DNA of 54,416 bases, taken from contig JAPLYL010000008.1 in NCBI GenBank assembly GCA_026395595.1, forward strand, positions 1 to 54,416. Reading direction: 5' to 3'. The notes beneath the pieces are model-generated. The model worked only from the letters and a program-made list of their open reading frames with translations. It had not been told where the DNA came from and did not search any database. Below, piece by piece: positions 1 through 54,416 of the stretch (positions are counted from its first letter, which is position 1; the number at the start of each line of letters is the position of its first letter). Both the position numbers and the translations under genes were made by a program. This DNA is from Candidatus Parcubacteria bacterium (lineage in GTDB: Bacteria; Patescibacteriota; Minisyncoccia; Phycocordibacterales; CAIJYI01).

Positions 1-2538
1 TCTGAAACTGACCGATTGTCCCGAAATGACATTGAACTCCGCTGTTTCATGAGGAGCAGCGCCATGGCTTATGATCGGAACCTGTACCGTGTTGCCGGCT
101 TTGGTTGCCGTGCAGGTTCCGGAGCTGGATCCTCCGTTCGGACTGGAACAGGTCCATGTGGCTGTTCCTCCGGGTGTCGGGGGTGTGGTATTGCTGGGGG
201 TTCCGACAGCGCATTGGGGGTAAGTACCAAAGGCGGTTTCTTTGTTGGAGTAGGCGCGGGCGGCGGTGCCGCAGGCGGCTGGGTCAAGTCCCGTAACACT
301 GACGGTTGCTTGCGCCGATGTTCCGACGTCGTTTTTACAAATAAGGGTGGAAGAGGAAATCCCTGACACGGCAGTCAGAGTTCCTGTTACGGGAGAGAGG
401 TTTATGAGTCCGGGTCTGTCTGTTCCGTCTTGAGTGCAAGACGTAACATCTGAAGAACCGAATTTGTACATATACGAAGACCCGGTTGGGATGCTGATAT
501 CACTGACCCACGTAACGCCGTCATCTTTGCTGACCTGAAAAATGACCATGGGATTGGGGAGGATCGTTACCGTCGCCGTTGCGGGGAGAGAGTTCCCTCC
601 CGCTCCGGTACAGGTAACGGAGTAGTTTTTAACAGCCGTGATATTGGATTGCAGTTCAGAACCTGAAACAGCTTTGGTTCCCGACCAACTACCACTTGCG
701 GTACAAGAAGAGACATCGCCGGCAGTGGTCCAAGTGAGAGTAGATGAACCGCCTGATGTGACAGAGGTTGGAGAGGCGGTGAGAGTTACGGTTGGGGGTG
801 GAGGGACGACAAGGGCGGGGGCGACGACGGTGTAGGGGAGAGAATACGATTGTGTTCCTGAAAAAACATTCGAAGATAAGGAAGCATCTATTGTGGCATT
901 ATACGTTCCAATAACGTTTTGTGAAACAAAAGAAGACACTGTTTTATTTAAAACGTCAGTAGCACCACTGTTATTTATTGTCGCAGTCAAACTAGTTCCA
1001 TCAGCTTGGTTTCCACATGCGACATAATATGCCGCTGCAGTTACGCTCATTTTTTCTCTGACAAGGTAAACGCTTTTATCTAAAGATGCAGTAATATAAA
1101 TATAGTTAAAACATCCAGTTCGGCGAGCAGGAGCGTGATAACAAACAGGTAAGTAGAACGTACCTTCGTTAGCAGCCCTCGCTTCCCTCCCTCCCGCAAA
1201 CAAAGAAACCCCCACCATTACCGCCAACAATACAGCCATATCATGTCTCCTGTTTTTTCTCGCCAAATAAAAGGAGAGAAAAGCGATAAGAAGAAGAACA
1301 AAACCAAAAACAGTCCGCGCAAGAAGCATATCAAAGATAGGATTCTCCGTTTCGGCTTTCGGATTCATCTCATACTTATTCTCCGACAGAACTTTCTTGT
1401 TTTGATCGGTAATTTGCGCAGTAACCACGGGATTCTGACAGGTGGAAGTTATGGGAATGGAAAAATGTTCCAGACCTCCCTGTTTTTTGGCATCAAGATT
1501 CTGATTAAATGACTCAGAGCAAGAATTCCCGTTTCCATCAAGAAGGGTGAAAAAAACATCAACGGGATTCTCTGTGTCGGAAATTCCCGTTCTTGATCCG
1601 GGGAAATTATCTGCTGATCCGCTCCAAAAGAAAGAAATGTTCGCCGTCTCACCTTTTTGATAAGAAGCTTTATCTGTCGTCAGATTCTGTATAGTAGCAC
1701 TCTCACCACTGAGGACGTAGTGAAAAACAACAGGAGAAGAAACCTTTGTTTGCTTTTCATCTATAAAAGAGAGTATGGCATCATATGCCTGCGGTTCGCT
1801 TGTCTTCGGAAGAACCGCGGTGAAATCCATCTTCTGATTCGCTTTGAGAGTAATGGGAGTTTGCTTTTCCGTACCTACTATTTTTCCATAAGCGGAACGG
1901 TAGCGAGTCTCAAAAACAGGGGTGATGATCTTTTCAGTTTTAAAGGTGTTAGAGATGGAACAATGAGCGATAAGCGTTTCTTCTTTGGAAATATCGACGC
2001 CTTGGGAAAGCGTATATTTTTTATCTCCCTTTTCTCCTTTAACCGTAAGGAAGCAACCGAGAGAATCAATAAAAATACTTTCACCGGTACCATTGAGAAA
2101 AATCTCCCCGGGCAAGCGAATAATACTAAAAGGAAGCCCATCAGAATTTTTTGCTTCCACTTCAATAATATGGATTCCTCGCAAAAAGGGCGGGGCGGTA
2201 TAAACTGCTTCTTTATGAATGGATTCGTTCTCTTTAAGCCTCAAAATATCGCGATCATACACTTTCTGATCCGCCAGAGAAAATCCGTTGCTTTCCTTTT
2301 TGAGAAGCTTTACGGAATAAATGACTTCGGGTTGAATACCCGCGCGATTGCTAACGTCAAAAGCAAGGGTAAAAACATTATTCTCTTGTTTCAGAAATTT
2401 TATATTTCCAATACCGACAGTAGCAACCACCGTTACTTTTTGAGAAGAAGCGGCGACATCTATTTTTGGGGGAACTTGCGCTCCGGCCGATAGGAATCCG
2501 AAGAAAAAAACGGAGATGGAAATAAAAAAATTACGCAT
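1..2538 (-). CDS. Large secreted/cell-surface protein, 3'-truncated by the window edge (at least 846 codons). Missing from the supplied ORF track.
   Basis: I checked every + strand frame-1 triplet from 1 to 2538 and found no TTA/CTA/TCA, so the minus frame is open. ATG at 2538 gives MRNFFISISVFFFGFLSAGAQ (signal-like). An internal TM segment, RKNRRHD and a second hydrophobic segment lie at nt ~1190-1320. Ig-like Cys-pair modules (TLTWTT..SCTASGSWSG..YSVTCTG) occupy nt 1-840. Confidence 0.75.
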   Translation of the reverse strand, partial: MRNFFISISVFFFGFLSAGAQVPPKIDVAASSQKVTVVATVGIGNIKFLKQENNVFTLAFDVSNRAGIQPEVIYSVKLLKKESNGFSLADQKVYDRDILRLKENESIHKEAVYTAPPFLRGIHIIEVEAKNSDGLPFSIIRLPGEIFLNGTGESIFIDSLGCFLTVKGEKGDKKYTLSQGVDISKEETLIAHCSISNTFKTEKIITPVFETRYRSAYGKIVGTEKQTPITLKANQKMDFTAVLPKTSEPQAYDAILSFIDEKQTKVSSPVVFHYVLSGESATIQNLTTDKASYQKGETANISFFWSGSADNFPGSRTGISDTENPVDVFFTLLDGNGNSCSESFNQNLDAKKQGGLEHFSIPITSTCQNPVVTAQITDQNKKVLSENKYEMNPKAETENPIFDMLLARTVFGFVLLLIAFLSFYLARKNRRHDMAVLLAVMVGVSLFAGGREARAANEGTFYLPVCYHAPARRTGCFNYIYITASLDKSVYLVREKMSVTAAAYYVACGNQADGTSLTATINNSGATDVLNKTVSSFVSQNVIGTYNATIDASLSSNVFSGTQSYSLPYTVVAPALVVPPPPTVTLTASPTSVTSGGSSTLTWTTAGDVSSCTASGSWSGTKAVSGSELQSNITAVKNYSVTCTGAGGNSLPATATVTILPNPMVIFQVSKDDGVTWVSDISIPTGSSYMYKFGSSDVTSCTQDGTDRPGLINLSPVTGTLTAVSGISSSTLICKNDVGTSAQATVSVTGLDPAACGTAARAYSNKETAFGTYPQCAVGTPSNTTPPTPGGTATWTCSSPNGGSSSGTCTATKAGNTVQVPIISHGAAPHETAEFNVISGQSVSFR

Positions 2539-2612
2539 ATTTTTTAAAAAAGAATAATAAGCATCTTAAGTATACCACACGATAAAAAACAAACCGTTGT
2601 TTATCCACAAAT

Positions 2613-2646
2613 AAAAAGCGTCCCGAATTTCGGAACGCTTTTTATT
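2613..2646 (-). terminator. Intrinsic terminator after GH15
   Basis: Hairpin GCGTTCCG-AAATT-CGGGACGC (one mismatch) followed by a T-run on the minus strand. Confidence 0.7.
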
Positions 2647-3696
2647 TTAGAAAAGTTTTTGTCCTTCTTTGAGCGCCACAATATAAAGACTCTCCGCCCA
2701 GGCAAGCGGGATATTTTCGTTCGGTTTATCGCTGTTTGAGAAATAGAGTTCGGGGAGTTTGTGTTCCTCCGTCAAAACTTTTTCGGTTTGTTCAAGATAA
2801 AAACGCGCTTTTTCTTTTTCTCCGCGACGAGCGTATATGATGGAAAGCCAAGGGAATCCCATCGTCCATTCCGCTTCTTCGCTCCATTGGTCAATGGTAT
2901 TTTTATTGTAGTATCGGTCTGTCTTGTATCGGATAACCCCGCGGTCTTTCACGAGGTGATATTCAATATTTTCCAGAATTTTATCTTCCATTTCTCTGTT
3001 CAAAATACCGTAAGGATACGAGAGAGAAAACAGGGCAAGGTCAGCGAATTTTGTTGAGGATTCGCGAGGTAAAAGTTTTTTAAGAGTTTCCTCCCCTTTT
3101 TCAATCATACCCTCCGGAATTTTTATAAAAGAAAGTTCAGAAAGTTTTTTCAGTCCGGCAACCACAGCGCCCACAGATGAGGCATGCACTTCTTCATATT
3201 CTTCCCAGACGCCGTTATCCGCATCGTTCCAATATTCAATAGCATTAAGGTACTCTATCAATTTTCCGACGATACGCTTATCGTTTTCTGTTTCCAAAAC
3301 ATGAACCCCTTGTATTTCCAGATCCGCAAGTTTGAAAAGAATCGCGCCCACGGCATCGTTCTGCTTATTTCCCCATTCTTCCCAGTACTCCTCAAAAGTT
3401 TCCGGATGATACCGCGCATGTATATATTGCCATGTCTCGTGCGGTTTATGTCCTATCGCCCAGTGTATTTTTTCTTCGTGTTTCAAAAAAAGATCAAGAA
3501 TGGCGCGCCAAACTTTTTTGACCGTTTCCAAATCTCCCGCCGCCTCAAAACCAAGCGAAGTATAAAAATTATCGCGAAGCCATGCTTTGTCGTACCCTGT
3601 TGAAACACCCGGCGACGCAGCGGAAAAAAGTCCGCTCGTCGATTGCAGAGGTCGCAAGATATTCAAATGTTCTTGTATTTTTTCTTCAGTGGTCAT
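2647..3696 (-). CDS. Glycoside hydrolase family 15-like (glucoamylase-related) protein
   Basis: 349-aa ORF. The N-terminal GYDKAWLRDNFYTSLGF (WxRD-type GH15 signature) and alpha-helical W/E-rich composition fit. Followed by a hairpin terminator. Confidence 0.75.
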   Translation of the reverse strand: MTTEEKIQEHLNILRPLQSTSGLFSAASPGVSTGYDKAWLRDNFYTSLGFEAAGDLETVKKVWRAILDLFLKHEEKIHWAIGHKPHETWQYIHARYHPETFEEYWEEWGNKQNDAVGAILFKLADLEIQGVHVLETENDKRIVGKLIEYLNAIEYWNDADNGVWEEYEEVHASSVGAVVAGLKKLSELSFIKIPEGMIEKGEETLKKLLPRESSTKFADLALFSLSYPYGILNREMEDKILENIEYHLVKDRGVIRYKTDRYYNKNTIDQWSEEAEWTMGFPWLSIIYARRGEKEKARFYLEQTEKVLTEEHKLPELYFSNSDKPNENIPLAWAESLYIVALKEGQKLF

Positions 3697-3968
3697 ACTT
3701 TCAGATATTTTTTCATTACGTCAAAAAGCTCGGCATTGTCATTTTCTTCCGCCTCAGCGCAAAGTACCGCTGCATCTTTTACTTCACGCAAAAACGCCAC
3801 GAGTTTTGCCTGCGCTTTTATTTTTTCATATTCTTCTTTTGAAACCTCTTTGTCGCCGTCCATTTGTTCCAATTTTTCTTCTTCTTTATCTAGTTCTTGC
3901 AAGACGCGTGCAAAAAATGCTTCCGCCGAATTTCCCTCCGCTCCTTTTTCAAATACTGGTGTTTCCAT
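3693..3968 (-). CDS. Small acidic hypothetical protein (91 aa from METPVFEKG)
   Basis: ATGA overlap with the GH15 start. TATACT box 7 nt upstream of ATG 3968, with TTGTAC 18 nt further up. The longer track ORF (to 4055) would run through this promoter. Confidence 0.5.
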   Translation of the reverse strand: METPVFEKGAEGNSAEAFFARVLQELDKEEEKLEQMDGDKEVSKEEYEKIKAQAKLVAFLREVKDAAVLCAEAEENDNAELFDVMKKYLKV

Positions 3969-3975
3969 AAGAAAC

Positions 3976-4005
3976 AGTATATCAAGAGACTCTTTTTTTG
4001 TACAA
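3976..4005 (-). promoter_or_regulatory. Promoter, leaderless type (TTGTAC-18-TATACT-7-ATG)
   Basis: Hexamers read on the minus strand. ATG at 3968. Confidence 0.5.
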
Positions 4006-4148
4006 ACGACATAAGCGCCCGACCTCCAAAACCACTGACGTAAAAGAGTTGACATTTCTTCTAAAGGTGATACTCTGAAAACAGGCTCTTATCTTGAAGC
4101 TTAATTTGTTATTTTACAACAGAAAATTACCCCAAAGGAGGTGTAATT

Positions 4149-5003
4149 ATGTTAGAAGCACTCTTAATGGAACCGATGTTCTATGCGGGTATCGGAGGCT
4201 TTGCGGCCCTTATTGCGATTTTTATCTGGCGTTATCAGTACCCGGATGAATATAAACGCGCAAAAAAGAAAGTGGTCAACTTCCTCTGCACAGCACACCA
4301 TGTGTTCTACTTCCTCGCGTCAATGATATCTTTGTCAGCGCTCGGATGCGTTGCCATCTATTTCTACAGCGAAAAGACTGTAGATGCCATTCGTGCGGGG
4401 GCGCCTGATGTGTATGCTTTTATTGCGGGATATATCCTCTCGGTACAGGTTGCTTTCCTTATCTTCATATCTCTGTTTTTCTTATGGAAAACCATGACCC
4501 ATTACCACAATAGTTTGGATAACGGCGTCATAGACGATCCGGATGTGGAACGCCGTTTTACTCGGACAGATATCGTATTGGATCAGATGGAAAGAAACCG
4601 CAAAAAAGATATGGCTCAAATGCAAAAAGCCATTGAAGCCATCACTCAAATGCAACAAGCATTCTACTCAAACGGAAACCGATTTGAAAAAGACCCCACT
4701 CCTCCTGAAGGTGTTGACGAACGGCGTACTATCGTAAGAAAAGACCCGTCTGTTCCCATAACCAAAGAAGAAATTATTGAGGCGGTTCTTCCGACGCTAG
4801 TGGAAGAAAAAACGACGGAAATAATTCTTCCCGACCAAACGGTAGTTGTTTCTGAAGTTTTGGGACAAACAGAAGAAACGCTTCCCGTGATTGTTCAAGA
4901 AGAACCCATTAAAGAACAAGACAAGCCAAAAAAATTAAGTTGGCTCCACAGTTCCGATTGGGATGAACTCATTTGGGGGAAAAAGGCGGTTAACAAAAAA
5001 TAG
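4149..5003 (+). CDS. Membrane protein, hypothetical (N-terminal TM helices, acidic C-terminal tail)
   Basis: Strong SD (AAAGGAGGTG) 6 nt before the ATG. Hydrophobic N-terminal 120 aa. Terminator hairpin directly downstream. Confidence 0.7.
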   Translation: MLEALLMEPMFYAGIGGFAALIAIFIWRYQYPDEYKRAKKKVVNFLCTAHHVFYFLASMISLSALGCVAIYFYSEKTVDAIRAGAPDVYAFIAGYILSVQVAFLIFISLFFLWKTMTHYHNSLDNGVIDDPDVERRFTRTDIVLDQMERNRKKDMAQMQKAIEAITQMQQAFYSNGNRFEKDPTPPEGVDERRTIVRKDPSVPITKEEIIEAVLPTLVEEKTTEIILPDQTVVVSEVLGQTEETLPVIVQEEPIKEQDKPKKLSWLHSSDWDELIWGKKAVNKK

Positions 5004-5017
5004 TACCGAGCAAAACA

Positions 5018-5051
5018 CAAACGCCCGAGCAACAAGCTCGGGCGTTTTTTT
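5018..5051. terminator. Bidirectional terminator between convergent genes
   Basis: ACGCCCGAGC-AACAA-GCTCGGGCGT with an A-run and a T-run. Confidence 0.85.
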
Positions 5052-5056
5052 AAATT

Positions 5057-6190
5057 TTATTTCAAAACATTCCAAATCCCTTGGTCTTCTCCTCCATCAA
5101 TTTTGAAGACAGTAACACCACGGACACCGAGAGATTTCGCAAGGTTGACTTTATCAGCAACGGCAGAAGAGTCGCTCCACCAAACAAGACGGAAAGGTTT
5201 TTTCGAAGAAGCCGTAGAAGTAGCGGCAGAAAGAGAGATGTCGTTCGGCGAGTAATACATAAAACTCAGTTCTCCTGCCGAATTTCTGGTCGGGGTTACT
5301 CCGACTTTTTTCGCAAGAGCCATTGCCTCATCATGATTGATTGACCGTAATCGTTCATAGTCAAACCATTTTCCATCCGGGGTCACTCGAAACTCATACC
5401 CATAGGTCGGAACGCCGATAACGATTTTATTGAGGCGAATAGCGTTACTCGCCAGCTTCACCACTTTTTTCACCCACGAAGTATCGGCGACGGGAGCATA
5501 GGGAGTAGAACTTCCCTTTTCAGCATTCAAAAGAAGATCAACAATTACCTGGTCATAGGCCATAATCCTCACGCGATCACAGTACGCATTAAGCGCAGCA
5601 TAATCGTTCGCATAGGCGATGTCGGTTGGAATGTTTTTGAAACGAGAATCCAAAGGAGTCCTCGGCTCAATGGTGCACGTCAATATCTTATTTTTCTTAT
5701 GCAGCGCTATTTGAAGCTCCTGCAAAAAGTAAGAGAAATACTTTTTGGTTTCCGCTTTCTTGTTTTCGTAGTCAATGTCAATGCCGTCAAATTTATTATC
5801 CGTAACGATCTTCATAATCGCTTTTTCCTGCGCGATGCGGAGCGTATAAGTTTTAAGAACTTTATGCATTGCGTCCGGATCAGTCCAAAGAATACTCGGG
5901 ATGATTTTTACTTTTTTTGCGCGAGCGGCAGTCAAAAAACTTTTCCACGGCTCTTGGGTTATCCTTGCCGTATCAACAATCGTGCCATCAGCTTTTACCG
6001 TATAAGAAAAAGGACTGACTTCGGAAAAAGCAGTAAGATGCGGAAGCATATCCGCGGTACTGGAAGCCTTCTTCCAATACGGCATCCAAGCGGAGTATTC
6101 CAGCTTTGCTGTAGCGCCAAAAGAAACCGCCGGCAAAAAAATACCGATCACAAGCAAAACAAGAATAAATTTTTTGTGTGAGAATGACAT
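5057..6190 (-). CDS. Glycoside hydrolase family 18 (chitinase-like), secreted
   Basis: FDGIDIDYE matches the DxxDxDxE GH18 catalytic motif. Start placed at MSFSHKKFILVLLVIGIFLPAVSFG (signal peptide). The upstream 41 codons of the track ORF (TTG start) cover hairpin repeats. Confidence 0.8.
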   Translation of the reverse strand: MSFSHKKFILVLLVIGIFLPAVSFGATAKLEYSAWMPYWKKASSTADMLPHLTAFSEVSPFSYTVKADGTIVDTARITQEPWKSFLTAARAKKVKIIPSILWTDPDAMHKVLKTYTLRIAQEKAIMKIVTDNKFDGIDIDYENKKAETKKYFSYFLQELQIALHKKNKILTCTIEPRTPLDSRFKNIPTDIAYANDYAALNAYCDRVRIMAYDQVIVDLLLNAEKGSSTPYAPVADTSWVKKVVKLASNAIRLNKIVIGVPTYGYEFRVTPDGKWFDYERLRSINHDEAMALAKKVGVTPTRNSAGELSFMYYSPNDISLSAATSTASSKKPFRLVWWSDSSAVADKVNLAKSLGVRGVTVFKIDGGEDQGIWNVLK

Positions 6191-6207
6191 AGTTTGTTTA
6201 TATAGCC

Positions 6208-6230
6208 GGACGGGGGTTGTACCCCCGTCC
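6208..6230. repeat. REP-like hairpin (variant)
   Basis: GGACGGGGGT-TGT-ACCCCCGTCC has the same 10-bp stem and 3-nt loop geometry. Confidence 0.6.
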
Positions 6231-6277
6231 ATGACGTTTGGATTTACCAAGTTCTGCGTCATCTGCAAACGTTTCGA

Positions 6278-6296
6278 ACGGAGGTATAACCTCCGT
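6278..6296. repeat. REP-like hairpin (variant)
   Basis: ACGGAGGT-ATA-ACCTCCGT has the same GGAGGT..ACCTCC core. Confidence 0.7.
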
Positions 6297-6317
6297 CCGG
6301 CGATGGACGACAAAAAC

Positions 6318-6346
6318 TTGACTTTTTATATTAACCATGCTAGTAT
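6318..6346 (+). promoter_or_regulatory. Promoter TTGACT-17-TGCTAGTAT
   Basis: Upstream of CDS 6396. Its -10 box lies in the palindrome ATGCTAGTATAGCAT. Confidence 0.55.
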
Positions 6347-6370
6347 AGCATATAGTTTTGAACTTTTCAA
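6342..6370 (-). promoter_or_regulatory. Promoter TTGAAA-17-TGCTATACT (towards GH18)
   Basis: Minus-strand reading of the same palindrome. The -10 boxes of the two promoters coincide. Confidence 0.5.
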
Positions 6371-6395
6371 CAACACAACGAACGAGGAAAATAAA

Positions 6396-6656
6396 ATGTC
6401 TTTAGAAAAATTACCCGATTGGGTGCCAGAAGTAGGGACGATTGTTGAGGTAACACCAAAATGCCCCTCTACATTTTACAAAAAGGCAATAACGAGTTAT
6501 CGTTCAAAAGTAATTTTGGTCACAAAGCGTGAGGATGATTCCTATACTGTTACACTAGACGGCAATCTCAACATATTGATACGTCCCAGAAATTGGACAT
6601 TTGATATGGAGGTTTTACTTGGAAATCCTAACGCAACAGTGAACCTGATGTTCTAA
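6396..6656 (+). CDS. Hypothetical protein (86 aa)
   Basis: Internal ATG preceded by a GAGGA SD. TTGACT-17-TAGTAT promoter at 6318-6346. Terminator at 6666-6703. The upstream part of the track ORF overlaps the GH18 start. Confidence 0.5.
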   Translation: MSLEKLPDWVPEVGTIVEVTPKCPSTFYKKAITSYRSKVILVTKREDDSYTVTLDGNLNILIRPRNWTFDMEVLLGNPNATVNLMF

Positions 6657-6665
6657 TATCAAACA

Positions 6666-6703
6666 CCAAAAACCTCTTGTCCATGACGGGCAAGAGGTTT
6701 TTA
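6666..6703. terminator. Bidirectional terminator
   Basis: AACCTCTTG-(11 nt)-CAAGAGGTT flanked by A- and T-runs. Confidence 0.75.
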
Positions 6704-6752
6704 TATTGTCGTCCGTATTCTTAAATCCTAAATCATAAATCGTAAATCTCGT

Positions 6753-8093
6753 CTACTCAACGAAAGTAATCGCCTTCCCTGTCTTCCCCGCTCTTCCGGT
6801 TCTTCCGACTCGGTGAGTGTAATCTTCGTAGGTCGCAGGCAAATCGTAGTTGATGACATGGCTGACATCGTTGATATCCAAACCGCGGGAAGCGACGTCG
6901 GTCGCGACCATAATCTGCACGCGGTTGCCTTTGAAAAGTTCAAGCGCGCTTTTTCGCTGTCCTTGCGTTTTATTTCCGTGAATGGAAACGGATTTGAATC
7001 CGCGTTTAGTTAATTCGTTGGAAAGCTTTTCAACTCCCCATTTCGTCTGTCCGAAGATGAGCACTTTCTCAAATTCTTTTTTGGAAAGCATGTCGTGAAG
7101 CACTTCTATTTTTTTTGCCCGATCAATCACTCGGACGATATCCTGATCAACGGAAGCGGCCGTATCGCCGACTCGAACAGAAATCCTGATCGGTTCCTTC
7201 AGGAATCCTCCCACTAATTTTTCAATATCGGGAGAGAAGGTCGCGGAGAAGAAAAGAGAATGACGTTCGTGGGGCATTTCTTTCAAGATGGCCTTGATAT
7301 CGGTAATGAAACCCATATCAAGCATGCGGTCGGCTTCGTCCAAAACAACCGTTGAGTATTCAGACATGTGAAGACACTTTCTTTCTTGCAGGTCTTTCAA
7401 ACGTCCGGGAGTACCAATAACGAAGTTGTGGCGATTACGCAAATTACGCATTTGCTCGCGAATGTTGGTTCCGCCGATACAGGAAACGCTCGCAATTCCC
7501 ATTCCTCTCACGAATCCGCGAAGCTCCATTTCTATCTGAAGAGCGAGCTCGCGAGTCGGAACGATAATAATCGCTTTTTTATTTCGCGCCTGTAACATTT
7601 TTTCCACGAGAGGAAGAAGAAAGGCGGCAGTTTTTCCGGTTCCGGTATTCGCAATACCGATAACGTCTTTCCCTGCGAGGACGTGAGGAATAGCCTGATC
7701 CTGAATAGGGGTCGGGGTGACATATCCGTGGTCAACGACATTCTTCGTTAATTCCGGAGAAAATCCGAATTGGACAAAAGAAAACTGCGGAACGTACGGT
7801 CGTGGTTTTTCAACCTCGCGCGCTTTATTGATAAAGCGAGAAACGTCAATTTTGGCGCCACGAAAACGTCCGTTCCCTCCGGCTTTTCCGACACCTCCGC
7901 TTCTACCTCGAGCGCTTCGGTTACCGCCAAAAGACGGTCGTCCTCCGGCGTTTTTATTTCCTCCAAAAGAGGGTCTTCCCCCTGATTTGCGAGCGGATGA
8001 GCTGAAAGAACTTTTCCCTGAGGAAGTTCTGCTCACGGCTCTTTCCGGGCGATCTCTGCGTGAGTGATCGCGATTTGGTCTGACTGGGTTCAT
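6753..8093 (-). CDS. DEAD-box ATP-dependent RNA helicase with N-terminal Arg/Gly/Ser-rich extension
   Basis: Q motif (GYVTPTPIQ), motif I ANTGTGKTAAF, DEAD, SAT, HRVGRTGRAG. The first ~95 aa are RGG/SFGG-rich. Confidence 0.95.
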   Translation of the reverse strand: MNPVRPNRDHSRRDRPERAVSRTSSGKSSFSSSARKSGGRPSFGGNKNAGGRPSFGGNRSARGRSGGVGKAGGNGRFRGAKIDVSRFINKAREVEKPRPYVPQFSFVQFGFSPELTKNVVDHGYVTPTPIQDQAIPHVLAGKDVIGIANTGTGKTAAFLLPLVEKMLQARNKKAIIIVPTRELALQIEMELRGFVRGMGIASVSCIGGTNIREQMRNLRNRHNFVIGTPGRLKDLQERKCLHMSEYSTVVLDEADRMLDMGFITDIKAILKEMPHERHSLFFSATFSPDIEKLVGGFLKEPIRISVRVGDTAASVDQDIVRVIDRAKKIEVLHDMLSKKEFEKVLIFGQTKWGVEKLSNELTKRGFKSVSIHGNKTQGQRKSALELFKGNRVQIMVATDVASRGLDINDVSHVINYDLPATYEDYTHRVGRTGRAGKTGKAITFVE

Positions 8094-8100
8094 AATTTCT

Positions 8101-8129
8101 ATAGTATTAGCGCTTATCTCAAAGCTTAA
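8101..8129 (-). promoter_or_regulatory. Promoter, leaderless type (TTAAGC-17-TACTAT-7-ATG) for the DEAD-box helicase
   Basis: Hexamers on the minus strand. ATG at 8093. No SD present. Confidence 0.4.
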
Positions 8130-8234
8130 CCGCTGAATTTAATGTTATACCTGCAATGCTTTGAGACAGGGACATAAAAACGAGCATACGGATAAACGTA
8201 TACTCGTTTTTCCCTAGTCGTGTTATTAATGATA

Positions 8235-8263
8235 AGTATATTATACTTTCAATAAAAAGTCAA
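8235..8263 (-). promoter_or_regulatory. Promoter TTGACT-17-TATACT
   Basis: Lies immediately after hairpin 8264-8287 and is followed ~25 nt later by terminator-like hairpin 8176-8211. Confidence 0.45.
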
Positions 8264-8307
8264 GCGCCCGACGATGATGTCGGGCGCGAAAAACAAATTT
8301 CTCTTTA

Positions 8308-8631
8308 TTACGGCATAATCAATAACGTAGCTATCCCGCCAAAACAAAGAGCAAACACGTACACCATCCAGACAGCAACCCACAATAACGGACCGATAAC
8401 CACAAAAAAAGTTTGTGCGCTAGAGATATAAGCTACGTTTACATCAGTAGCCAACAGAAAGGGGTCTGCCAAAAAACGTAACCAATGCGGAACACTTTCC
8501 GGGGAAGAGAGTACATACCCCAAAGCCCAACCGAAGTTGCAATAAACCGCTACTGCGATGATAAACACGACCAACGGGAAAACTTTACTTTCTACAAAGG
8601 TTTTCCAACAATTACGAATACCCTCTAACAT
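8308..8631 (-). CDS. Small integral membrane protein (107 aa)
   Basis: GGAG SD 7-8 nt upstream of ATG 8631. Three hydrophobic segments. Confidence 0.55.
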   Translation of the reverse strand: MLEGIRNCWKTFVESKVFPLVVFIIAVAVYCNFGWALGYVLSSPESVPHWLRFLADPFLLATDVNVAYISSAQTFFVVIGPLLWVAVWMVYVFALCFGGIATLLIMP

Positions 8632-8732
8632 TTTCTTCTCCTTTTTCAAATAATACAAGGACAACATCTACCCTGCGATGCTATCATATTTATTCAAACT
8701 TCTCAACAACAACCACAACACATATATACCGT

Positions 8733-8761
8733 TTTGTCTGGAGGTTTAACCTCCAGACAAA
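8733..8761. repeat. REP-like hairpin, 3' flank of the RAYT gene
   Basis: TTTGTCTGGAGGT-TTA-ACCTCCAGACAAA, a perfect 13-bp stem. Confidence 0.85.
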
Positions 8762-8765
8762 TGCT

Positions 8766-9422
8766 CTAATCAATGGCTAAATATTTAAGTTCCCTTTCAA
8801 GAGCTTTTCGTTCCAACATGATGGGGAGCGCATCTTCCGCGTAATTTTTATAGTCTTCCGAATTTTTAAATTGCCCCATGACAATATCTTTGGAGCATAT
8901 TTTGTTTCTTGTCTGACCAACATATTCGTCCCAGCTTGATCGCACGACTTTTAGAGATTCTTCCGATAATTTATGCACACAAAAATTCAGATTGATATAG
9001 GCGCTCAAATACAAAAGATATTCGTTTGAGTTTATCCACGATGATTTGAATGTTCCGCGAAAAAGAGAGCCTTTTCTTTTATATTTATTATTAAAATACA
9101 TGGTGTATCCTCCCCCAACCCTTTGCATAAACTCACTGATCCCCTTTTCGGAAACCTGTTCCAACAGTAAATGAAAATGATTTGGATTTAGACAGTACGA
9201 CACCACGTTTACCAATTTCTTTTGCGGTTTTTTTCCTTTCAATTCCGGAGCATCAGGCAAAGAACCCAAATAAATTCCTCCGAACGATTCTTCCGTATTG
9301 AAATAAATCAAACTTTCAAGAAAACGCATGGAATCATGTTCATCAACAAAGATATGACGATCGTCTACTCCGTGATTATATACATGGTAAAACTCGCCTA
9401 AAGCAAATGGTTCTCGGTTCAT
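8766..9422 (-). mobile_element. Y1 HUH transposase, IS200/RAYT-like (REP-associated tyrosine transposase)
   Basis: YHVYNHG, HUH motif NHFHLLL, GSLFRGTFKS, and a C-terminal YLSAYINLN (YIxxNP-like Tyr motif). Flanked by GGAGGTTTAACCTCC hairpins. Start moved to ATG 9422 because the track ORF extension covers a hairpin and promoter. Confidence 0.8.
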
Positions 9423-9429
9423 AAAAATA

Positions 9430-9458
9430 AGTATACCATTTGGAGGTTTAACCTCCAA
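9430..9458 (-). promoter_or_regulatory. Promoter, leaderless type (TTGGAG-17-TATACT-7-ATG) for the RAYT gene
   Basis: The -35 lies inside REP hairpin 9439-9459. Confidence 0.5.
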
Positions 9459-9459
9459 A
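9439..9459. repeat. REP-like hairpin, 5' flank of the RAYT gene
   Basis: TTTGGAGGT-TTA-ACCTCCAAA shares the GGAGGTTTAACCTCC core and the downstream ACAAAT with the 8733 copy. Confidence 0.85.
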
Positions 9460-9496
9460 CAAATTGAAAGATATGTGGTATCGTTTGTGCATTTTT

Positions 9497-9525
9497 TTGC
9501 CGGTAATGAACAAAAATGGTATTTT
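9497..9525 (+). promoter_or_regulatory. Promoter, leaderless type (TTGCCG-17-TGGTATTTT-6-ATG) for ung
   Basis: No SD before ATG 9532. Confidence 0.45.
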
Positions 9526-9531
9526 ATATGA

Positions 9532-10203
9532 ATGAAATCCCGAGTCAAAATTGAACCGAGCTGGAAAAAGGCGCTTTCTGGCGAATTTAAAAAGCCGTAT
9601 TTTACAAAACTGACTAATTTTGTGAGGAATGAATATGAATCAGAAACCGTATACCCTCCATCTAAATTTATGTTCCAGGCTTTTGAGTTCTGCCCTTTTG
9701 ATAAGGTAAAGGTAGTGATCCTCGGGCAAGATCCGTATCATGGACCGTCGCAAGCGAACGGTTTGTGTTTTTCCGTGAACGAAAAAATTTCTATTCCTCC
9801 CTCTCTTAAAAATATATACAAAGAAATAAGTAGCGACTTGGAGGCTTCGCCTCCAAGTACAGGCAACCTCATGCACTGGGCGGAGCAAGGCATTTTACTT
9901 TTGAACGCAACACTTACCGTAAGAGCGAACGCACCCGGTTCGCATCAACACCAAGGCTGGGAAGAATTTACCGATGCGGTTATACAAGCGCTTTCGGATA
10001 AAAAAGAAAATCTGGTTTTTTTGCTTTGGGGAAAATACGCGCAGGAAAAAGGCGCGAAAATAAATAAAGAAAAACATCTTGTTTTGACAGCGGCGCACCC
10101 CTCGCCATTTTCAGCATACCACGGTTTTTTCGGATGCAAACATTTCAGTAAGACAAATGAATATCTGAAAAAACACGGGGAGAAGGATATCAAATGGGTA
10201 TAA
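9532..10203 (+). CDS. ung: Uracil-DNA glycosylase, family 1
   Basis: VVILGQDPYHGPSQANGLCFSV and HPSPFSA motifs. Typical length. Confidence 0.95.
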   Translation: MKSRVKIEPSWKKALSGEFKKPYFTKLTNFVRNEYESETVYPPSKFMFQAFEFCPFDKVKVVILGQDPYHGPSQANGLCFSVNEKISIPPSLKNIYKEISSDLEASPPSTGNLMHWAEQGILLLNATLTVRANAPGSHQHQGWEEFTDAVIQALSDKKENLVFLLWGKYAQEKGAKINKEKHLVLTAAHPSPFSAYHGFFGCKHFSKTNEYLKKHGEKDIKWV

Positions 10204-10276
10204 AAAAACCGCTCCGGTGTCAATCGGAGCGGGGGATCACTATTCCTTATGAATCAATGTGGGGATAAAAAACCCT

Positions 10277-10660
10277 TTATTTTTTTGTTTGGCCTTTGCC
10301 TAATCCTGCACGTTTGGCTGAATCTGTACCACCGATAGCGCCGGCACCAGTACCGCCATTAGAATTAGAACGGTTGGCTTCTCTTTTGGCATTTTTATTC
10401 TTTTGTTGCCGAGAAAGAACACCATTTGTCGCTTCTTTTACGGTCTTACCAAAACGGTGTTTTTTACCGCCGGGGACGTTTTCGTCCTTGCCATAAACGC
10501 CATTCAGATAAACGGGTTTTGTTCCACGTTTTTCCAAAATAACATCAGCAGCGGGAAGACCGGCTTCGGTAATATAAAACCGTTTTACTTTGGCTCTGTA
10601 CCCCTGAGCTAACAATTGGGCCAATCTTGGGTGGGTTTTGGGGGTGGTTGTTGTGTTCAT
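10277..10660 (-). CDS. Basic hypothetical protein (127 aa)
   Basis: GAGGAG SD. TTGACA-16-TATACT promoter upstream. Hairpin plus T-run downstream. No recognisable family. Confidence 0.55.
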   Translation of the reverse strand: MNTTTTPKTHPRLAQLLAQGYRAKVKRFYITEAGLPAADVILEKRGTKPVYLNGVYGKDENVPGGKKHRFGKTVKEATNGVLSRQQKNKNAKREANRSNSNGGTGAGAIGGTDSAKRAGLGKGQTKK

Positions 10661-10733
10661 GGCAGCTCCTCGACGGTATTCGTCATCTGTGCCTTTTTAA
10701 AGAATATGATGCGTCAAAAATACATCTGTTGCT

Positions 10734-10761
10734 AGTATAGCATATCCAGATTTTTTGTCAA
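10734..10761 (-). promoter_or_regulatory. Promoter TTGACA-16-TGCTATACT
   Basis: Upstream of CDS 10277-10660, which has a ~70-nt leader with a GAGGAG SD. Confidence 0.6.
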
Positions 10762-10831
10762 GTATTTTGGTGTCTGCAAAGAAAACCCCTGTTTTGCCGG
10801 AAACAAAACGGGGGTTTAAATAAAAAGTAAA

Positions 10832-12229
10832 TTAACCGCCTTTACACTTCTCGCAAAGATCATGACCCTGCCCTTGAACATAGTCACATGACGGAACAGA
10901 GGCAAACATAGAACAATCCACGCTCGGAACACCCATTCCCGCGGAGACTGCCCCGCCGGGGGAAGCGACTGATGGGATATTGGTCGGAGGTGCTTTCATC
11001 GCTCCGGCAGTAGAGGTTTGGATTTCTATTTGCTTTTCAATCTGCTCCCTCATTGCCGCAGGGACAGTAGAGGGTATATTTTTCATAATCTCTTCTTTTG
11101 AAGGCACTGAACCGCTATCTCCCGCACCACTCGGAATACCTCCGGACGGCATCATTTTTGCTTTTATTATTTCCTCAACTTTTCCAAAGCACGCTTCTAT
11201 TTTTCCTCCCATTGACTGCGTCGGCATATCTTGTTTTGCCATGATTCGGTCAAACTTGTCTTTTCCAAGACTGTTTTCCAAACAAGAAATTATTTCACCG
11301 CGGGCTTCTTCCGGGATCTGTTCTAGCCCGGCTTTCATTCTGTCGACACCCGTATTAATGTTTTCTTCCTGTTCTGCCGTCAATAAACCTTTTTCTTTAG
11401 CAAAGTTTGCGCAGGCTGTGGCATTTTCCTCCTTATCACAGTAAGCCGTACATTCATCTTTTCCTTTGCATCCACCGGGACCCTTTCCTCCGACTTTTTT
11501 CGCCATAGCAGAATCCTCAGCGGAAATAAAACCGGCTTTTTCAGCAAAACCGATACATTCATCAAAATGAGAATCTTCGTCACAATAAGCGTTGCATTCA
11601 TCTTTCGTCTGGCATTTTCCCGGAGTTTCTCCATTTTTCAAAAACGGCGCTACTTTACGGGCTTCTGCCAATTGATCAGCAGGAAGAATTCCGGCAGCTT
11701 CCGCAAAATTCAAACATTCATCAATATGAGAACCGACAGCACAGAAACTCTCGCATTCGTTTTTAGTTTTACATGCGCCGGGCATCTTCGATCCTTTAGA
11801 AAGAGCGCTCGCTATTTTTTTCGCTTCCGCCAATTCGGAAGCAGGTATGACGCCGAGTTCTTCACCAAAAGCAATGCATTCGTTGATATTATCAACTTTT
11901 CCTTGGCAGAAAGATTCGCATGATTCTTTGGTCGTACATCCGCCGGGAGTTTGTTTGCTCGCAACTTTTTCCGCCACTATTTTTGAAACGCTGAGTTCTT
12001 CACCGGAGAGCATTCCTTTTTTCTCGGCAAAATTTATGCAGGCGACCATGTTCCCTCCTTTCTCGCAAAAGTCTTTACAGGCGCTTTGATTCCTGCAATT
12101 TCCCAACTCGGGGATAGGATAGCCGATATTTCCGGGAGAAACATTCTGTGCGTATACCATCGCGGTAGAAAAAAGGATCATGGCGACAGCGAAGACTGCG
12201 GAAATGAAAATGTTTTTATGTTGTTTCAT
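10832..12229 (-). CDS. Secreted cysteine-rich repeat protein (5 tandem ~50-aa modules)
   Basis: Signal peptide MKQHKNIFISAVFAVAMILFSTAMVYAQ. Five modules with C-x5-C-x3-C-x8/9-C followed by (I/N)FAExxG...LAEAKK. Confidence 0.75.
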   Translation of the reverse strand: MKQHKNIFISAVFAVAMILFSTAMVYAQNVSPGNIGYPIPELGNCRNQSACKDFCEKGGNMVACINFAEKKGMLSGEELSVSKIVAEKVASKQTPGGCTTKESCESFCQGKVDNINECIAFGEELGVIPASELAEAKKIASALSKGSKMPGACKTKNECESFCAVGSHIDECLNFAEAAGILPADQLAEARKVAPFLKNGETPGKCQTKDECNAYCDEDSHFDECIGFAEKAGFISAEDSAMAKKVGGKGPGGCKGKDECTAYCDKEENATACANFAKEKGLLTAEQEENINTGVDRMKAGLEQIPEEARGEIISCLENSLGKDKFDRIMAKQDMPTQSMGGKIEACFGKVEEIIKAKMMPSGGIPSGAGDSGSVPSKEEIMKNIPSTVPAAMREQIEKQIEIQTSTAGAMKAPPTNIPSVASPGGAVSAGMGVPSVDCSMFASVPSCDYVQGQGHDLCEKCKGG

Positions 12230-12242
12230 ATATTTATGGAAA

Positions 12243-12470
12243 TTATTCAAATGGGTTTTTGTATCCTTGCATCGGATTAATGTCCGCACCGAAAGGGTTG
12301 GTTTTTTCTATGGCATTAGAGGCATTTGACTGCGCCTTCGCAAAAGTTTCCACGATGGTTATCATATCGGGAACCGCAGATTTTTTATTGAGCTGCCATT
12401 GGTATAAAAACCAAAAAAGGACAGCGAGGAAGACGATTCCTATCGCCGAAAAAATATATTTTTTATTCAT
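12243..12470 (-). CDS. Small single-pass membrane protein (75 aa)
   Basis: N-terminal TM (IFSAIGIVFLAVLFWFLY). Its stop lies 14 nt upstream of the Cys-rich gene start. Confidence 0.5.
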   Translation of the reverse strand: MNKKYIFSAIGIVFLAVLFWFLYQWQLNKKSAVPDMITIVETFAKAQSNASNAIEKTNPFGADINPMQGYKNPFE

Positions 12471-12522
12471 AAAAAAAATTACTTGATAAAGTACCTTTTT
12501 ATTATAAAATTACCGCAACAAA

Positions 12523-12557
12523 AAGAAAAGGGATTGCGCAAAGCAATCCCTTTTCTT
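12523..12557 (-). terminator. Terminator after the SurA-like gene
   Basis: AAGAAAAGGGATTGC-GCAAA-GCAATCCCTTTTCTT. Confidence 0.8.
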
Positions 12558-12566
12558 GAAAGCATC

Positions 12567-13208
12567 TTATTTGTAATCTACAAAATATCGTATGCTTGCT
12601 TTTGCTTTGAGAGAAGTAACGAGAGCGGTAATAGCTTCGTTCATTTTCTGCTGTTCCATTTGAGATTTGATCTCTGAACGATACGAATCCTCTTTTCCTG
12701 CGGGAATAGTGATTTTATTTGAGGAAATATATTCTTTTACCTCTTGATCGGTAACGGTCGGCTTAACGGTAATAAGTTTTTCAACTTTCTTCTGAAGAGC
12801 AATTTGAGTGAGCAGGTCTGCCTTGGTAATTCCTTGAGAAGAGAGAGCCTGGTCAAGAGTTCCTCCTTGCGCTTTTATCATCGTTTCAATTCTTGATACT
12901 TCAGCGTTCACTTCATCATCACTGACCTTAACTCCTTGCTTCGCGATTTCTGATTCCACGATCTTTTTAGTGATAAGGTTTTCCAATGCGGTTTTTCCCG
13001 CTTGCTTTTCTGTTTCGCTGATGACCGCAAATCTCCCGATAGGATAACCGTCAACCGTGGCGGCGACAAAGAAACCTTTACAATAATACAAAAGAGCGCA
13101 AACGATTAAAACGCCTGCAATAATAGCGCTCTTTTTTGCATGAGAGCATTTCCATGAGCATGCGCCCTCATGTTTCTTTTTTCCTTCGTGTTTTTTCTCC
13201 TCTTCCAT
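12567..13208 (-). CDS. SurA-N-terminal-domain-like membrane-anchored chaperone (no PPIase domain seen)
   Basis: Start at MEEEKKHEG. One TM segment, then a helical domain resembling the SurA/PrsA N-terminal chaperone domain. The track ORF extension overlaps the divergent CDF gene. Confidence 0.55.
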   Translation of the reverse strand: MEEEKKHEGKKKHEGACSWKCSHAKKSAIIAGVLIVCALLYYCKGFFVAATVDGYPIGRFAVISETEKQAGKTALENLITKKIVESEIAKQGVKVSDDEVNAEVSRIETMIKAQGGTLDQALSSQGITKADLLTQIALQKKVEKLITVKPTVTDQEVKEYISSNKITIPAGKEDSYRSEIKSQMEQQKMNEAITALVTSLKAKASIRYFVDYK

Positions 13209-13374
13209 AAAATATAAATAAACTAGTAAGTAAAATAAGATAAGAAGCGGACAAACTTCTCGTACAGAATAAGTATACCATATTTTTTCGTTTTCAAAAC
13301 AAGTTGACGATATAGCCCGCCCCCTGTATGGTGGGGAAAGAGTTGTCAGTTCATTTTCATAATGAGGTGTTATT

Positions 13375-14064
13375 GTGCATAACCATTGCCATTCTTCGAC
13401 GAAAGACCATTCGCATTCACACAAACAAGCCAGCGAACTGAATCTGTATTTGCTGGCTTTTACCCTTTCTCTTTTTGCCGGAATCATTGAGATTGCCGTT
13501 CGTTACCTCATTTCGGGTTCTGTCTCTCTTTTTGGAGATGCTGCGCACGGAATCTCCGACGGTTCAACCTATGGACTTCTTGCTCTTGTGCTCGTCATTT
13601 GCAAATACCGCCCGGAACAGGAATTAGTCTGGACAAAAATTGCCGTTTGGTTTTCCTTCGGACTCCTCTTTTTTGGAGATTATCTGGTATTTTCCGAAGC
13701 GATTGAACGATTTTTCATCCCGCGCGAAGTGCTCGGCGGATGGACTTTTGTTACCGCAACCTTCAGTTTCGGACTTAATTTGTTCGTCGTCTGGATGCTG
13801 CAAAAGATACCGAAAGAAGAACACAATATCCGCCATGACTCCATGTCTTTCCACGCGCTATCAGACATGTTTGTCTCTGTCGGTGTTATCATTTCTTCTT
13901 TAATTATCATCGCCACCGGCTGGTATGCGGCCGATTGGATTATGGCATTCGCTATTGCTTTCTATCTTTTGTTCCTGTTATGCGTTCTTGCAATAAGAAT
14001 CATTCGTGGAGATTGGAAAATTGGGCACAATCACAGCAAAGAGTGCAGCCATCATCACGAGTAA
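13375..14064 (+). CDS. Cation diffusion facilitator (Zn/Co/Cd-type) transporter lacking the cytoplasmic C-terminal domain
   Basis: GTG start with a GAGG SD. HxxxD in TM2 (HGISD) and TM5 (HALSD). His-rich termini. The ORF ends right after TM6 (229 aa). Confidence 0.8.
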   Translation: MHNHCHSSTKDHSHSHKQASELNLYLLAFTLSLFAGIIEIAVRYLISGSVSLFGDAAHGISDGSTYGLLALVLVICKYRPEQELVWTKIAVWFSFGLLFFGDYLVFSEAIERFFIPREVLGGWTFVTATFSFGLNLFVVWMLQKIPKEEHNIRHDSMSFHALSDMFVSVGVIISSLIIIATGWYAADWIMAFAIAFYLLFLLCVLAIRIIRGDWKIGHNHSKECSHHHE

Positions 14065-14065
14065 A

Positions 14066-14103
14066 AACAAAATTGCCACGATATCAATCGTGGCAATTTT
14101 TTG
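14066..14103. terminator. Bidirectional terminator (CDF / VanW)
   Basis: AATTGCCACGA-TATCAA-TCGTGGCAATT followed by TTTTT. Confidence 0.85.
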
Positions 14104-14113
14104 ACATGAAAAC

Positions 14114-14974
14114 TTAAATTTTTATGTCAATATGATTCGGTTTATACATAACCCTCGCGCAGTTCGTCATTAATTTTTCTTCTTTTATCGCTTTTCCGTC
14201 AACAAGCGTTTCGCGCCATATTTCATTATACCGATAAATTCCATTGGATGTTTCAATAAAGTTATGTTTTTTTTCTTTGATGTGGTATTTTTCTTTTATT
14301 GGTAAAGTGGAAAGAATTTGCCCTTTAAGCTGGCTGTCAGACATCCATAATTTTATTTGCATCGGATATAGCGTCGTGTTTTTTATTTTCAGATCAATCA
14401 GATTATAAAAAATTGTTGCACCGGCGCCAAAAGGAATACTTCTGTCGCTATCGGGAAAAGAATCCCGAGAATGATGTTTCCGCTCGAAGACTTGAAGAGG
14501 GGTATGCAAAAAAAGCCAATACAACAAATTAGAAAGCTGACAAAGTCCTCCGCCTAAACCCTCAACAACTTCCCCGTTTGAAAGAAGCATCCCGTTCACA
14601 TACCCTCTTTTTTTTGTTGTTGCACCGACAAAGTTCCAAAAAGAAAAAATCTCACCAGGAAAAATAATAACGCCATTCAGTGAACGAATGGCTATTTCCA
14701 AATTTTTTATTTTCCCTTCCTGCAATCGAGGATCAGAATCTCCCAGTCTCCTGAAAAGAGGCGATGAATGCCGGGCGATAACGCGGTGAAAAAAAATATG
14801 GCTCTTTCTCTTTGTCAGTCGTGGGTCAAGGTTTTGTTTAACATTATTGACAAAACGACGCACACAGAGAATCAAGGGGAGCAGCATCGGATACTGCGAA
14901 GATACGGCTTTTCTCCCAAAGGCCTCTTCCATCGCTTTTCTGTGAACAGTGTTCAGTATTTCAGAATTTTCCAT
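14114..14974 (-). CDS. VanW-family protein
   Basis: GGGLCQLSNLLYW core typical of the VanW domain. Start placed at MENSEIL to avoid overlap with the upstream ORF. Confidence 0.75.
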   Translation of the reverse strand: MENSEILNTVHRKAMEEAFGRKAVSSQYPMLLPLILCVRRFVNNVKQNLDPRLTKRKSHIFFHRVIARHSSPLFRRLGDSDPRLQEGKIKNLEIAIRSLNGVIIFPGEIFSFWNFVGATTKKRGYVNGMLLSNGEVVEGLGGGLCQLSNLLYWLFLHTPLQVFERKHHSRDSFPDSDRSIPFGAGATIFYNLIDLKIKNTTLYPMQIKLWMSDSQLKGQILSTLPIKEKYHIKEKKHNFIETSNGIYRYNEIWRETLVDGKAIKEEKLMTNCARVMYKPNHIDIKI

Positions 14975-15014
14975 GCGAAATGATATTAGTTCAAACAAAA
15001 AGCAAGGCGCATTT

Positions 15015-15347
15015 TTACCGTGCTGTTTTACACATGGACAGATAAGAGGCGCTAAGTTCGCGGATATCTTCAAAAGATATCTTTCCAGAGAGTTCTTTCA
15101 CTAAAAAATTTTGAAACGCAGGTAAACCGAAGATGACTGCCGGCAAGACAGAATGCGTTTCCTTTATTTTTGGCAGAGTATCCGTTTTTAGAAAAAACTT
15201 CATATTGGTAAAAATCGCACTCAAATTTCCTAAATCGGTCACTGCGGAAATTTCTTGAATAATCGGATTATTCTCAGGAAAAGAGAGGATTTTAAAAAGG
15301 ACTCGTTCCATTTCTCCGATTAAAATGTTTTTTGTTGTTTCGTTCAT
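15015..15347 (-). CDS. Hypothetical protein (110 aa)
   Basis: ORF starting 11 nt downstream of the GGDEF-like gene, on the same strand. No recognisable motif. Confidence 0.5.
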   Translation of the reverse strand: MNETTKNILIGEMERVLFKILSFPENNPIIQEISAVTDLGNLSAIFTNMKFFLKTDTLPKIKETHSVLPAVIFGLPAFQNFLVKELSGKISFEDIRELSASYLSMCKTAR

Positions 15348-15358
15348 AAAAATTGAAA

Positions 15359-16876
15359 TTACAAAATACGACGTATGACATCGGATAATTTTGTTTTTTC
15401 AGAAACAGCCATTTTCACCGTTGGAAATAATTTTACTTGGCCAAAAGGATCTTCTTGCCGGGTGATTGCTTTTTTAATCATCGCTTCGTTTTCCATCGCC
15501 GTTTTCTTCTGAGAGTCTGTGGGATTGGCATATTCTGAAATAATAGCATCCAAAGCGTTTTTCAGAGCGTTTGTTTCGTTCATATTTTCTCCCTCTTCAC
15601 GCACAGCAAAAAGATTTCCCCCGTCCCTGATAATAACGCCATTCATAAAATGGCGATAGATTATTGCAAGTTTCTTCATCATCTCATCTGCGGTCGCATA
15701 ATCATAATGGTTGTTAAAAACGCCAAAATAAGGGACATCCAAACGGATAATCTCAATCTTAGAAACATCCTCTGTCATTTCAACAAGATCAGACAGATAT
15801 TTATCTCCCGATTTATCTAAACGTATCGCGCCAGTACCGGGATCAACCGTTTCCAATCGGATAATTTCTTTTTTCAATCGCTCCTCTAAAAGTTCTTCCC
15901 TTTGTTCTCTGGCAAAAGAAAGTTCGCGTTCTTTTGCTTGCATGAGCCTGACATTTTTTTCAACCCCTTTTGCTTGTTCAAGATATTTATCAGCGGTCTT
16001 TTGTATTTCTGCATTATCATGCGCGATATTTTCCGAAATTTTCACACCCGGGTGTCCTTTCGCCCAAGCAATATCAGCATCCGCTTCGGCAATGCCATAC
16101 ATAACGCCCGACAAAGATTGATCGGTGTTCTCATGGAGTCTGATTTCTTTGGCGGGTGAACGGTAAAAATCCAGAGGAAGAAGCCAATCTTTTTCAGGAA
16201 GAGCATTCAATCTTTTGCGCGCGACTTTTTTCAATAAGTCTCCCGTTCTTTTCTCTGAAACACCGGCATCTCCCAGTTGCCGGTGAAGCCAGGCATCAAC
16301 CGCATTAAGATCTCCTTTTCGTTCCATCTCAAGATATTCCGGATTCTTGGTTATCAATTTCATCTGAGCTTTCACGTTCGTCTCTAATTTTGCGGCGTCA
16401 TAGGCTTCGCGTCCAATTCTTTCTTCCACTAAAAATTTCTCTTTCTTTTGATTGAATCGCTCAAAAAAACTTTCAAGCCTTGCGTCTCCTTTACGGGTAA
16501 TAAAAATAATTTCGTCTCCTCCCGCTCGCACGATCTCAAAAGGCCGTTCTCTTATGTCATTGCCAAAAATTTCCCCGGCGGTGGCATTCAGTAAACCAAA
16601 GCAGTCATCAACATTTTTTCTTGCCGAAGTAGTATCTTCATCCGGACGCCGAAGCATTTCATTACCAACCCCCATTCCTGCCATATCTCCAAGAGTCATT
16701 TCCATTTCATCTCCGAATTTTTCATGCAAATAGGCAATCCCCTCCGGTAAGTACAAGAGTTCTTTATTCCTCATTCCGGTCATATCGTCCAAACGCAAAT
16801 GATATTCGCGTCCTTTCGGCTGTTCGTTTTTTTGAGGCGTCAGTTCAAAACTTGGCATTTTTTCAGCAAAGTTCAT
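15359..16876 (-). CDS. Protein with two tandem divergent GGDEF/palm-like nucleotide cyclase domains
   Basis: Domain 1 (aa ~27-150): DDMTGMRNKELL, GDMAGMGVGNE, VRAGGDEIIFI. Domain 2 (aa ~343-450): VDPGTGAIR, LDVPYFGVFNNHYDYATADEMMKKLA, IIRDGGNLFAV (degenerate). A coiled-coil-like linker lies between them. Confidence 0.65.
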   Translation of the reverse strand: MNFAEKMPSFELTPQKNEQPKGREYHLRLDDMTGMRNKELLYLPEGIAYLHEKFGDEMEMTLGDMAGMGVGNEMLRRPDEDTTSARKNVDDCFGLLNATAGEIFGNDIRERPFEIVRAGGDEIIFITRKGDARLESFFERFNQKKEKFLVEERIGREAYDAAKLETNVKAQMKLITKNPEYLEMERKGDLNAVDAWLHRQLGDAGVSEKRTGDLLKKVARKRLNALPEKDWLLPLDFYRSPAKEIRLHENTDQSLSGVMYGIAEADADIAWAKGHPGVKISENIAHDNAEIQKTADKYLEQAKGVEKNVRLMQAKERELSFAREQREELLEERLKKEIIRLETVDPGTGAIRLDKSGDKYLSDLVEMTEDVSKIEIIRLDVPYFGVFNNHYDYATADEMMKKLAIIYRHFMNGVIIRDGGNLFAVREEGENMNETNALKNALDAIISEYANPTDSQKKTAMENEAMIKKAITRQEDPFGQVKLFPTVKMAVSEKTKLSDVIRRIL

Positions 16877-16883
16877 GCATTTT

Positions 16884-17363
16884 TTATTTTCTTGCCGGTC
16901 TTTTTTGTTTTACATTAAAAAGTCCCACGAAAATAGAATAGCCAAGCAATGCGCCAAATCCGATCTGTTTCATGACTCCAAGCAAATCAGTGGTCTGCCA
17001 TTCCTGCATTACCTTGCCGTCTTTTACTTTTCTCATAAAAATACCATGGACTTCGAGATGTTTTTTGTTGGCGGGGGCGCCCATAAAACTGCCGGTGTTT
17101 ACCGCTGTAGAAATAAATCTGATGGATGCCATGTCTCCATCAACAAGGATATTAGGAAACTCCATTTTTAGGCCAGAAAAAGCCGCTTTCATGTCCTGCA
17201 TGAAACCAATATATTCATTTTTAGTAAACTTCATACCATCTCCGGTATAAGTAAAATTGTCGTCCAACAGTTTATCCAAATCGTCCCATCTCCCTTCCAA
17301 AATAGCATAAGAAACTGCAAGCGCAGTCTTTTTTGTTTGTTCTCTTTGTTCGTTCGTATCCAT
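16884..17363 (-). CDS. SnoaL-like (ester cyclase / NTF2-fold) protein with C-terminal TM anchor
   Basis: The pattern DDNFTYTGDG...FPNILVDGDMASIRF...GSFMGAPANKKHLEVHGIFMRKVKDGKVMQEWQTTDLLGVMKQIGF fits the ester-cyclase family. The hydrophobic tail is GALLGYSIFVGLF. Confidence 0.7.
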   Translation of the reverse strand: MDTNEQREQTKKTALAVSYAILEGRWDDLDKLLDDNFTYTGDGMKFTKNEYIGFMQDMKAAFSGLKMEFPNILVDGDMASIRFISTAVNTGSFMGAPANKKHLEVHGIFMRKVKDGKVMQEWQTTDLLGVMKQIGFGALLGYSIFVGLFNVKQKRPARK

Positions 17364-17444
17364 AAAATTTATTAATTACCAAAGTATAATAAGAAAAGTA
17401 TAGCAAAAGAAAATCAAAAAGTCACCGATTCCCCTCTTGGAAAC

Positions 17445-18074
17445 TTAATCTTCAATATGTAAACCGAGAGTTGAAGCGAGGTAAATCGCCTGACCGGTGT
17501 TTACGGTTATGTTTCCAAAAGAGTCCTTGCTTATGGCGATACCTTCAATGATAGATTCTTTAAAATTCACATTATTCAACTTCGCATGAGAAAATTGAGA
17601 ATTTTTAAGATTGCAGTTTTTGAAAACAACGTTCTCCATTTCAGCTCCGGCAAAATCGGCATTCTCCAGATCGCAATCAAAAAAGAGCATATTTTTTATC
17701 TTGGCAAAACGAAGAGAGAGGTCATTGCCTTTTGATCTTTCAATAACGACATCACGAGCAAAACATCTCATTAACTGCGTTCCCTGAAAACGGCTTTTAT
17801 CTATGACAATTCTTTCCCAATAAACCTGGTGAAAAACCGCTCCGGCAAAACTTGCGCCCGTAAAAACAGAATCAATGGATTTCATATCTTCTACCAGAGA
17901 AGACTGCAAAGACAAATTATGTATGATGCTCGTACTGATATTTATTTCATCTATATTTTCAGAATCAAAAGGCGCTCCATCAAGAAGAGAATTGTCTAAA
18001 TAAAGAACCGAACCTTCCTCAAAAGAAGACTTCTTTAACCGGCCTTTATCCATAATCGGTTTTCGTATTTCCAT
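17445..18074 (-). CDS. Pentapeptide repeat protein
   Basis: Consecutive A(D/N)LxX-type pentads, for example CDLENADFAGAEMENVVFKNCNLKNSQFSHAKLNNVNFKES. Confidence 0.85.
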   Translation of the reverse strand: MEIRKPIMDKGRLKKSSFEEGSVLYLDNSLLDGAPFDSENIDEINISTSIIHNLSLQSSLVEDMKSIDSVFTGASFAGAVFHQVYWERIVIDKSRFQGTQLMRCFARDVVIERSKGNDLSLRFAKIKNMLFFDCDLENADFAGAEMENVVFKNCNLKNSQFSHAKLNNVNFKESIIEGIAISKDSFGNITVNTGQAIYLASTLGLHIED

Positions 18075-18080
18075 AGTAAA

Positions 18081-18109
18081 ATCTTATCAGTTTAAAAGAG
18101 TGAAGTCTA
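18081..18109 (-). promoter_or_regulatory. Promoter, leaderless type (TAGACT-17-TAAGAT-6-ATG) for the pentapeptide repeat gene
   Basis: Directly follows terminator 18109-18148. Confidence 0.4.
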
Positions 18110-18148
18110 AAAGCAAAAGAAACGCCTTCGCGTTTCTTTTGCTTTTTT
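18109..18148 (-). terminator. Strong hairpin terminator
   Basis: AAAAGCAAAAGAAACGC-CTTC-GCGTTTCTTTTGCTTTT. Confidence 0.8.
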
Positions 18149-18400
18149 GGGGTGCCATAGTAGAGAAAGTGAGAACCGTTTTTGAAAGGAAAAATGATGC
18201 GACGATTTATATTCCAACATTTTACCCTACCCTTGAACACACTATTCTTCTATAATTTCAATCTTCGTTGTAGCTTCTTCGCATTCCCATACCCCAAAAA
18301 TCCAAGATACGAATCGACTGTCTCCTTTTTCCTTTTCATTTTTTCCATCCTCCGAAACATTCTTTTCTTGCTCGCAGTCCTCACCACCCGATGAGTGACC

Positions 18401-19177
18401 CTAGTTTCTGTCTGATTTTTTGATTTCAATATCCACTTTCTCTCCTTCAATCGAAGCGATTGCGTACTGCCCGTTCGGTTCGTGATTACCGTTATTTTCA
18501 GAAAATGAGGGAATTGTGCAATAAATGATGTTGTCTATTGTTTGTTGACTGAAAAAATGAGTATGTCCACTGAACACCGCTAGTACCTTGCCTGACTTCC
18601 TCAAAATAGTTCTAACATACACTTTGTTTCCAAGTGATGCCGTTTCGGGATGTTCTTTGAAATAATAATTATTGTCCATATTTTGATTGTCCATCGGGAA
18701 ATGACAATAGATTATCGCCTTCAAAGTCGTTTTTGCTAAATCCTCTTCAAGCCATTTCATCTGTTCTTCGTCTATATAGAGTGGCCCGCGAGGTTCAGTA
18801 CGATTACCGTCAAGCACTACGTGATGAAATCCGCCTAAATCAAAAGAGTAATAGCTATTATCTGCCCCGACTAACTCAATCCACTTTTCACGAGAAATAT
18901 TTCTCACATCGTGATTTCCCAATACGTGCTTGGTGGGCGTTTTTGTTAAAAAGAACGAAAGAGCATTTGTGTACGTCTCGACATCTTTTTCGGCATTTTC
19001 ATCGTGAATAAAATCACCTAGGTTCATCACCAAGTCAGCCTGTTCCATTTCGGAAAGGAGGTGTGGGAAAAATTGTTGAAACAATCCACCGAAAGAGTTC
19101 ACGTAATCTAAACCGCCAATCCGTGAATAATTAGTATTTTCGCCATAGTGTATATCCGTAATCAAAAATATTTTCAT
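18401..19177 (-). CDS. Calcineurin-like metallophosphoesterase
   Basis: MKIFLITDIHYG, GDFIHDE, GNHD and GHTH motifs in canonical order. Confidence 0.85.
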   Translation of the reverse strand: MKIFLITDIHYGENTNYSRIGGLDYVNSFGGLFQQFFPHLLSEMEQADLVMNLGDFIHDENAEKDVETYTNALSFFLTKTPTKHVLGNHDVRNISREKWIELVGADNSYYSFDLGGFHHVVLDGNRTEPRGPLYIDEEQMKWLEEDLAKTTLKAIIYCHFPMDNQNMDNNYYFKEHPETASLGNKVYVRTILRKSGKVLAVFSGHTHFFSQQTIDNIIYCTIPSFSENNGNHEPNGQYAIASIEGEKVDIEIKKSDRN

Positions 19178-19325
19178 ATTAAAAGTATACCGAATCGGAA
19201 CAAAAAAGTCCCGCTGTTATAAATTTTTTGATCTCCCACCTGAGTGGCATATTTTATAACTTTCTCATATCAAAATACCCTTGCAAAGCAAGAGTATTTT
19301 GAACAGTTATAATTTCGTCCAGTTG

Positions 19326-19398
19326 GGTGCCTACAGAGATTTGAACTCTGACTGAGGGTTCCACAAACCCTAGTGCTAACCATTACACTATAGGCACC
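19326..19398 (-). tRNA. tRNA-His (GTG) with encoded G-1
   Basis: Hand-folded cloverleaf: G-1, acceptor GTGCCTA/TAGGCAC, anticodon arm AGGGT-TTGTGGA-ACCCT, T arm CAGAG-TTCAAAT-CTCTG, discriminator C. Confidence 0.9.
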
Positions 19399-19498
19399 AT
19401 GTACGGTCATTTATACCATATTTCTTTTAAAAAATCCAGACGAAATGGAAAATCCCGATTCTTTGGTCGGGAACTGCCAATGTAAACTTTCTAAAGGA

Positions 19499-19603
19499 TT
19501 ATATCCCTCCGAGAACGAGAGAAGAAGAAACTCCGATGACGATAACGAGGAATAAACCAAAGATCAGTATTCCGTCAGGGGTGCAAAAATATTTTTTGAT
19601 CAT
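19499..19603 (-). CDS. Possible 34-aa hydrophobic micro-protein
   Basis: ATG..TAA ORF MIKKYFCTPDGILIFGLFLVIVIGVSSSLVLGGI, below the track cut-off. Lies between the tRNA-His region and the membrane protein gene. Confidence 0.2.
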   Translation of the reverse strand: MIKKYFCTPDGILIFGLFLVIVIGVSSSLVLGGI

Positions 19604-19637
19604 AGTGTTAAATTGATTTCTTAATACTTTCATTATA

Positions 19638-20099
19638 TCACGATTTCTTGTTTTCCTTCCATAAGGTTATCCACGACAGAACGAGAGCAAAAAGAAAAAG
19701 AATCGAACCGTAAAAGCATGGGGTTAAAAAAGGTATCATCATGGGCGCGCCGGAACATCCGACCTGACTTCCTTTTAGGTAGTCCAAATAAAGCTTCGTA
19801 AAATTTCCCCACGCAAAAATCACACCGCCGGTCAAAAACCACGAAAGATATTTTTCTTGCCGGATTCTTGCCCCTTTTTCTTTTTTTATGACAAACAACG
19901 TCCAAATAAATGCGCCGAGAAAAGCGAAGGCTCCGTAAAAGCATGGGGTCAAAATAGGATGAGGATAGAGGCAATTTTCAACCTTAAAAAAGGTTCCCTC
20001 TACGCCATAGAAACGCATAAAGTCATCATACACAGAAAGAAAAGCAACAATCGTTCCCATAAAAAGAACGGATGCTTGAGAAAAATAGTATTTCTTCAT
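19638..20099 (-). CDS. Four-TM membrane protein with internal duplication and conserved LTPCFYG motifs
   Basis: Start at MKKYYF removes the overlap with the upstream aminotransferase gene. Two homologous halves each carry C-x9/11-C ending in (I/F)LTPCFYG. Confidence 0.65.
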   Translation of the reverse strand: MKKYYFSQASVLFMGTIVAFLSVYDDFMRFYGVEGTFFKVENCLYPHPILTPCFYGAFAFLGAFIWTLFVIKKEKGARIRQEKYLSWFLTGGVIFAWGNFTKLYLDYLKGSQVGCSGAPMMIPFLTPCFYGSILFLFALVLSWITLWKENKKS

Positions 20100-20106
20100 G
20101 AGTATA

Positions 20107-20934
20107 TTATAACACCCCATTGCCCTTTTCCAAAAACTCTTCAAACAATTTCATTAACCGCTTGAGTTCTTCCGGAGCTGGAGGACATTCAATTTCTCCC
20201 ACTTTTCGTATGGGCACTATCTTTGAAGAAGTACTGGTCAAAAACACTCCGTCATAATTTTTTAAATCTTCAGGGCGAATATCTTTTTCTTCCACTTCAA
20301 ATTCGTTTTGCCGGGCAACATGGAGCACGGCTTTTCTCGTTACCCCCAAAAGTATTTCCTCTTCGCATGGTGTATAAATAGTACCTCCGTTTATAGTAAA
20401 AAAATTCGTACGCGTACCTTCTGTAATGCAGCCTCGGCGATTTATCAAAGCGGAATCGTAACACCCTTTTGCCCGAGCGTCGCGGTAGGAAAGATAACTT
20501 TGCAGCATGTTGAGCGTTTTTGCGTGAGGATACAAACGTTCGTAATTCGTTGTCGTGAGTTCTACTCCATCGCGGTACATTTTCTTATCAGGAAAAAATG
20601 GATTGAGACAAAGGATAGCAAGAAGTGCATCTTCTTTTTTGGATGCACCGATAAGCAGAACCTTCAGGTTGTAGGTTTGTTCTTCCGTCTTCTCGACAAG
20701 TTCAAGGATTGCCTTTTTTACCATTTCTTCTGAGAACGGGTGTTCCAACCCAATAGAGGTTGCCGAGCCAAGAAGTCTCTCCATATGGTGATCCAAAAAA
20801 TACACGACTCCATTTGAGACGCGAACCGCTTCATATACACCAAAACCATAGGTATACTCAATCCGATCAAGAGAGATGACCGCTTCCTCTATCGGAAGAA
20901 TTTCACAATTTTTAGAAAAGTATTGAAATGACAT
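20107..20934 (-). CDS. Class IV (branched-chain/D-amino acid) aminotransferase family protein
   Basis: Fold-type IV pattern: FGVYEAVRV, LERL..S, EGTRTNFF, VTRKAVL. 275 aa. Confidence 0.8.
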   Translation of the reverse strand: MSFQYFSKNCEILPIEEAVISLDRIEYTYGFGVYEAVRVSNGVVYFLDHHMERLLGSATSIGLEHPFSEEMVKKAILELVEKTEEQTYNLKVLLIGASKKEDALLAILCLNPFFPDKKMYRDGVELTTTNYERLYPHAKTLNMLQSYLSYRDARAKGCYDSALINRRGCITEGTRTNFFTINGGTIYTPCEEEILLGVTRKAVLHVARQNEFEVEEKDIRPEDLKNYDGVFLTSTSSKIVPIRKVGEIECPPAPEELKRLMKLFEEFLEKGNGVL

Positions 20935-20990
20935 AAAAATATTAAGACAAAGACACCTTTATCCTAACAGGGTTCACAAAAGAACACAAC

Positions 20991-21022
20991 AAAAAAAATC
21001 CGCAACAAAGCGGATTTTTTTA
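20991..21022 (-). terminator. Terminator after tRNA-Leu
   Basis: ATCCGC-AACAAA-GCGGAT with long A- and T-runs. Confidence 0.8.
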
Positions 21023-21023
21023 A

Positions 21024-21108
21024 TGGTGCCCAGGAGAGGACTTGAACCTCCACGCCTTTCGGCATATCCACCTCAAGGATACTTGGCTACCAATTACAAC
21101 ACCTGGGC
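21024..21108 (-). tRNA. tRNA-Leu (GAG), class II, CCA encoded
   Basis: Acceptor GCCCAGG/CCTGGGC, anticodon arm TATCC-TTGAGGT-GGATA, long variable arm TGCCGAAAGGCGT, 3' ACCA. Confidence 0.9.
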
Positions 21109-21115
21109 GTATTTG

Positions 21116-21790
21116 TCAAGTAAATAAACTCTTACCTACTCCCGACAATGCTTTTTCTATTTTTAGCCGTTTCCGACTTAAACAAATGAGGTTCTCTCTA
21201 TTATACATACTTTTTAAAAGAATGGAAGAGTCTGCCTTCGCATATTTCAATTGATACACAGACGATGTTTTTCCATGACTGATATGCCCGTGTATTTTCA
21301 ATCGTTTATAAATTTCATCCCTGACCCAATCTATGTGTTCCTTACTTGCTGAGATGAAAGTGGTGTAAAACATAAAACTGGACTTCCACCGAGGATCATA
21401 ATAAGAATAAAAACAACCATCACCATCGAATGAACCCCGAAGAAAATCGAAAAAGTATTTTTGGGGAACTTTTATAATTCCAACCGTTTTTGACTTATTT
21501 GGAGTAACCCCAATTGTTTTAAGAAAATCACAAAAAAGAACATCCCCAATCTGAATTAAAAAATATCGTTTTTCTCTTTTAACACCGCTCGCTTTTTTCC
21601 CTATTTGATAGCTTGTGCCGAGAGCTTTTTGAAAATTATCAATCTGTTCCTCATCTTTTGAAGTAAAATTCACATGGCGTCCATCTTTTGATAAACTTCC
21701 GTCGGTAACAATGAGTCCGATGGCGTACGCAAAATCAGCAGACCATTTTATCTTTACTACACCTTTTGGTTTTGGACCTCTGTTCCCCAT
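21116..21790 (-). mobile_element. Free-standing double-motif LAGLIDADG homing endonuclease
   Basis: Two motifs, FAYAIGLIVTDGSL and FLRGSFDGDGCF. 224 aa. The stop lies 8 nt upstream of the tRNA-Leu 5' end. Confidence 0.85.
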
Positions 21791-21796
21791 GCTTGT

Positions 21797-21825
21797 ATTT
21801 TAACATTTTTTATTTTTTTCCTCAA
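21797..21825 (-). promoter_or_regulatory. Promoter, leaderless type (TTGAGG-17-TGTTAAAAT-6-ATG) for the LAGLIDADG gene
   Basis: Extended -10. ATG at 21790. Confidence 0.5.
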
Positions 21826-21854
21826 GTACATAGCGCATACCAATTATATTTCCC

Positions 21855-21887
21855 AAAAAACACCCGCGAGTAGCGGGTGTTTTTTTG
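21855..21887 (-). terminator. Terminator after rplS
   Basis: CACCCGC-GAGTA-GCGGGTG with A- and T-runs. Confidence 0.85.
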
Positions 21888-21895
21888 AATATAAG

Positions 21896-22408
21896 TTATT
21901 TGGTTTCTTCTGCTGCTTCAGCCTTTTCTTCCTCGATGATAGCTTCTTCTTCGGCTTTGATATCATCTGCAATTTCACGTTCTGCAACATCCATGATTTC
22001 AACTTCCTCTTCTTCATTCGCGGTTATATCGGCAGCCATGCGCTGATTTCTCATCTTTCTGCGAATCTCGCGGGCGACTTTCTCTCTGACGTAATAGAGT
22101 TTTGATCGGCGAGTCTTCGTGCGTCGGACAACTTCTATTTTATCAATAATAGGAGAATACAAAGGAAAAATTCTTTCCACGCCAACGCCTCCTGAAACTT
22201 TTCGGACCGTAAAGGTTGCTCCCGGCTCAGTACCGTGCTTTCGGGCGAGCACCATACCTTCAAAAGACTGAAGGCGAACCCTGTCTTTCTTGTCTTTATC
22301 TTTTTCTTTAATCTTCACGAAGACGCGAACAGTATCTCCGGCTCTCATGTCGAGCTTCTTTCTTTCGGAGACGTTAACGGATGTGAAATTTTTTGCAATC
22401 TGTGCCAT
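21896..22408 (-). CDS. rplS: 50S ribosomal protein L19 with ~50-aa acidic C-terminal extension
   Basis: RAGDTVRV...[13 protein letters not shown]...[19 protein letters not shown] core. The tail is E/A/I-rich ([39 protein letters not shown]). Confidence 0.95.
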
Positions 22409-22454
22409 GTTTTTATTGTTTTACAGTATCGCTAATGTAGCATAAAGTGCGATT

Positions 22455-23195
22455 TTACGCAATATCCCGAAGCATTTTCTCTCCATTTCGGAAATCCTCG
22501 GGTAAAGGCGCCTCAATATGAAGGACTTTTTGAGCAGGAGTTACCACATCAACACAGAAAGAATGAAGGGCTGTGCGAGAAAAACCAAGAATTTTCAGGC
22601 CTTTTGGAGCATAGAGAGTATCGTGAACCACCGGATGCCCGATAGCTTTCAAGTGAACGCGAATCTGGTGAGTTCTCCCTGTTTCCGGATAGGCCTCAAT
22701 ATACGTCGCGCCTTTTCCTCTTTCCAAAACTTTATAAGACGTAGCCGCTTCTCTTCGGTCTCCTCTCGCGCCATATTCGGCAGACCACTTTCGGAAGTCA
22801 TTTCTGGAACGTCCAATCGGTTTATCAATAAACCCCGTGTCATTTTTTACGATTCCATACACAAATGACCGGTAGGTTTTTTTAATCCGACGCTCCTGAA
22901 ATTGTTTCTTAAAAAATTCAAAAGCCTCAGGTGTTTTGGCGATAAGAAGGACGCCGGAAGTTTCGCGGTCAAGACGATGAACAATCCCGGGACGCCAAAT
23001 AATGGAACCGTCAATGGCGCGCCAAGGTTCCCCCACTTTTTTGATATCAGGGTATTTTTGAATCAGCCAATCGGAAAGAGACGGCTCTTTGGTACGGCCG
23101 TCGGAGTGAACGATAAGTCCGCTCGGTTTATTCACCGCAAGCAGATCTTTATCTTCATACAATATGGTTATGCGATCAAAAATTTCGGGTGTCAT
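22455..23195 (-). CDS. RluA-family pseudouridine synthase (no S4 domain)
   Basis: HRLDRETSGVLLIAK catalytic motif and TGRTHQIRVH. Confidence 0.9.
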   Translation of the reverse strand: MTPEIFDRITILYEDKDLLAVNKPSGLIVHSDGRTKEPSLSDWLIQKYPDIKKVGEPWRAIDGSIIWRPGIVHRLDRETSGVLLIAKTPEAFEFFKKQFQERRIKKTYRSFVYGIVKNDTGFIDKPIGRSRNDFRKWSAEYGARGDRREAATSYKVLERGKGATYIEAYPETGRTHQIRVHLKAIGHPVVHDTLYAPKGLKILGFSRTALHSFCVDVVTPAQKVLHIEAPLPEDFRNGEKMLRDIA

Positions 23196-23309
23196 GAAAT
23201 AAAGCTTGTTAGGTTTTAGCTAATGAGGTATTAGTTTTTGAAAAAGTATGCCATCCGATTGTTTTAAGCTAAAAGCCTACCTGGTGGATTCTAACAAAAA
23301 AGGATGGGT

Positions 23310-23444
23310 TTATCCATCCTTTTCTTTTGAACTGGAAAGAAGAGAAGTGTAAAGCGTTCTTGAAATAAGATCAAAAACGAGCAAAGCCTTTCCTTTCAAG
23401 TCTCCCGTTTCTGCCATGTTGGCATATATTGATTCTCTGGACAT
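23310..23444 (-). CDS. Possible leaderless 44-aa ORF (or small RNA)
   Basis: TTGACT-17-TGCTATCAT promoter with the -10 box 6 nt before ATG 23444. The stop lies in the loop of terminator hairpin 23296-23325. Confidence 0.3.
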   Translation of the reverse strand: MSRESIYANMAETGDLKGKALLVFDLISRTLYTSLLSSSKEKDG

Positions 23445-23450
23445 AGTTAT

Positions 23451-23479
23451 ATGATAGCATAAAACGAGTAATAAGTCAA
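23451..23479 (-). promoter_or_regulatory. Promoter, leaderless type (TTGACT-17-TGCTATCAT-6-ATG)
   Basis: Consensus -35 and extended -10. ATG at 23444. Confidence 0.6.
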
Positions 23480-23512
23480 AAAAACTCCCAAGATTCAACC
23501 TTGGGAGTTTTC
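23478..23512 (-). terminator. Terminator after galU
   Basis: AAAACTCCCAAG-ATTCAAC-CTTGGGAGTTTT. Confidence 0.85.
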
Positions 23513-23517
23513 GTATT

Positions 23518-24390
23518 TTACTTTTGCAAACTTTGAATATACTTCCGAAGACCTTCTCCGATTTCCGGATGTTTCAAACCCATATGAATGGTCGCTTTGA
23601 TAAAGTTGAGTTTATCGCCGGTATCAAGCCATTTGCCTTCCAACATGAGTCCGTAAATTTTATCCCCGCGATTGAGCATCAAATTAAAAGCGTCATCAAG
23701 ACCGAGTTCCCCGTCTTTTTTTTGAATGCTTTCCAATACTCGGAATATCTCCGGAGTAATGATGTATTTTCCCGGAGCAACGATGTTTGAAGGAGCCTCT
23801 GAGACTTTTGGCTTTTCAACAAATTTGGTAATCAGAAGGTGTCCATCGGGTAATTTTTTCCCGTCAACGACGCCGAATTTTGATACCTCGCTTTTTTCCA
23901 CTTCGGTCAGTCCAATAATGGGGGCGTGATATTTTTCATACGAAAGCAAAAGCTGTTTCGCTGTCGGAACTTTGGAATCATACAAGCAGTCGCCGAAGAT
24001 AACCAAAACAGGTTCATCTCCGACCAAATGAGAAGCCTGCAAAAGAGCATCTCCGTTTCCTTTAGGAAGTTTTTGCCTGACATAGGTAAAGCGCGCCATA
24101 GACGAAATACCGCGCATAGACGCCATAAGTTCATGTTTGTGTTTTTGAGCAAGCGTATCTTCAAGCTCATAAGAAATATCAAAATGATCTTCCAGCGCTC
24201 GTTTTCCTCGTCCGGTCACAAAAATAATGTCTTCTATTCCGGAATCCACCAGTTCCTCCACAATATATTGAACAACCGGTTTGTCCACGATCGGAAGCAT
24301 CTCTTTCGGTTGAGCTTTCGTCGCGGGAAGAAACCGCGTCCCGAAGCCAGCCACCGGCAATATCGCTTTTTTAATGATGTGTTTTGACAT
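23518..24390 (-). CDS. galU: UTP-glucose-1-phosphate uridylyltransferase
   Basis: AILPVAGFGTRFLPATKAQPKEMLPIVDKP N-terminal signature. 290 aa. Confidence 0.95.
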   Translation of the reverse strand: MSKHIIKKAILPVAGFGTRFLPATKAQPKEMLPIVDKPVVQYIVEELVDSGIEDIIFVTGRGKRALEDHFDISYELEDTLAQKHKHELMASMRGISSMARFTYVRQKLPKGNGDALLQASHLVGDEPVLVIFGDCLYDSKVPTAKQLLLSYEKYHAPIIGLTEVEKSEVSKFGVVDGKKLPDGHLLITKFVEKPKVSEAPSNIVAPGKYIITPEIFRVLESIQKKDGELGLDDAFNLMLNRGDKIYGLMLEGKWLDTGDKLNFIKATIHMGLKHPEIGEGLRKYIQSLQK

Positions 24391-24587
24391 GTTTTCCTTC
24401 TCTCATTAAAGTTATTGAATTTACTTTTTCCTTCCTTTACACTAGCACATACGATAGGAAGAAAAAAGCTTTTTAATAGTGTATAATAGGCAAACGATAA
24501 AGGATGGAAAAGTAGTAAAATAGAAAGATTGCAACGGCGCCGGAATTTTTATTATTTTTCTATTTTATTATTCTATTATTTTTACCT

Positions 24588-25925
24588 ATGAATCCAAAAA
24601 TTTTTAAAGCCTATGATATTCGCGGGATATACCCCGACGAATTAAACGGGAAGACAGCCTACGCTATCGGCAGAGCAATAGCACAATACCTTGAAGCGAA
24701 AAATATCGTCGTAGGCCGAGACGCAAGACCTTCTTCTCCGGAACTTTTTGCGGAATTATGCCGAGGAATAACAGAAGGAGGTTCCAATGTTCTGGACCTC
24801 GGGCTGGCCACAACGCCGATGGTGTATTTTGCATCGCATGAGTCAGGCATTGAAGGAAGCGTTTCTTTGACAGCATCTCATAATCCGCCAAATTGGAACG
24901 GGATGAAAATTACCAAAAAAGATGCCGTGCCGGTCGGCGGCAACTCGGGACTCAAGGAAATACAGGAAATTGCAACCAAAGGAGAGTTCAAGAGGTTGCC
25001 GATGCACGGCGGGGTTATCGCCAGTCCTATGCAAGATCGGTACGCAAAAAAGCTCGGTTCCTTCTGGTCGCTCGGCGATAAAAAATATAAAGCGGTTATT
25101 GATGCGGGTAATGCTATGGGGGTTTTGGAACTCCCAATATACGACCTCGTAGCGAACAATGTTTCTGTCACAAAGCTATACTGCGATCTTGAGCATGCCT
25201 TTGACTGTCACGAAGCAAATCCTCTCAAAACGGAAACGTTAGACGAGCTTCGCAAAAAAGTTTCAGAGGAACATTCCGATCTCGGTATTGCGTATGATGG
25301 AGATGCAGACCGCGTCGGTTTTGTAGATGAAACGGGTTCTATCGTGCCGATGGATTTAATAACGGCCATTCTCTCCGCTCCGGTCTTGGAAAGATATCCG
25401 AAAGCAACCATTCTCTATGACCTGCGTTCTTCTCTGAGCGTTAAAGAAGAAATTGAAAAAAATGGAGGAAAAGCGGTGGAGTGCATGGTAGGGCATGCGA
25501 ACATCAAAAAACAGATGAGAGAAGAGGGAGCAGTAATGGCAGGCGAACTTTCCGGGCATTATTATTTCCGGGAAAATTCCAACGCCGAAGCCAGTACTCT
25601 CGCCGTAATCTTTCTCATAAACAGAATGGCGGAGACCGGAAAAAAACTTTCCGAACTCGTCGCTGACGTAAAAAAGTATTATCATTCGGGAGAAATAAAC
25701 AGCACAGTAGCCGATCCGCAAAAAATTATGGAAACGCTGAAAGAAAAATACAAGGACGGAACATTAAGCGAACTGGACGGAATAAAAATTTCCTATCCCG
25801 ACTGGTGGCTCAATGTGAGGTCTTCCAATACGGAGCCATTATTGAGACTAAATCTGGAAGCAAAAACAAAAGAAATGATGGAAGTAAAAAAAGATGAATT
25901 ATTAAAAATAATTACCGCTTCTTAA
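24588..25925 (+). CDS. Phosphomannomutase/phosphoglucomutase
   Basis: TASHNP phosphoserine loop, DGDADR metal loop, GELSGH sugar loop. Confidence 0.95.
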   Translation: MNPKIFKAYDIRGIYPDELNGKTAYAIGRAIAQYLEAKNIVVGRDARPSSPELFAELCRGITEGGSNVLDLGLATTPMVYFASHESGIEGSVSLTASHNPPNWNGMKITKKDAVPVGGNSGLKEIQEIATKGEFKRLPMHGGVIASPMQDRYAKKLGSFWSLGDKKYKAVIDAGNAMGVLELPIYDLVANNVSVTKLYCDLEHAFDCHEANPLKTETLDELRKKVSEEHSDLGIAYDGDADRVGFVDETGSIVPMDLITAILSAPVLERYPKATILYDLRSSLSVKEEIEKNGGKAVECMVGHANIKKQMREEGAVMAGELSGHYYFRENSNAEASTLAVIFLINRMAETGKKLSELVADVKKYYHSGEINSTVADPQKIMETLKEKYKDGTLSELDGIKISYPDWWLNVRSSNTEPLLRLNLEAKTKEMMEVKKDELLKIITAS

Positions 25926-25936
25926 TATCAGAACTT

Positions 25937-26863
25937 ATGAGTATTTTCAACGCCGTTCTCATTATTCTCGGCCTTGCCCTCTTTGAAGGCATAAGCAGTT
26001 TTGATAATGCCATAATAAATGCCGATGTCTTACAGACCGTCGGCAAGCAAGCGCGAAGATGGTTTCTGACATGGGGGCTTTTCTTCGGAGTCTTCGTTGT
26101 CCGCGGCGTTTTACCGTGGCTCATTCTTTGGCTTGCGACGCCGGGCGTCGGACCTGCCGATACATTCTTAGCAATGTTCCAAAGCAACCCGAATGCAAAG
26201 GAAGCTATTGAACATGCCGCTCCGATACTTCTTTCCGGCGGAGGAATTTTCCTTCTCTTCCTTTTTCTCCACTGGCTTTTTGTTGAACCGAAAAATTACG
26301 GCCTCCCCGGAGAAAAATTCTTTCACGCGAACGGAATATGGTTTTATGCAGTGGTCTCCCTCATTCTTTCCGGTCTTGTCTGGTTCGCGATTAAAATTGA
26401 CTCCATGATGGCCTTCGGCGCCGTTATCGGCTCCTCCGCTTTTTTCATTACTCACGGATTCAAACAGCAGGCGGAAAAAGGAGAAGAAGAACTCTTAAAG
26501 AAAAAAGGTTCGCTCTCCGATATCAGCAAGATTGTTTATCTTGAGGTCATTGATGCGACCTTCTCCATAGACGGCGTTTTGGGAGCATTCGCCTTTACGT
26601 TCTCTGTCCCCCTCATTCTTCTCGGTAACGGTTTCGGCGCTCTTATCGTCCGATACTTCACCGTGAACAATATAGAGAATGTTAAAAAATATATCTATCT
26701 CAAAAACGGCGCAATGTATTCCGTACTCTTTCTCGGACTCATTATGATCAGCGAAGCGTTCGGCATCAAAGCCCCGATTTGGCTCGCCCCGCTCACTACC
26801 TTCGGCTCCATCGGCTGGTTCTTTTTGAAATCCAAGAAGGCGCTGCTTTCTTCCCTCTCTTAA
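25937..26863 (+). CDS. Integral membrane protein, DUF475/TerC-like
   Basis: Polytopic. The N-terminal EGISSFDNAIINA motif recalls DUF475/TerC-type proteins. Confidence 0.6.
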   Translation: MSIFNAVLIILGLALFEGISSFDNAIINADVLQTVGKQARRWFLTWGLFFGVFVVRGVLPWLILWLATPGVGPADTFLAMFQSNPNAKEAIEHAAPILLSGGGIFLLFLFLHWLFVEPKNYGLPGEKFFHANGIWFYAVVSLILSGLVWFAIKIDSMMAFGAVIGSSAFFITHGFKQQAEKGEEELLKKKGSLSDISKIVYLEVIDATFSIDGVLGAFAFTFSVPLILLGNGFGALIVRYFTVNNIENVKKYIYLKNGAMYSVLFLGLIMISEAFGIKAPIWLAPLTTFGSIGWFFLKSKKALLSSLS

Positions 26864-27206
26864 AATAAACTTCCCGACATGTATCGGGAAGTTTATTAGT
26901 TGCTTTTTTCACAACCAAACCAAAAACGGTAAACACTACAATAGACAACAGTGTTATTCCAAAATAGACAGTCCACGTCAGTTTTGCATTTATGCCATGA
27001 TAGAGTCCGTAAAAAGGATCATTAAGAATGTAGTGTAAAAGCGAACAGGAGTAATGATAGGCATCTTTGGATAATCTGTCCCCGCAAGTTCCAGAATATC
27101 CTTTTATCAATTGAAACAGGTCGCTTAAAAATAACGCAAGGAACAAAACGATTCCACAGACGAGCCCTTTCTGCCAGTGATCAAGATGGAGAAAAAATAT
27201 TTTCAT
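26796..27206 (-). CDS. Small membrane protein, hypothetical
   Basis: Starts 10 nt after the L,D-transpeptidase gene stop. Two TM segments. The 3' end reads through the convergent terminator, so the C-terminus is uncertain. Confidence 0.45.
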   Translation of the reverse strand: MKIFFLHLDHWQKGLVCGIVLFLALFLSDLFQLIKGYSGTCGDRLSKDAYHYSCSLLHYILNDPFYGLYHGINAKLTWTVYFGITLLSIVVFTVFGLVVKKATNKLPDTCREVYFKRGKKAAPSWISKRTSRWSRR

Positions 27207-27216
27207 TGATATAAGG

Positions 27217-28569
27217 TTAACGATAAGAATTTTGCAGGTATTCCCTTATTTTTAAAACATTCTCTTGAGAATTTGTTCCATTCCCAAGAAAAATAAAAAC
27301 AGGGCGAATTTCGCTTGCTGTATGAATTTCAAAGACACCGAAAAAACTTTCAGTTCCGTCGGCATTTGTTATCGCTTTACCTCCGACAAAAAACGGTTCC
27401 TTGGCAAAAAGATTTTGATTTTCAATATCGCTCCACTTTGATTTTGCATAAGCGCCATTAGTTCTTTTTCCGGCGCTTATTTCAAAAATGAACTTTCTAT
27501 TATGGTACAGATATTTTGAAAGATAAAAAAGATCTTCCGGAGTGGTATAAGAAGAGGGTTCGTTGAATGAAAAGGAGGTATTCTTCATCCCCAGAGAAAG
27601 GGCTTTGTCCTTCATAAAAGAAACGAATCTTTTCTTGGAAAGATAATTGGCAAAAATGCGCATGGGGGCATCGTTTGACTGGAGAAGAAAAAGATGGAGG
27701 AGATCAAACGGAGTTGTTTCTGTCTCTGAAAGCAAACGAGTATCAGAAACGCCAAAAAGAATATTTTGATCGAGTCGTATGTTTTTTTCTATATTGATAT
27801 AATCCGTCGCGACCAAAGAGCCGAGTACTTCAGAAAAAGAAGAAAAAGGAATCCGGTCAGTTTGTCCTTTTTCTAAAAAGACGAAATTATTTTTTATGTC
27901 GGCTGCCAGATATTTTTGAGTGGAAATATCGGGAACACGCGTCTGATAAACAAAACTATCGGGAGTAAATTCTTCTTTAAAAACCAGCACGGGCATCCCG
28001 ACTTTTACCATATCAAAAACGGTTTGGGCGCTTTCATCGGAAAGACGGATACATCCGCCAGAATAGGTTGAAGAGACAGGAGTTCCGTCTTCATAATACG
28101 GCCAGCCGTGAATAAAAAAGTTCCCTTGAAAAGCCATACTCCACGGCTGATACACATGACCAAATGTGGAAAAATGATTTTTCTCTTTGCTGGCGATCTT
28201 GTATATTCCCGCCGGTGTTTCCCACCATGAACCCTCCTTCCCTTTGGTAAGAATGGGAAATTCGACGCTTAAATTTCCCTCTTTGTATACGAAAAGTTTC
28301 ATTAAAGAAAGATCGGCTTCAACAAAATTTGCTTTTTGACTGATAAAGTCATTTTTAACTTTTCTGAAAAAATCAGGATTGGAAAGAGCTGGTTGTTCTC
28401 CGTAAGAAAAAGCCGGTGCCGTCTTCTTTTCATTCGGAGGCAAAGACAAGGAATAATTAAGAACCGTCGGGCGAACAAGAGAAAAAACAAAAAGCATCCC
28501 GATCCCCATGCCAAAGACAAGGAGAATTACCACCCAAAATGGCAAAGGAAAAAAGATGATTTTCTTCAT
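27217..28569 (-). CDS. L,D-transpeptidase (YkuD) fused to a degenerate D-Ala-D-Ala carboxypeptidase (S11/PBP5-like) domain
   Basis: The YkuD core is FIHGWPY...SGGCIRL. The C-terminal half aligns by eye with the S11 pattern (LLQSNDA..FVSFMKDKALSLGMKNTSF..TTPEDL), but SxxK is SFSE and KTG is KAI. Confidence 0.8.
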   Translation of the reverse strand: MKKIIFFPLPFWVVILLVFGMGIGMLFVFSLVRPTVLNYSLSLPPNEKKTAPAFSYGEQPALSNPDFFRKVKNDFISQKANFVEADLSLMKLFVYKEGNLSVEFPILTKGKEGSWWETPAGIYKIASKEKNHFSTFGHVYQPWSMAFQGNFFIHGWPYYEDGTPVSSTYSGGCIRLSDESAQTVFDMVKVGMPVLVFKEEFTPDSFVYQTRVPDISTQKYLAADIKNNFVFLEKGQTDRIPFSSFSEVLGSLVATDYINIEKNIRLDQNILFGVSDTRLLSETETTPFDLLHLFLLQSNDAPMRIFANYLSKKRFVSFMKDKALSLGMKNTSFSFNEPSSYTTPEDLFYLSKYLYHNRKFIFEISAGKRTNGAYAKSKWSDIENQNLFAKEPFFVGGKAITNADGTESFFGVFEIHTASEIRPVFIFLGNGTNSQENVLKIREYLQNSYR

Positions 28570-28575
28570 AAGAAC

Positions 28576-28604
28576 ATAATACCATGAAGAAATAAAAAGC
28601 TAAA
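28576..28604 (-). promoter_or_regulatory. Promoter, leaderless type (TTTAGC-17-TGGTATTAT-6-ATG) for the L,D-transpeptidase gene
   Basis: ATG at 28569. Confidence 0.45.
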
Positions 28605-28624
28605 TAATAACCCGCTCATCATTA

Positions 28625-28653
28625 ATGACGCAAATATAGTATTTTGCTATACT
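28625..28653 (+). promoter_or_regulatory. Promoter, leaderless type (ATGACG-17-TGCTATACT-7-ATG)
   Basis: ATG at 28661. Confidence 0.55.
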
Positions 28654-28660
28654 ATAACCC

Positions 28661-29368
28661 ATGGAAAATCAACCAATGAAACCAAAAATTTTAGAGGAAA
28701 AAAACGAGGAAGAATTACGCAGAAATGAACACGAAAAAAATATCCAACGGAGAAAAGACGAGGGGATATTGGGAAAAGTTTCTCGTGAGATCAAAGAAGT
28801 ATTTTTGAGCGACGAAAACTATATTGGAGAAAGGGATATGTCTTTATTCAAAGGCGCAGGATATGACAACAATGAAATCAGCTGGATCTCTCAAGTAAAA
28901 CATTCATCAAACGAAGAAACTCAAGATGGTTTAAACGCCTATGACCTTATCCGTATTCAAGCAATGATGGCGCGCGATTTTGAAGGTGCTCGTAAACGAC
29001 AAGCCGACGACCTTGGAGAAATTAGTGAAAAAACGGAACAAGCAATAGAGGAAGCGCTCGAGAAAATCATGAAATATTATGATTATATCCATATTCGGCC
29101 AGATGAAAAAACGTCCGAAATGCCTAGGTACACGGGGCAACTTCATTCTCTTATAACCAAAACGAGACAAGCAACTTCAGCAAAAGAAAAAGCTTCACTT
29201 TTTACCAGATGGCTTGGCCTTATACACTCCGGAGGTAACAGAGAAGTACTTTCTCTTTTTGGTGGATATCCAGAAAGTAAAGACGCTCGAGATTTTCAAG
29301 AAAGAATGAGAGACCAACAAAAGTTTTTAGATAAACTAAATCAGCTCGGAAAGAATTCTAAAATTTAG
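28661..29368 (+). CDS. Hypothetical charged protein (235 aa)
   Basis: TGCTATACT -10 box 7 nt upstream of the ATG. Terminator downstream. No family recognised. Confidence 0.6.
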   Translation: MENQPMKPKILEEKNEEELRRNEHEKNIQRRKDEGILGKVSREIKEVFLSDENYIGERDMSLFKGAGYDNNEISWISQVKHSSNEETQDGLNAYDLIRIQAMMARDFEGARKRQADDLGEISEKTEQAIEEALEKIMKYYDYIHIRPDEKTSEMPRYTGQLHSLITKTRQATSAKEKASLFTRWLGLIHSGGNREVLSLFGGYPESKDARDFQERMRDQQKFLDKLNQLGKNSKI

Positions 29369-29446
29369 CGGTTCACCCCCCCAAAAAAAACTTCTGTAAA
29401 CGACAACTTTCAAATAAAAATCCGCCCTACTGGGCGGATTTTGTTG

Positions 29447-29519
29447 TGGGCGATAAGGGATTTGAACCCCTGACCTTCGCAGTGTAAATGCGCTGCTCTA
29501 CCAACTGAGCTAATCGCCC
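29447..29519 (-). tRNA. tRNA-Val (TAC)
   Basis: GGGCGAT acceptor, GCTC-AGTTGGTA-GAGC D arm, anticodon loop TTTACAC, T arm AGGGG-TTCAAAT-CCCTT. Confidence 0.9.
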
Positions 29520-29604
29520 GAGTACTCATGTAATATAACAAAAATTAAAAAAATATCAATTCGTCCGTCGTCCCTTTTTCCTTTTTCCTTTCTTCTCTCG
29601 CTAG

Positions 29605-29676
29605 TCCCCCCGGTAGGAATCGAACCTACATCTAAAGCTTAGAAGGCTTTCGTTCTATCCGTTGAACTACAGGAGG
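29605..29676 (-). tRNA. tRNA-Arg (TCT)
   Basis: Acceptor CCTCCTG/CGGGGGG (2 G-U pairs), D arm GTTC-AACGGATA-GAAC, anticodon arm AAAGC-CTTCTAA-GCTTT, T arm GTAGG-TTCGATT-CCTAC. Confidence 0.85.
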
Positions 29677-29711
29677 ATCTCTTTTTCTATAATCAACACT
29701 ACGTATCACAA

Positions 29712-29740
29712 AGAATATCCATTTTTCTTGAAAAAGTCAA
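29712..29740 (-). promoter_or_regulatory. Promoter TTGACT-17-TATTCT for the tRNA-Arg/tRNA-Val unit
   Basis: Lies ~35 nt upstream of the tRNA-Arg 5' end. Confidence 0.55.
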
Positions 29741-29742
29741 TT

Positions 29743-30141
29743 TTATTGAGCAAAAAGGGCTTGTATTTGTTTGCTGGCGGGAAGCGTTGTTTTGGGTACT
29801 GAACGGTCAGTATTCCCCGTGGAGGGATCTATAATTTTAGAACGGTCGTTGGTTACCAAATCGGAACGTTCTTTTCTTTCCGAGAAATCGGTCATAACAA
29901 AAGAAAGGCCGTTTCTATTAACCGATAAATTTTCGTCTTTTTGAAGATCTTGGGAACCGGAAAAAAAACTTTCCGCGCTCATATCCAAATACAAAGAAAA
30001 GTGAAAAAAAACAACAGAGAGAGTAAGTGCCGTTCCAACCAAAAGAACGATTACCCAGTCACGCCAAATATGAGGATACCATTTATGAGTATCCTGTTCC
30101 ATATATTTCGCAAAATTAAAAAGTGAGAAAAAGTTTTTCAT
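29743..30141 (-). CDS. Membrane protein, last gene of the pilMNO operon (PilP-position)
   Basis: ATG 30141 lies 2 nt after the pilO-like stop. One TM segment followed by a polar tail. Confidence 0.5.
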   Translation of the reverse strand: MKNFFSLFNFAKYMEQDTHKWYPHIWRDWVIVLLVGTALTLSVVFFHFSLYLDMSAESFFSGSQDLQKDENLSVNRNGLSFVMTDFSERKERSDLVTNDRSKIIDPSTGNTDRSVPKTTLPASKQIQALFAQ

Positions 30142-30143
30142 TT

Positions 30144-30674
30144 TTATGGCATAAGGTAACTGTCCAAAACGATAGTAAACGAAGCCCTCCACGAAGAAGG
30201 TAATTCGTTACTTGGCGGATTGGCAAGAAGGTTGACTTTTCTTATCGTGACACGATAAGGCATTTCTTCGACAAGAGAAAAGAGCCGATAGATATTTTCA
30301 AACCCGCCGGACGCCGTAAATTCCAAAAGAAAAGGCTCCCCTTTCTTTTTCGGACTCGCAACAGACGTAACCTGAACATCAGCGAGAGATTGTTTTCCAA
30401 GGCTTTCAATTTGTTCAATAAAAGTCAGCGTTTGAGATGGAGTTATCAAATGCTCGTTTAAAAGAGCTCTCTGCTTTTCCGTATCAGAGAGGGAACTCTC
30501 CAATCTTTTCAGCGTCTCCGCATCGGAAGTTTGTTGGTAAAAAGAAGCATAAATTTCTTGTGTTTGTGTGTTCCTCCAGTGGGTCGCAAAAAACAATCCG
30601 AGGTATAAAAAGAAAAGAATTGCATCAACAATGATAAAGAGGATTATGGTTTTTTTTATTTTTCCGTTATTCAT
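30144..30674 (-). CDS. pilO: PilO-like type IV pilus assembly protein
   Basis: N-terminal TM plus coiled coil plus a ferredoxin-like C-terminal part. Positioned after pilM and pilN. Confidence 0.6.
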   Translation of the reverse strand: MNNGKIKKTIILFIIVDAILFFLYLGLFFATHWRNTQTQEIYASFYQQTSDAETLKRLESSLSDTEKQRALLNEHLITPSQTLTFIEQIESLGKQSLADVQVTSVASPKKKGEPFLLEFTASGGFENIYRLFSLVEEMPYRVTIRKVNLLANPPSNELPSSWRASFTIVLDSYLMP

Positions 30675-30678
30675 GATA

Positions 30679-31251
30679 TTAAGGCGAGGTAACGGCGATA
30701 TTTAAAGTGTAGGATAAATTCGTACTGCTTATCAAGTTTGAGAGGGGGAGATCTACGGAAGAAAAATCTTTTTTCTTGTTCAAAGCATCAACAAAAGAAA
30801 GAAGTTCTGCACGATTATCCGCTCTTCCTTGGACAAGGATACTCGGAGATGCGGTTTTTTTTCCTTTCGGAGGACGAATCCCCGCATTGCGGTCAAAAGA
30901 AAAATTGGTTATATACACTCCTCCCGGACGGCTTTCAACGATCTCTCTGAAGAGAGAGAGGACGCTCTCTGTGGAGGTTGAATTTTTAAGAAGAAGCGCG
31001 ATCTTTGTATTCGCCTCCTTCGCGTTTCTTTTCATTTCCAAAACTTGAGATTGTTTGGTTATAACTTCCTTCGTTTGAGACTCGGCGAGAACCTTCTGGT
31101 ATTGCAAACGAGAGAGAAAGAATGAAGGTAAAAAAGAGGAAATGGCGACGATCAGAATAATAAAAATTACGGGAAGCCACACGGACAAAACTAAGAGATG
31201 ATACTCTTTTCTGATTCTTTGCTTTTCGTTTTCAGGGAGAAGGTTAATCAT
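30679..31251 (-). CDS. pilN: PilN-like type IV pilus assembly protein
   Basis: The MINLLPENEKQRIRKE N-terminus (INLLP motif) is followed by a TM segment. Confidence 0.8.
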   Translation of the reverse strand: MINLLPENEKQRIRKEYHLLVLSVWLPVIFIILIVAISSFLPSFFLSRLQYQKVLAESQTKEVITKQSQVLEMKRNAKEANTKIALLLKNSTSTESVLSLFREIVESRPGGVYITNFSFDRNAGIRPPKGKKTASPSILVQGRADNRAELLSFVDALNKKKDFSSVDLPLSNLISSTNLSYTLNIAVTSP

Positions 31252-31259
31252 AAAATGGT

Positions 31260-32339
31260 TTATTTTTTTGAGTAGAGAGAAAGTCCTATGGCAGTAGAAT
31301 AAAGAAGTGAATCTTGAAACGAAATTTTTGGAATTTCCTTTTCAAAAGAAAAGACGTTCCTCCAGACATTCGCCATTTCCGTAGGAACATTAAGAGCTTC
31401 GGAAAAGCACTCAGGCAAACCAAAAAGCGAAGACCCTGACCCGCAAAGAATAATACTATTTATCGGTTCTTTTTTTATTCCGCTTTTATCTCGGTGCGTT
31501 TGCCAATAGATGAAGTGTTTATTAACCTCTTCTTTTAATTCTGTTATAACAGCGGAAAAAATTTTAAAAACCTCTTCGGAGGGTTCTTTGTCGGAACGAA
31601 GACTCCGCATCATCTCGTCCGCCTCGTCATGAGTAATGTTCAGTTCTTTTTTGAGAGCGGAGATAATCTCTTTTTCTCCAATATCTATATCGGAGGTGAA
31701 ACATACTACTCCTTGACTTACGACATACACACCGGTCTTTATCCTTCCCAAATCAAGAATCATGGAAGTCTCCATGCTTCCGCTCGGAATCACCGCACGA
31801 GCCAGAGCGTTTGAATCAGTTTCCAAAGAGAGGAGACTGATTCCCACTTCGGCAAAAACATTCGCATAAAAAGCGATTACGTCTTTCGGCGCAGCCAAAA
31901 CAACAACGGAAGTGTCCCCCTGTGCATTTCCCTCTTTCACGACACTATAATCAAACACCGCATCAGCAACCTTGATAGGTATATGTTCTTCCAGTTGAAG
32001 CTCTATACTCTCGTACATTTCGCTCTTTTTAACAGCTGATATTTCCATTTCGGAAAGATACGCGAGAGATTCCGGCAATGATAAGTGAATGAATTCAATA
32101 TCATGTTCTTTTTTGAAACGAAGCAATATCTCTTTGAGCGCTCCGGGATTTTTTATCTGCCCGAGAGAAATGGTTCCTTCCGGCAACGAGTATTCTCCAA
32201 AATCCGCCAATTCAAAATCTCCGTTTTTTGCAGCAAGTTTAACAAACCGCAGAGATACCTCTGAGAGATCTACCCCAACTCCTTCCACGTTCAAACAACG
32301 CGGAACGGGGAAACTTTTAAAAAGAATTTCCAATGACAT
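31260..32339 (-). CDS. pilM: PilM-like type IV pilus assembly ATPase-fold protein
   Basis: Actin-like fold pattern (GVDLSEVSLRFVKL..., ILDLGRIKTGV..., ILCGSGS). 359 aa, directly upstream of pilN. Confidence 0.85.
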   Translation of the reverse strand: MSLEILFKSFPVPRCLNVEGVGVDLSEVSLRFVKLAAKNGDFELADFGEYSLPEGTISLGQIKNPGALKEILLRFKKEHDIEFIHLSLPESLAYLSEMEISAVKKSEMYESIELQLEEHIPIKVADAVFDYSVVKEGNAQGDTSVVVLAAPKDVIAFYANVFAEVGISLLSLETDSNALARAVIPSGSMETSMILDLGRIKTGVYVVSQGVVCFTSDIDIGEKEIISALKKELNITHDEADEMMRSLRSDKEPSEEVFKIFSAVITELKEEVNKHFIYWQTHRDKSGIKKEPINSIILCGSGSSLFGLPECFSEALNVPTEMANVWRNVFSFEKEIPKISFQDSLLYSTAIGLSLYSKK

Positions 32340-32480
32340 AACTTACTCTTCCATTATACAGAATTTATGCCGTGAAGGAAAACGAGATGTACACAGTGAG
32401 AGCAAAAAGCAATAAGAAAAAAGCAAAAAAGGACGACGACCGTCGTTCCTTTTTTCTTTTTGCTTGTTGCTTGTTGCTTT

Positions 32481-32810
32481 TTACTTTATCGTCTCTCCTG
32501 CAGGTATATCATTATTTGTCTCAAGCAATGAAAACTTCCCGTCCTCGGTACTAACGGCAAGGATCATACCGTTACTTTCCAAACCTCTAATGATTCTCGG
32601 TTCAAGATTTGTTGCAAAAGCGCATTTTTTTCCTACGAGAACAGAGATATCAGGAAAATACAGGGCTATGCCGGATACAATTTGACGCGGTGTTTCTTCT
32701 CCAAACCCGACGGAAAGTTTAAGCAATTTATCCGCGTTTTCCACTTTCTCTGCGGAAAGTATTTCCCCGATCTTTATTTCCACTTTTTTAAAATCATCTA
32801 TGTTTATCAT
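32481..32810 (-). CDS. csaA: tRNA-binding domain protein (CsaA/EMAP-like)
   Basis: DFKKVEIKIGEILSAEKVENADKLLKLSVGFGEE..RQIVSGI is the typical OB-fold tRNA-binding domain. Confidence 0.85.
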   Translation of the reverse strand: MINIDDFKKVEIKIGEILSAEKVENADKLLKLSVGFGEETPRQIVSGIALYFPDISVLVGKKCAFATNLEPRIIRGLESNGMILAVSTEDGKFSLLETNNDIPAGETIK

Positions 32811-32816
32811 ACAAAT

Positions 32817-32845
32817 AGAATAAAGAAAAAAACAAAAAGAATCAA
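32817..32845 (-). promoter_or_regulatory. Promoter, leaderless type (TTGATT-17-TATTCT-6-ATG) for csaA
   Basis: ATG at 32810. Confidence 0.5.
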
Positions 32846-32943
32846 CAAGAAAAACGACATGTTGACAAACATGACTGTTTCGTTCTACTGTATGTACAGC
32901 ATTTCATTGAAATTTCGTTTAAAAAAAATACGGGGGATTATCC

Positions 32944-34605
32944 ATGCTCAAAGGATTATCGGAAAATATCCTTTTACTCTTGTTTGTTATCATTCTTATC
33001 GGCAATTATCTCGGCGGAATCAAATGGAAAGGAATAAGCCTCGGGCCAAGTGCCATTTTCTTAACAGCCGTCGTGTTCGGACACTTCGGACTACAGGCTC
33101 CGCGAATTATTCTGGAACTTGGTCTTGCTCTTTTTGTCTATTCCATTGGTATCCAAGTGGGAGCCAATTTCTTCAAAGATTTTCGAAAAGAGGGGCTGCA
33201 TATGATTGGGATGGCTTTTGTTATGACGTCATCCGGTCTTATCGCCACAATCGCCATCGCCTATTTCCGAAATCTGCCAGTCGGCGTATCTGCTGGGTTA
33301 TTCGCAGGTTCACTAACCAATACGCCGGCACTGGCCGCCGCTGTTGAGCTGATTGAAAAATATGGATTCGGCGACGGAGGAAGCGTCACCGCCGGTTACG
33401 GTATCACATACCCATTCGCCGTCGTCGCCGCGGTTATATTTGTCCAAATCCTTCCAAAACTGCTTAAAAGAGACGTGGGGCAAGAAGAAAAAAACTGGGC
33501 GGAAGAACAAAAAGCTATGAATCCGGCCCCGGAGTTCAAGCAGTTCCGTTTGGAAAATTCAAAATGCTTCGGAAAAACAGTAGGATACCTTGATAACAGT
33601 TATATGCACAAAAGCGATCCTCTCATCATGTCTCGAGTGCTTCGGAAAGAAAAAATTTCTGGGTCACGACAACATGAACTGACGGAGTATGTAGCAACGG
33701 AAGATTTTATCCTTCAAAAAGATGACATCGTTACCGTCGTCGGCAAAACAAACAACTTGGAACTTTTAGGGCTGGTATTCGGAGAAGAAGTTCCGGTACA
33801 GCTCTTGAACAAAGACATTATGACAATGGACGCAGAAATAACTGCCCCGTTTTTCGGAAATAGAAAAATTTCCGAAATTGACATGTCAAAGCATAAAGTC
33901 ATTATTACGCGGGTTATTCGCGGAGGAACAGAATTCCCGCCAAACAATGATACGATGGTGGAATTCGGAGATACGCTACGTTTCGTCGGCCTCTACAAAG
34001 ACACGGCGAGATTCGCAAAGATTGTCAGCACCAAAAACAAAAAACTGGAAGAGACCAGCCTGTTTACGTTTGTCCTTGGATTGGTTGCGGGACTTTTATT
34101 GGGCGCTGTCTCCATTCCGATTATCGGAGGTTCTCCTCTCTCTCTTGGTCCGGCGGGAGGATCGCTTATCGCCGGACTTTTCCTTTCCACAAGAAAAAGT
34201 TTGTTTGGAAAAGAAATACATATTCCCATTGAAGCGTTGAGAATTATGCAGGATCTTGGTCTTACTCTTTTCATGGCGGGAGCTGGGTTAATCGCGGGCG
34301 GACGATTTATGTCAATCTTTCATATGTACGGTTTTGAACTGCTTCTTGAGGGCGCAATGATAACAGTGATTACATTGATTTCAGGAGCCGCATATATGTA
34401 TTATCTTAAAGCAAAAACACTTGCGATAATGTCGGCGATTGCCGCGGGAATGACACAGCCGTCAGCTCTTGAGGTCACAAAACAAGAAGCGAAGACGGAA
34501 TTACCTTTGTTGGTTTATGCCAGCGTATATCCATTTGCAATGATCTTAAAAATTTTATTGATACAAGTTCTGGTCGTAGTGGTAAACACCCTCTCTGTAC
34601 TATAA
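32944..34605 (+). CDS. AAE-family (YidE/YbjL-like) transporter with two central RCK-C/TrkA-C domains
   Basis: Duplicated membrane halves flank a soluble insert. The N-terminus LLLLFVIILIGNYLGGIKWKGISLG is typical of the family. Confidence 0.8.
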   Translation: MLKGLSENILLLLFVIILIGNYLGGIKWKGISLGPSAIFLTAVVFGHFGLQAPRIILELGLALFVYSIGIQVGANFFKDFRKEGLHMIGMAFVMTSSGLIATIAIAYFRNLPVGVSAGLFAGSLTNTPALAAAVELIEKYGFGDGGSVTAGYGITYPFAVVAAVIFVQILPKLLKRDVGQEEKNWAEEQKAMNPAPEFKQFRLENSKCFGKTVGYLDNSYMHKSDPLIMSRVLRKEKISGSRQHELTEYVATEDFILQKDDIVTVVGKTNNLELLGLVFGEEVPVQLLNKDIMTMDAEITAPFFGNRKISEIDMSKHKVIITRVIRGGTEFPPNNDTMVEFGDTLRFVGLYKDTARFAKIVSTKNKKLEETSLFTFVLGLVAGLLLGAVSIPIIGGSPLSLGPAGGSLIAGLFLSTRKSLFGKEIHIPIEALRIMQDLGLTLFMAGAGLIAGGRFMSIFHMYGFELLLEGAMITVITLISGAAYMYYLKAKTLAIMSAIAAGMTQPSALEVTKQEAKTELPLLVYASVYPFAMILKILLIQVLVVVVNTLSVL

Positions 34606-34634
34606 CGGATACATAAGAACTCAAAAGGGCTTGT

Positions 34635-35030
34635 CTAGACAAGTCCTTTTTCTTTTTGTTTGTCCAGCCAGCTCTGCAAGATAATCGCCGCCGCCGAGGC
34701 ATCTGTCAGAGAACTGTCTTCTTGGATATTACGCGCTTGTTTTGAAGTGAGAAATTCTTTCTCAAGAAAAACGGAAAGTAAGAATTTTTCTTCCAGCGTT
34801 TTTTTGAAAGCGAGAATTTTTTTCATGACGGGATTCGGCTGTCCGCTAAAATCCAGCGATTCGCCCAGTACGACAGTATTGATATTTTCTTTCTTGCAAA
34901 GGTTTTGAATAAACAAAGTGAGCTGATTATCATTCGAAAAAACCCCATACGGAAAAGCCATCGCCCCTCCTTCGTCGGAAATGGCGATGCCAACCTTTTT
35001 CGTCCCATAGTCTATACCTAACGTTTTCAC
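34635..35030 (-). CDS. ruvX: Holliday junction resolvase-like RuvX (YqgF)
   Basis: (V)KTLGIDYGTKKVGIAISD signature. The only in-frame start that keeps the motif is GTG 35030, 2 nt after the tRNA-Ser 3' end. The track ORF extension runs into the tRNA. Confidence 0.8.
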   Translation of the reverse strand: MKTLGIDYGTKKVGIAISDEGGAMAFPYGVFSNDNQLTLFIQNLCKKENINTVVLGESLDFSGQPNPVMKKILAFKKTLEEKFLLSVFLEKEFLTSKQARNIQEDSSLTDASAAAIILQSWLDKQKEKGLV

Positions 35031-35032
35031 TG

Positions 35033-35119
35033 CGGAGGAGGTGGGGTTCGAACCCACGGCCCGGTTTCCCGAGCTCCAGTTTTCAAGACTGGTGCCTTCG
35101 ACCACTCAGCCACTCCTCC
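35033..35119 (-). tRNA. tRNA-Ser (TGA), class II
   Basis: Acceptor GGAGGAG/CTCCTCC, anticodon arm CCAGT-CTTGAAA-ACTGG, long variable arm, T arm GTGGG-TTCGAAC-CCCAC, discriminator G. Confidence 0.9.
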
Positions 35120-35184
35120 AAATCAAACGTTTCTCTATTATACCCATTTTTTCCAAAAAAACCAGTGTTAATCATTTTAAGCAC

Positions 35185-35214
35185 TTGACAATAATCACCA
35201 TCATGTGCTACATT
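35185..35214 (+). promoter_or_regulatory. Promoter TTGACA-18-TGCTACATT
   Basis: Upstream of the small CDS 35262-35447. Confidence 0.55.
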
Positions 35215-35261
35215 CTTCCTTGGTGTGTTGTTTGTCTTAACCAACAAAGAAGAGGTAGTAC

Positions 35262-35447
35262 ATGTCCGATCAGCAGAATCGCAATAAAGAAACCAAAAAA
35301 ACCGGCGTTAAAAAAACGCGCAAAGATCAATTTTTGAAAGTACTTATTGCCAACGAAGAAACTCAAAATAATGTTGAAAAGAAAAAAAGACGAGAGGAAG
35401 AATTTTTTCCCTCTGTCACAGAACTCATGAAAAACCAACAAAAGTAG
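35262..35447 (+). CDS. Small basic hypothetical protein (61 aa)
   Basis: Self-contained unit: TTGACA-18-TGCTACATT promoter, GAGG SD, and a strong terminator at 35458-35492. Confidence 0.6.
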   Translation: MSDQQNRNKETKKTGVKKTRKDQFLKVLIANEETQNNVEKKKRREEEFFPSVTELMKNQQK

Positions 35448-35457
35448 ACATGCGATA

Positions 35458-35492
35458 CAACACCGCCGAATCATCGGCGGTGTTTTTTTATT
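35458..35492 (+). terminator. Terminator after the small basic ORF
   Basis: AACACCGCCGA-ATCA-TCGGCGGTGTT followed by a T-run. Confidence 0.9.
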
Positions 35493-35496
35493 TTTT

Positions 35497-35527
35497 AATT
35501 GCAATTTTTTTGCGTTTGTGATATACT
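35497..35527 (+). promoter_or_regulatory. Promoter TTGCAA-17-TATACT-8-ATG for the Fur-family gene, with overlapping AATTGCAATT palindrome
   Basis: A perfect 10-bp palindrome at 35497-35506 overlaps the -35 and is a candidate auto-operator. Confidence 0.4.
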
Positions 35528-35535
35528 CTCATTTT

Positions 35536-35952
35536 ATGGAAACTATAGAAACTTTACTTCGCAAAAATGGTTCAAAAGCAACGCCGGGGCGAGTAGCAAT
35601 ACTTTCAGTGCTTCAAAAAAAATGCATCCCATTAAGTATCAACGAGATCTCGGCTTCCCTACCAGTCAAACTCAACCAAACGACTATTTATCGAACACTT
35701 GAATCATTAACTGATTCTGAGATCATACGAAGAGTCGAGCTGGGGCACGCGCATGCTCATTATGAAATGGTCGAGAAGCAAAATCACCATCACCATATCA
35801 TATGCAAAGAATGCGGAAAAATCGAGGATGTGCGCATTTGCGGAACGGAAGAGATGGAATCTTCTGTTTTAAAAAAATCAAAACTATTTCATAACATTAA
35901 AAGCCACGCGCTTGAATTTTTCGGAGTGTGTAACGGATGTGTTAAAAATTAA
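35536..35952 (+). CDS. Fur-family metalloregulator (Zur-like by context)
   Basis: wHTH (TPGRVAILSVL..INEI..NQTTIYRTLESL), HAHAHYE, HHHHIICKECGKIEDV...C..C. Directly upstream of the metal ABC transporter. Confidence 0.85.
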   Translation: METIETLLRKNGSKATPGRVAILSVLQKKCIPLSINEISASLPVKLNQTTIYRTLESLTDSEIIRRVELGHAHAHYEMVEKQNHHHHIICKECGKIEDVRICGTEEMESSVLKKSKLFHNIKSHALEFFGVCNGCVKN

Positions 35953-35956
35953 AAAA

Positions 35957-36859
35957 ATGAAAACGAAACAAACTCTATTCTTTATTATTGGAATAATGGC
36001 GTTTTTCTTTTTATTGGTTATAATAAAAACACCAGAAAGAAAGATAAATGATGAAAAAAAACTGAAAGTTACGGCAAGCTTTTACCCCCTCGCTTTTTTG
36101 GCGGAAGAAATAGGCGGCAACAAAGTTCAAGTACTCAACCTTACCCCCGCAGGAGCTGAACCTCATGAATACGAACCAACTTCCCGCGATATTGCGGAAA
36201 TGGAGAACAGTTCTGTCCTTATTATGAACGGCCTCGGTCTTGAACCATGGTATGAGAACATGAAAAATAACCTCAGTACGGAAAAAACCTTTATCGTCAC
36301 GGCAGGAGAAAGCATGAATGACGCGAGATCAAAAGATCCCCACGTTTGGCTTTCTCCGGCGCTTATGAATAAAATGGCGGAAAAAATAGAAAAAGCTTTC
36401 GCAAAAAACGATCAAAAAAACGAAATCTATTATCGAACCAATTTGCAAATACTTACGAAAAAATTATTGATCCTTGATGGAGAATATCGGAAAAACTTAT
36501 CAAACTGCGCACAAAGAACCATCATCACCTCGCATTCCGCTTTCGGATACATGGCAAAAAATTATGGGCTTACCCAAGTGTCTATTGCCGGACTTTCTCC
36601 TGACGAGGAACCGTCACCCAAAGCAATGGGAGATGTCGCAGCTTTTGTGAAAGCAAATAATGTAAAGTATATCTTTTTTGAAAGTCTAACTAGTCCGAAA
36701 CTCTCTCAAACAATAGCAAACGAAACGGGCGCAAAAACTCTGGTATTGAATCCATTGGAAGGCCTTACCAAACAAGAACTCTCTCAAGGTAAAAACTACT
36801 TGTCTGTCATGCGTGAAAATTTAGCAAACTTGCAAATAGCATTATCATGCCACAAATAG
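35957..36859 (+). CDS. znuA: Metal (Zn/Mn) ABC transporter substrate-binding protein, ZnuA/TroA-like
   Basis: Signal/TM N-terminus. AEPHEYEPT, DPHVWLSP and the cluster-9 SBP pattern. Confidence 0.8.
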   Translation: MKTKQTLFFIIGIMAFFFLLVIIKTPERKINDEKKLKVTASFYPLAFLAEEIGGNKVQVLNLTPAGAEPHEYEPTSRDIAEMENSSVLIMNGLGLEPWYENMKNNLSTEKTFIVTAGESMNDARSKDPHVWLSPALMNKMAEKIEKAFAKNDQKNEIYYRTNLQILTKKLLILDGEYRKNLSNCAQRTIITSHSAFGYMAKNYGLTQVSIAGLSPDEEPSPKAMGDVAAFVKANNVKYIFFESLTSPKLSQTIANETGAKTLVLNPLEGLTKQELSQGKNYLSVMRENLANLQIALSCHK

Positions 36860-37614
36860 ATCATACAAAAAAAATAGTAGAAATCTCCGATGTTTCTTTT
36901 TCTTACGGAAAAGAAGAAGTACTCAAAGATATTTCTCTTGATATACACCAGGGAGATTATCTTGGTTTAGTTGGACCGAACGGAGCGGGAAAAACCACTT
37001 TGCTCAAAATAATGTTAGGGCTTCTTTCTCCGACAAAAGGGGAAATAAAGCTTTTCGGAACAGACCTGAAAAAATTCAAAAAGTGGTCTGACATCGGGTA
37101 TGTTCCACAAAAAGCGACAAGCTTTGACGTAAACTTTCCCGCAACAGTAAAAGAAGTGGTTCTTATGGGACGATACGGAAAAAAAGGGCTCTTCCGCCAC
37201 ACCGACGGACGAGATGAAATAATAGTCAAAAAAGCGCTGGAAGAAGTCGGCATGCAAGAATATGAAAATCGTCTTATTGGAGATCTTTCCGGGGGGCAGC
37301 AACAAAGAGTTTTTATCGCGAGGGCGATAGCGGGAGAGCCAAAAATTATTTTCCTTGATGAACCGACATCCGGAATTGACGCAAAAACACAAGATGAATT
37401 TTATACCCTCATAAAAAAACTTAACACAGAACTTGATCTGACTCTCATTCTGATTTCCCACGATATTGAGAAAATAACAAAAGAAGCCATGCATATCGCC
37501 TGCGTTGATAAAACACTCGTTTATCACGAAACGCCAGAAAGATTCCTTGAGAGCGTTCATGCCAAAGAGTTCGTCGGAGAAAACGCAAAATTTACCACTC
37601 ATCATCATTCCTAA
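36847..37614 (+). CDS. znuC: Metal ABC transporter ATP-binding protein
   Basis: Walker A GPNGAGKTT, signature LSGGQQQR, Walker B IIFLDEPT. Confidence 0.9.
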   Translation: MPQIDHTKKIVEISDVSFSYGKEEVLKDISLDIHQGDYLGLVGPNGAGKTTLLKIMLGLLSPTKGEIKLFGTDLKKFKKWSDIGYVPQKATSFDVNFPATVKEVVLMGRYGKKGLFRHTDGRDEIIVKKALEEVGMQEYENRLIGDLSGGQQQRVFIARAIAGEPKIIFLDEPTSGIDAKTQDEFYTLIKKLNTELDLTLILISHDIEKITKEAMHIACVDKTLVYHETPERFLESVHAKEFVGENAKFTTHHHS

Positions 37615-37618
37615 AAAT

Positions 37619-38404
37619 ATGGATATTTTTCAATACGGTTTTATGGTGCGAGGGTTGGAGGCAGGAATAATCGTCGCCATTATCGCTCCGCTTATCGGGA
37701 TATTCCTCGTTCTTCGGAGATACTCTCTCATTGCGGACACGCTCGCTCATGTTTCCTTGGCGGGTATTGCCCTCGGTCTGCTTCTCGGTCTTAATCCCGT
37801 TTATACGGCCATCGGAGTAACCGTTATCTCTTCCGTCGGAATAGAGCGATTACGAACATCGCAAAAAATATACGGGGAATCAGCTCTCGCTCTTTTTCTT
37901 TCCGGAAGTCTCGCCTTGGCCATGATTCTTTTAAGCCTTGCAAAGGGTTTTAATACCAATCTTTTAAATTATCTTTTCGGGAGTATAGTAACCGTAACAG
38001 CCGGAGATGTCCGTGTTATGGCGATTCTCGCCGCATTCGTTTCCCTCGCTCTTTTTCTTTTTTATAAAGAACTCGTCTATATTTCTTTTGATGAAGAATC
38101 AGCAAAAGCGGTCGGTATTCCCGTTCGGTTCATCAACGTGCTCCTTATTGTTCTTGCGGCGTTGGTCGTTTCTCTTGCTATCCCCATCGTCGGCATTTTA
38201 CTCATTTCCGCGCTTATGATTATCCCCGTCATTACCGCATTGCAGTTCAAAAAAGGGTTTGTAAAAACCATTATCTACGCCGAAGTTATTTCCATCCTTT
38301 CTGTCATCTTCGGAATTATCTTTTCTTTTTATTTTAATCTCTCTACAGGGGGAACGATAGTCCTTGCCATGCTCGCTGTTTTTGGAATCGTGTTATTGAT
38401 ATGA
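37619..38404 (+). CDS. znuB: Metal ABC transporter permease
   Basis: Start at MDIFQYGFM. ABC-3 family pattern (ADTLAHVSLAGIALG). 8-9 TM segments. Confidence 0.9.
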   Translation: MDIFQYGFMVRGLEAGIIVAIIAPLIGIFLVLRRYSLIADTLAHVSLAGIALGLLLGLNPVYTAIGVTVISSVGIERLRTSQKIYGESALALFLSGSLALAMILLSLAKGFNTNLLNYLFGSIVTVTAGDVRVMAILAAFVSLALFLFYKELVYISFDEESAKAVGIPVRFINVLLIVLAALVVSLAIPIVGILLISALMIIPVITALQFKKGFVKTIIYAEVISILSVIFGIIFSFYFNLSTGGTIVLAMLAVFGIVLLI

Positions 38405-39132
38405 ACGGACTGCTCCGATGTTCAAGGTATGCATTCGGACCTAACCGTTTGCACTATTGCGGACCCGATAAAAACCGGGAAATTTTTTCACATATCAGCG
38501 AAGGAGAAGGAGGTGAAGGACTGACGGAGCTGCTTACTCAGTTTGAAACCATGTACCCGTATCTTTGCCATATTGCGGAGGCGAATATGATACAAGACCC
38601 CCTTTCCGACAAAGTGGTAGAAGCGTACTGGATCGGCAATTCTCTTCTGGAACGAGTATCAAAACAAAAACTCTATGAGCACCTCCGCGACAAACTTAGA
38701 TTAAAAGATAAACTGGGAGCGAAGTCTTTTGAACTGGTCACGGAAAAAATCGGACAAGGAGCGCTTCCTCATCATTCTTTTCATGTTCTGGATATTTGGA
38801 AAAGGACAGGAAAAGAGGAACGAGAACATTCCATTGAAAACATCAGCGAGTGTTTGGTAAGTGTCGGAAAAATTATGTCAGTATCGGGACCGTTTATTAT
38901 AGTGGAAACCGAACCGATTTTATATGAAAAAGGGAAACTGACGATTGGCGCCCCCATACAAAAAAATATCTTAAGACAGCTTGAATCGGATTATGACATT
39001 GAACAATTGAAATCGGGAGATTTAGTCTCCATACACTGGAGCGTTATCTGCGAAAAAATTACAAAACGGCAAGCGGAGAGTTTGAGGAAATACACAAAAC
39101 ACCACATTAAGTTAGCAAATGAAACTTTATAA
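38401..39132 (+). CDS. Conserved hypothetical protein, translationally coupled to znuB
   Basis: ATGA overlap with the znuB stop. The N-terminal CSRYAFGPNRLHYCGPD motif and several conserved-looking Cys/His. Family not assignable by eye (possibly a DUF). Confidence 0.65.
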   Translation: MNGLLRCSRYAFGPNRLHYCGPDKNREIFSHISEGEGGEGLTELLTQFETMYPYLCHIAEANMIQDPLSDKVVEAYWIGNSLLERVSKQKLYEHLRDKLRLKDKLGAKSFELVTEKIGQGALPHHSFHVLDIWKRTGKEEREHSIENISECLVSVGKIMSVSGPFIIVETEPILYEKGKLTIGAPIQKNILRQLESDYDIEQLKSGDLVSIHWSVICEKITKRQAESLRKYTKHHIKLANETL

Positions 39133-39136
39133 CTCC

Positions 39137-39168
39137 TTCGTCATTCCCTTCTTCAAGGGAATGACGAA
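39137..39168. repeat. ATTCCC-N8-GGGAAT palindromic element
   Basis: TTCGTCATTCCC-TTCTTCAA-GGGAATGACGAA, a 12-bp stem, 13 nt upstream of the GIY-YIG start. Confidence 0.85.
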
Positions 39169-39180
39169 AATTCTAAAATA

Positions 39181-39471
39181 ATGAAAACCGGTTTTGTTTA
39201 CATCCTCGCAAGCAAAAGAAATGGCACGCTCTATATCGGCGTCACTTCCGATCTTATAAAACGAATCGATGAACACAAAAGAAATGCCACCGACGGTTTT
39301 ACAAAAAAATACAATGTTCACACTTTAGTGTACTATGAAATGGCGGATGATATACGAGGAGCCATTGAAAGAGAAAAACAATTGAAAAAATGGAACCGGT
39401 CGTGGAAATTAAAATTAATTGAAAAAGAAAATCCACAATGGAGAGATCTTTATACTGATCTCTTTGAATAA
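39181..39471 (+). mobile_element. GIY-YIG nuclease family protein (stand-alone, 96 aa)
   Basis: GFVYILASKRNGTLYIGVTSDL (GIY..YIG), R..EHK, and the E..LKKW pattern. Flanked by ATTCCC-N8-GGGAAT palindromes. Confidence 0.9.
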
Positions 39472-39474
39472 CTC

Positions 39475-39545
39475 GTCATTCCCGCGGAGGCGGGAATCCA
39501 GAGTATTATCACTAACTCCTAGATTCCCGCCTTCGCGGGAATGAC
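39475..39545. repeat. Inverted pair of ATTCCCGC-N4-GCGGGAAT elements
   Basis: GTCATTCCCGCGGAGGCGGGAATCCAG ... CTAGATTCCCGCCTTCGCGGGAATGAC. The two ~27-nt units are near-perfect inverted copies lying directly 3' of the GIY-YIG gene. Confidence 0.85.
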
Positions 39546-39551
39546 AGCAGT

Positions 39552-39968
39552 ATGAAAAAAACTATTTACGTTTTCGGCAATCCTGACCTTGAAATTGATT
39601 CCCTTCCGCTCCGCATACTTCCAAAACTTCAGGAGCGTTTTCCCGATATTGTTTTTACCGTTCTTGACCCGAACGAAGAGTGGAAGATTCCCGAAGAGAT
39701 GGTAATGATAGATACGGTTATTGGAATAAAAGATCTGACCATTTTTAACGACCTAAAACATTTCACCGAAGCCCCGCGAATATCCGTCCACGACTTTGAT
39801 GCTTTCTTCAATCTCATCTATCTTGAAAAACTCGGCAAACTGAAGAAAATAAAAATCTTCGGAATCCCGCCGGAAATGTCCAAAATTTCCGCGACAAAAG
39901 AATTGACAAAAGCAATAGAAAAGTGGTATAATGCAAATAGAAATTCACACAAAGGAGAGACAAAATGA
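39552..39968 (+). CDS. NiFe hydrogenase maturation endopeptidase (HycI/HoxW-like)
   Basis: Four family motifs in order: VFGNPDLEIDSLP, MIDTV, SVHDF, IFGIPP. Located 2 kb from the hydrogenase large subunit, which has a C-terminal extension. Confidence 0.65.
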   Translation: MKKTIYVFGNPDLEIDSLPLRILPKLQERFPDIVFTVLDPNEEWKIPEEMVMIDTVIGIKDLTIFNDLKHFTEAPRISVHDFDAFFNLIYLEKLGKLKKIKIFGIPPEMSKISATKELTKAIEKWYNANRNSHKGETK

Positions 39969-40183
39969 AAGAAGGAAACAGCACATTCTACGGTCAAAAA
40001 CATATCAAAAAAATACCGACGGCAACATCCGAAGGAAAAACTCAGACAGCAAAATGGAGCCGGATGTGGCCAAAAGCTCCAAACTGGCAAAGAGAGGAAT
40101 GTTTGGCACAACTCCTCGCTTGGCAGGAAGAAGAATTCCTTTTTCCTGTCCAAGACTGGTGTAACCCCCTCTCTCGAATGTAA
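39965..40183 (+). CDS. Trp-rich hypothetical protein (72 aa)
   Basis: GGAG SD 8 nt upstream. ATGA overlap with the protease gene stop. Confidence 0.4.
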   Translation: MKEGNSTFYGQKHIKKIPTATSEGKTQTAKWSRMWPKAPNWQREECLAQLLAWQEEEFLFPVQDWCNPLSRM

Positions 40184-40195
40184 AAGGGAAATATT

Positions 40196-40417
40196 ATGAA
40201 CAAACCCCAAACATTGAGAGCCACTCGCTACAGAGTTTTACGTAAGACCTGCCGAGAGCTGGAATCTCAATTGAAAAATTATGTTCCCGTATATGCAGAC
40301 AAAAAGAGGGATGAAGCAATAATCGCTTCAATAAAACAAACCCTCGCCATCTTGCGATGGAACGCTGCCGTACTGGAATTGGAAACTCAGATGGAAACCA
40401 AATCGGAACTCTTCTAA
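40196..40417 (+). CDS. Hypothetical helical protein (73 aa)
   Basis: AAGGGA SD-like sequence. Strong terminator at 40424-40461. Confidence 0.45.
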   Translation: MNKPQTLRATRYRVLRKTCRELESQLKNYVPVYADKKRDEAIIASIKQTLAILRWNAAVLELETQMETKSELF

Positions 40418-40423
40418 CAAAGA

Positions 40424-40461
40424 AAGGCCCGCCCGCATCAGCACGGCGGGCCTTGTTTTTT
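40424..40461 (+). terminator. Terminator
   Basis: GGCCCGCC-(11 nt)-GGCGGGCC followed by TTGTTTTTT. Confidence 0.85.
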
Positions 40462-40551
40462 ATATCAAAAGTTGTATTGACTAAAACGAGAAACTGGGAT
40501 ATTGTCATATCGGGCAGATGAGTTATTTTACAACACAAAACGGAGGGTGAA

Positions 40552-41973
40552 ATGATTACCAGAGTCTACAATAAACAAGTCCTTATTTCCATTGCGGGCG
40601 TTCCGATAAAAGCCCTGGAAAAGCATGTGGCAAAATATCTTGCTGATATTTTACAGCCAAATGAACATATTCTCCGCCATTCCATCAACAACATCAAAGA
40701 CGGCGTGGCCACCGTTGAGATGGCTATTGCGGAAGCGAATCGCCCTCTTTCAGCAGAAAAGTATCCAGGATATGAAAATCCGAAGGGAAATAAAAAGGTT
40801 GTCGTTCACATCGTCCCGACCGGGGTTCAGGCTTCAATCGGCGGGTTCATTGCAGACGCAAGTCCGGCAACAAACTTGCTGGCATCGGTTGCCGACTACT
40901 GTATTACCAACCCCAACGCGGTAAATGCGGCGGTGACGACGTACATGTCGCCCAACGTCGTTTACACGGAAGGACACACTCTTGATAATTTTTTCCAAAA
41001 CCGCGTGGCTCTTATTCCGTTCCATAAAAAACTGAACCGAATCGGGCTTATCCTTGATCACGGAGAGGATAGCGAAGAGATCAAAAAAATCCATCGATTC
41101 TGTTTTCAAACGGCGGAAATGTGCCGGCTGGCTGGCGGAATCAATATCTCGGACTATGAGATTACCGATGAGCATGTTGGAAGCCGATCATTTCAAACCG
41201 ATTCAGGAGCCATTACCGGAGAAATAGGAAGGCCATTGACGCTTATAAGAGCCATGGAACGATTGCTTAAAAATCGTGCGCACGAAATAGACGCGTTCGT
41301 CGTCGGCACGCAGATAGAAATTCCTCAAGGAGCGCTTGACCTCTATCATGCGGGAAAAGCGCCCGATCCGCACGGAGGATTGGAAGCGGTCATTTCTCAC
41401 ATGCTCTCTTGGAGATCGGGAAAAATGGTCGCCCATGGCCCTCTGCTCTATGCAAAAGAAATTGACGATCTTCTTGATAGAAAAAATTACGATGCCCGTG
41501 CTACCGGCGAAATTATCGGAAGCATCGGATATCTCGGATGCGTTATGCAAGGGCTTTCCCGCGCGCCGAAGATTCACTTCTTGAACGTCAACGCCAAAGA
41601 AAGACTTTCACCCGATTGGCTTCGTCTCGCAGATGTCGCCGTAATCGTTGCTCCGTGGAATTCTCTCGGGGGTCTGCCCATGCTCGTCGCAGCAGAAAGA
41701 GGCATACCGATTATAGCCGTCAAAGACAATCACACCCTTCTGAATGTCTCCAAAGAGACATTGGGTTTCGGAGACTCCGTCATAGAAGTGGATACCTATC
41801 TGGAAGCGGCCGCTCTCGCAAAACGAATTGTTGAAGGAGGTACGCCATATCTCTCAGAAAGAGAACATTCTAAACTTCTTTCCGAAGGATTCAAGATAGC
41901 CGAAGATACCGGCATGACAATAGAGTCGCTGGTTCGTCCGGTCGTTCCTTTTGAAATCTTCGCAAAAAGTTAA
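40552..41973 (+). CDS. Conserved hypothetical protein (DUF3326-like core with ~80-aa N-terminal extension)
   Basis: GGAGG SD. TTGACT-17-TATTGT promoter. The VHIVPTGVQASIGGFIADASPATNLLA motif recalls the PTGIGAxIGGxAGDA signature I associate with DUF3326 (from memory, unverified). Confidence 0.65.
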   Translation: MITRVYNKQVLISIAGVPIKALEKHVAKYLADILQPNEHILRHSINNIKDGVATVEMAIAEANRPLSAEKYPGYENPKGNKKVVVHIVPTGVQASIGGFIADASPATNLLASVADYCITNPNAVNAAVTTYMSPNVVYTEGHTLDNFFQNRVALIPFHKKLNRIGLILDHGEDSEEIKKIHRFCFQTAEMCRLAGGINISDYEITDEHVGSRSFQTDSGAITGEIGRPLTLIRAMERLLKNRAHEIDAFVVGTQIEIPQGALDLYHAGKAPDPHGGLEAVISHMLSWRSGKMVAHGPLLYAKEIDDLLDRKNYDARATGEIIGSIGYLGCVMQGLSRAPKIHFLNVNAKERLSPDWLRLADVAVIVAPWNSLGGLPMLVAAERGIPIIAVKDNHTLLNVSKETLGFGDSVIEVDTYLEAAALAKRIVEGGTPYLSEREHSKLLSEGFKIAEDTGMTIESLVRPVVPFEIFAKS

Positions 41974-41985
41974 AAAACTTTAACT

Positions 41986-42024
41986 AAAAATCCCGTACAG
42001 GTAATGCTGTACGGGATATTTTTT
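41986..42024. terminator. Bidirectional terminator between the DUF3326-like gene and the hydrogenase large subunit
   Basis: ATCCCGTACAG-GTAATG-CTGTACGGGAT with A- and T-runs. Confidence 0.85.
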
Positions 42025-43315
42025 AGATCCAATTTACTTTTAAAAAGTGAGCGCCGCAAGACATACAGGGATCGTAGGCTCGTATCAGTTTTTCTATTTC
42101 CATCGGAATTTTATCTTCCGGCATTCCTTCCACAAGGAGTTTTTCTACCAGCCTGCCGATATCTTCTTCTATATTGACCTGATTCTGTCCGGTTGGGACA
42201 ATAACTTCCCCTTCTTTGATAATACCGTCCGCTCCGAGAACAACTTTATGATAGAGCGTTCCGCGGGGCGCTTCTACTACACCAATCCCAACAGCATCGC
42301 GATTCGGTTTTTTAATAAGTGGCTCGGGAACAAAAGTATTATTTTTAAGGAGATCAATGGACTCATCCACCGAGTGCAGAATTTCTATCGCCTGAGCAAG
42401 GTTGTTGTGAAAGATATCAGTAGAAGGAAAAAGAGCGAGTGTGTCTTTCAGCGATTCTTTTGTTTTTGGGTGAAGGTTTTCTTTGGCGATGTTGATACGA
42501 GCGAGCGCTCCCACGAGGTAACTTTCTCCTTTGTATTTATACGCACTGGCTTGCGATAACGGCATGACCGTGTGTTCAAGAAGATTGCGATATTCTTTCT
42601 CGTCAAACATTTCGCCTCGGCTTGTCCGTATTTTTCCATTGATATATCCAAAACCTTCATCGGCGATGAGCGCCATATAATGCGTTTTTCGGTCAAAATG
42701 ATTAGGAGCATCTTGAAAAACTTTTATGAGACGGAGGACGGCTTCCCTGACCGATTCGAGTTTTTTCACCGCTTCGTCTACACCCTCTTTGGAAGGAAAA
42801 TGCAGGAAACCGCCGATGACCGGATACATGCCGTGAACAGAACGACCGGCAACAAGCGTCGCCAGATAATTTCCCGCCGCCTTTATATCAAACCCATCAT
42901 GAAGCATTTGATGCTGGGTTTCGTCTGTTTCATCAAAATCCAAGAAGGCATCTTTGCCGAACAGATCGGGCATAGAAAAAAGATAGAGATGAAGCGCGTG
43001 GTCGCGTATGATAAGTCCATGCATGGTGAGAGCGCGGAGAATCTCTGTTTGTTTCGTCGGCTGGATATCCAAAGCATTTTCGCACGCTTCAATCGCTGCC
43101 ATAATATGAGCGTTGGAACAGGTTCCACAGATACGCGCGAGGTGCGCAGGAATTGACATGACGGGTTTTCCTTTCATCGCCTCGGTGAAAAAGCGTTTGT
43201 ATTCGGTAATACCAAAATGAACATCCGTAACTTTCCCGTCTTCCGCGTGGATAGAAACCGCGGCATCGCCTTCTATTTTGGTGATATGTTCCATTGAGAG
43301 GTCTACTTTATGCAT
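42023..43315 (-). CDS. NiFe hydrogenase large subunit, group-3-type
   Basis: N-terminal RICGTCSNAH (RxCGxCxxxH) and C-terminal DPCMSCGAH (DPCxxCxxH), followed by the 7-aa extension FLKVNWI. 430 aa. Confidence 0.95.
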   Translation of the reverse strand: MHKVDLSMEHITKIEGDAAVSIHAEDGKVTDVHFGITEYKRFFTEAMKGKPVMSIPAHLARICGTCSNAHIMAAIEACENALDIQPTKQTEILRALTMHGLIIRDHALHLYLFSMPDLFGKDAFLDFDETDETQHQMLHDGFDIKAAGNYLATLVAGRSVHGMYPVIGGFLHFPSKEGVDEAVKKLESVREAVLRLIKVFQDAPNHFDRKTHYMALIADEGFGYINGKIRTSRGEMFDEKEYRNLLEHTVMPLSQASAYKYKGESYLVGALARINIAKENLHPKTKESLKDTLALFPSTDIFHNNLAQAIEILHSVDESIDLLKNNTFVPEPLIKKPNRDAVGIGVVEAPRGTLYHKVVLGADGIIKEGEVIVPTGQNQVNIEEDIGRLVEKLLVEGMPEDKIPMEIEKLIRAYDPCMSCGAHFLKVNWI

Positions 43316-43333
43316 AATTTCTGGTGTTATCTG

Positions 43334-45361
43334 TTAATTTTTTATATTTTTAATCGCATCCTTTGCTGCTTTTATATTTTCGGCATCTTCTTCTTCATCC
43401 GCTCTCGCCAAAAAATCTTGATACACCTGAACTGCTTCAATATTGCGTTCTTCTTTTTTTAGCAGCTCTGCCAAAGAAAAATACGGATTTGAAAAACGGT
43501 CATTCAAAGAAATCGCTTCAAGAAATTCCTGTTCTGCTTTCTCGTCATAATCGCCTAACATCACGAGAGTTTTTCCAAGACCATAATGAGCCCGCTCATT
43601 ATGAGGGTTCAATGATATTTCTTTCTCAAAAGTTTCCTTCGCTTCCGAAAAATTACCGAGATTGTACAAAGATTGCCCGATGCCATTGTAGGCCAAATGA
43701 TATTCTGGATCCAAAGCAAGCGCCTTTTTGTATTCCGCTATCGCTTCTTCGTTTCGCCCCTGTTTCATGAGAGAGTATCCGAAATTGTTATAAAGATTAG
43801 GATGATCAGGAGAAAGAGTAAGCGCTTCACGAGAGGCATCAACCGCTTCCTCATACTTCCCCATCTTTATAAGAGCATCAGCCGTATTTCCGAGGAGTTG
43901 TATTTGCTGCCCTTCTTTCGGAGGAAAAAGCGTAATATATTTTCTTTCTCTCTCTACAAAAAACGGCATTTTTTCTTCATAGATATTTCCTTTCACTTCA
44001 AAGGTAAAACCTTGAACTGAAGGATTTTTTGAAAAAGCGACAATATCAGAAACGGTAATAGGGTTGCCGTTTTTCAATACCCCCGATAAAAAACTATCAT
44101 GGAGCTCTTCATTCAGATGAGGAGCCAACATGTCTTGCCAGACAACCCGGTCGTCGGAAGTGACAAAAAAGAGAAAAGAATGTTCAGGAACCGATCCGAC
44201 CAAATAGTTAATACCAATTTCCGAAAGGAGGGCTCCTCCGATAATGGAAGCTCCGACACAATTAATGTATTTGGTAAGGATAATCTCCGCTGGATTATTT
44301 GAGTTTCCGCGATAACGAAAAGAGCTCACCGCTTGTTGTATTTTTGAAGATAATTCCGTTTCTTTTCTTCCTATAAAAAGAAGATCTCCGCTTTTGCGGA
44401 CTTCCTCCATTTCTTTTTTAAGCTCTGAAAGATGCAAAGATTCAACCAATTTTCTGTTCTGCTCAGAAAAAGAAGACGCGGCGCCTCCGCCAAAAAGGTT
44501 TTTTATAAACAATTCCACGGAACCAATTATTTCCTTTTTTGCCGGTTGTTCCAAGTTTTTCAAAAGATTTTCAACACCGCGTCTGAACATCGCTCCGTCC
44601 AATTCCCACTTCGGTTTTTCCACTTCATTTTGAATGGACTGGTCAATCTTTTGCAAAAATGCGGAGTGAACGGGGGTGGTACTTTCCCACGGTTTCGCTT
44701 TTTCCTTCGGTTCTGACAAACTGCGATTTTGAAGAGCAAATGCTTTTTGAGCAACGCGGAAAAACTGAGAGAGTGCTTCCCTTCTTTTTTCTTCCTTCTC
44801 TTTTTTGTCTTCAATTTTTTCCAAACGAGAAAGAACAATATCTTCACTCAGAATCCACTTATCAACTTCTGCCGTTTCTTCTTCTGTGAGCTCTTTTTTT
44901 ACAGGCATTTCTTCGGGAGAAAGAAGTTTTCCGTAGGAGTAAAATTCTTCCGCCATGGCTTCCGCAATTTCTTTTCCTTCTTTTAAGGAAGAGTTCCTTT
45001 CTGAAAGATAAGAAGCGGTATTCATAAACATTTTTCCGAGCGCTTCCATTTCCTCTTTCTTTTCTCTCGCTCGTTCGGGTTTTTCAATAAACGTATCGCG
45101 GTCGATTTCTTCCATAATGCCCGCCATTTCCCATAAATGGAGATCTTGAGGAAGAAAAAGTATCATCTTTCCATTCTCTTTTTTTTGAAAAAAACCGGTC
45201 TTTTTCTTTTCTTCCCATTCTTTTCTTTCAAGAAATTCTATTTCCGTACCGTCATTGATCTCCGCCCATTTTTTGAGAAAAGACTGCGAAGACAGAGTAC
45301 CGAAAGAAATTTTCTCTGTTTTTTCTTTTATACTGAATGTTTTTTGTTCGGAAGGATTCAT
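43334..45361 (-). CDS. Transglutaminase-like (Cys-His-Asp) / TPR-repeat protein with long E/K-rich N-terminal region
   Basis: INCVGASIIGGALL...PEHSFLFF...VVWQD is a papain/transglutaminase-like C-H-D arrangement. At least 4 TPRs follow (for example AIAEYKKALALDPEYHLAYNGIGQSL). Gaps of 11 nt and 18 nt to the flanking hydrogenase genes. Confidence 0.75.
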   Translation of the reverse strand: MNPSEQKTFSIKEKTEKISFGTLSSQSFLKKWAEINDGTEIEFLERKEWEEKKKTGFFQKKENGKMILFLPQDLHLWEMAGIMEEIDRDTFIEKPERAREKKEEMEALGKMFMNTASYLSERNSSLKEGKEIAEAMAEEFYSYGKLLSPEEMPVKKELTEEETAEVDKWILSEDIVLSRLEKIEDKKEKEEKRREALSQFFRVAQKAFALQNRSLSEPKEKAKPWESTTPVHSAFLQKIDQSIQNEVEKPKWELDGAMFRRGVENLLKNLEQPAKKEIIGSVELFIKNLFGGGAASSFSEQNRKLVESLHLSELKKEMEEVRKSGDLLFIGRKETELSSKIQQAVSSFRYRGNSNNPAEIILTKYINCVGASIIGGALLSEIGINYLVGSVPEHSFLFFVTSDDRVVWQDMLAPHLNEELHDSFLSGVLKNGNPITVSDIVAFSKNPSVQGFTFEVKGNIYEEKMPFFVERERKYITLFPPKEGQQIQLLGNTADALIKMGKYEEAVDASREALTLSPDHPNLYNNFGYSLMKQGRNEEAIAEYKKALALDPEYHLAYNGIGQSLYNLGNFSEAKETFEKEISLNPHNERAHYGLGKTLVMLGDYDEKAEQEFLEAISLNDRFSNPYFSLAELLKKEERNIEAVQVYQDFLARADEEEDAENIKAAKDAIKNIKN

Positions 45362-45372
45362 AGAATTTATGA

Positions 45373-45861
45373 TTAAATAGCCGGTCGCAATTCTTTTACT
45401 AATGCATCTATCGCTTTTAAGAAAGCATCGGGGTTCATAGGACAGCCGGGCAGTTCCACATCCACTTTTATGACATCGGAGAGTTTAAGCACTTTGGGAA
45501 GCGCGCCGAATCTAGTAACAAGAAAGTCTATCGCTTCTTTCTGTCCTTCAGTAAAAGAGTTTCTCTGTCCGGCAGGGAGTCCGACACAAGCGCACGACCC
45601 AACAGCAACGACCTTTTTTGCCTTGCTCCTAATCTCTTTCACTTTCTCCTCCTGTTCAGGAGAAGCAACTGCTCCTTCAATAAAAGCAACATCAAATTCA
45701 TCCATGAGATTATTTGATTTAAGAACTCTTGCATGACGAAAATCAAAAATCTTTTTCCATTCTTCCCAATGGTCATTCATGATTTCCGTCATAACAATAG
45801 TACTATCCTCACAACAAGAGAAAGAGAACCACCCCAGCTTAATTTTTTCTTGATTTTCCAT
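45373..45861 (-). CDS. NiFe hydrogenase small subunit, minimal (proximal-cluster only)
   Basis: The SFSCCEDS, AVGSCACVG and LPGCPMNP Cys motifs, and DVAFIEGAV. Only 162 aa, with no additional Cys clusters. Confidence 0.85.
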   Translation of the reverse strand: MENQEKIKLGWFSFSCCEDSTIVMTEIMNDHWEEWKKIFDFRHARVLKSNNLMDEFDVAFIEGAVASPEQEEKVKEIRSKAKKVVAVGSCACVGLPAGQRNSFTEGQKEAIDFLVTRFGALPKVLKLSDVIKVDVELPGCPMNPDAFLKAIDALVKELRPAI

Positions 45862-45890
45862 GGTATTTTTTACAATTTGGTAACAGAGCT

Positions 45891-45920
45891 ATTATATCAA
45901 AAACTTGTCTTTTGGGACAA
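45891..45920 (-). promoter_or_regulatory. Promoter TTGTCC-18-TATAAT for the hydrogenase operon
   Basis: Lies 29 nt upstream of ATG 45861 and directly after terminator 45938-45968. Confidence 0.5.
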
Positions 45921-45937
45921 TTTTAAAGGATACATCA

Positions 45938-45968
45938 CAAAAACCGTCCCGGAAAAATCCGGGACGGT
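45938..45968 (-). terminator. Terminator upstream of the hydrogenase promoter
   Basis: ACCGTCCCGG-AAAAAT-CCGGGACGGT, with a T-run on the minus strand. Confidence 0.8.
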
Positions 45969-45993
45969 TGCTACCGAAACAGGTATTATGTTC

Positions 45994-46269
45994 TTATTGG
46001 AAGAATTTTGGAAATATACCCATCAACTTAAACATACCAAGATAGAAAAGAACGATAAAAACAAAGGCTCCAGATTCACCCCCACCAATTACAACGATAC
46101 CTAAAATAAAAGCGAGGCAAACGATACCGAAACCGAAAGAACCTTGATCATTTATCTTGTCTTGTTTGTTTTGTCTTGGTCGTTTTGTTTTGGTTGTTTT
46201 GTTTTGGTCGTTTTGTTTTGGGGTAGCGTTTACAAAATTTACTTTTTTTATTTTTTTTAAAGTGTTCAT
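45994..46269 (-). CDS. Small membrane protein with repetitive basic N-terminus
   Basis: GGAG SD. Two C-terminal TM segments. The N-terminal region is encoded by a 3 x 14-nt tandem repeat. Confidence 0.5.
   Translation of the reverse strand: MNTLKKIKKVNFVNATPKQNDQNKTTKTKRPRQNKQDKINDQGSFGFGIVCLAFILGIVVIGGGESGAFVFIVLFYLGMFKLMGIFPKFFQ
46178..46219. repeat. 3 x 14-nt tandem repeat
   Basis: GGTCGTTTTGTTTT / GGTTGTTTTGTTTT / GGTCGTTTTGTTTT, within the 5' part of CDS 45994-46269. Confidence 0.9.
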
Positions 46270-46688
46270 GGTGTTTCTCCATTTTCTGTTTGTTTACATG
46301 AAAAGTCAAAACCTAATCTTTTTCCAGCATACCAGATTATAATATGTTTGTCAAGCATTTGAATGGACGCTTCTCACACCCCGAAAAATACGGCCATTTA
46401 CATGGGTAATTTAACATGTTTCTAATAAATACTTTTAAAAAAGGAAAAGGGGTCAGATATCCCCACCAAAGATACCAGATTGACGAATGTGGTCGTTATG
46501 ATATTTGCAGTCCTGTTAGAAGACGACAGACTTTAATAAAGAATTGACGAGTATAGTGTGAGGTAGAGCTTTCTTATCAAGTCATATGGCGCATCATCAT
46601 GTTTTTGTTACTCTACAAAACAGCCAAGCCTGTGCGAGTCACATGGGATCGAATCAGTAAATTTATCTTCCGGGTTTTAATTATTTGA

Positions 46689-49016
46689 TTAGGAGAACCA
46701 CCTCTTAATAATCTTATCAAAAGCAATCTCAACGCTTCTTTGGTGCCCGCGAACAATCATAACGGAGGCATCAACATGTTTAGCAAGGAGCTCCGGAATT
46801 TTTCCGAGACGTATCTGATTCAAAATATGAGGAGAAGAAGCATTAATAATGACAAGTTTTCCTTCTTTTTGAAAATTCGCTTCTTTAACGATTGCGGAAA
46901 TAACGGATTTTACGGAAAGAATCTTCACCTCCTCAAAGTCTGTTTCTTTGAACGAGACCGCGGATAATAATTTTTTAGTGGTTTCAGTGCCGGGGCCTTT
47001 GTGATCAAGAGGGACGACGGAAATAAGTTTCATTTTTGGGTGAAAATGGGACTGTATTGCCGAAAGCACTTCTCCTGTCAGAGGAAGATATGGGTTATCG
47101 CAACGATATTCTTCTGCGAGGAGTACTGATTTTATCGGTTGCGGGTTTTTAACGAGCAAAAGATCTATTTTTGTTTCTTGAAGAATTCGGTCGATTTTCC
47201 CCCCGAAGACATACCCTTTTGTGGTTGTATACCCGTCCCATGCAACCAAAAGCATATCACAGTCCTCTATTTTTATAACTTCAATCAAGGTATCAACCGT
47301 ATCGCGTCCGACCATTGCCAGACTATGGAGGTTGATATCTTTCTCTTCAACTTTCTCACGGTTGAATTCCTGCACCCACTGTTTCAAATTTTCAAAAATA
47401 TGCTGGTCATGGATCATAGTTGATCCGTCAAGAAGGGTCAGCTGTTGAGGAATAACATGAACTTTTACCGCCAGAATTTCTCCACCGTATTTGCTGGCAA
47501 GAGCAAAAGCTATTTCAGAAAGATTTCGCAACTCCTCAATCGTCATTTTTGACGGAATCGGCATTAAAATCCGATGATTGACTTTAGGGATGACGCGCAT
47601 GGTTTGTTCATAAACGACATCTCTCTCAAAGCTCTCTCTCCCTTGGTTTTGAGCATAACTGTAATAATTAATTAATCCCACGAGAGACCAAAAGACAGTA
47701 ACGATCCAAGCCACCGGATTGACGTTAAGCATCGTAAACGCCAAAAGGATGTAAATAAGAGTCGCAAGGATTGGAGTGAATGGGAAGAAAGGCACCTTGT
47801 AATACCATTTAGTATGAGGATATTTAAAGTGTATGAGAATTCCCGCGATATTCAACTGCAAAAAAAGAAGAACAAAAAGAAGGGACGCAGCAGAAGCAAC
47901 ATCAAAGAGAGGGAGAAAGATAATCATAAACCCAACCAAAACCACAGAAACAATAACAGCAAAATGAGGGGTGAGATTTTTAGTATGGATCTGAGCGAAT
48001 CGCGACCAGATATTTTTGTCGCGAGCAAGAGCGAAAGCGACATGACTGGAAGAAAAGATGGTCGTATTCAAAGCGCCGAGATTTGCAAGAAGACCCCCAA
48101 ACAAAAGAGTCATCATTCCAAAAGGCATAAAAGTTCTGGCTGACTCAACAATCGCGCCTTCTTTAAAAGAACTGAGGACTTGCCACACCGATCCGGCTTG
48201 AGAAGAAGTAGCTCCGATAATAACAACGCTCACCATGGCATAAATAAGAGAAACAATCGCCCAAGAAGAGAATAGTCCTATCTTGATATCGTGCGAAGGA
48301 TTTTTGGTTTCCTCTCCCGCTTGCACTTGAATCTCTGACCCCTCAAAAGCGATATACAAAAAGCTGGTCGCCGCAAGAATACCCAGCCATCCTTTCGGCA
48401 AAAACGGCTGGAAATTCTCAAGAGGAATCGGCATTCCTACCATCTGTTTAATGCCAAAATACAGATAAAAACCAAGGATAACCAAAAGGATTGCGGTGAT
48501 ATAATTCCCCGCTTGTCCGGTCGTTTTCGCCCCGCGCCAATTTATATAACCAAAAAGAATAACCATGGCTAAAGCGCAAACTTTTTCTGTTGAAAGAAAA
48601 CCTGAACCGACAAAGGCGTCAGCTCCGAAAATTCTGAGCAAGGCGGCGGCGTAATAGCCAAAAGAAAGCGCATACACTCCGCAGGCAGCCGCATGAGCAA
48701 ACCACGAAAGCCAGCCGGCAAGAAACCCTTGAAAATTTCCCAGACCTTTCCGAACCCAAAGGTACCCGCCACCGGCTTCGGGAAAAGTAGTGCCAAGCGC
48801 AACGTACATTTGAAGATTAAGAAAGGCAACAGCCGAACCTAAGATCATGGCAAGAAAAAGACCGGGACCGACAAGGCCGATGGCGGGACCAAGGAGCGAA
48901 AATATCCCTCCCCCAATAAGAGACCCTATACCGATAAAGATAATGGAAAATGGGCCAAGTGTCCGAGCCATTTTAACTTCGTAGCCATGATCTTCTGCTT
49001 GTCGAATTGTTTTCAT
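46689..49016 (-). CDS. APC-family amino acid permease fused to two C-terminal universal stress protein (USP) domains
   Basis: About 12 TM segments in the N-terminal 460 aa with an APC-like pattern. The C-terminal 300 aa form two alpha/beta USP-like repeats (ILMPI..., LLVAWDG..., LVIINAS..VMIV). Confidence 0.85.
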   Translation of the reverse strand: MKTIRQAEDHGYEVKMARTLGPFSIIFIGIGSLIGGGIFSLLGPAIGLVGPGLFLAMILGSAVAFLNLQMYVALGTTFPEAGGGYLWVRKGLGNFQGFLAGWLSWFAHAAACGVYALSFGYYAAALLRIFGADAFVGSGFLSTEKVCALAMVILFGYINWRGAKTTGQAGNYITAILLVILGFYLYFGIKQMVGMPIPLENFQPFLPKGWLGILAATSFLYIAFEGSEIQVQAGEETKNPSHDIKIGLFSSWAIVSLIYAMVSVVIIGATSSQAGSVWQVLSSFKEGAIVESARTFMPFGMMTLLFGGLLANLGALNTTIFSSSHVAFALARDKNIWSRFAQIHTKNLTPHFAVIVSVVLVGFMIIFLPLFDVASAASLLFVLLFLQLNIAGILIHFKYPHTKWYYKVPFFPFTPILATLIYILLAFTMLNVNPVAWIVTVFWSLVGLINYYSYAQNQGRESFERDVVYEQTMRVIPKVNHRILMPIPSKMTIEELRNLSEIAFALASKYGGEILAVKVHVIPQQLTLLDGSTMIHDQHIFENLKQWVQEFNREKVEEKDINLHSLAMVGRDTVDTLIEVIKIEDCDMLLVAWDGYTTTKGYVFGGKIDRILQETKIDLLLVKNPQPIKSVLLAEEYRCDNPYLPLTGEVLSAIQSHFHPKMKLISVVPLDHKGPGTETTKKLLSAVSFKETDFEEVKILSVKSVISAIVKEANFQKEGKLVIINASSPHILNQIRLGKIPELLAKHVDASVMIVRGHQRSVEIAFDKIIKRWFS

Positions 49017-49043
49017 GAAAATAAGATAACAAGTTTTAAAAAC

Positions 49044-49076
49044 AAAAGAAAAGAGGCCGCCCTCTTTTCTTTTTTG
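49044..49076 (-). terminator. Terminator
   Basis: AAAAGAAAAGAGG-CCGC-CCTCTTTTCTTTT. Confidence 0.75.
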
Positions 49077-49087
49077 TAAAAAATAAA

Positions 49088-49225
49088 TTAACGCGCTTCG
49101 TTTGTCGTGGCAATCATATTTTGATTCGCTTCAAAATAACGATTTGAAAAAGCTATCCCCATCAACCCTGCGGTAATGATCCCTAAAAAACCGAAAAAGA
49201 ATTTAAAAAATGTTTTGTTGAACAT
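49088..49225 (-). CDS. Possible 45-aa membrane micro-protein
   Basis: ATG..TAA ORF MFNKTFFKFFFGFLGIITAGLMGIAFS..., below the track cut-off. Terminator 49044-49076 lies downstream. Confidence 0.2.
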   Translation of the reverse strand: MFNKTFFKFFFGFLGIITAGLMGIAFSNRYFEANQNMIATTNEAR

Positions 49226-49277
49226 AAAAAGAATACTCACAGTATATCAAAAAAGAAGAGAAAAAGGGAGGGGAAAA

Positions 49278-49865
49278 TTATATCATTTCAAATTCTTTAA
49301 AGACTTTTCCGTATAACCCGATAACTTCTTTTGCTTGGTGCTTGGAAAGGAGAAACGAAGAACCTTGATGCGCAATGAAATTTCTTACTTTGTGCGCCTT
49401 CCACGCATCGTCCAAAGTAATAAAATCAGATTTCTTTACCAGTTTCAAAGATTCTCCAAGCGTAGATCCGCCATATCCCATTTTTTTGACCATCGCTTCC
49501 AACATGGAATCCGCTTCAATGACCGCAAGCTTCCACTCCGCAGGATTATCGCTTGCCATATGTTTTTGCACGACTTCCCATCTTTTTGATTTCACTTCTT
49601 CAAACTTCACTCTCTGAGAAATGACTTTCTTTTTGTTCTCACGATGAATGCGTTTTATCTTCACTAACAATAACGCTATTCCCAATATAAAAACGGCGGA
49701 GATAATAATGAGAAAAAATTGAAAAGACAAGAAGAAATTACTGGACAGAAAACCATACCAAAAAGCCGTCGGGTCGCTGGCAAAGGAAATAACGCTTGCG
49801 GAAAGAGAAGAGTAGTCAAAAGGAAAAGAAGGATCGGGTGGAAAAATAGAAAAATTAATAGACAT
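49278..49865 (-). CDS. TM-anchored protein with C-terminal HEPN-like (Rx4H) domain
   Basis: One TM segment (FFLIIISAVFILGIALLLV). The C-terminal helical domain contains AHKVRNFIAHQ (R-x4-H). Confidence 0.6.
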   Translation of the reverse strand: MSINFSIFPPDPSFPFDYSSLSASVISFASDPTAFWYGFLSSNFFLSFQFFLIIISAVFILGIALLLVKIKRIHRENKKKVISQRVKFEEVKSKRWEVVQKHMASDNPAEWKLAVIEADSMLEAMVKKMGYGGSTLGESLKLVKKSDFITLDDAWKAHKVRNFIAHQGSSFLLSKHQAKEVIGLYGKVFKEFEMI

Positions 49866-49888
49866 GGTTTATTTTTTTCAAAAAAAAT

Positions 49889-51349
49889 CTACGATATTTC
49901 TCTGCCGACTTTGAAGAGTATTTCTTCTCCAAAATAAGGAGCGATAAGATGAAAACCGAGGGGGAGTTGTTTTCCTTCTTCCTCGACTGTACCCGAAGGA
50001 ACAGAGATTGCGGGAAGTTCGGCCATATTTGCAGGAACGGTAAAAATATCCGCAAGATACATCTGAAGAGGGTCATTCATTTTTTCACCGATTTTAAAAG
50101 CCGGAGACGGAGTGGTTGGGGTCGCAATCAAATCAACTTCTTTAAAAACTCTTTCAAAATCTTTCCTGATGAGCTTCCGCGCTTTGAGCGCATTGCGATA
50201 ATACGCATCAGCGTATCCGGCCGAGAGGACGTAAGCCCCCAATAAAATGCGACGCCTGACTTCTTCGCCAAAACCCTGCGCACGCGTTTTTTTGTACGAA
50301 TCAGAAACATCGGCGCCTTGGACAGAAAGGCCGAAACGTACGCCGTCAAAACGCGCGAGATTGGAAGATACTTCCGCGGGCATAATGATATAATAGGTCG
50401 CGAGAGAATACTTCATATAAGGAAGAGAAACATCGACTATTTCATATCCTTTCGCTTCCAGTTTTTTTATAGTGTCTTCAAAATTTTCAAGAACACGAGG
50501 GTCAAGACCTTTCATGGAAAGAAAATCTCTGGGAATACCAATTTTTATTTTCTTTGCCTCGCTTCCGTCATTCCGGCCCTGAGCCGGAATCCACGTCGTT
50601 TTTTTGTTTTTTAAAACAAGATTTTCAGGTATCGTCGTGCTATCCAGAGGATCGCATCCGCGTATCGCTTCAAAAACAATTTCCGCGTCCTCTACTGTTT
50701 TTGTAAACGGGCCAATCTGATCCAGAGAAGAGGCCATGGCCATAAGGCCAAATCGGGAAACCGCTCCATAGGAAGGTTTCATTCCGACAATCCCACAGAA
50801 AGCCGCCGGCTGTCTAATAGAACCGCCGGTGTCGGAACCGAGAGCCACCAGTGCCATGTCGGAAGCGACCGCCGCGGCGGAACCGCCGGAGGAACCGCCG
50901 GGAACGCGCGCTGTGTCGCGCGGATTTTTTGTTTTCCCGTAAGCGCTCGTTTCCGTAGAGCTCCCCATGGCGAATTCATCCATATTGGTACGTCCAAGAA
51001 AAACCGCGCCGGCCGTTTTTAATTTGGCAATAACCGTTGCATCATACGTACCAATATGCCCTTTGAGAATTTTTGAAGCAGAGGTGGATTCTTTTCCCTC
51101 AATAAGCATATTATCTTTTATCGCCATCGGAATTCCGGTCATAGGACTTCCCTTTCCGGTTTTAATCATTTCATCCGCGCGCTTCGCTTGCTCCAAAACG
51201 TCATCAAAAACCTCAAGATACGCAAAAATCTCTCCGTTCTTTTCTTTGATGGCCTCAAGATAGGCCTGCGCGAGTTCAACCGCAGTAAATTCACCGGAGT
51301 CTAATGACTTCCGGGCTTTAGCGATCGTAAGTTCTGTGAGATGTATCAT
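49889..51349 (-). CDS. gatA: Glu/Asp-tRNA amidotransferase subunit A
   Basis: Amidase signature GGSSGGSAAAVA and the KDN...GxxT pattern. Carries an ~11-aa insert, WIPAQGRNDGS. Confidence 0.95.
   Translation of the reverse strand: MIHLTELTIAKARKSLDSGEFTAVELAQAYLEAIKEKNGEIFAYLEVFDDVLEQAKRADEMIKTGKGSPMTGIPMAIKDNMLIEGKESTSASKILKGHIGTYDATVIAKLKTAGAVFLGRTNMDEFAMGSSTETSAYGKTKNPRDTARVPGGSSGGSAAAVASDMALVALGSDTGGSIRQPAAFCGIVGMKPSYGAVSRFGLMAMASSLDQIGPFTKTVEDAEIVFEAIRGCDPLDSTTIPENLVLKNKKTTWIPAQGRNDGSEAKKIKIGIPRDFLSMKGLDPRVLENFEDTIKKLEAKGYEIVDVSLPYMKYSLATYYIIMPAEVSSNLARFDGVRFGLSVQGADVSDSYKKTRAQGFGEEVRRRILLGAYVLSAGYADAYYRNALKARKLIRKDFERVFKEVDLIATPTTPSPAFKIGEKMNDPLQMYLADIFTVPANMAELPAISVPSGTVEEEGKQLPLGFHLIAPYFGEEILFKVGREIS
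50567..50593. repeat. Related palindromic element inside the gatA coding sequence
   Basis: GTCATTCCGGCCCTGAGCCGGAATCCA has the same GTCATTCC...GGAATCC termini and an internal palindrome. It is read in-frame as WIPAQGRND. Confidence 0.7.
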
Positions 51350-51362
51350 AATGAATATAATT

Positions 51363-51653
51363 CTAGAGTATTTTTCTTACCTTAACATAATTTCCCTCTT
51401 TATTCGGAGCGTTTTGTATAAGTCCTTCCGTATACTTTCCTCCTTCGTGCGGTTCTACATCTTCACGAAAGACATTATGATTTTCTCCGACATCAGAAGT
51501 ATCAGAAGAAATCTTTTCTTTTGCGAGATCCTGCACCTCAGAAACATAGGCCAAAATACCCTCCAGTTTTTGGCGGATATTTTCCAATTCTTCTTCTTTG
51601 ACTTCTATACGGGATAATTCCGCAAGATTTTGGACATCTTTGTTGCTTATCAT
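51363..51653 (-). CDS. gatC: Glu/Asp-tRNA amidotransferase subunit C
   Basis: 96 aa from MISNKDVQNLAELSRIEVKEEE (typical GatC N-terminus). TATTAT box 6 nt upstream of the ATG. The track ORF extension was rejected. Confidence 0.9.
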   Translation of the reverse strand: MISNKDVQNLAELSRIEVKEEELENIRQKLEGILAYVSEVQDLAKEKISSDTSDVGENHNVFREDVEPHEGGKYTEGLIQNAPNKEGNYVKVRKIL

Positions 51654-51659
51654 CGTCCC

Positions 51660-51688
51660 ATAATACCTCATTTTTAAGGCTTGTGCAA
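51660..51688 (-). promoter_or_regulatory. Promoter, leaderless type (TTGCAC-17-TATTAT-6-ATG) for gatC
   Basis: ATG at 51653. No SD. Confidence 0.5.
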
Positions 51689-51920
51689 AAAACATAGATA
51701 TGTTATCGTTGTCTTTGAAAAAAAGAGGGGGTTTTATGTTTAAATGTATAGAAGAAGCATTCGGTAAAATTTTATGCGCGCTCGGACACCACGATCCGAA
51801 ATATCTCAACAAAAAAACCGGGCTATGCCTGTGTACTGCGCCCGTATGAATGCAAAAAAAGGTTGTGCTCATAAAGTAGAAGGGGTAAAAATTCCGCCAA
51901 GACCAAAAGGTTAAAAATAT

Positions 51921-51947
51921 AAAAATCCCGGCACATTCCGGGCTTTT

Positions 51948-51949
<2 letters not shown>
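51921..51949 (-). terminator. Terminator after ligA
   Basis: CCCGG-CACATT-CCGGG with A- and T-runs. It overlaps the ligA stop codon. Confidence 0.7.
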
Positions 51950-53975
<2,026 letters not shown>

Positions 53976-54061
53976 TTATACCCGTCCCAAGAAATTTTGG
54001 AAATGAAATGATTAAAAATGAAATGAAAATTCATCCCCAAACAACTTAACCGAAAATCTTT

Positions 54062-54099
54062 TCGCGGTAAATTCTAGCATATGCTAGAATTTACCGCGA
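54062..54099. promoter_or_regulatory. Perfect 38-bp palindrome upstream of ligA
   Basis: TCGCGGTAAATTCTAGCAT|ATGCTAGAATTTACCGCGA. Contains TGCTAGAAT (an extended -10-like sequence) on both strands. No flanking T-run. Confidence 0.7.
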
Positions 54100-54139
54100 C
54101 AAAATACCCTGATTTCTCCGTGGGGTTTTTAAAAGAAAA

Positions 54140-54416
54140 TTATTCTATTTCAAAATATTTTTTCAATTCTTTATCTTTTGATAAATAATCCACCGAGAGT
54201 ATTTCCACAAATTTTCCCACTCCGAAATAATCGGCAACATAGAGAATTTCTTTTTCGCACGGGTGAGGATATACCCAGACACTTTTTTGGTACTGATAAA
54301 ATCCAAGAGCTTTTAATCTCCACCGAAGCGCTTCCCTCGCTTTTGAAAATTGGACGGGAATATCAAACAAAACAAAGGTCCATTTCCCTCCCCATTTTTT
54401 TGGTTCCGGTAATTGT
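54140..54416 (-). CDS. Hypothetical protein, 5'-truncated by the window edge (Cas2-fold/PaaX-C-like motif)
   Basis: The frame stays open upstream of the track start to nt 54416 (..QLPEPKKWGGKWTFVLFDIPVQ..). The KW(D/G)GKW..FDIP..R..LR..L...GF...Q.SVWV pattern is seen in PaaX/Cas2-like domains. Confidence 0.55.
   Translation of the reverse strand, partial: QLPEPKKWGGKWTFVLFDIPVQFSKAREALRWRLKALGFYQYQKSVWVYPHPCEKEILYVADYFGVGKFVEILSVDYLSKDKELKKYFEIE

What the first reader, a model, noticed from the sequence alone, without database searches (positions are those of the whole stretch)
14114..17363. Operon built around a protein with two tandem divergent GGDEF/palm-like domains (GGDEI plus degenerate DGGNLF)
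The 505-aa ORF 15359-16876 carries, in canonical order, the three landmark segments of a GGDEF-type nucleotide cyclase: DDMTGMRNKELL, GDMAGMGVGNE and VRAGGDEIIFI.

After a ~190-aa helical/charged linker it carries a second copy of the same pattern: VDPGTGAIR, LDVPYFGVFNNHYDYATADEMMKKLA and IIRDGGNLFAV. In this copy the acidic catalytic pair is lost.

One intact and one degenerate palm in a single chain recalls pseudo-heterodimeric cyclases and the two-palm layout of Cas10. It does not resemble classical diguanylate cyclases, which homodimerise.

The gene is tightly packed on the same strand. A TM-anchored SnoaL-like protein lies upstream (7-nt gap). An unassignable 110-aa protein (11-nt gap) and a VanW-family protein lie downstream. 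No PilZ, EAL or HD-GYP partner is visible in the window.

This could be an undescribed nucleotide second-messenger or oligonucleotide-synthesising module linked to the envelope.
Basis: partly seen in the sequence, partly recalled or inferred. Interest (0 to 1): 0.72.

Follow-up and report, generated by a model that had tools for sequence, protein, structure and literature searches.

The report
Two-GGDEF cyclase with orphan partner
A candidate-phyla-radiation bacterium encodes a single protein with one intact and one permanently degenerate diguanylate-cyclase (GGDEF) domain, always paired with a small protein of unknown fold; it is probably an unusual c-di-GMP synthase, and the "envelope operon" around it is not conserved.

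Summary
The 505-aa ORF (15359-16876, minus strand) contains two genuine GGDEF domains. The C-terminal one matches canonical diguanylate cyclases directly (hhalign 98.6 %). The N-terminal one, which carries the invariant GGDE, is missed by Pfam but linked through distant relatives (98.9 % and 98.0 %). Across 37 homologues the N-domain keeps every catalytic and guanine-contact residue. The C-domain keeps the guanine contacts and first metal Asp but essentially never the acidic pair (one E in one distant relative).

Both halves are ordinary GGDEF domains, not Cas10 or mCpol palms. Fold matches to Cas10 and adenylyl cyclase 9 superpose only one domain. SnoaL and VanW vary even among 65-76 % identical relatives. 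The conserved unit is the cyclase plus the "unassignable" 110-aa gene, found directly downstream in 13 of 14 independent close-family loci (Parcubacteria/Nomurabacteria, Peribacteria, a UGA=Gly lineage). This partner is a confidently predicted six-helix protein with no sequence or structural relative.

Best reading: a GTP-using GGDEF cyclase with a catalytic N-domain, a non-catalytic guanine-nucleotide-binding C-domain, and a dedicated regulatory subunit. It is a new variant of a known kind, of moderate interest.

The parts
15359..16876 (-). Two-GGDEF protein, 505 aa, predicted soluble. The coordinates include the stop codon.
   Evidence: ORF list. Family of 20 close homologues. AF2 model with pLDDT 86 and pTM 0.81. 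Maximum 19-residue hydropathy 0.67.
16412..16795 (-). N-terminal GGDEF core (residues 28-155): the DDMTGMR motif, beta1 with D64, N72, D90, R117, and the GGDE hairpin (residues 119-122 = nt 16511-16522).
   Evidence: Transitive hhalign link, 98.9 % then 98.0 %. Pfam GGDEF hits the equivalent segment of relatives. All listed residues are conserved in the close, giant and distant groups. Coordinates verified.
16178..16411 (-). Helical insertion in the N-terminal GGDEF (residues 156-233), with invariant E165, N167, K169, K173 and T176.
   Evidence: AF2 helices 156-175, 179-186, 190-201 and 211-224. Invariant columns. The role is unknown.
16022..16177 (-). Probable beta4/alpha4 that closes the N-terminal GGDEF (residues 234-285): PLDFY strand and ADADIAWxKGHPG helix. 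K273 is proposed as the equivalent of the phosphate-binding Lys of canonical 'ADxALYxAKxxGRN'.
   Evidence: AF2 strands 237-246 followed by helix 251-274. Invariant D236, Y238, D266, D268, W271, K273, H275, P276 and G277. K273 is conserved in all three groups. Profile support is weak: E 3.6e-4 and 0.11, but in register. This part is an inference.
15848..16021 (-). Helical-hairpin stalk (residues 286-343) that leads into the C-terminal GGDEF.
   Evidence: AF2 helices 288-324 and 328-343. The profile aligns to the WspR stalk plus GGDEF across profile positions 311-453.
15362..15847 (-). C-terminal degenerate GGDEF (residues 344-505). It has DPGTGAIR, D380, N388, D397 and R417, with DGGN (residues 418-421 = nt 15614-15625) in place of GG[DE]E. 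It has no alpha4 Lys/Arg motif.
   Evidence: Pfam and NCBIfam GGDEF hits. PDB cyclases. hhalign 98.6 %. The positions equivalent to E370/E371 are non-acidic in 36 of 37 sequences, with a single E at the first position in one distant relative.
15015..15347 (-). Conserved partner gene: a 110-aa orphan six-helix protein, 11 nt downstream of the cyclase.
   Evidence: A homologue lies directly downstream in L001-L006, L008-L015, L017, L018 and L019. Only 6 database members exist. AF2 pLDDT 92.9. No PDB, BFVD, Pfam, PHROGs or PADLOC match.
16884..17363 (-). SnoaL-like protein with a hydrophobic C-terminal tail. It is probably co-transcribed here but is not a conserved member of the module.
   Evidence: Pfam SnoaL 1.8e-18. 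Found only in L013 among the related loci. Tail hydropathy 1.49.
14114..14974 (-). VanW-family protein (likely start at ATG 14974). It is probably co-transcribed here but is not a conserved member of the module.
   Evidence: Pfam VanW 1.5e-42. Present only in L017 and absent from L013, L019 and all others. Start codon checked.
17397..17425 (-). Promoter-like site upstream of SnoaL. This is a consensus match only.
   Evidence: The number of such sites in the region is no higher than in shuffled sequence.
14069..14100 (-). Terminator-like hairpin with a 14-bp stem, just after VanW. It is the only strong one in the four-gene stretch.

Best explanation
This is a two-gene signalling module specific to candidate-phyla-radiation (CPR) bacteria.

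Gene 1 encodes a soluble single-chain protein with two GGDEF domains joined by a helical-hairpin stalk.
- The N-terminal domain is very divergent and carries a helical insertion of about 80 aa. It still keeps the full catalytic set: the metal Asp D64, the guanine contacts N72 and D90, R117, G119-G120-D121-E122, and probably the phosphate-binding Lys K273. I infer that it is the only catalytic site and that it uses GTP.
- The C-terminal domain is closer in sequence to classical cyclases. It keeps the guanine contacts (N388, D397) and the first metal Asp (D380). In all 37 homologues it has lost the acidic pair as a pair (DGGNL; one distant relative has a single E) and it lacks the alpha4 Lys/Arg motif. 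I infer that it binds a guanine nucleotide without catalysing anything. It could hold the acceptor GTP opposite the N-site in an intramolecular pseudo-dimer, or it could act as an allosteric GTP or c-di-GMP sensor.

The most likely product is c-di-GMP, with 5'-pppGpG as the intermediate or as the end product if the second bond cannot form.

Gene 2 encodes a 110-aa orphan six-helix protein. It is always immediately downstream and never occurs alone. I infer that it is a stoichiometric regulatory or sensor subunit, or the first effector, of the cyclase.

Shown: domain identities, residue conservation, gene linkage and taxonomic range. Inferred: enzymatic activity, substrate, product, and the roles of the C-domain and the partner.
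For: - Both halves are GGDEF domains: C-half hhalign 98.6 %, E 5e-16, Pfam, NCBIfam and PDB hits; N-half by transitive hhalign at 98.9 % and 98.0 % and Pfam hits on relatives.
- The top Foldseek hits for the model are GGDEF domains at probability 1.0.
- Residue table over 20 close, 8 giant or code-25 and 9 distant homologues. N-half D64, N72, D90, R117, GGDE and K273 are conserved in every complete sequence. C-half D380, N388, D397, R417 and GG are conserved, while the E370/E371 equivalents are N/S/G/T and similar, followed by L/F.
- The register of D64, N72 and D90 against canonical DxD...N...D is given by hhalign.
- The partner gene is immediately downstream in 13 of 14 independent close-family loci (the window plus 12 others), including a UGA=Gly lineage and a giant-protein version. 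In the 14th locus, L016, a weak homologue lies about 3 kb upstream.
- The partner family is found nowhere else.
- The pair sits in different genomic contexts, which argues for functional rather than syntenic linkage.
- The family spans Parcubacteria, Nomurabacteria, Peribacteria and a code-25 lineage.
- In relatives the same module is fused behind FHA domains or membrane-spanning giant proteins. That is how cyclase output domains usually sit behind input domains.
Against: - There is no biochemical evidence of any kind.
- The N-half is so divergent that direct profile searches fail.
- The beta4/alpha4 and K273 assignment has only weak support.
- No c-di-GMP receptor or phosphodiesterase was found in the 54-kb window, and nothing is published on c-di-GMP signalling in CPR bacteria in the searched library.
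- I had no access to model coordinates, so whether the two nucleotide sites face each other is untested. TM scores of about 0.2 to two-palm enzymes argue against a Cas10-like or adenylyl-cyclase-like mutual orientation.
- The partner's function rests on linkage alone.
Confidence: 0.55

Rival explanations
1. It is a conventional homodimeric diguanylate cyclase. Two chains pair through the helical stalk so that the two N-terminal GGDEF domains make c-di-GMP together. The C-terminal degenerate GGDEF would be only a regulatory, autoinhibitory or dimerisation module, like the GTP-sensing degenerate GGDEF of PdeA (CC3396) or other pseudo-enzyme domains. It would play no part in catalysis.
For: All characterised GGDEF cyclases act as dimers of catalytic domains (general knowledge; restated in the abstract of PMC7825114, listed). 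The C-half is preceded by a stalk helix that aligns with the WspR stalk. The C-half keeps the A-site guanine contacts typical of GTP-sensing degenerate GGDEFs.
Against: The stalk precedes the C-half, not the catalytic N-half. AF2 folds it back as an intramolecular hairpin with high overall pTM. The N-half has only about 27 residues before it and no recognisable dimerisation or sensor domain.
Confidence: 0.25
2. It is not a c-di-GMP synthase but makes a different nucleotide signal: linear pppGpG, a mixed dinucleotide as Hypr-GGDEFs do, or short oligonucleotides as Cas10 or mCpol do. The small helical protein would be the receptor or effector. That would make this a conflict or defence-type signalling pair.
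For: The one-active, one-inactive palm layout resembles Cas10 and class III cyclases, and Foldseek lists adenylyl cyclase 9 (probability 0.84) and Cas10 (0.54). The gene pair is strictly linked to an orphan protein, as in cyclase-effector systems. No classical c-di-GMP partner is nearby. One N-half member gave a faint mCpol hit (E 0.15).
Against: Both guanine-specifying residues (the N335 and D344 equivalents) are conserved in both halves, which predicts GTP and GTP. There are no PADLOC hits. There are no cas, CARF, SAVED or toxin domains nearby. The partner has no enzymatic or membrane features. The pair sits among housekeeping genes and looks vertically inherited across CPR lineages, not in defence islands. 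TM scores to Cas10 and AC9 are only about 0.2.
Confidence: 0.12
3. It is a non-enzymatic receptor or scaffold. Both GGDEF domains only bind nucleotides (c-di-GMP or GTP), and the protein relays the signal through the partner.
For: Degenerate GGDEF domains often act as receptors (background stated in the preprint 10.64898/2026.08.21.746235). The N-half is very divergent and has a large insertion.
Against: GGDE, D64, N72, D90 and R117 are strictly invariant from 40 % identical relatives to the distant family. That is hard to explain without catalysis. Neither half has a canonical RxxD I-site. The N-half has only R111-x-x-E114, one residue closer to GG, and that R is not conserved in the distant relatives.
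Confidence: 0.06
4. One reading: a functional four-gene envelope module, SnoaL - two-palm protein - 110-aa protein - VanW.
For: The four genes are tightly packed on one strand. There is a promoter-like site upstream of SnoaL and the only strong terminator is after VanW. SnoaL recurs in L013 and VanW in L017.
Against: L013 has SnoaL but no VanW. L017 has VanW but no SnoaL. L019 and all loci at 64 % identity or below have neither. The recurrences are explained by residual synteny among close relatives, which share the CDF and PpiC genes as well.
Confidence: 0.02

Closest known systems
GGDEF-domain diguanylate cyclases (Pfam PF00990; PleD, WspR, DgcZ, DgcB)
   Same: Both halves are homologous to the GGDEF domain. 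The N-half keeps the GG[DE]E motif, the metal Asp and the two guanine contacts. The C-half is preceded by a stalk helix that runs into the D-x-(L)TG motif, as in WspR and DgcB.
   Different: There are two GGDEF domains in one chain with a fixed active/degenerate asymmetry. The catalytic domain is the one that Pfam cannot see, and it carries a helical insertion of about 80 aa. There is no RxxD I-site and no recognisable sensor domain. A dedicated orphan partner gene is present. The close family is restricted to CPR.
Degenerate GGDEF domains used as nucleotide sensors (for example the GTP-binding GGDEF of Caulobacter PdeA/CC3396, or PelD/PopA-type c-di-GMP receptors). This comparison is from general knowledge.
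   Same: The C-half has lost the catalytic acidic pair but keeps the nucleotide-contact residues. This is the pattern seen in A-site GTP sensors.
   Different: Here the degenerate domain is coupled to an active GGDEF, not to an EAL domain or a transcription or secretion output. It lacks the RxxD I-site used by PelD/PopA-type receptors.
Pseudo-heterodimeric two-palm nucleotide cyclases: Cas10 (Palm1/Palm2) and class III adenylyl cyclases (C1/C2)
   Same: These have one chain with two related palm domains, only one carrying the full catalytic motif. Both appear among the Foldseek hits (7pde_A probability 0.84, 6xn7_A probability 0.54). Cas10 genes are likewise followed by a small all-helical subunit gene (general knowledge), a superficial parallel to the partner.
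   Different: TM scores normalised to the query are only about 0.2, so the mutual arrangement is not shared. There is no HD or zinc-finger domain, no cas genes and no significant mCpol or Cas10 profile hits. The partner's matches to Csm small-subunit chains are insignificant (E above 3).
Cyclase plus small adjacent regulator pairs (H-NOX/DGC, SiaC/SiaD, YfiR/YfiN)
   Same: A small protein encoded next to a GGDEF cyclase controls its activity. SiaD-SiaC appears among the structural hits (7e6g). H-NOX next to a DGC is described in PMC5588039.
   Different: The partner here has no similarity in sequence or fold to H-NOX, SiaC or YfiR. Its only invariant residues are G40 and N41.

Membership tests
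GGDEF domain (PF00990): C-terminal half | Significant profile similarity to the GGDEF domain | tested here: met
   hhalign 98.6 %, E 5e-16 against a canonical GGDEF profile. PDB profile hits to WspR and other cyclases, E 4e-4. Pfam 21.4 bits, just below the gathering score of 23.8. A relative, P0023, passes at 30.2 bits.
GGDEF domain (PF00990): C-terminal half | GG[DE]EF catalytic motif with an acidic pair | tested here: not met
   The motif is DGGNLF. The equivalent positions are N/S/G/T and similar, followed by L/F, across 37 sequences, with a single E in one distant relative. It is a GGDEF fold but not a catalytic one.
GGDEF domain (PF00990): C-terminal half | Substrate contacts: beta1 Asp (PleD D327) and guanine-binding Asn and Asp (N335, D344) | tested here: met
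   D380, N388 and D397 align to these positions and are conserved in all groups.
GGDEF domain (PF00990): N-terminal half | Significant profile similarity to the GGDEF domain | tested here: met
   The direct test is weak (hhalign 24 %, E 8e-4; no Pfam hit). The transitive test is strong: 98.9 %, E 1.7e-17 to the N-halves of relatives, which score 98.0 %, E 1.9e-13 against canonical GGDEF and Pfam E 2.5e-14.
Diguanylate cyclase (active GGDEF): N-terminal half | GG[DE]EF motif, metal Asp, and guanine-binding Asn and Asp | tested here: met
   GGDEI (residues 119-123), D64, N72 and D90 are in register with DxD...N...D. They are conserved in the close, giant and distant groups.
Diguanylate cyclase (active GGDEF): N-terminal half | Complete fold with beta4/alpha4 and phosphate-binding Lys/Arg (PleD K442/R446) | tested here: inconclusive
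   The AF2 secondary-structure order fits. ADADIAWxK273GHPG is in register with ADxALYxAKxxGRN, and K273 is conserved in all groups. However, hhalign support is weak and no Arg equivalent is evident.
Diguanylate cyclase (active GGDEF) | Product-inhibition I-site RxxD five residues upstream of GG. This is common in the family but not obligatory. | tested here: not met
   Neither half has RxxD at the canonical spacing. The N-half has R111-P-F-E114 one residue closer to GG, and that R is not conserved in distant relatives.
Diguanylate cyclase (active GGDEF) | Converts 2 GTP to c-di-GMP; active as a dimer of GGDEF domains | not testable with these tools
   This needs enzyme assays and oligomeric-state measurements.
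Cas10 / mCpol (CRISPR polymerase palm) | Profile match to Cas10 or mCpol palm; GGDD motif; associated HD, zinc-finger or D4 domains; cas or CARF neighbours | tested here: not met
   No significant Pfam hit (mCpol E 0.15 in 1 of 13 members). PADLOC gives none. Foldseek probability is 0.54-0.75 with TM about 0.2. There are no cas genes in any locus.
Class III adenylyl/guanylyl cyclase C1-C2 pseudo-heterodimer | Guanylate_cyc profile match and head-to-tail palm pair with an interface active site | tested here: not met
   No Pfam Guanylate_cyc hit. AC9 (7pde_A) is listed at probability 0.84, but TM normalised to the query is 0.22 with rmsd 39.5 Å. The mutual orientation could not be inspected because no coordinates were available.
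Conserved four-gene operon (SnoaL - cyclase - partner - VanW) | Co-occurrence of all four genes across related genomes | tested here: not met
   The partner is present in all close-family loci (weak and displaced in L016). SnoaL is only in L013 and VanW only in L017.

The most novel reading that the evidence does not exclude
The protein is a self-contained, single-chain asymmetric GGDEF enzyme. The degenerate C-domain would hold the acceptor guanine nucleotide opposite the single catalytic N-domain. This is a Cas10-like or class-III-like 'one catalytic site, one acceptor site' solution that arose independently within the GGDEF family. Nucleotide synthesis (c-di-GMP, or a linear pppGpG or oligo-G signal) would then need no homodimerisation and would instead be gated by a dedicated orphan helical subunit. 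This would also make it the core of an uncharacterised second-messenger pathway in CPR bacteria.
Probability: 0.25. Interest if true: 0.72.

Novelty: new variant of a known kind. Interest (0 to 1): 0.5.

Why it matters
GGDEF cyclases are thought to be controlled almost entirely by bringing two identical catalytic domains together. A family in which one active and one permanently inactive but nucleotide-competent GGDEF are fused in one chain offers a natural test of whether a single catalytic half-site with a passive acceptor site can make c-di-GMP, or stops at pppGpG. Such a family, conserved across deep CPR lineages including a recoded UGA=Gly lineage, has been maintained for a long time.

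It also points to cyclic-nucleotide signalling in CPR/Patescibacteria. These are reduced episymbionts whose signalling is barely studied; I found no paper on the topic. A pilMNO cluster lies 13 kb away in the window, and type IV pili are central to host attachment and a classic c-di-GMP output.

The strictly linked orphan six-helix protein is a candidate new class of cyclase regulator or nucleotide receptor.

There is a practical lesson as well. The catalytic domain is invisible to Pfam, so standard censuses would score these genomes as lacking an active cyclase. NCBI calls the closest homologue 'hypothetical protein'.

Tried and rejected
1. Direct detection of the N-half as GGDEF failed. Pfam scans of 13 members found nothing relevant. 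A PDB profile search gave only spurious LSm hits. hhalign of the N-half against the C-half gave 30 columns at E 0.055. The question was resolved only through the distant relatives.

2. The splice test for a split N-domain (residues 26-155 plus 230-285 against canonical GGDEF) did not extend the alignment into beta4/alpha4. The bridge through distant relatives was in register but weak. I keep this as an inference only. An alternative alpha4 candidate (TADKYLEQAKGVEKN, residues 294-308) was flagged by my local HMM at an insignificant E of 30. I judge it less likely, because it lies in the stalk helix and is less conserved.

3. Cas10, mCpol and defence-system readings: PADLOC gave nothing, PHROGs gave only weak hits to unknown-function families on the C-half, and Foldseek TM scores were about 0.2. 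Rejected as membership.

4. Partner identification failed everywhere: Pfam on 7 members, PHROGs, PADLOC, PDB Foldseek and BFVD Foldseek. Weak globin, copper-storage and Csm small-subunit look-alikes all have E of 1 or more. There is no conserved His or Cys, so it is not a globin or a Csp.

5. Rosetta-stone search for partner-cyclase fusions found none.

6. A homology search with the distant-relative alignment returned only the query itself, so the taxonomy of the distant family stays unknown. The one exception is L007, which has diderm-type neighbours (BamA, OmpH).

7. Literature searches for single-chain GGDEF-GGDEF proteins and for c-di-GMP in CPR found nothing pertinent. The library lacks most subscription journals, so this is not proof of absence.

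8. A local EAL search could not be built because no seed sequences were available.

9. The metagenome scan added only 3 loci.

Full report
**1. Observation**

On the minus strand the window carries four tightly packed ORFs:
- SnoaL-like, 16884-17363
- the 505-aa ORF, 15359-16876, after a 7-nt gap
- a 110-aa ORF, 15015-15347, after an 11-nt gap
- VanW, 14114-15073

The VanW ORF as listed starts at a TTG inside the 110-aa gene. The ATG at 14974 (MENSEIL...) is the more likely start. Pfam confirms SnoaL (1.8e-18) and VanW (1.5e-42) and finds nothing for the 110-aa protein.

**2. Both halves are GGDEF domains**

Pfam and NCBIfam detect GGDEF only in the C-terminal, degenerate half, and below threshold (residues 367-459, 21.4 bits against a gathering score of 23.8).

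A profile of 20 homologues hits solved diguanylate cyclases (WspR, DgcB and others) over the C-half, including the preceding stalk helix. hhalign against a canonical GGDEF profile that I built from retrieved single-domain cyclases gives 98.6 %, E 5e-16.

The N-half, which carries the invariant GGDE, is not detected directly:
- Pfam on 13 members finds nothing relevant.
- A PDB profile search gives only spurious LSm hits.
- hhalign against canonical GGDEF gives 24 %, E 8e-4, although all three motifs are in register.

An exhaustive profile search of 1.84 billion representatives found more distant relatives of about 520-900 aa that match across both halves. In these, Pfam GGDEF hits the segment equivalent to our N-half at E down to 2.5e-14. 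Two hhalign comparisons close the chain:
- our N-half against their N-halves: 98.9 %, E 1.7e-17, 137 columns
- their N-halves against canonical GGDEF: 98.0 %, E 1.9e-13

The AF2 model built from the family alignment is confident (pLDDT 86, pTM 0.81) and shows the beta-alpha-alpha-beta-beta-alpha order in both halves. Its best PDB matches are GGDEF domains at probability 1.0.

**3. Anatomy**

I aligned 37 sequences (20 close, 8 giant or recoded, 9 distant) to the family HMM.

| Role (PleD numbering) | N-half | C-half |
|---|---|---|
| Metal Asp (D327) | D64, conserved | D380, conserved |
| Guanine contact (N335) | N72, conserved | N388, conserved |
| Guanine contact (D344) | D90, conserved | D397, conserved |
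| Arg before GG | R117, conserved | R417, conserved |
| GG | G119-G120, conserved | G419-G420, conserved |
| Acidic pair (E370/E371) | D121-E122, conserved | N/S/G/T and similar, then L/F; a single E in one distant relative |
| alpha4 Lys (K442) | K273, conserved (assignment inferred) | no equivalent motif |

The distant relatives show the same split: R[VL]GGDEF in the N-half and R-x-[DNGSA]-GG-x-L in the C-half. The active/degenerate asymmetry is therefore old and maintained.

- a helical insertion (156-233), with invariant E165, N167, K169, K173 and T176
- the closing beta4/alpha4 of the N-domain (234-285; PLDFY and ADADIAWxKGHPG, in register with canonical ADxALYxAKxxGRN)
- a helical-hairpin stalk (286-343)

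This partition rests on the AF2 secondary-structure order and residue conservation. Profile tests were in register but weak, so I mark it as inferred.

Neither half has a canonical RxxD I-site. The protein has no hydrophobic segment.

**4. What is conserved around it**

I examined contexts of homologues from 38 % to 76 % identity.

An HMM of the 110-aa protein finds a homologue immediately downstream of the cyclase gene in the window and in 12 further independent loci:
- L001/2, L003, L004, L005/6/18, L011/12, L013, L014, L015, L017 and L019
- L008, which uses UGA=Gly
- L009/10, behind a 1,587-aa giant version

In L016, a 1,394-aa giant at 38 % identity, a weak homologue lies 3 kb upstream instead.

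The genomic contexts otherwise differ: ribosomal genes, glycosyltransferases, tRNA synthetases.

SnoaL recurs only in L013 (76 % identity, Ca. Nomurabacteria), whose order is SnoaL-cyclase-partner-CDF-PpiC. VanW recurs only in L017 (74 % identity), whose order is cyclase-partner-VanW-CDF. L019 (65 %) has neither. Both are therefore variable flanks that are shared through residual synteny.

In the window the four genes may still be co-transcribed. There is a promoter-like site at 17425-17397, and the only strong terminator lies at 14100-14069.

The partner family has only six database members, all next to these cyclases. It is never fused to the cyclase. It is predicted with pLDDT 92.9 as a six-helix protein. 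It has no significant match in PDB, BFVD, Pfam, PHROGs or PADLOC.

**5. Distribution**

Named sources are Ca. Parcubacteria (NCBI MCX6739382.1, annotated 'hypothetical protein'), Ca. Nomurabacteria and Ca. Peribacteria.

L008 has in-frame TGA codons exactly at the conserved glycines (RF**DEI, DP*T*A, RE**), which shows a code-25 lineage.

The whole module also forms the C-terminus of 1,000-1,800-aa proteins that have TM-like segments. One of these has two FHA domains and one has LysM.

The distant two-GGDEF family lacks the partner. One member sits in a diderm genome with BamA and OmpH neighbours.

The window itself is ordinary CPR chromosome: L19, LigA, GatCA, phosphoglucomutase and 5 tRNAs. 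No PilZ, EAL or HD-GYP was found among about 46 ORFs scanned, but a pilMNO cluster lies at 30144-32339.

**6. Mechanism**

- Shown: two GGDEF domains, the residue pattern, the strict cyclase-partner linkage, and the CPR range.
- Inferred:
  - The N-domain is the only catalytic site and uses GTP, because the metal and guanine contacts are intact.
  - The C-domain binds a guanine nucleotide but cannot catalyse.
  - The partner is a regulatory subunit or effector.

Two versions remain open.
- Intramolecular pseudo-dimer. The C-domain presents the acceptor nucleotide to the N-site. This is attractive because the stand-alone protein has no other dimerisation or sensor domain and AF2 gives a compact single-chain model.
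- Conventional homodimer of N-domains, with the C-domain as an allosteric GTP or c-di-GMP sensor.

I could not inspect coordinates. The low TM scores (about 0.2) to Cas10 and adenylyl cyclase 9 show that the mutual arrangement of the palms is not the same as in those enzymes. The likely product is c-di-GMP, or pppGpG if the second bond cannot form.

**7. Comparison and novelty**

The protein belongs to the GGDEF superfamily. The N-half meets the sequence criteria of an active cyclase, apart from the unproven alpha4 Lys/Arg. The C-half meets the fold criteria but fails the catalytic motif. It is not a Cas10, mCpol or class III cyclase member.

Literature searches found no description of such single-chain active-plus-degenerate GGDEF proteins or of c-di-GMP signalling in CPR. 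The library is incomplete, and from memory GGDEF-GGDEF architectures do exist in domain databases.

I therefore rate it a new variant of a known kind. Its distinguishing points are:
- a CPR-specific family
- a catalytic domain that is invisible to Pfam
- a fixed asymmetry between the two domains
- a strictly linked orphan partner

Interest is 0.5. It would rise to about 0.7 if the intramolecular asymmetric mechanism, or a non-c-di-GMP product, were demonstrated.

Noticed in passing
window 10832-12289 (-): A 485-aa protein with an N-terminal hydrophobic segment, followed by about six tandem Cys-rich repeats of roughly 45 aa (a pattern like GxCxTKxxCxxFCxxxxxxxxCxxFAExxG). The only Pfam hit is a weak one to a defensin-like family (E 3.7e-5, below threshold). 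It may be a secreted or surface repeat protein.
   Followed up: partly
window 30144-32339 (-): A type IV pilus assembly cluster, pilM (31260-32339), pilN (30679-31251) and pilO (30144-30674), lies about 13 kb from the cyclase. Type IV pili are a classic c-di-GMP-controlled output and are important for CPR host attachment. No link was tested.
   Followed up: partly
L008:4528-6528: This relative's genome uses UGA as glycine (code 25, Gracilibacteria/Absconditabacteria type). In-frame TGA codons fall on the conserved glycines of GGDE, DPGTG and the degenerate GG motif (EGG in this relative), and also in the partner gene. The database protein P0028 shows W at these positions because it was translated with a UGA=Trp code.
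   Followed up: yes
L013:3656-5174: In the Ca. Nomurabacteria MAG the cyclase gene has a +1 frameshift right after KGHPGVKMPENISR, at the proposed end of the N-terminal domain. This splits it into a 287-aa N-GGDEF ORF (P0015) and a separate ORF for the stalk plus C-GGDEF. It could be an assembly error, a pseudogene or a natural split; this was not resolved.
   Followed up: partly
P0021-P0027 (L009:5526-10289, L016:1298-5482): The complete two-GGDEF module also forms the C-terminus of giant proteins of 1,000-1,800 aa. These have coiled-coil regions and TM-like glycine-rich segments. P0027 has two FHA domains immediately before the module, and P0025 has a LysM domain. The distant relative P0128 also has FHA. 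This hints at phospho-threonine-dependent input.
   Followed up: partly
window 17445-18074 (-); L014:1781-2416: A pentapeptide-repeat protein lies two genes upstream of the cyclase in the window. Its close homologue (E 6e-79) lies directly downstream of the partner gene in L014. This is a possible loose association, seen in only 2 of about 14 loci.
   Followed up: partly
window 16178-16411 (-) (residues 156-233 of the cyclase): The helical insertion in the N-terminal GGDEF contains a strikingly invariant helix, ETNxKAQMKLITK (E165, N167, K169, K173, T176), with no counterpart in canonical GGDEF domains. Its function is unexplained. It could be the partner-binding surface or could supply extra phosphate contacts.
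   Followed up: no
window 21116-21790 (-), next to tRNA-Leu 21024-21108: A LAGLIDADG-type (homing-endonuclease or WhiA-like) ORF lies immediately beside a tRNA-Leu gene.
   Followed up: no
window 8766-9548 (-): An IS200-like Y1 transposase domain (Pfam Y1_Tnp, E 6e-8) occupies the C-terminal part of a 260-aa ORF. It is the only mobile-element signature seen in the window.
   Followed up: no
window 42023-45861 (-): A NiFe-hydrogenase large-subunit-like ORF (42023-43315) and a 20-kDa Oxidored_q6 small-subunit-like ORF (45373-45861) flank a 675-aa TPR-repeat protein. This is an unusual interruption of a hydrogenase-like pair.
   Followed up: no
L012 and L014 (MAG MJ-time_bin-8470): The same MAG carries two copies of the cyclase-partner pair on different contigs. 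Both are about 55 % identical to the window protein. They may be paralogues or a mix of strains in the bin.
   Followed up: no
window 12567-13487 (-) and 13375-14064 (+): The listed SurA/PpiC-like ORF overlaps the oppositely oriented cation-efflux (CDF) ORF by about 110 nt. The SurA-like domain begins around residue 158, so the true start is probably an internal Met and the long N-terminal extension is an artefact of ORF calling.
   Followed up: no

Follow-up and report, generated by a model that had tools for sequence, protein, structure and literature searches.

The gene for a predicted 675-aa TPR-protease, which lies between the subunit genes of a [NiFe]-hydrogenase in the window (the whole 54,416-nt stretch of a Candidatus Parcubacteria contig analyzed here), is probably a lineage-specific passenger in a CPR hyd2 operon and not a new hydrogenase component (probability about 0.7). 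The window carries the two-gene CPR "hyd2" operon, here from a Paceibacteria-type bacterium. Accessory genes would have been inserted between the two subunit genes in the ancestor of one narrow sub-lineage, and the 675-aa gene, whose family is normally encoded elsewhere in the genome, would be one of these. Because it has no promoter of its own, this gene most likely relies, as a passenger, on the hydrogenase promoter for its transcription, and the large-subunit gene would then be expressed by read-through. The C-terminal tetratricopeptide repeats (TPRs) most likely bind a protein target, which the putative Cys368-His394-Asp410 catalytic center most likely cleaves or modifies. The hydrogenase would function without the passenger and would depend for its maturation on a HybD-type endopeptidase of its own, whose gene lies 2 kb away.

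The hydrogenase operon and its neighboring genes

Three co-oriented genes, in the order small subunit, 675-aa protein and large subunit, are separated by gaps of 11 nt and 18 nt and flanked by terminator-like hairpins. The elements of the operon and its surroundings are as follows (strand in parentheses).

45942-45969 (-): terminator-like hairpin of the upstream gene, 5' boundary of the trio; 12-bp stem with 8 GC pairs, then a T run
45891-45920 (-): sigma-70-like promoter, TTGTCC-18-TATAAT, TG-extended; 10/12 consensus matches, called from the sequence match alone
45373-45861 (-): [NiFe]-hydrogenase small subunit, truncated, CPR hyd2 type, 162 aa; PF01058, E=3e-21
43334-45361 (-): 675-aa probable passenger gene; helical N-domain, papain/transglutaminase-like domain and TPRs
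42023-43315 (-): [NiFe]-hydrogenase large subunit, group-3b-related hyd2, 430 aa; PF00374, E=4.5e-31
41990-42017 (bidirectional): terminator-like hairpin that ends both the trio and a convergent DUF3326 gene
39552-39968 (+): divergent HybD/HycI-type [NiFe]-hydrogenase maturation endopeptidase, 138 aa; weak HMM matches, synteny and fold
38401-39132 (+): DUF6390 protein, conserved hyd2 neighbor; PF19927, 2.4e-57, and synteny

The coordinates, order and tight spacing of the trio are exactly those given in a preliminary description of this DNA, and the promoter-like site, 30 nt 5' of the small-subunit start codon, lies where a TATAAT promoter had been proposed. A hairpin scan found no terminator within the two gaps, again as described, and hairpins occur solely outside the trio. 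Judging from the spacing and the consensus scans, the trio is likely co-transcribed.

The assignment of the subunits to group-3-type enzymes is borne out by the PF01058 and PF00374 matches and by the top NCBIfam matches of the large subunit, the group-3b sulfhydrogenase alpha subunits ShyA/HydA. The small subunit retains a NuoB-like Cys set for one proximal [4Fe-4S] cluster only (Cys16/17, 90/92 and 140). In the large subunit, the L1 motif reads RICGTCSNAH (aa 61-70) and the L2 motif reads DPCMSCGAH (aa 415-423), and a C-terminal extension of 7 aa is predicted to be removed by the endopeptidase; the motifs and the extension are identical in loci with or without cargo. The enzyme is the already described CPR-specific hyd2, related to group 3b (Jaffe et al., 2020). 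Its small subunit has a published mean length of 164 aa, and both this truncation and the absence of FeS/flavin partner subunits, correctly noted earlier for the vicinity of the trio, are published traits of hyd2 (PMC7304191).

The earlier statement that no hyp genes occur within about 10 kb overlooked two neighbors. The HybD-type endopeptidase is kept beside hyd2 in most of the loci that extend far enough to cover its position, and it has invariant residues G9, N10, D16, D54 and H80. Its AF2 model (pLDDT 86) matches HybD 5ija in Foldseek (E=4.8e-6, TM 0.62), as well as 1cfz and 2e85. The DUF6390 gene is the last in a string of ZnuA/ABC metal-importer genes (ZnuA and ABC_tran matches), and its product has a weakly HypC-like C-terminus (HupF_HypC, E=0.04).

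Domains and fold of the 675-aa protein

The protein is cytoplasmic and has three parts, described here from its AF2 model (pLDDT 86), an alignment of 38 family members and TPR profile matches.

44462-45361 (-): N-terminal domain, about aa 1-300; invariant alignment columns, AF2 pLDDT mostly >85
43919-44410 (-): papain/transglutaminase-like domain, aa 318-481; triad conservation, AF2 and Foldseek
44258-44260, 44180-44182 and 44132-44134 (-): triad codons for Cys368, His394 and Asp410, respectively
43382-43909 (-): about five TPRs, aa 485-660; TPR_11 8.9e-26, TPR_2 1.9e-25 and other TPR families

The N-terminal region, first described as E/K-rich, is no low-complexity tail; it is a conserved domain with motifs such as DLxLWEM (P71, W77, E78), predicted to be well folded and made mainly of helices plus a small sheet. 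Neither profiles nor Foldseek gave a family or fold match for it, and the protein has no Pfam match outside the TPRs. The proposed Cys-His-Asp core followed by TPRs is upheld: among the aligned members, Cys368 and His394 never vary and at least 90% have Asp410, and AF2 places Cys368 at a helix N-terminus and His394 and Asp410 on the following two strands, the canonical arrangement. The fold assignment draws on the only Foldseek matches of the protein, all of them transglutaminase-like folds (menin, PNGase and CPR-C4), with weak E-values of 0.15-1 and no sequence-profile match beside them. Since Cys368 is the single cysteine, the protein cannot carry FeS clusters, which speaks against a redox role; cofactor motifs are also absent from it.

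Slot contents in relatives and competing explanations

Beyond the close clade described next, the subunit genes are adjacent in all hyd2 loci that include the small-subunit gene: in about 17 distinct loci with 66-78% large-subunit identity, they are spaced by -5 to 207 nt and no cargo lies between them. Adjacency is probably the ancestral state. Within the close clade, where large-subunit identity is at least 86%, three loci have an empty slot between the two genes, with a gap of 8 nt at L043, 25 nt at L048 and 178 nt at L025; their large subunits are 89-92% identical. The slot holds the TPR gene alone in the window and at L049, L013, L044 and L055, a Bro-N gene plus the TPR gene at L002/L016, and a decayed 89-aa Bro-N remnant plus the TPR gene at L054. 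Genes other than the TPR gene occupy it at L001 (HExxH protein and Bro-N gene), L003 (HExxH protein alone), and L026 and L027 (565-aa protein and Bro-N gene). The TPR gene is therefore absent from the orthologous locus of close relatives, an outcome that the preliminary description had itself taken as pointing to a random insertion. Cargo always lies on the hydrogenase strand in the order A or D, then B (the Bro-N gene), then C, and the slot junctions show neither repeats nor an integrase or transposase. Cargo B matches, over its full length, the PADLOC defense candidate PDC-S13 (1.9e-118) and the phage protein family phrog_15286; thus, the slot gathers genes unrelated to hydrogen metabolism.

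The 675-aa protein belongs to a family of about 400 clusters with a fixed architecture, which appears to be limited to Patescibacteria-type genomes. The in-slot proteins (P0001-P0007) form one clade, all seven of whose members lie in the slot, whereas members sampled outside this clade were found in unrelated contexts without a hydrogenase (6/6); the in-slot gene traces to a single capture event. Between the window and L013, the dS of the TPR gene equals that of its flanks (1.24), whereas its dN is 0.284 against about 0.04, giving a dN/dS of 0.23 for the TPR gene and 0.03 for the flanks (about 0.03 for the large subunit). The gene therefore evolves about seven times faster than its flanks, yet under purifying selection, which indicates that it is functional and has been inherited vertically along with its flanks, though under much looser constraint than the hydrogenase genes. 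Its association with the slot persists in seven clusters, defined at 90% identity, across synonymous divergence that has reached saturation.

In a more specific version of the passenger model, the slot would be a small island of defense or conflict genes, the TPR-protease itself being an anti-phage or anti-host-conflict protein, with TPRs that sense a foreign protein, a papain-like domain as the effector and expression borrowed from the hydrogenase promoter. This version is possible but unlikely. It would fit the PDC-S13 and phage-family matches of cargo B in the same slot, although PDC-S13 is itself a candidate system, and the variation of slot content among strains, seven different states occurring together in one metagenome (Ga0172379). 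Cargo A and D share a 40-aa leader on different bodies, a polymorphic pattern, and the dN/dS of the TPR gene is raised, its TPR part diverging fastest (52% versus 64% identity to L013); even so, the ratio stays well below 1. Other family members lie beside a MazE/PIN pair with a transposase fragment, a patatin gene, an Mrr-like nuclease or an integrase, and one matches the papain-fold toxin family PF15644 at 3e-3. However, these neighborhoods follow no consistent pattern, generic TPR similarity aside, the TPR protein matches nothing in PADLOC or PHROG, and a fixed architecture across so many clusters is also compatible with a housekeeping role.

It is considerably less probable that the TPR-protease was recruited in the sub-lineage as a hydrogenase-specific partner, the idea of the preliminary description, whether as a scaffold or adaptor from the minimal hyd2 dimer to an electron partner, as a regulator or as a subunit-processing protease. 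Genes in tight operons are usually functionally linked, which counts against a passenger, and this gene is co-oriented and tightly embedded with no terminator in the gaps. Its position is kept by every member of the in-slot clade under purifying selection, and this persistence leaves room for some lineage-specific interplay between the TPR gene and the hydrogenase. The frhADGB operon of methanogens, with a protease gene between the catalytic subunit genes, provides a precedent. In addition, hyd2 has no known partner subunits (PMC7304191). Conversely, at least six distinct close relatives with intact, motif-identical hydrogenase genes lack the TPR gene in the slot, as do all distant hyd2 loci, the slot elsewhere holds unrelated proteins, and the faster evolution of the protein shows no sign of co-evolutionary constraint with the subunits. 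The one cysteine and lack of cofactor motifs also speak against this reading, a conserved HybD-type maturation protease is already present, and the wider family is unlinked to hydrogenases in 6/6 sampled cases.

A decaying insertion without function, either selfish DNA or a pseudogene in the making, is a highly improbable reading of the middle ORF: slot genes are lost over time, as the empty slots and the Bro-N remnant indicate, but all seven in-slot clusters preserve an intact 675-codon frame, the dN/dS of 0.11-0.23 largely refutes decay, the catalytic-type residues are invariant or nearly so, and AF2 predicts the fold confidently.

Comparison with known systems

The passenger resembles SirB1/YchA-type proteins (PF13369 Transglut_core2 plus PF13371 TPR_9) in having a cytoplasmic papain/transglutaminase-like Cys-His-Asp domain followed by TPRs. 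Despite the SirB1-like architecture suggested earlier, it does not belong to that family: PF13369 is not matched at any threshold, TPR_9 falls under the cut-off, an extra conserved 300-aa N-terminal domain is present, the protein is about twice as long, and its family seems confined to Patescibacteria-type genomes. Menin, the best Foldseek match (for example PDB 3re2 and 4gpq), is a eukaryotic scaffold whose transglutaminase-like domain is not catalytic. It combines a transglutaminase-like "thumb" with a TPR "palm", but matches weakly (E 0.15-1, with a TM of about 0.15 across the entire query), and the triad of the 675-aa protein is intact and conserved.

The second-best Foldseek match is CPR-C4/vasohibin-type (PDB 7ob7), also weak (E 0.32, RMSD 13 A). 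CPR-C4, a CPR-specific cysteine protease, belongs to the transglutaminase-like superfamily and is a sequence orphan, recognized from structure only; its 211 aa form a single domain, and it is a homodimer that has a Zn site and uses a Cys-His-Leu(carbonyl) triad (PMC9108980). The 675-aa protein has instead Cys-His-Asp, no Zn-site evidence, and added N-terminal and TPR domains.

In F420-reducing hydrogenases (frhADGB), the protease gene frhD lies between the two catalytic subunit genes, and FrhD is a HycI/HybD-type maturation endopeptidase. In the window, that role falls to the separate gene at 39552-39968, whereas the inserted gene encodes an unrelated fold and is dispensable in relatives.

The hydrogenase itself agrees with CPR hyd2 (Jaffe et al., 2020, BMC Biol 18:69, PMC7304191) in a large subunit nearest to group-3b sulfhydrogenase alpha that retains all Ni-binding cysteines, a small subunit cut down to about 164 aa, the absence of adjoining beta/gamma subunit genes, a nearby family with HypC-like similarity, and Parcubacteria/Paceibacteria relatives. 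The published description makes no mention of genes inserted between the hyd2 subunit genes (PMC7304191). The window differs from it in the adjoining endopeptidase, for which a HybD fold is shown here, and in the 1-3 kb of variable cargo that separates the subunit genes in this sub-lineage.

The three-gene hydrogenase unit and its neighbours

The genes for the small and large subunits of a [NiFe]-hydrogenase lie on the minus strand of the window with an ORF of 675 aa, here called the TPR gene, between them.

Features of the hydrogenase unit
45969-45942, minus strand: strong terminator-like hairpin just upstream of the trio (sequence pattern)
45920-45891, minus strand: TG-extended TTGTCC-18-TATAAT promoter-like site (consensus pattern)
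45373-45861, minus strand: small subunit, 162 aa; PF01058, 3e-21 (Pfam)
43334-45361, minus strand: 675-aa ORF (TPR gene); TPR families only, residues 485-660 (Pfam)
42023-43315, minus strand: large subunit, 430 aa; PF00374, 4.5e-31 (Pfam)
42017-41990, unstranded: strong terminator-like hairpin just downstream of the trio (sequence pattern)

The three ORFs stand exactly where the preliminary description placed them, and a sequence scan bears out its gaps of 11 and 18 nt, in neither of which a terminator-like hairpin was found. Because hairpins flank the trio and none falls in its gaps, the three genes look like one transcription unit. The split hydrogenase operon is real and was not noted before.

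The large subunit carries the L1-type motif RICGTCSNAH (RxCGxCxxxH) at aa 61 and a C-terminal DPCMSCGAH (DPCxxCxxH) followed by FLKVNWI, a 7-residue cleavable extension. These metal motifs are identical across 18 loci, and by its sequence the protein qualifies as a catalytically competent [NiFe]-hydrogenase large subunit. Its nearest NCBIfam models are those of the group-3b sulfhydrogenase alpha subunits ShyA (2.9e-72) and HydA (8.5e-63), both matches falling under the equivalog cut-offs. The small subunit has 5 Cys in a NuoB-like pattern, enough for one cluster, and its matches to HydD/ShyD span only their N-terminal 150 residues; it thus differs from the canonical group 3b small (delta) subunit of ~250 aa with three FeS clusters. 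Genes for the beta (FeS) and gamma (FAD/NAD(P)) subunits, which a canonical group 3b operon includes, are absent from the terminator-bounded unit of three genes, and the annotated neighbours have other functions (permease, GatCA, DUF3326, endopeptidase, DUF6390, metal ABC importer). Two CPR-specific clades of group-3b-related hydrogenases have been described (Jaffe et al., 2020; PMC7304191). In 'hyd2', the small subunit is consistently truncated (mean 164 aa versus 250), beta or gamma subunits are not consistently present, a family with HypC-like similarity lies nearby, and the function is called still uncertain (PMC7304191). The hydrogenase of the window appears to fit 'hyd2' in its 3b-related large subunit, truncated small subunit of 162 aa, lack of adjacent beta and gamma genes and CPR host, and it is an already known type. 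The partner subunits reported missing at the outset are indeed missing from the three-gene unit, but that absence had already been published (PMC7304191). Every relative retrieved from the genome and metagenome collections belongs to the Patescibacteria/Paceibacteria.

Genes with a likely part in maturation lie beyond the downstream hairpin.

Neighbouring genes on the plus strand
35912-36859, plus strand: ZnuA-like binding protein, first in an overlapping gene string (35912-39132)
36847-37614, plus strand: ABC ATPase, same string
37505-38404, plus strand: ABC-3 permease, same string
38401-39132, plus strand: DUF6390, overlapping the last gene of this ZnuA/ABC-ATPase/ABC-3 metal importer
39181-39471, plus strand: GIY-YIG nuclease-domain ORF, 96 aa, between the DUF6390 and endopeptidase genes
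39552-39968, plus strand: predicted HybD/HycI-type maturation endopeptidase, 138 aa (family conservation, model, Foldseek)
40552-41973, plus strand: DUF3326 gene, between the endopeptidase and large-subunit genes only in the close clade (loci with a large subunit at least 86% identical to that of the window)

The 138-aa ORF has no more than weak HMM matches to hydrogenase maturation proteases, and its homologues are all annotated as hypothetical, with no precomputed Pfam domain. Its family conserves G9, N10, D16, D54 and H80 (D16, D54 and H80 are invariant). The confident model (pLDDT 86) matches Thermococcus kodakarensis HybD (5ija; Foldseek E=4.8e-6, TM 0.62) as well as Escherichia coli HybD and HycI (1cfz, 2e85), so that a HybD fold goes together with conserved acidic/Asp/His metal ligands. 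Together these results identify the ORF as a HybD/HycI [NiFe] maturation endopeptidase, and a divergent one, since its Pfam HycI score of 16 bits falls short of the cut-off of 23. A profile search of its family against PDB sequences gave no identification; structure comparison alone succeeded. In most loci that extend far enough to include neighbours, hyd2 comes with the endopeptidase gene and DUF6390. The C-terminus of DUF6390 has a marginal HupF/HypC match (E 0.04), and through the importer-DUF6390 string the hydrogenase may be linked to metal supply or maturation. A perfect TTGACA-18-TATAAT site (39903-39932) lies 5' of the DUF3326 gene.

On the other side, the gene next upstream of the hydrogenase unit (46689-49016, minus strand) encodes a protein of 775 aa in which an amino-acid permease is fused to a C-terminal universal-stress-protein (Usp) domain; it is syntenic in all close relatives. 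The GatC ORF at 51363-51872 (minus strand) has 169 aa as listed mechanically versus the 96 aa called in two relatives (L013, L049); the long additional N-terminal stretch probably reflects an alternative start further upstream and is not real sequence.

Architecture of the 675-aa protein

A search with the 481 non-TPR residues of the 675-aa protein recovers 43 clusters, which without exception are 560-820 aa long and end in TPRs; few carry source names, and the named ones come from Paceibacteria-type bacteria. An alignment of 38 family members has Cys368 and His394 in every sequence and Asp410 in at least 90%; among many conserved N-terminal positions are P71, W77, E78, R179, E190 and F201. 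The AlphaFold2 model of residues 1-481, built from the family alignment, is confident (pLDDT 86, pTM 0.82; local pLDDT 90-96 around the triad). It gives the N-terminal 300 residues as a mostly helical domain, and so this region, initially described as E/K-rich, is not a low-complexity tail. Cys368 opens a helix (368-382), His394 opens a strand (394-400) and Asp410 follows a strand (406-409), a predicted layout that is the canonical papain/transglutaminase arrangement. Alignment and model thus agree on the helix-N-terminal Cys and conserved strand His/Asp of that superfamily, and the Cys-His-Asp core proposed from the sequence holds up in the predicted fold.

Several 34-residue TPRs follow over residues 485-660, where TPR_11, TPR_2, TPR_8, TPR_1 and others pass the Pfam thresholds. 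The proposed likeness to SirB1-type proteins (PF13369 plus PF13371) does not survive the Pfam scans: PF13369 (Transglut_core2) has no match in the N-terminal 481 aa (E<=1) or in 28 domain sequences of the family (E<=10), and TPR_9 (PF13371) scores 29.1 bits, below its cut-off of 35. The non-TPR part has nothing significant in Pfam, NCBIfam, PADLOC or PHROG scans, a domain-only profile of the family has no match among PDB sequences at E<=10, and the sole marginal match in Pfam scans of 28 members is to PF15644 (3e-3). Foldseek of the model against viral structures gave nothing meaningful. An exhaustive profile search returned 403 representatives (50% identity, E<=1e-3), and the same ~650-aa layout is shared by nearly all the representatives listed; the best 150 are all relatives of the same architecture, with no bridge to a named family.

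Two specific roles in the hydrogenase can be set aside. The protein has one Cys and therefore cannot carry FeS clusters, which rules it out as the supplier of the FeS domain missing from the truncated small subunit. It is also an unlikely protease for the C-terminus of the large subunit: a HybD-fold protease is conserved nearby, which removes the most obvious hydrogenase job of a papain-like domain, and relatives do without the TPR gene.

Slot contents and history of the TPR gene

The 54 related loci (L numbers) were compared by tblastn with the proteins of the window. At a large-subunit identity of 66-78%, ~17 distinct loci have the two subunit genes -5 to 207 nt apart with no cargo between them. 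One exception is L034, a 4.3-kb contig that has no small-subunit gene at all; adjacency of the subunits is therefore not universal. In this contig (33-1214 and 1227-2552), a class-III aminotransferase-like ORF stands directly 5' of the large subunit (69% identical). In the close clade, the slot between the subunit genes is filled variously from the TPR gene (cargo C) and three other cargo genes (A, B and D), or is empty.

Slot contents in the close clade
Empty: L043 (8 nt), L048 (25 nt), L025 (178 nt)
TPR gene (C) alone: window, L049, L013, L044, L055
B and C: L002/L016
Internally deleted 89-aa remnant of B, and C: L054
A and B: L001
A alone: L003
D and B: L026, L027

Cargo genes other than the TPR gene (all on the hydrogenase strand)
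L001 5897-7018; L003 6831-7952: cargo A, 373 aa, conserved HExxH at residue 208
L001 7037-7891; L002 4968-5819; L054 3700-3969 (remnant): cargo B, 284-aa Bro-N protein
L026 2045-3748; L027 4434-6119: cargo D, 561-567 aa

Gene order in the slot is invariably [A or D]-B-C, all on the hydrogenase strand, and the metal motifs and C-terminal extension of the large subunit are the same in every slot state. Contigs from one metagenome, Ga0172379 (L024, L025, L026, L027, L028, L044 and L048), show seven states of the slot (A and B; empty, 178 nt; D and B in two loci; B and C; C alone; empty, 25 nt), which points to strain-level presence and absence within one community. The TPR gene is missing from the slot in L043, L025, L048, L001, L003, L026 and L027 and in the ~17 distinct distant loci. 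The preliminary description saw in the 675-aa protein a scaffold, maturation factor or regulator of the hydrogenase and named absence of its gene from the orthologous locus of close relatives as grounds for rejecting that idea. The gene is indeed absent there, as it is from distant loci, so that an accessory or maturation role lacks conserved co-occurrence; by these comparisons the 675-aa protein is not tied to the hydrogenase.

Cargo A and D have only their first ~40 residues in common (57% identity) and then diverge completely, a polymorphic layout in which one leader precedes swapped bodies. No Pfam family was found for either. Cargo B, absent from the window and found in relatives, aligns full-length with the PADLOC model of the defence candidate PDC-S13 (1.9e-118, residues 9-280 of 284) and also matches Bro-N (PF02498, 3e-8) and phrog_15286; nothing on PDC-S13 turned up in the literature searched. 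In L054, the 89-aa remnant of B sits 5' of the TPR gene. No convincing insertion scars (direct repeats, att-like sequences, integrase or transposase genes) were found at the slot junctions, whose sole features are AT-rich TTAAC-like spacers and, in one locus each, a (ATTTAACC)n repeat (L001) and a palindromic spacer of 178 nt (L025). The tandem ATTTAACC repeats (L001, ~7940-7990) lie just 5' of the large-subunit start codon, and the 'empty' spacer (L025, ~4540-4717) is an AT-rich imperfect palindrome of ctaatttctaa-type repeats; both could be scars or recombination substrates. Other variable intergenic spots among relatives hold small ORFs (L013, L049) or a pilin-like N_methyl gene (L016).

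In a neighbour-joining tree of the 675-aa family, seven members (P0001-P0007, 57-100% identical) group into a single clade, and the gene of each one occupies the slot. Members sampled outside this clade (~40% identity) lie in unrelated neighbourhoods without hydrogenase genes in six of six cases, three with a C39-TPR peptidase, an integrase and P-type ATPase, or Mrr-like nuclease genes, and three with a MazE/PIN pair and transposase fragment, a patatin gene, or RmuC. Between the window and L013, dS of the TPR gene equals that of its flanks (1.24), dN is 0.284 against ~0.04 for the hydrogenase genes, and dN/dS is 0.23 against 0.03; with the closer L049, dN/dS is 0.12 against 0.02-0.03. A recent recombinational swap-in, considered for the 57-64% identity of the TPR gene inside flanks of 89-93%, is rejected on two grounds, equal dS in the gene and its flanks and monophyly of the in-slot copies. 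Read from these comparisons, the TPR gene appears functional yet dispensable for the hydrogenase.

The simplest account would be one capture of a TPR family member into an ancestral hyd2 operon, probably within an A/D-B-C block, after which the gene was inherited vertically, its protein evolved fast and losses occurred repeatedly.

Interpretation and comparison with known systems

The favoured reading (probability about 0.7) is that the 675-aa protein is a cytoplasmic TPR-targeted enzyme, unrelated to H2 metabolism, that travels as a passenger on the hydrogenase promoter. Its TPRs would probably bind a protein target, something outside H2 metabolism, which the predicted Cys-His-Asp centre would probably cleave or modify. 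In this lineage the hydrogenase promoter would drive the TPR gene, and expression of the large-subunit gene would depend on read-through.

More tentative is a specific form of this passenger reading, in which the slot is a small defence/conflict island and the TPR-protease its sensor-effector. The PDC-S13 neighbour in the slot of relatives, strain-level variability, the raised dN/dS of the TPR gene and the polymorphic A/D pair all speak for it, but no defence-database match supports the TPR-protease. It is conceivable, though rather doubtful, that the hyd2 spacer in one Paceibacteria lineage is a long-lived hotspot of conflict/defence-type genes on the hydrogenase promoter. Its contents, with similarly low confidence, might then be a new family of TPR-guided papain-like proteases, the PDC-S13 Bro-N protein and the leader-sharing A/D proteins. 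If so, expression of immunity or conflict functions would be coupled to hydrogen metabolism.

Recruitment of the TPR-protease as a true hydrogenase partner is improbable: it keeps a slight chance because the slot association is old and tight, whereas the gene fails the conservation test across relatives. A less likely alternative of this kind casts the protein as an adaptor for hyd2, which lacks partners, or as its post-translational controller. Had the partner idea held, the missing partner of an enigmatic two-subunit CPR hydrogenase would have been named; the comparative data oppose it, and follow-up effort is saved. Purifying selection all but rules out that the ORF is a non-functional insertion.

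The novelty is modest. The variable accessory-gene slot within the hyd2 operon is a clear case of accessory genes inside an essential-looking two-subunit operon of reduced genomes, with strain-level presence and absence. The structural annotation of the hyd2-linked HybD-like protease, as modelled, together with the hyd2 link of DUF6390 and the metal importer, should aid work on how this hydrogenase is matured in CPR bacteria. An unannotated CPR family of ~400 clusters is defined, with a conserved N-terminal domain, a predicted papain/transglutaminase-like domain whose Cys-His-Asp triad is intact, and TPRs. For the model of the 675-aa protein, the best Foldseek matches in the PDB are menin, CPR-C4 (7ob7) and peptide:N-glycanase, all transglutaminase-like, with probabilities of 0.66-0.98 but weak E values (0.15-1.3). 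Menin likewise has a transglutaminase-like thumb followed by TPRs. CPR-C4 sets a precedent for a CPR cysteine protease with no relatives in sequence searches, whose kind emerges from its structure alone (PMC9108980).

Follow-up and report, generated by a model that had tools for sequence, protein, structure and literature searches.

A hairpin of the Ssn-related motif family probably copied in frame into gatA of a Parcubacteria bacterium

The gatA gene in the window analysed, a stretch of 54,416 nucleotides from a Parcubacteria bacterium, contains a 33-nt element that is very probably a solo copy of the Ssn-related motif (SRM), i.e., an NTS/dRS3-type hairpin, recently copied in frame into this gene. 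NTS/SRM hairpins and the SsnA-type GIY-YIG ssDNA nucleases were described previously (Chenal et al., Nat Commun 2025, PMC11893778). The gatA copy is a new example of this GIY-YIG-linked repeat family, already described in 2025, and not a new kind of element.

SRMs take in about half of the dRS3 copies of Neisseria. The NTS has the sequence CGTCATTCCCGCGMAVGCGGGAATCYRG. Its cleavage depends most on the three bases that flank the palindrome on the 5' side, while the C on the 3' side is the most crucial base for its binding. In Neisseria, an altered palindrome sequence abolished SsnA activity. SsnA cuts about 3 nt 5' of CGTCAT. In N. meningitidis, 2% of the NTS are found inside genes; translated copies were not discussed, and neither Parcubacteria nor Patescibacteria is named in the main text (Chenal et al., 2025). 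By analogy with these SRM hairpins, which serve as ssDNA recognition sites of small GIY-YIG Ssn nucleases, the gatA copy would be a putative recognition site.

The hairpin unit in gatA and the ssn-like gene

The first-pass annotation had reported a palindromic element in frame within gatA and had placed it in the same hairpin family as the repeats bracketing a GIY-YIG gene. The letters and the reading frame at 50564-50596 confirmed the former, and motif matches and a hairpin comparison bore out the latter. Positions 50567-50593 of the + strand read GTCATTCCGGC-CCTGA-GCCGGAATCCA, and the hairpin proper is directly preceded by a CGTC tag and directly followed by a C at 50591 (Table 1). The unit has its NTS sense on the + strand, i.e., on the strand that serves as template for gatA. 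The hairpin element is translated as WIPAQGRND and the whole unit as TWIPAQGRNDG (residues 252-262); the unit is read through because it has a length divisible by three and no stop codon in this frame. Folded as single-stranded DNA, the element reached -10.2 kcal/mol (z = -3.4). The motif GTCATTCC-N(8-20)-GGAAT was found 5 times in the window vs. 0.02 times expected from shuffles, which is 250-fold over chance, and all of these five matches but the one in gatA lie on the flanks of the GIY-YIG gene (39181-39471). An antisense intrinsic terminator, composed of a hairpin and a T-run, was also considered for the gatA hairpin and rejected: the terminator scan identified no terminator-like site at 50567-50610, and the T-run begins 8 nt past the stem.

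Table 1. Features of the window discussed in the text.
Feature	Position	Strand	Remarks
ssn-like gene, 96-aa single-domain GIY-YIG nuclease	39181..39471	+	Pfam GIY-YIG 2.4e-17
Perfect palindrome, 14-bp stem, TTCGTCATTCCCTT-CTTC-AAGGGAATGACGAA	39137..39168	.	Ends 12 nt upstream of ssn start
SRM copy CGTCATTCCCGCGGAGGCGGGAATCCAG	39474..39501	+	Directly 3' of ssn stop codon; 1 substitution from SRM pattern
SRM copy TGTCATTCCCGCGAAGGCGGGAATCTAG	39519..39546	-	Inverted; exact match to SRM pattern
gatA, host gene	49889..51349	-	Intact 486-aa ORF; essential gene; uncultured ultra-small Parcubacteria bacterium
gatA length excess, 42 nt	50561..50602	-	Gap placed by MAFFT; closest orthologues compared
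SRM/NTS-type hairpin unit, 33 nt, TCCGTCATTCCGGCCCTGAGCCGGAATCCACGT	50564..50596	+	Exact match to gatA codons 252-262 (TWIPAQGRNDG)
Hairpin proper	50570..50590	+	Arms ATTCCGGC (50570-50577) and GCCGGAAT (50583-50590); loop CCTGA (50578-50582)

The SRM has been characterized by an HGTCWY tag, a hairpin-forming semi-palindrome of 20-50 nt, a C + RNCYNB tail, a motif-flanked ssn gene and binding and cleavage in ssDNA form, restricted to a single strand, by the cognate Ssn, and its published pattern is HGTCWYN(0-2)YYVSBRHN(0-5)WNVSBRGN(0-2)RNCYNB (Chenal et al., 2025). The gatA copy possesses an oriented HGTCWY tag, CGTCAT at 50566-50571, directly upstream of its palindrome, a hairpin with an 8-bp stem (ATTCCGGC/GCCGGAAT) and a 5-nt loop, and a C + RNCYNB tail, GGAAT-C-CAC at 50586-50594. 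The window also contains an Ssn homologue flanked by three such hairpins. Thus, the gatA copy resembles the NTS/SRM hairpins in its CGTCAT tag, its ATTCC...GGAAT palindrome, the C after the palindrome and the size of 28-33 nt. However, the published search pattern did not match the gatA copy, even with one substitution allowed. Compared by hand, the copy deviates at two loop positions, C for R and G for W, which places its pyrimidine-rich 5-nt loop outside the pattern. Exact matches to the pattern were the neighbouring copy at 39519-39546 and positions 14429-14456 of the related locus L001. Moreover, the stem of the gatA copy is CCGGC, while those of the copies flanking the ssn gene of the window are CCCGCG, which makes its recognition by this particular nuclease no more than putative. 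The gatA copy further differs in its host, a member of Parcubacteria/Patescibacteria, and in its in-frame position within an essential gene.

The ssn-like protein contains a Pfam GIY-YIG domain over residues 4-77 and no other domain, in keeping with the <150 aa single-domain form of the Ssn proteins. Similar to NTS/SRM-Ssn loci, this gene of ~95 codons is bracketed by hairpins. Its product is 61% identical to a 95-aa N. gonorrhoeae ORF (E 3e-42 and E 8e-31). Seven NTS copies lie within 600 nt of this ORF, and these NTS flanks suggest that the gonococcal ORF is the ssnA orthologue. For the Ssn family (cd10448), homology was accepted at tblastn E < 1e-10 vs. Neisseria SsnA, and the 39181-39471 protein showed such homology via the gonococcal NTS-flanked ORF. 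Among NCBIfam models, only a group I intron endonuclease matched, below threshold. The ssn-like gene has a syntenic counterpart in L001, with 75% identity. The palindrome upstream of the gene in the window, a variant resembling the SRM, carries a GTCAT tag in each of its two strands (-14.9 kcal/mol, z -7.4), and the two copies downstream form a doublet (-31.6 kcal/mol). The ssn-like gene is likely the cognate partner of the hairpin family.

Recent gain of the unit

The gatA product matched Pfam Amidase (1.6e-144) and NCBIfam TIGR00132 gatA with 572.8 bits, above the equivalog cut-off of 481.1, and its AF2 model has the fold of GatA structures (TM 0.87). The locus order ligA-gatC-gatA is syntenic in the relatives carrying the orthologues P0002, P0003, and P0004. 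Type IV pilus genes adjoin the gatA locus in relatives.

The insert is absent from the four GatA orthologues closest to the query (93-82% identity), three of which were syntenic at the DNA level. P0002, P0003, and P0004 (93, 89, and 85% identity, respectively) are 472 aa in length, and their genes are exactly 42 nt shorter in the gatA DNA alignment, which took in L001, L002, L003, L004, L006, and L007. Besides the 33-nt unit, the 42-nt excess comprises 6 nt from a run of A (Lys codons) and another 3 nt close by. In the GatA tree, P0001, which contains the insert, was sister to P0002 (96/88), with P0003, P0004, and P0005 as successive outgroups. All four lacked the insert, and so did distant GatA orthologues and solved GatA structures. 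The insert is thus lineage-specific, as the first-pass annotation had expected. Because the insert-free relatives branch as successive outgroups, the sequences place the gain of the 33-nt unit on the terminal branch leading to the P0001 species. Hairpins are prone to deletion, and the segment might instead be ancestral to the clade and have been deleted precisely in the relatives. However, its absence from P0002, P0003, P0004, and P0005 would take at least four exact losses, independent of one another, and the distant orthologues and solved GatA lack it too, rendering this history extremely unlikely.

The insert is real and not an assembly artefact. In metagenome run X1, a contig with a depth of 145 was identical across the insert, and a 238-nt contig from the independent run X2, which belongs to a different study, was identical as well. 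Run X1 also contained a 9x relative carrying the empty site. Assemblers can be misled by short repeats; nevertheless, the probability of an artefact or of a chance resemblance is negligible in view of these identical contigs from runs of different studies, the gatA ORF that stays open, the excess of the motif over chance and the recurrence of the 33-nt unit elsewhere.

The inserted loop in GatA

The segment between T238 and I270 of GatA comprises 31 residues. Among 119 orthologues, the mode was 17 residues, the lengths ranged from 13 to 44 and only three were longer than that of the query. Compared with its nearest orthologues, the query is longer by exactly 14 residues (42 nt), and 11 of these codons (33 nt) are the repeat unit, which agrees with the earlier estimate that the DSTT-KIGIP segment was ~11 residues too long. 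The same loop of GatA holds other hairpins in three other Patescibacteria (L132, L133, and L135). The site of insertion, a linker that joins the DSTT motif to the IGIP strand, is hypervariable. In addition, STRL..GQAV inserts of L128, L129, and L130 share an 11-nt string with the loop region of the unit; these inserts form no hairpin.

With 24 aligned sequences, the AF2 model was poor (mean pLDDT 62) and low in the catalytic core as well. The model obtained with the 119-sequence alignment had a mean pLDDT of 87.3 and a pTM of 0.90, and pLDDT was < 50 only at residues 126-134 and 253-263. It was compared with chains 4wj3_A, 2df4_A, and 3h0l_A, with a TM of 0.87, and the HMMER alignment was gapped at the insert vs. 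all three best solved GatA. TWIPAQGRNDG is predicted to be an extra disordered loop in an otherwise confident GatA fold, consistent with the earlier proposal that the translated insert adds a peptide loop. The pLDDT and the length variability of the linker suggest that this loop is exposed on the surface.

Other copies of the unit and of its stem subfamily

The case for a repeat family had depended on further copies of the motif, and a near-identical second unit was found on another contig of run X1. It has one mismatch and one extra C, and shares exactly the span of 50564-50596. The depth of its contig is similar to that of the gatA genome in X1 (135 vs. 145). Two frames are open across the 94 nt covered, and the flanks matched none of the retrieved loci. 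The contig is 3.6 kb in length, and its copy was probably the donor of the gatA unit. The ssn-adjacent hairpin of L001, CGTCATTCCGGCGAAAGCCGGAATCCATGTCGTT, also has its stem and the 3' tail CCAYGTCGTT in common with the gatA unit.

Scans of sequence collections identified the same stem at a minimum of 120 reference-genome loci from many phyla and the loop variant at at least 120 metagenome loci. C-N(n)-GA loops like that of the gatA copy (CTTGA, CCCCGA and others) occurred in 146 copies of this stem subfamily. Near the dispersed copies, tblastn detected a homologue of the window's GIY-YIG nuclease at 0 of 120 retrieved reference-genome loci. The canonical CCCGCG hairpin matched 167 metagenome contigs from many organisms, a count that gives no copy number for the gatA genome. 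Copies of the gatA hairpin's subfamily also lie in frame in the genes for PrmC, TopA, RadA and an HI0933-like flavoprotein; ~3% of the subfamily copies are verifiably in genes.

Mechanism of insertion

The copied 33-nt unit comprises the hairpin, its CGTC tag and, on the 3' side, a short tail; it entered gatA on the terminal branch. By analogy with REP/RAYT systems, the Ssn nuclease may help such units to spread in single-stranded form. The shared unit has its left edge at 50564, within 1-2 nt of the expected SsnA cut. The gatA copy would be a tolerated passenger and no functional part of the enzyme. Its cleavable strand would be the gatA template strand and, judged by GC skew, the leading-strand template, and the copy may be tolerated because this strand is the one least often exposed as single-stranded DNA.

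Similar to REPs and REPINs with their RAYTs, the hairpins here are short repeats, single or in inverted doublets, that flank a small domesticated gene for a nuclease or transposase acting on ssDNA hairpins, and show no obvious target duplication. Different from RAYTs, which are IS200/IS605-type HUH/Y1 transposases, the partner here is a GIY-YIG nuclease. Moreover, REPs are extragenic by definition, whereas the gatA copy is inside a gene.

At the junctions of the gatA insert, neither a target-site duplication nor another trace of transposition was recognised; 'CGT' is found on both sides, yet it is also part of the 3' tail of the family. The lack of a target duplication or defined ends at the insert would be compatible with homologous or microhomology-templated repair, gene conversion or template switching at a replication hairpin, in which case Ssn would not mobilise the unit and the nuclease would be merely a neighbour. 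The additional in-frame indels (+6 and +3 nt) beside the unit are what error-prone repair predicts, the SRM pairs downstream of ssn, which are swapped between sister species, fit conversion too, and no nuclease homologue was detectable beside any of the 120 dispersed reference-genome copies, within the retrieved loci. However, the edge of the unit is sharp and identical in two copies, its left edge is near the expected Ssn cut position, and SRMs are strongly associated with ssn across the family, at 71% of ssn loci (Chenal et al., 2025). Repair or conversion is a serious possibility but not a probable one.

It is also conceivable that the gatA copy is kept as useful, either as an Ssn cut site against incoming transforming ssDNA or as an mRNA hairpin modulating gatCAB translation. 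The model for the former is the NTS-gene-NTS arrangement in Neisseria, which restricts gene replacement by transforming DNA; in N. meningitidis, NTS/SsnA lowers transformation by NTS-bearing DNA (Chenal et al., 2025). The type IV pilus genes beside the locus in relatives, the perfect 8-bp stem with the critical GTC and C bases intact and the fold of the hairpin as RNA (-20.4 kcal/mol, z -3.3) would be consistent with such a role. However, the insert is very young, so its intact hairpin needs no selection; close relatives function without the insert; and the small share of subfamily copies verifiably in genes (~3%) is what tolerated accidents predict. We consider a useful role very unlikely.

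A wider hypothesis builds on the proposed spread of the unit as single-stranded DNA. SRM units might be mobile in Patescibacteria, with the 96-aa Ssn and the 33-nt hairpin forming a minimal single-strand cut-or-copy-and-paste system whose 5' edge is the Ssn cut site. Through such a system, essential enzymes such as GatA, TopA, PrmC, and RadA would time and again receive 11-residue loops in their permissive linkers, and the surviving genic copies would show a bias towards a cleavable strand that serves as template or as leading-strand template. In this general form, the hypothesis is unlikely.

Biological meaning

Rickettsia palindromic elements (RPEs) are reportedly selfish palindromes that lie in frame in housekeeping genes and are translated as a function-compatible loop. 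They are about 100-150 bp in size, and we know of no partner enzyme for them. Similar to RPEs, the gatA unit is inserted in frame in the gene of a conserved protein and is translated as an extra segment. Different from RPEs, it is a member of the Ssn hairpin family, and its size of only 33 nt by itself speaks against an RPE. Because its family is the NTS/SRM hairpin of Ssn nucleases, the gatA element is probably not a relative of RPEs. The first-pass annotation had drawn this comparison, which stands for the in-frame, loop-adding behaviour; the GIY-YIG-linked repeat family to which it tied the element has already been described (Chenal et al., 2025).

Taken alone, the gatA insert is one more instance of a known pattern and no new principle. 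It provides a dated filled-vs.-empty example of an essential gene in which an Ssn hairpin acts like a selfish repeat that remodels the protein, and extends Ssn hairpins to a host lineage outside the coverage of Chenal et al. (2025). With a unit of defined extent (33 nt) and a likely partner nuclease 11 kb away, the locus bears on the question, left by that paper, of whether Ssn nucleases spread their own hairpins. The hairpin in gatA also helps explain many short lineage-specific insertions in CPR housekeeping proteins. If SRM units were indeed mobile, they would be a mechanistic counterpart of the RPEs of Rickettsia, and the lineage-specific insertions that typify CPR proteins would have a general source in Ssn hairpins.

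The hairpin unit and its host gene

Direct reading of the sequence bore out in every detail what the first-pass annotation had said of the sequence, position and in-gatA translation of this element. Its core consists of a 5-nt loop between 8-bp stem arms, ATTCCGGC and GCCGGAAT, with GTC before and CCA after them, and as ssDNA the element folded at -10.2 kcal/mol (z -3.4). The ORF holding the element was identified as GatA by its match to Pfam Amidase (1.6e-144), its TIGR00132 score of 572.8 bits (cut-off 481.1) and its similarity to Aquifex GatA 3h0l (E 7.6e-142). On the gatA coding strand, the element is read as T-W-I-P-A-Q-G-R-N-D-G, residues 252–262. The pattern GTCATTCC-N(8-20)-GGAAT had five matches in the 54-kb window versus 0.02 expected from shuffles, and the four matches other than the gatA copy bracketed the gene of a 96-aa GIY-YIG protein, in support of the kinship proposed earlier between the gatA element and the repeats around that gene.

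Features of the window and of related loci
Feature	Locus	Position	Strand	Remark
33-nt hairpin unit	window	50564-50596	+	reads TCCGTCATTCCGGCCCTGAGCCGGAATCCACGT; sequence read directly
gatA	window	49889-51349	-	486-aa ORF holding the unit
gatC	window	51363-51872		longest ORF 169 aa, versus 96 aa in relatives
ssn-like gene	window	39181-39471		96 aa, GIY-YIG domain only
Downstream hairpin pair	window	39474-39546		stems CCCGCG/CCCGCG
SRM copy	window	39519-39546		exact match to published SRM pattern
Two long inverted repeats	window	32401-32485 and 54056-54105		unrelated to SRM family
Downstream hairpin pair	L001 (sister species)	14429-14520		stems TTGCGGG and CCGGC
gatA	L132	102-1538		8-bp hairpin CCCTGCCTGCGCAGGCAGGG in linker; arms CCCTGCCT-GCGC-AGGCAGGG
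gatA	L133	667-2253		58-nt double hairpin in linker; outer inverted repeats AATCCCGATT/AATCGGGATT
gatA	L135	1501-3000		two hairpins in linker
gatA	L134	1291-2799		Cys-rich insert of 44 residues in linker
Gonococcal ORF	L136	586-870		95 aa
PrmC gene	L213			in-frame copy of same SRM subfamily
Topoisomerase I gene	L215			solo copy in frame, read as LDSGSGAGMT
RadA gene	L234			in-frame doublet, same SRM subfamily
HI0933-like flavoprotein gene	L243			in-frame doublet, same SRM subfamily
RecG-like helicase gene	L052 (Patescibacteria MAG)	3-1232		ends ~10 nt before SRM copy

Of the two long inverted repeats, one is a palindrome with 35-nt arms (AGCAAAAAGCAATAAG...) and the other a palindrome with 27-nt arms (ATCTTTTCGCGGTAAATTCTAGCATAT / ATATGCTAGAATTTACCGCGACAAAAT). 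The true start of gatC is probably an internal ATG (MISNKDVQNL...), and the 73 codons upstream of it are therefore likely non-coding.

Recent gain of the insert in gatA

The closest GatA orthologues from a search of 5.8 billion proteins were P0002 (93% identical), P0003 (89%) and P0004 (85%), each 472 aa, and P0005 (82%, 473 aa). In all four, the linker that joins the DSTT motif to the IGIP strand was without the inserted block, so that this alignment, a check named beforehand, showed the insert to be lineage-specific. The fetched loci of P0002, P0003 and P0004 were syntenic (ligA-gatC-gatA-195 aa-permease-hydrogenase...), the nucleotide identities of their gatA to that of the window were 87, 82 and 80%, respectively, and the only gap in their alignment with it measured exactly 42 nt. 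In the maximum-likelihood tree, window GatA was sister to P0002 (96/88), with P0003 (99/95), P0004 (97/95) and P0005 (91/93) as successive outgroups. Given that the sister and all successive outgroups are without the insert, one gain on the terminal branch would explain its distribution. An ancestral insert that was later deleted in the relatives would need at least four exact deletions and is highly improbable. Among 119 orthologues, the linker ranges from 13 to 44 residues, with a mode of 17; that of window GatA has 31, as unusually long as had been claimed. HMMER also opened a gap at the insert in its alignments with all three of the best solved GatA structures.

The insert is no assembly artefact, as it was also recovered in independently assembled Logan contigs. 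Those of X1, probably the source sample (a freshwater metagenome), covered the insert region with zero differences at a depth of 145, and X2, from another study, had an identical 238-nt contig across the insert. X1 also contained a 9x contig of a relative of the L001 type, ~88% identical, with an empty site; this contig skips 66 nt and has 24 other letters, and is thus 42 nt shorter.

The repeat unit and its second copy

A second X1 contig (3,584 nt) matched 50564–50596, with one mismatch and one extra C, and nothing beyond that span. Because the match is confined to it, the putative mobile unit is 33 nt, which is exactly codons 252–262 of gatA. Of the other 9 nt of length excess, 6 extend an A-run by two Lys codons and 3 lie on the opposite side. 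No convincing target duplication was found at the insert junctions in the DNA alignment with orthologues. The depth of the second contig, 135, is similar to the 145 of the window genome's contig, and further copies elsewhere in the genome, as foreseen in the first-pass annotation, would be represented by a near-identical unit. The second-copy locus also occurs in the sister species (the 9x relative), so the second copy predates the one in gatA, for which it is a candidate donor. Its flanks are GAGACAGCAGGAACATCTCCACTCAAACCC / TGTCTGAAACAACAACGGTTTCTACTGGCA. Two frames, ETAGTSPLKPSVIPAPEPESTLSETTTVSTG and PVETVVVSDNVDSGSGAGMTEGLSGDVPAV, are open over the 94 nt seen, and thus the second copy may also be genic.

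The GatA linker and other genes as insertion sites

The AlphaFold model built on the 119-orthologue alignment was confident (mean pLDDT 87.3, pTM 0.90) and gave a TM of 0.85–0.87 to GatA chains in solved GatCAB and transamidosome complexes. Only residues 126–134 and 253–263 had pLDDT below 50. The latter are the inserted peptide WIPAQGRNDGS, which follows a short helix (242–251) and is without secondary structure. The insert thus lies in a linker that varies in length and is predicted to be disordered.

Linkers of baseline length (L001, L004 and L007) showed no structure (-2.6 to -5.5 kcal/mol), and long GatA linkers (DST[TS] to IG[IV]P) of other Patescibacteria hold other hairpins (L132, L133 and L135 in the table). 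The GatA linker is a permissive loop that has been hit repeatedly. At the same site, the more distant orthologues at L128, L129 and L130 have a common STRL..(G)GQAV-type insert, which contains an 11-nt string (GCCCTGAGCCG, opposite strand) also found in the window unit but forms no hairpin, and which may be an older insert now decayed or a coincidence.

Of the SRM variant seen in gatA, 124 metagenomic copies were listed. In 17 of them an open frame extended 40 codons or more to either side, a count that is an upper bound, with spurious GC-rich frames among them. For four copies (~3%), three of them inverted doublets, an in-frame position in a conserved protein could be verified, a share close to the 2% of NTS (Neisseria Transformation Sequence) copies inside genes in N. 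meningitidis (PMC11893778). The SRM copies in two Patescibacteria reference genomes inspected were intergenic. The RecG-like helicase of L052 has a low-complexity segment, HPVKSGEAGARPAESLRDTKRIPRDE, which may be another translated repeat.

Membership in the NTS/SRM family

Chenal et al. (2025; PMC11893778) defined both NTS, CGTCATTCCCGCGMAVGCGGGAATCYRG, which takes in about half of the dRS3 copies, and the degenerate Ssn-related motif (SRM). SsnA is a 94-aa single-domain GIY-YIG protein whose own gene is bracketed by NTS hairpins; it binds the hairpin only as ssDNA and on one strand only, and cuts a few nucleotides upstream of it (PMC11893778). Cleavage depends most on three bases 5' of the palindrome, and the most crucial base for binding is the C just 3' of it (PMC11893778). 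The gatA copy carries all these NTS parts, namely CGTCAT, the palindrome and the 3' C. It did not match the published SRM pattern even with one substitution allowed, and by hand comparison it departs from it at two loop positions. The L001 copy, like that at 39519–39546, matched the pattern exactly. The L001 hairpin adjoining the syntenic GIY-YIG gene, CGTCATTCCGGCGAAAGCCGGAATCCATGTCGTT, shares its stem and the 3' tail CCAYGTCGTT with the gatA copy. The CCGGC-stem subfamily was found at no fewer than 120 loci in GTDB species genomes; the matches listed include Proteobacteria, Chloroflexota, Patescibacteria and others, and their loops are mainly of the GAAA type, with C-N(n)-GA, e.g., CTTGA, also present. 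The loop variant of the gatA copy was found at at least 120 metagenome loci. The closest known system is NTS/SRM-Ssn, whose structural definition the gatA element fits, loop positions of the search pattern excepted; its recognition by an Ssn nuclease is putative. Among the literature searched, NTS/SRM-Ssn terms were used in the Chenal paper only, the main text of which makes no mention of Patescibacteria (PMC11893778), and none found linked Patescibacteria with in-frame palindromic insertions.

The 96-aa window protein was 61% identical to a Neisseria gonorrhoeae ORF (tblastn E 8e-31, pairwise E 3e-42) with seven NTS copies no more than 600 nt away. This arrangement is the NTS-ssnA-NTS architecture (PMC11893778), and we infer this ORF to be the orthologue of ssnA. 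Such identity is unusually high between phyla so distant and suggests that ssn genes have spread horizontally. The ssn-like gene shares synteny and 75% identity with its L001 counterpart, whereas the hairpin pairs just downstream differ in stems and orientations, which indicates that the repeats turn over fast, and faster than the ssn gene.

Possible mechanism of spread

The gatA gene gained a 33-nt SRM unit in frame, in a variable, predicted-disordered linker, and near-identical copies and the bracketed ssn-like gene are found in the same genome or contig. Chenal et al. raised Ssn-assisted spread by analogy with REP/RAYT (PMC11893778), which the gatA system resembles in logic, its partner being a GIY-YIG nuclease. 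By such analogy, the unit would spread via a single-stranded intermediate with Ssn involved. The left edge of the common unit (50564) is 1–2 nt from the expected cut, ~3 nt 5' of CGTCAT. The main rival to Ssn-assisted spread, in which another copy was the donor for templated repair or for gene conversion, is a fair possibility. The putatively cleavable strand is the gatA template strand and, as the + strand has a mildly negative GC skew, would also be the leading-strand template, on which ssDNA is exposed least. This pattern is only a lead, with n=1 and two further copies, in PrmC and TopA, oriented alike.

On translation, the unit leaves four of its six frames open, and its 33 nt are a multiple of three; it therefore has a fair chance of landing harmlessly in a tolerant linker. 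The gatA copy would be a tolerated passenger. As an in-frame, lineage-specific, translated insert in the essential gatA, it behaves like the Rickettsia palindromic elements to which it had been likened, but is far smaller than those and of another family. The gatA insert is real and well dated, and belongs to the already described hairpin family NTS/SRM.
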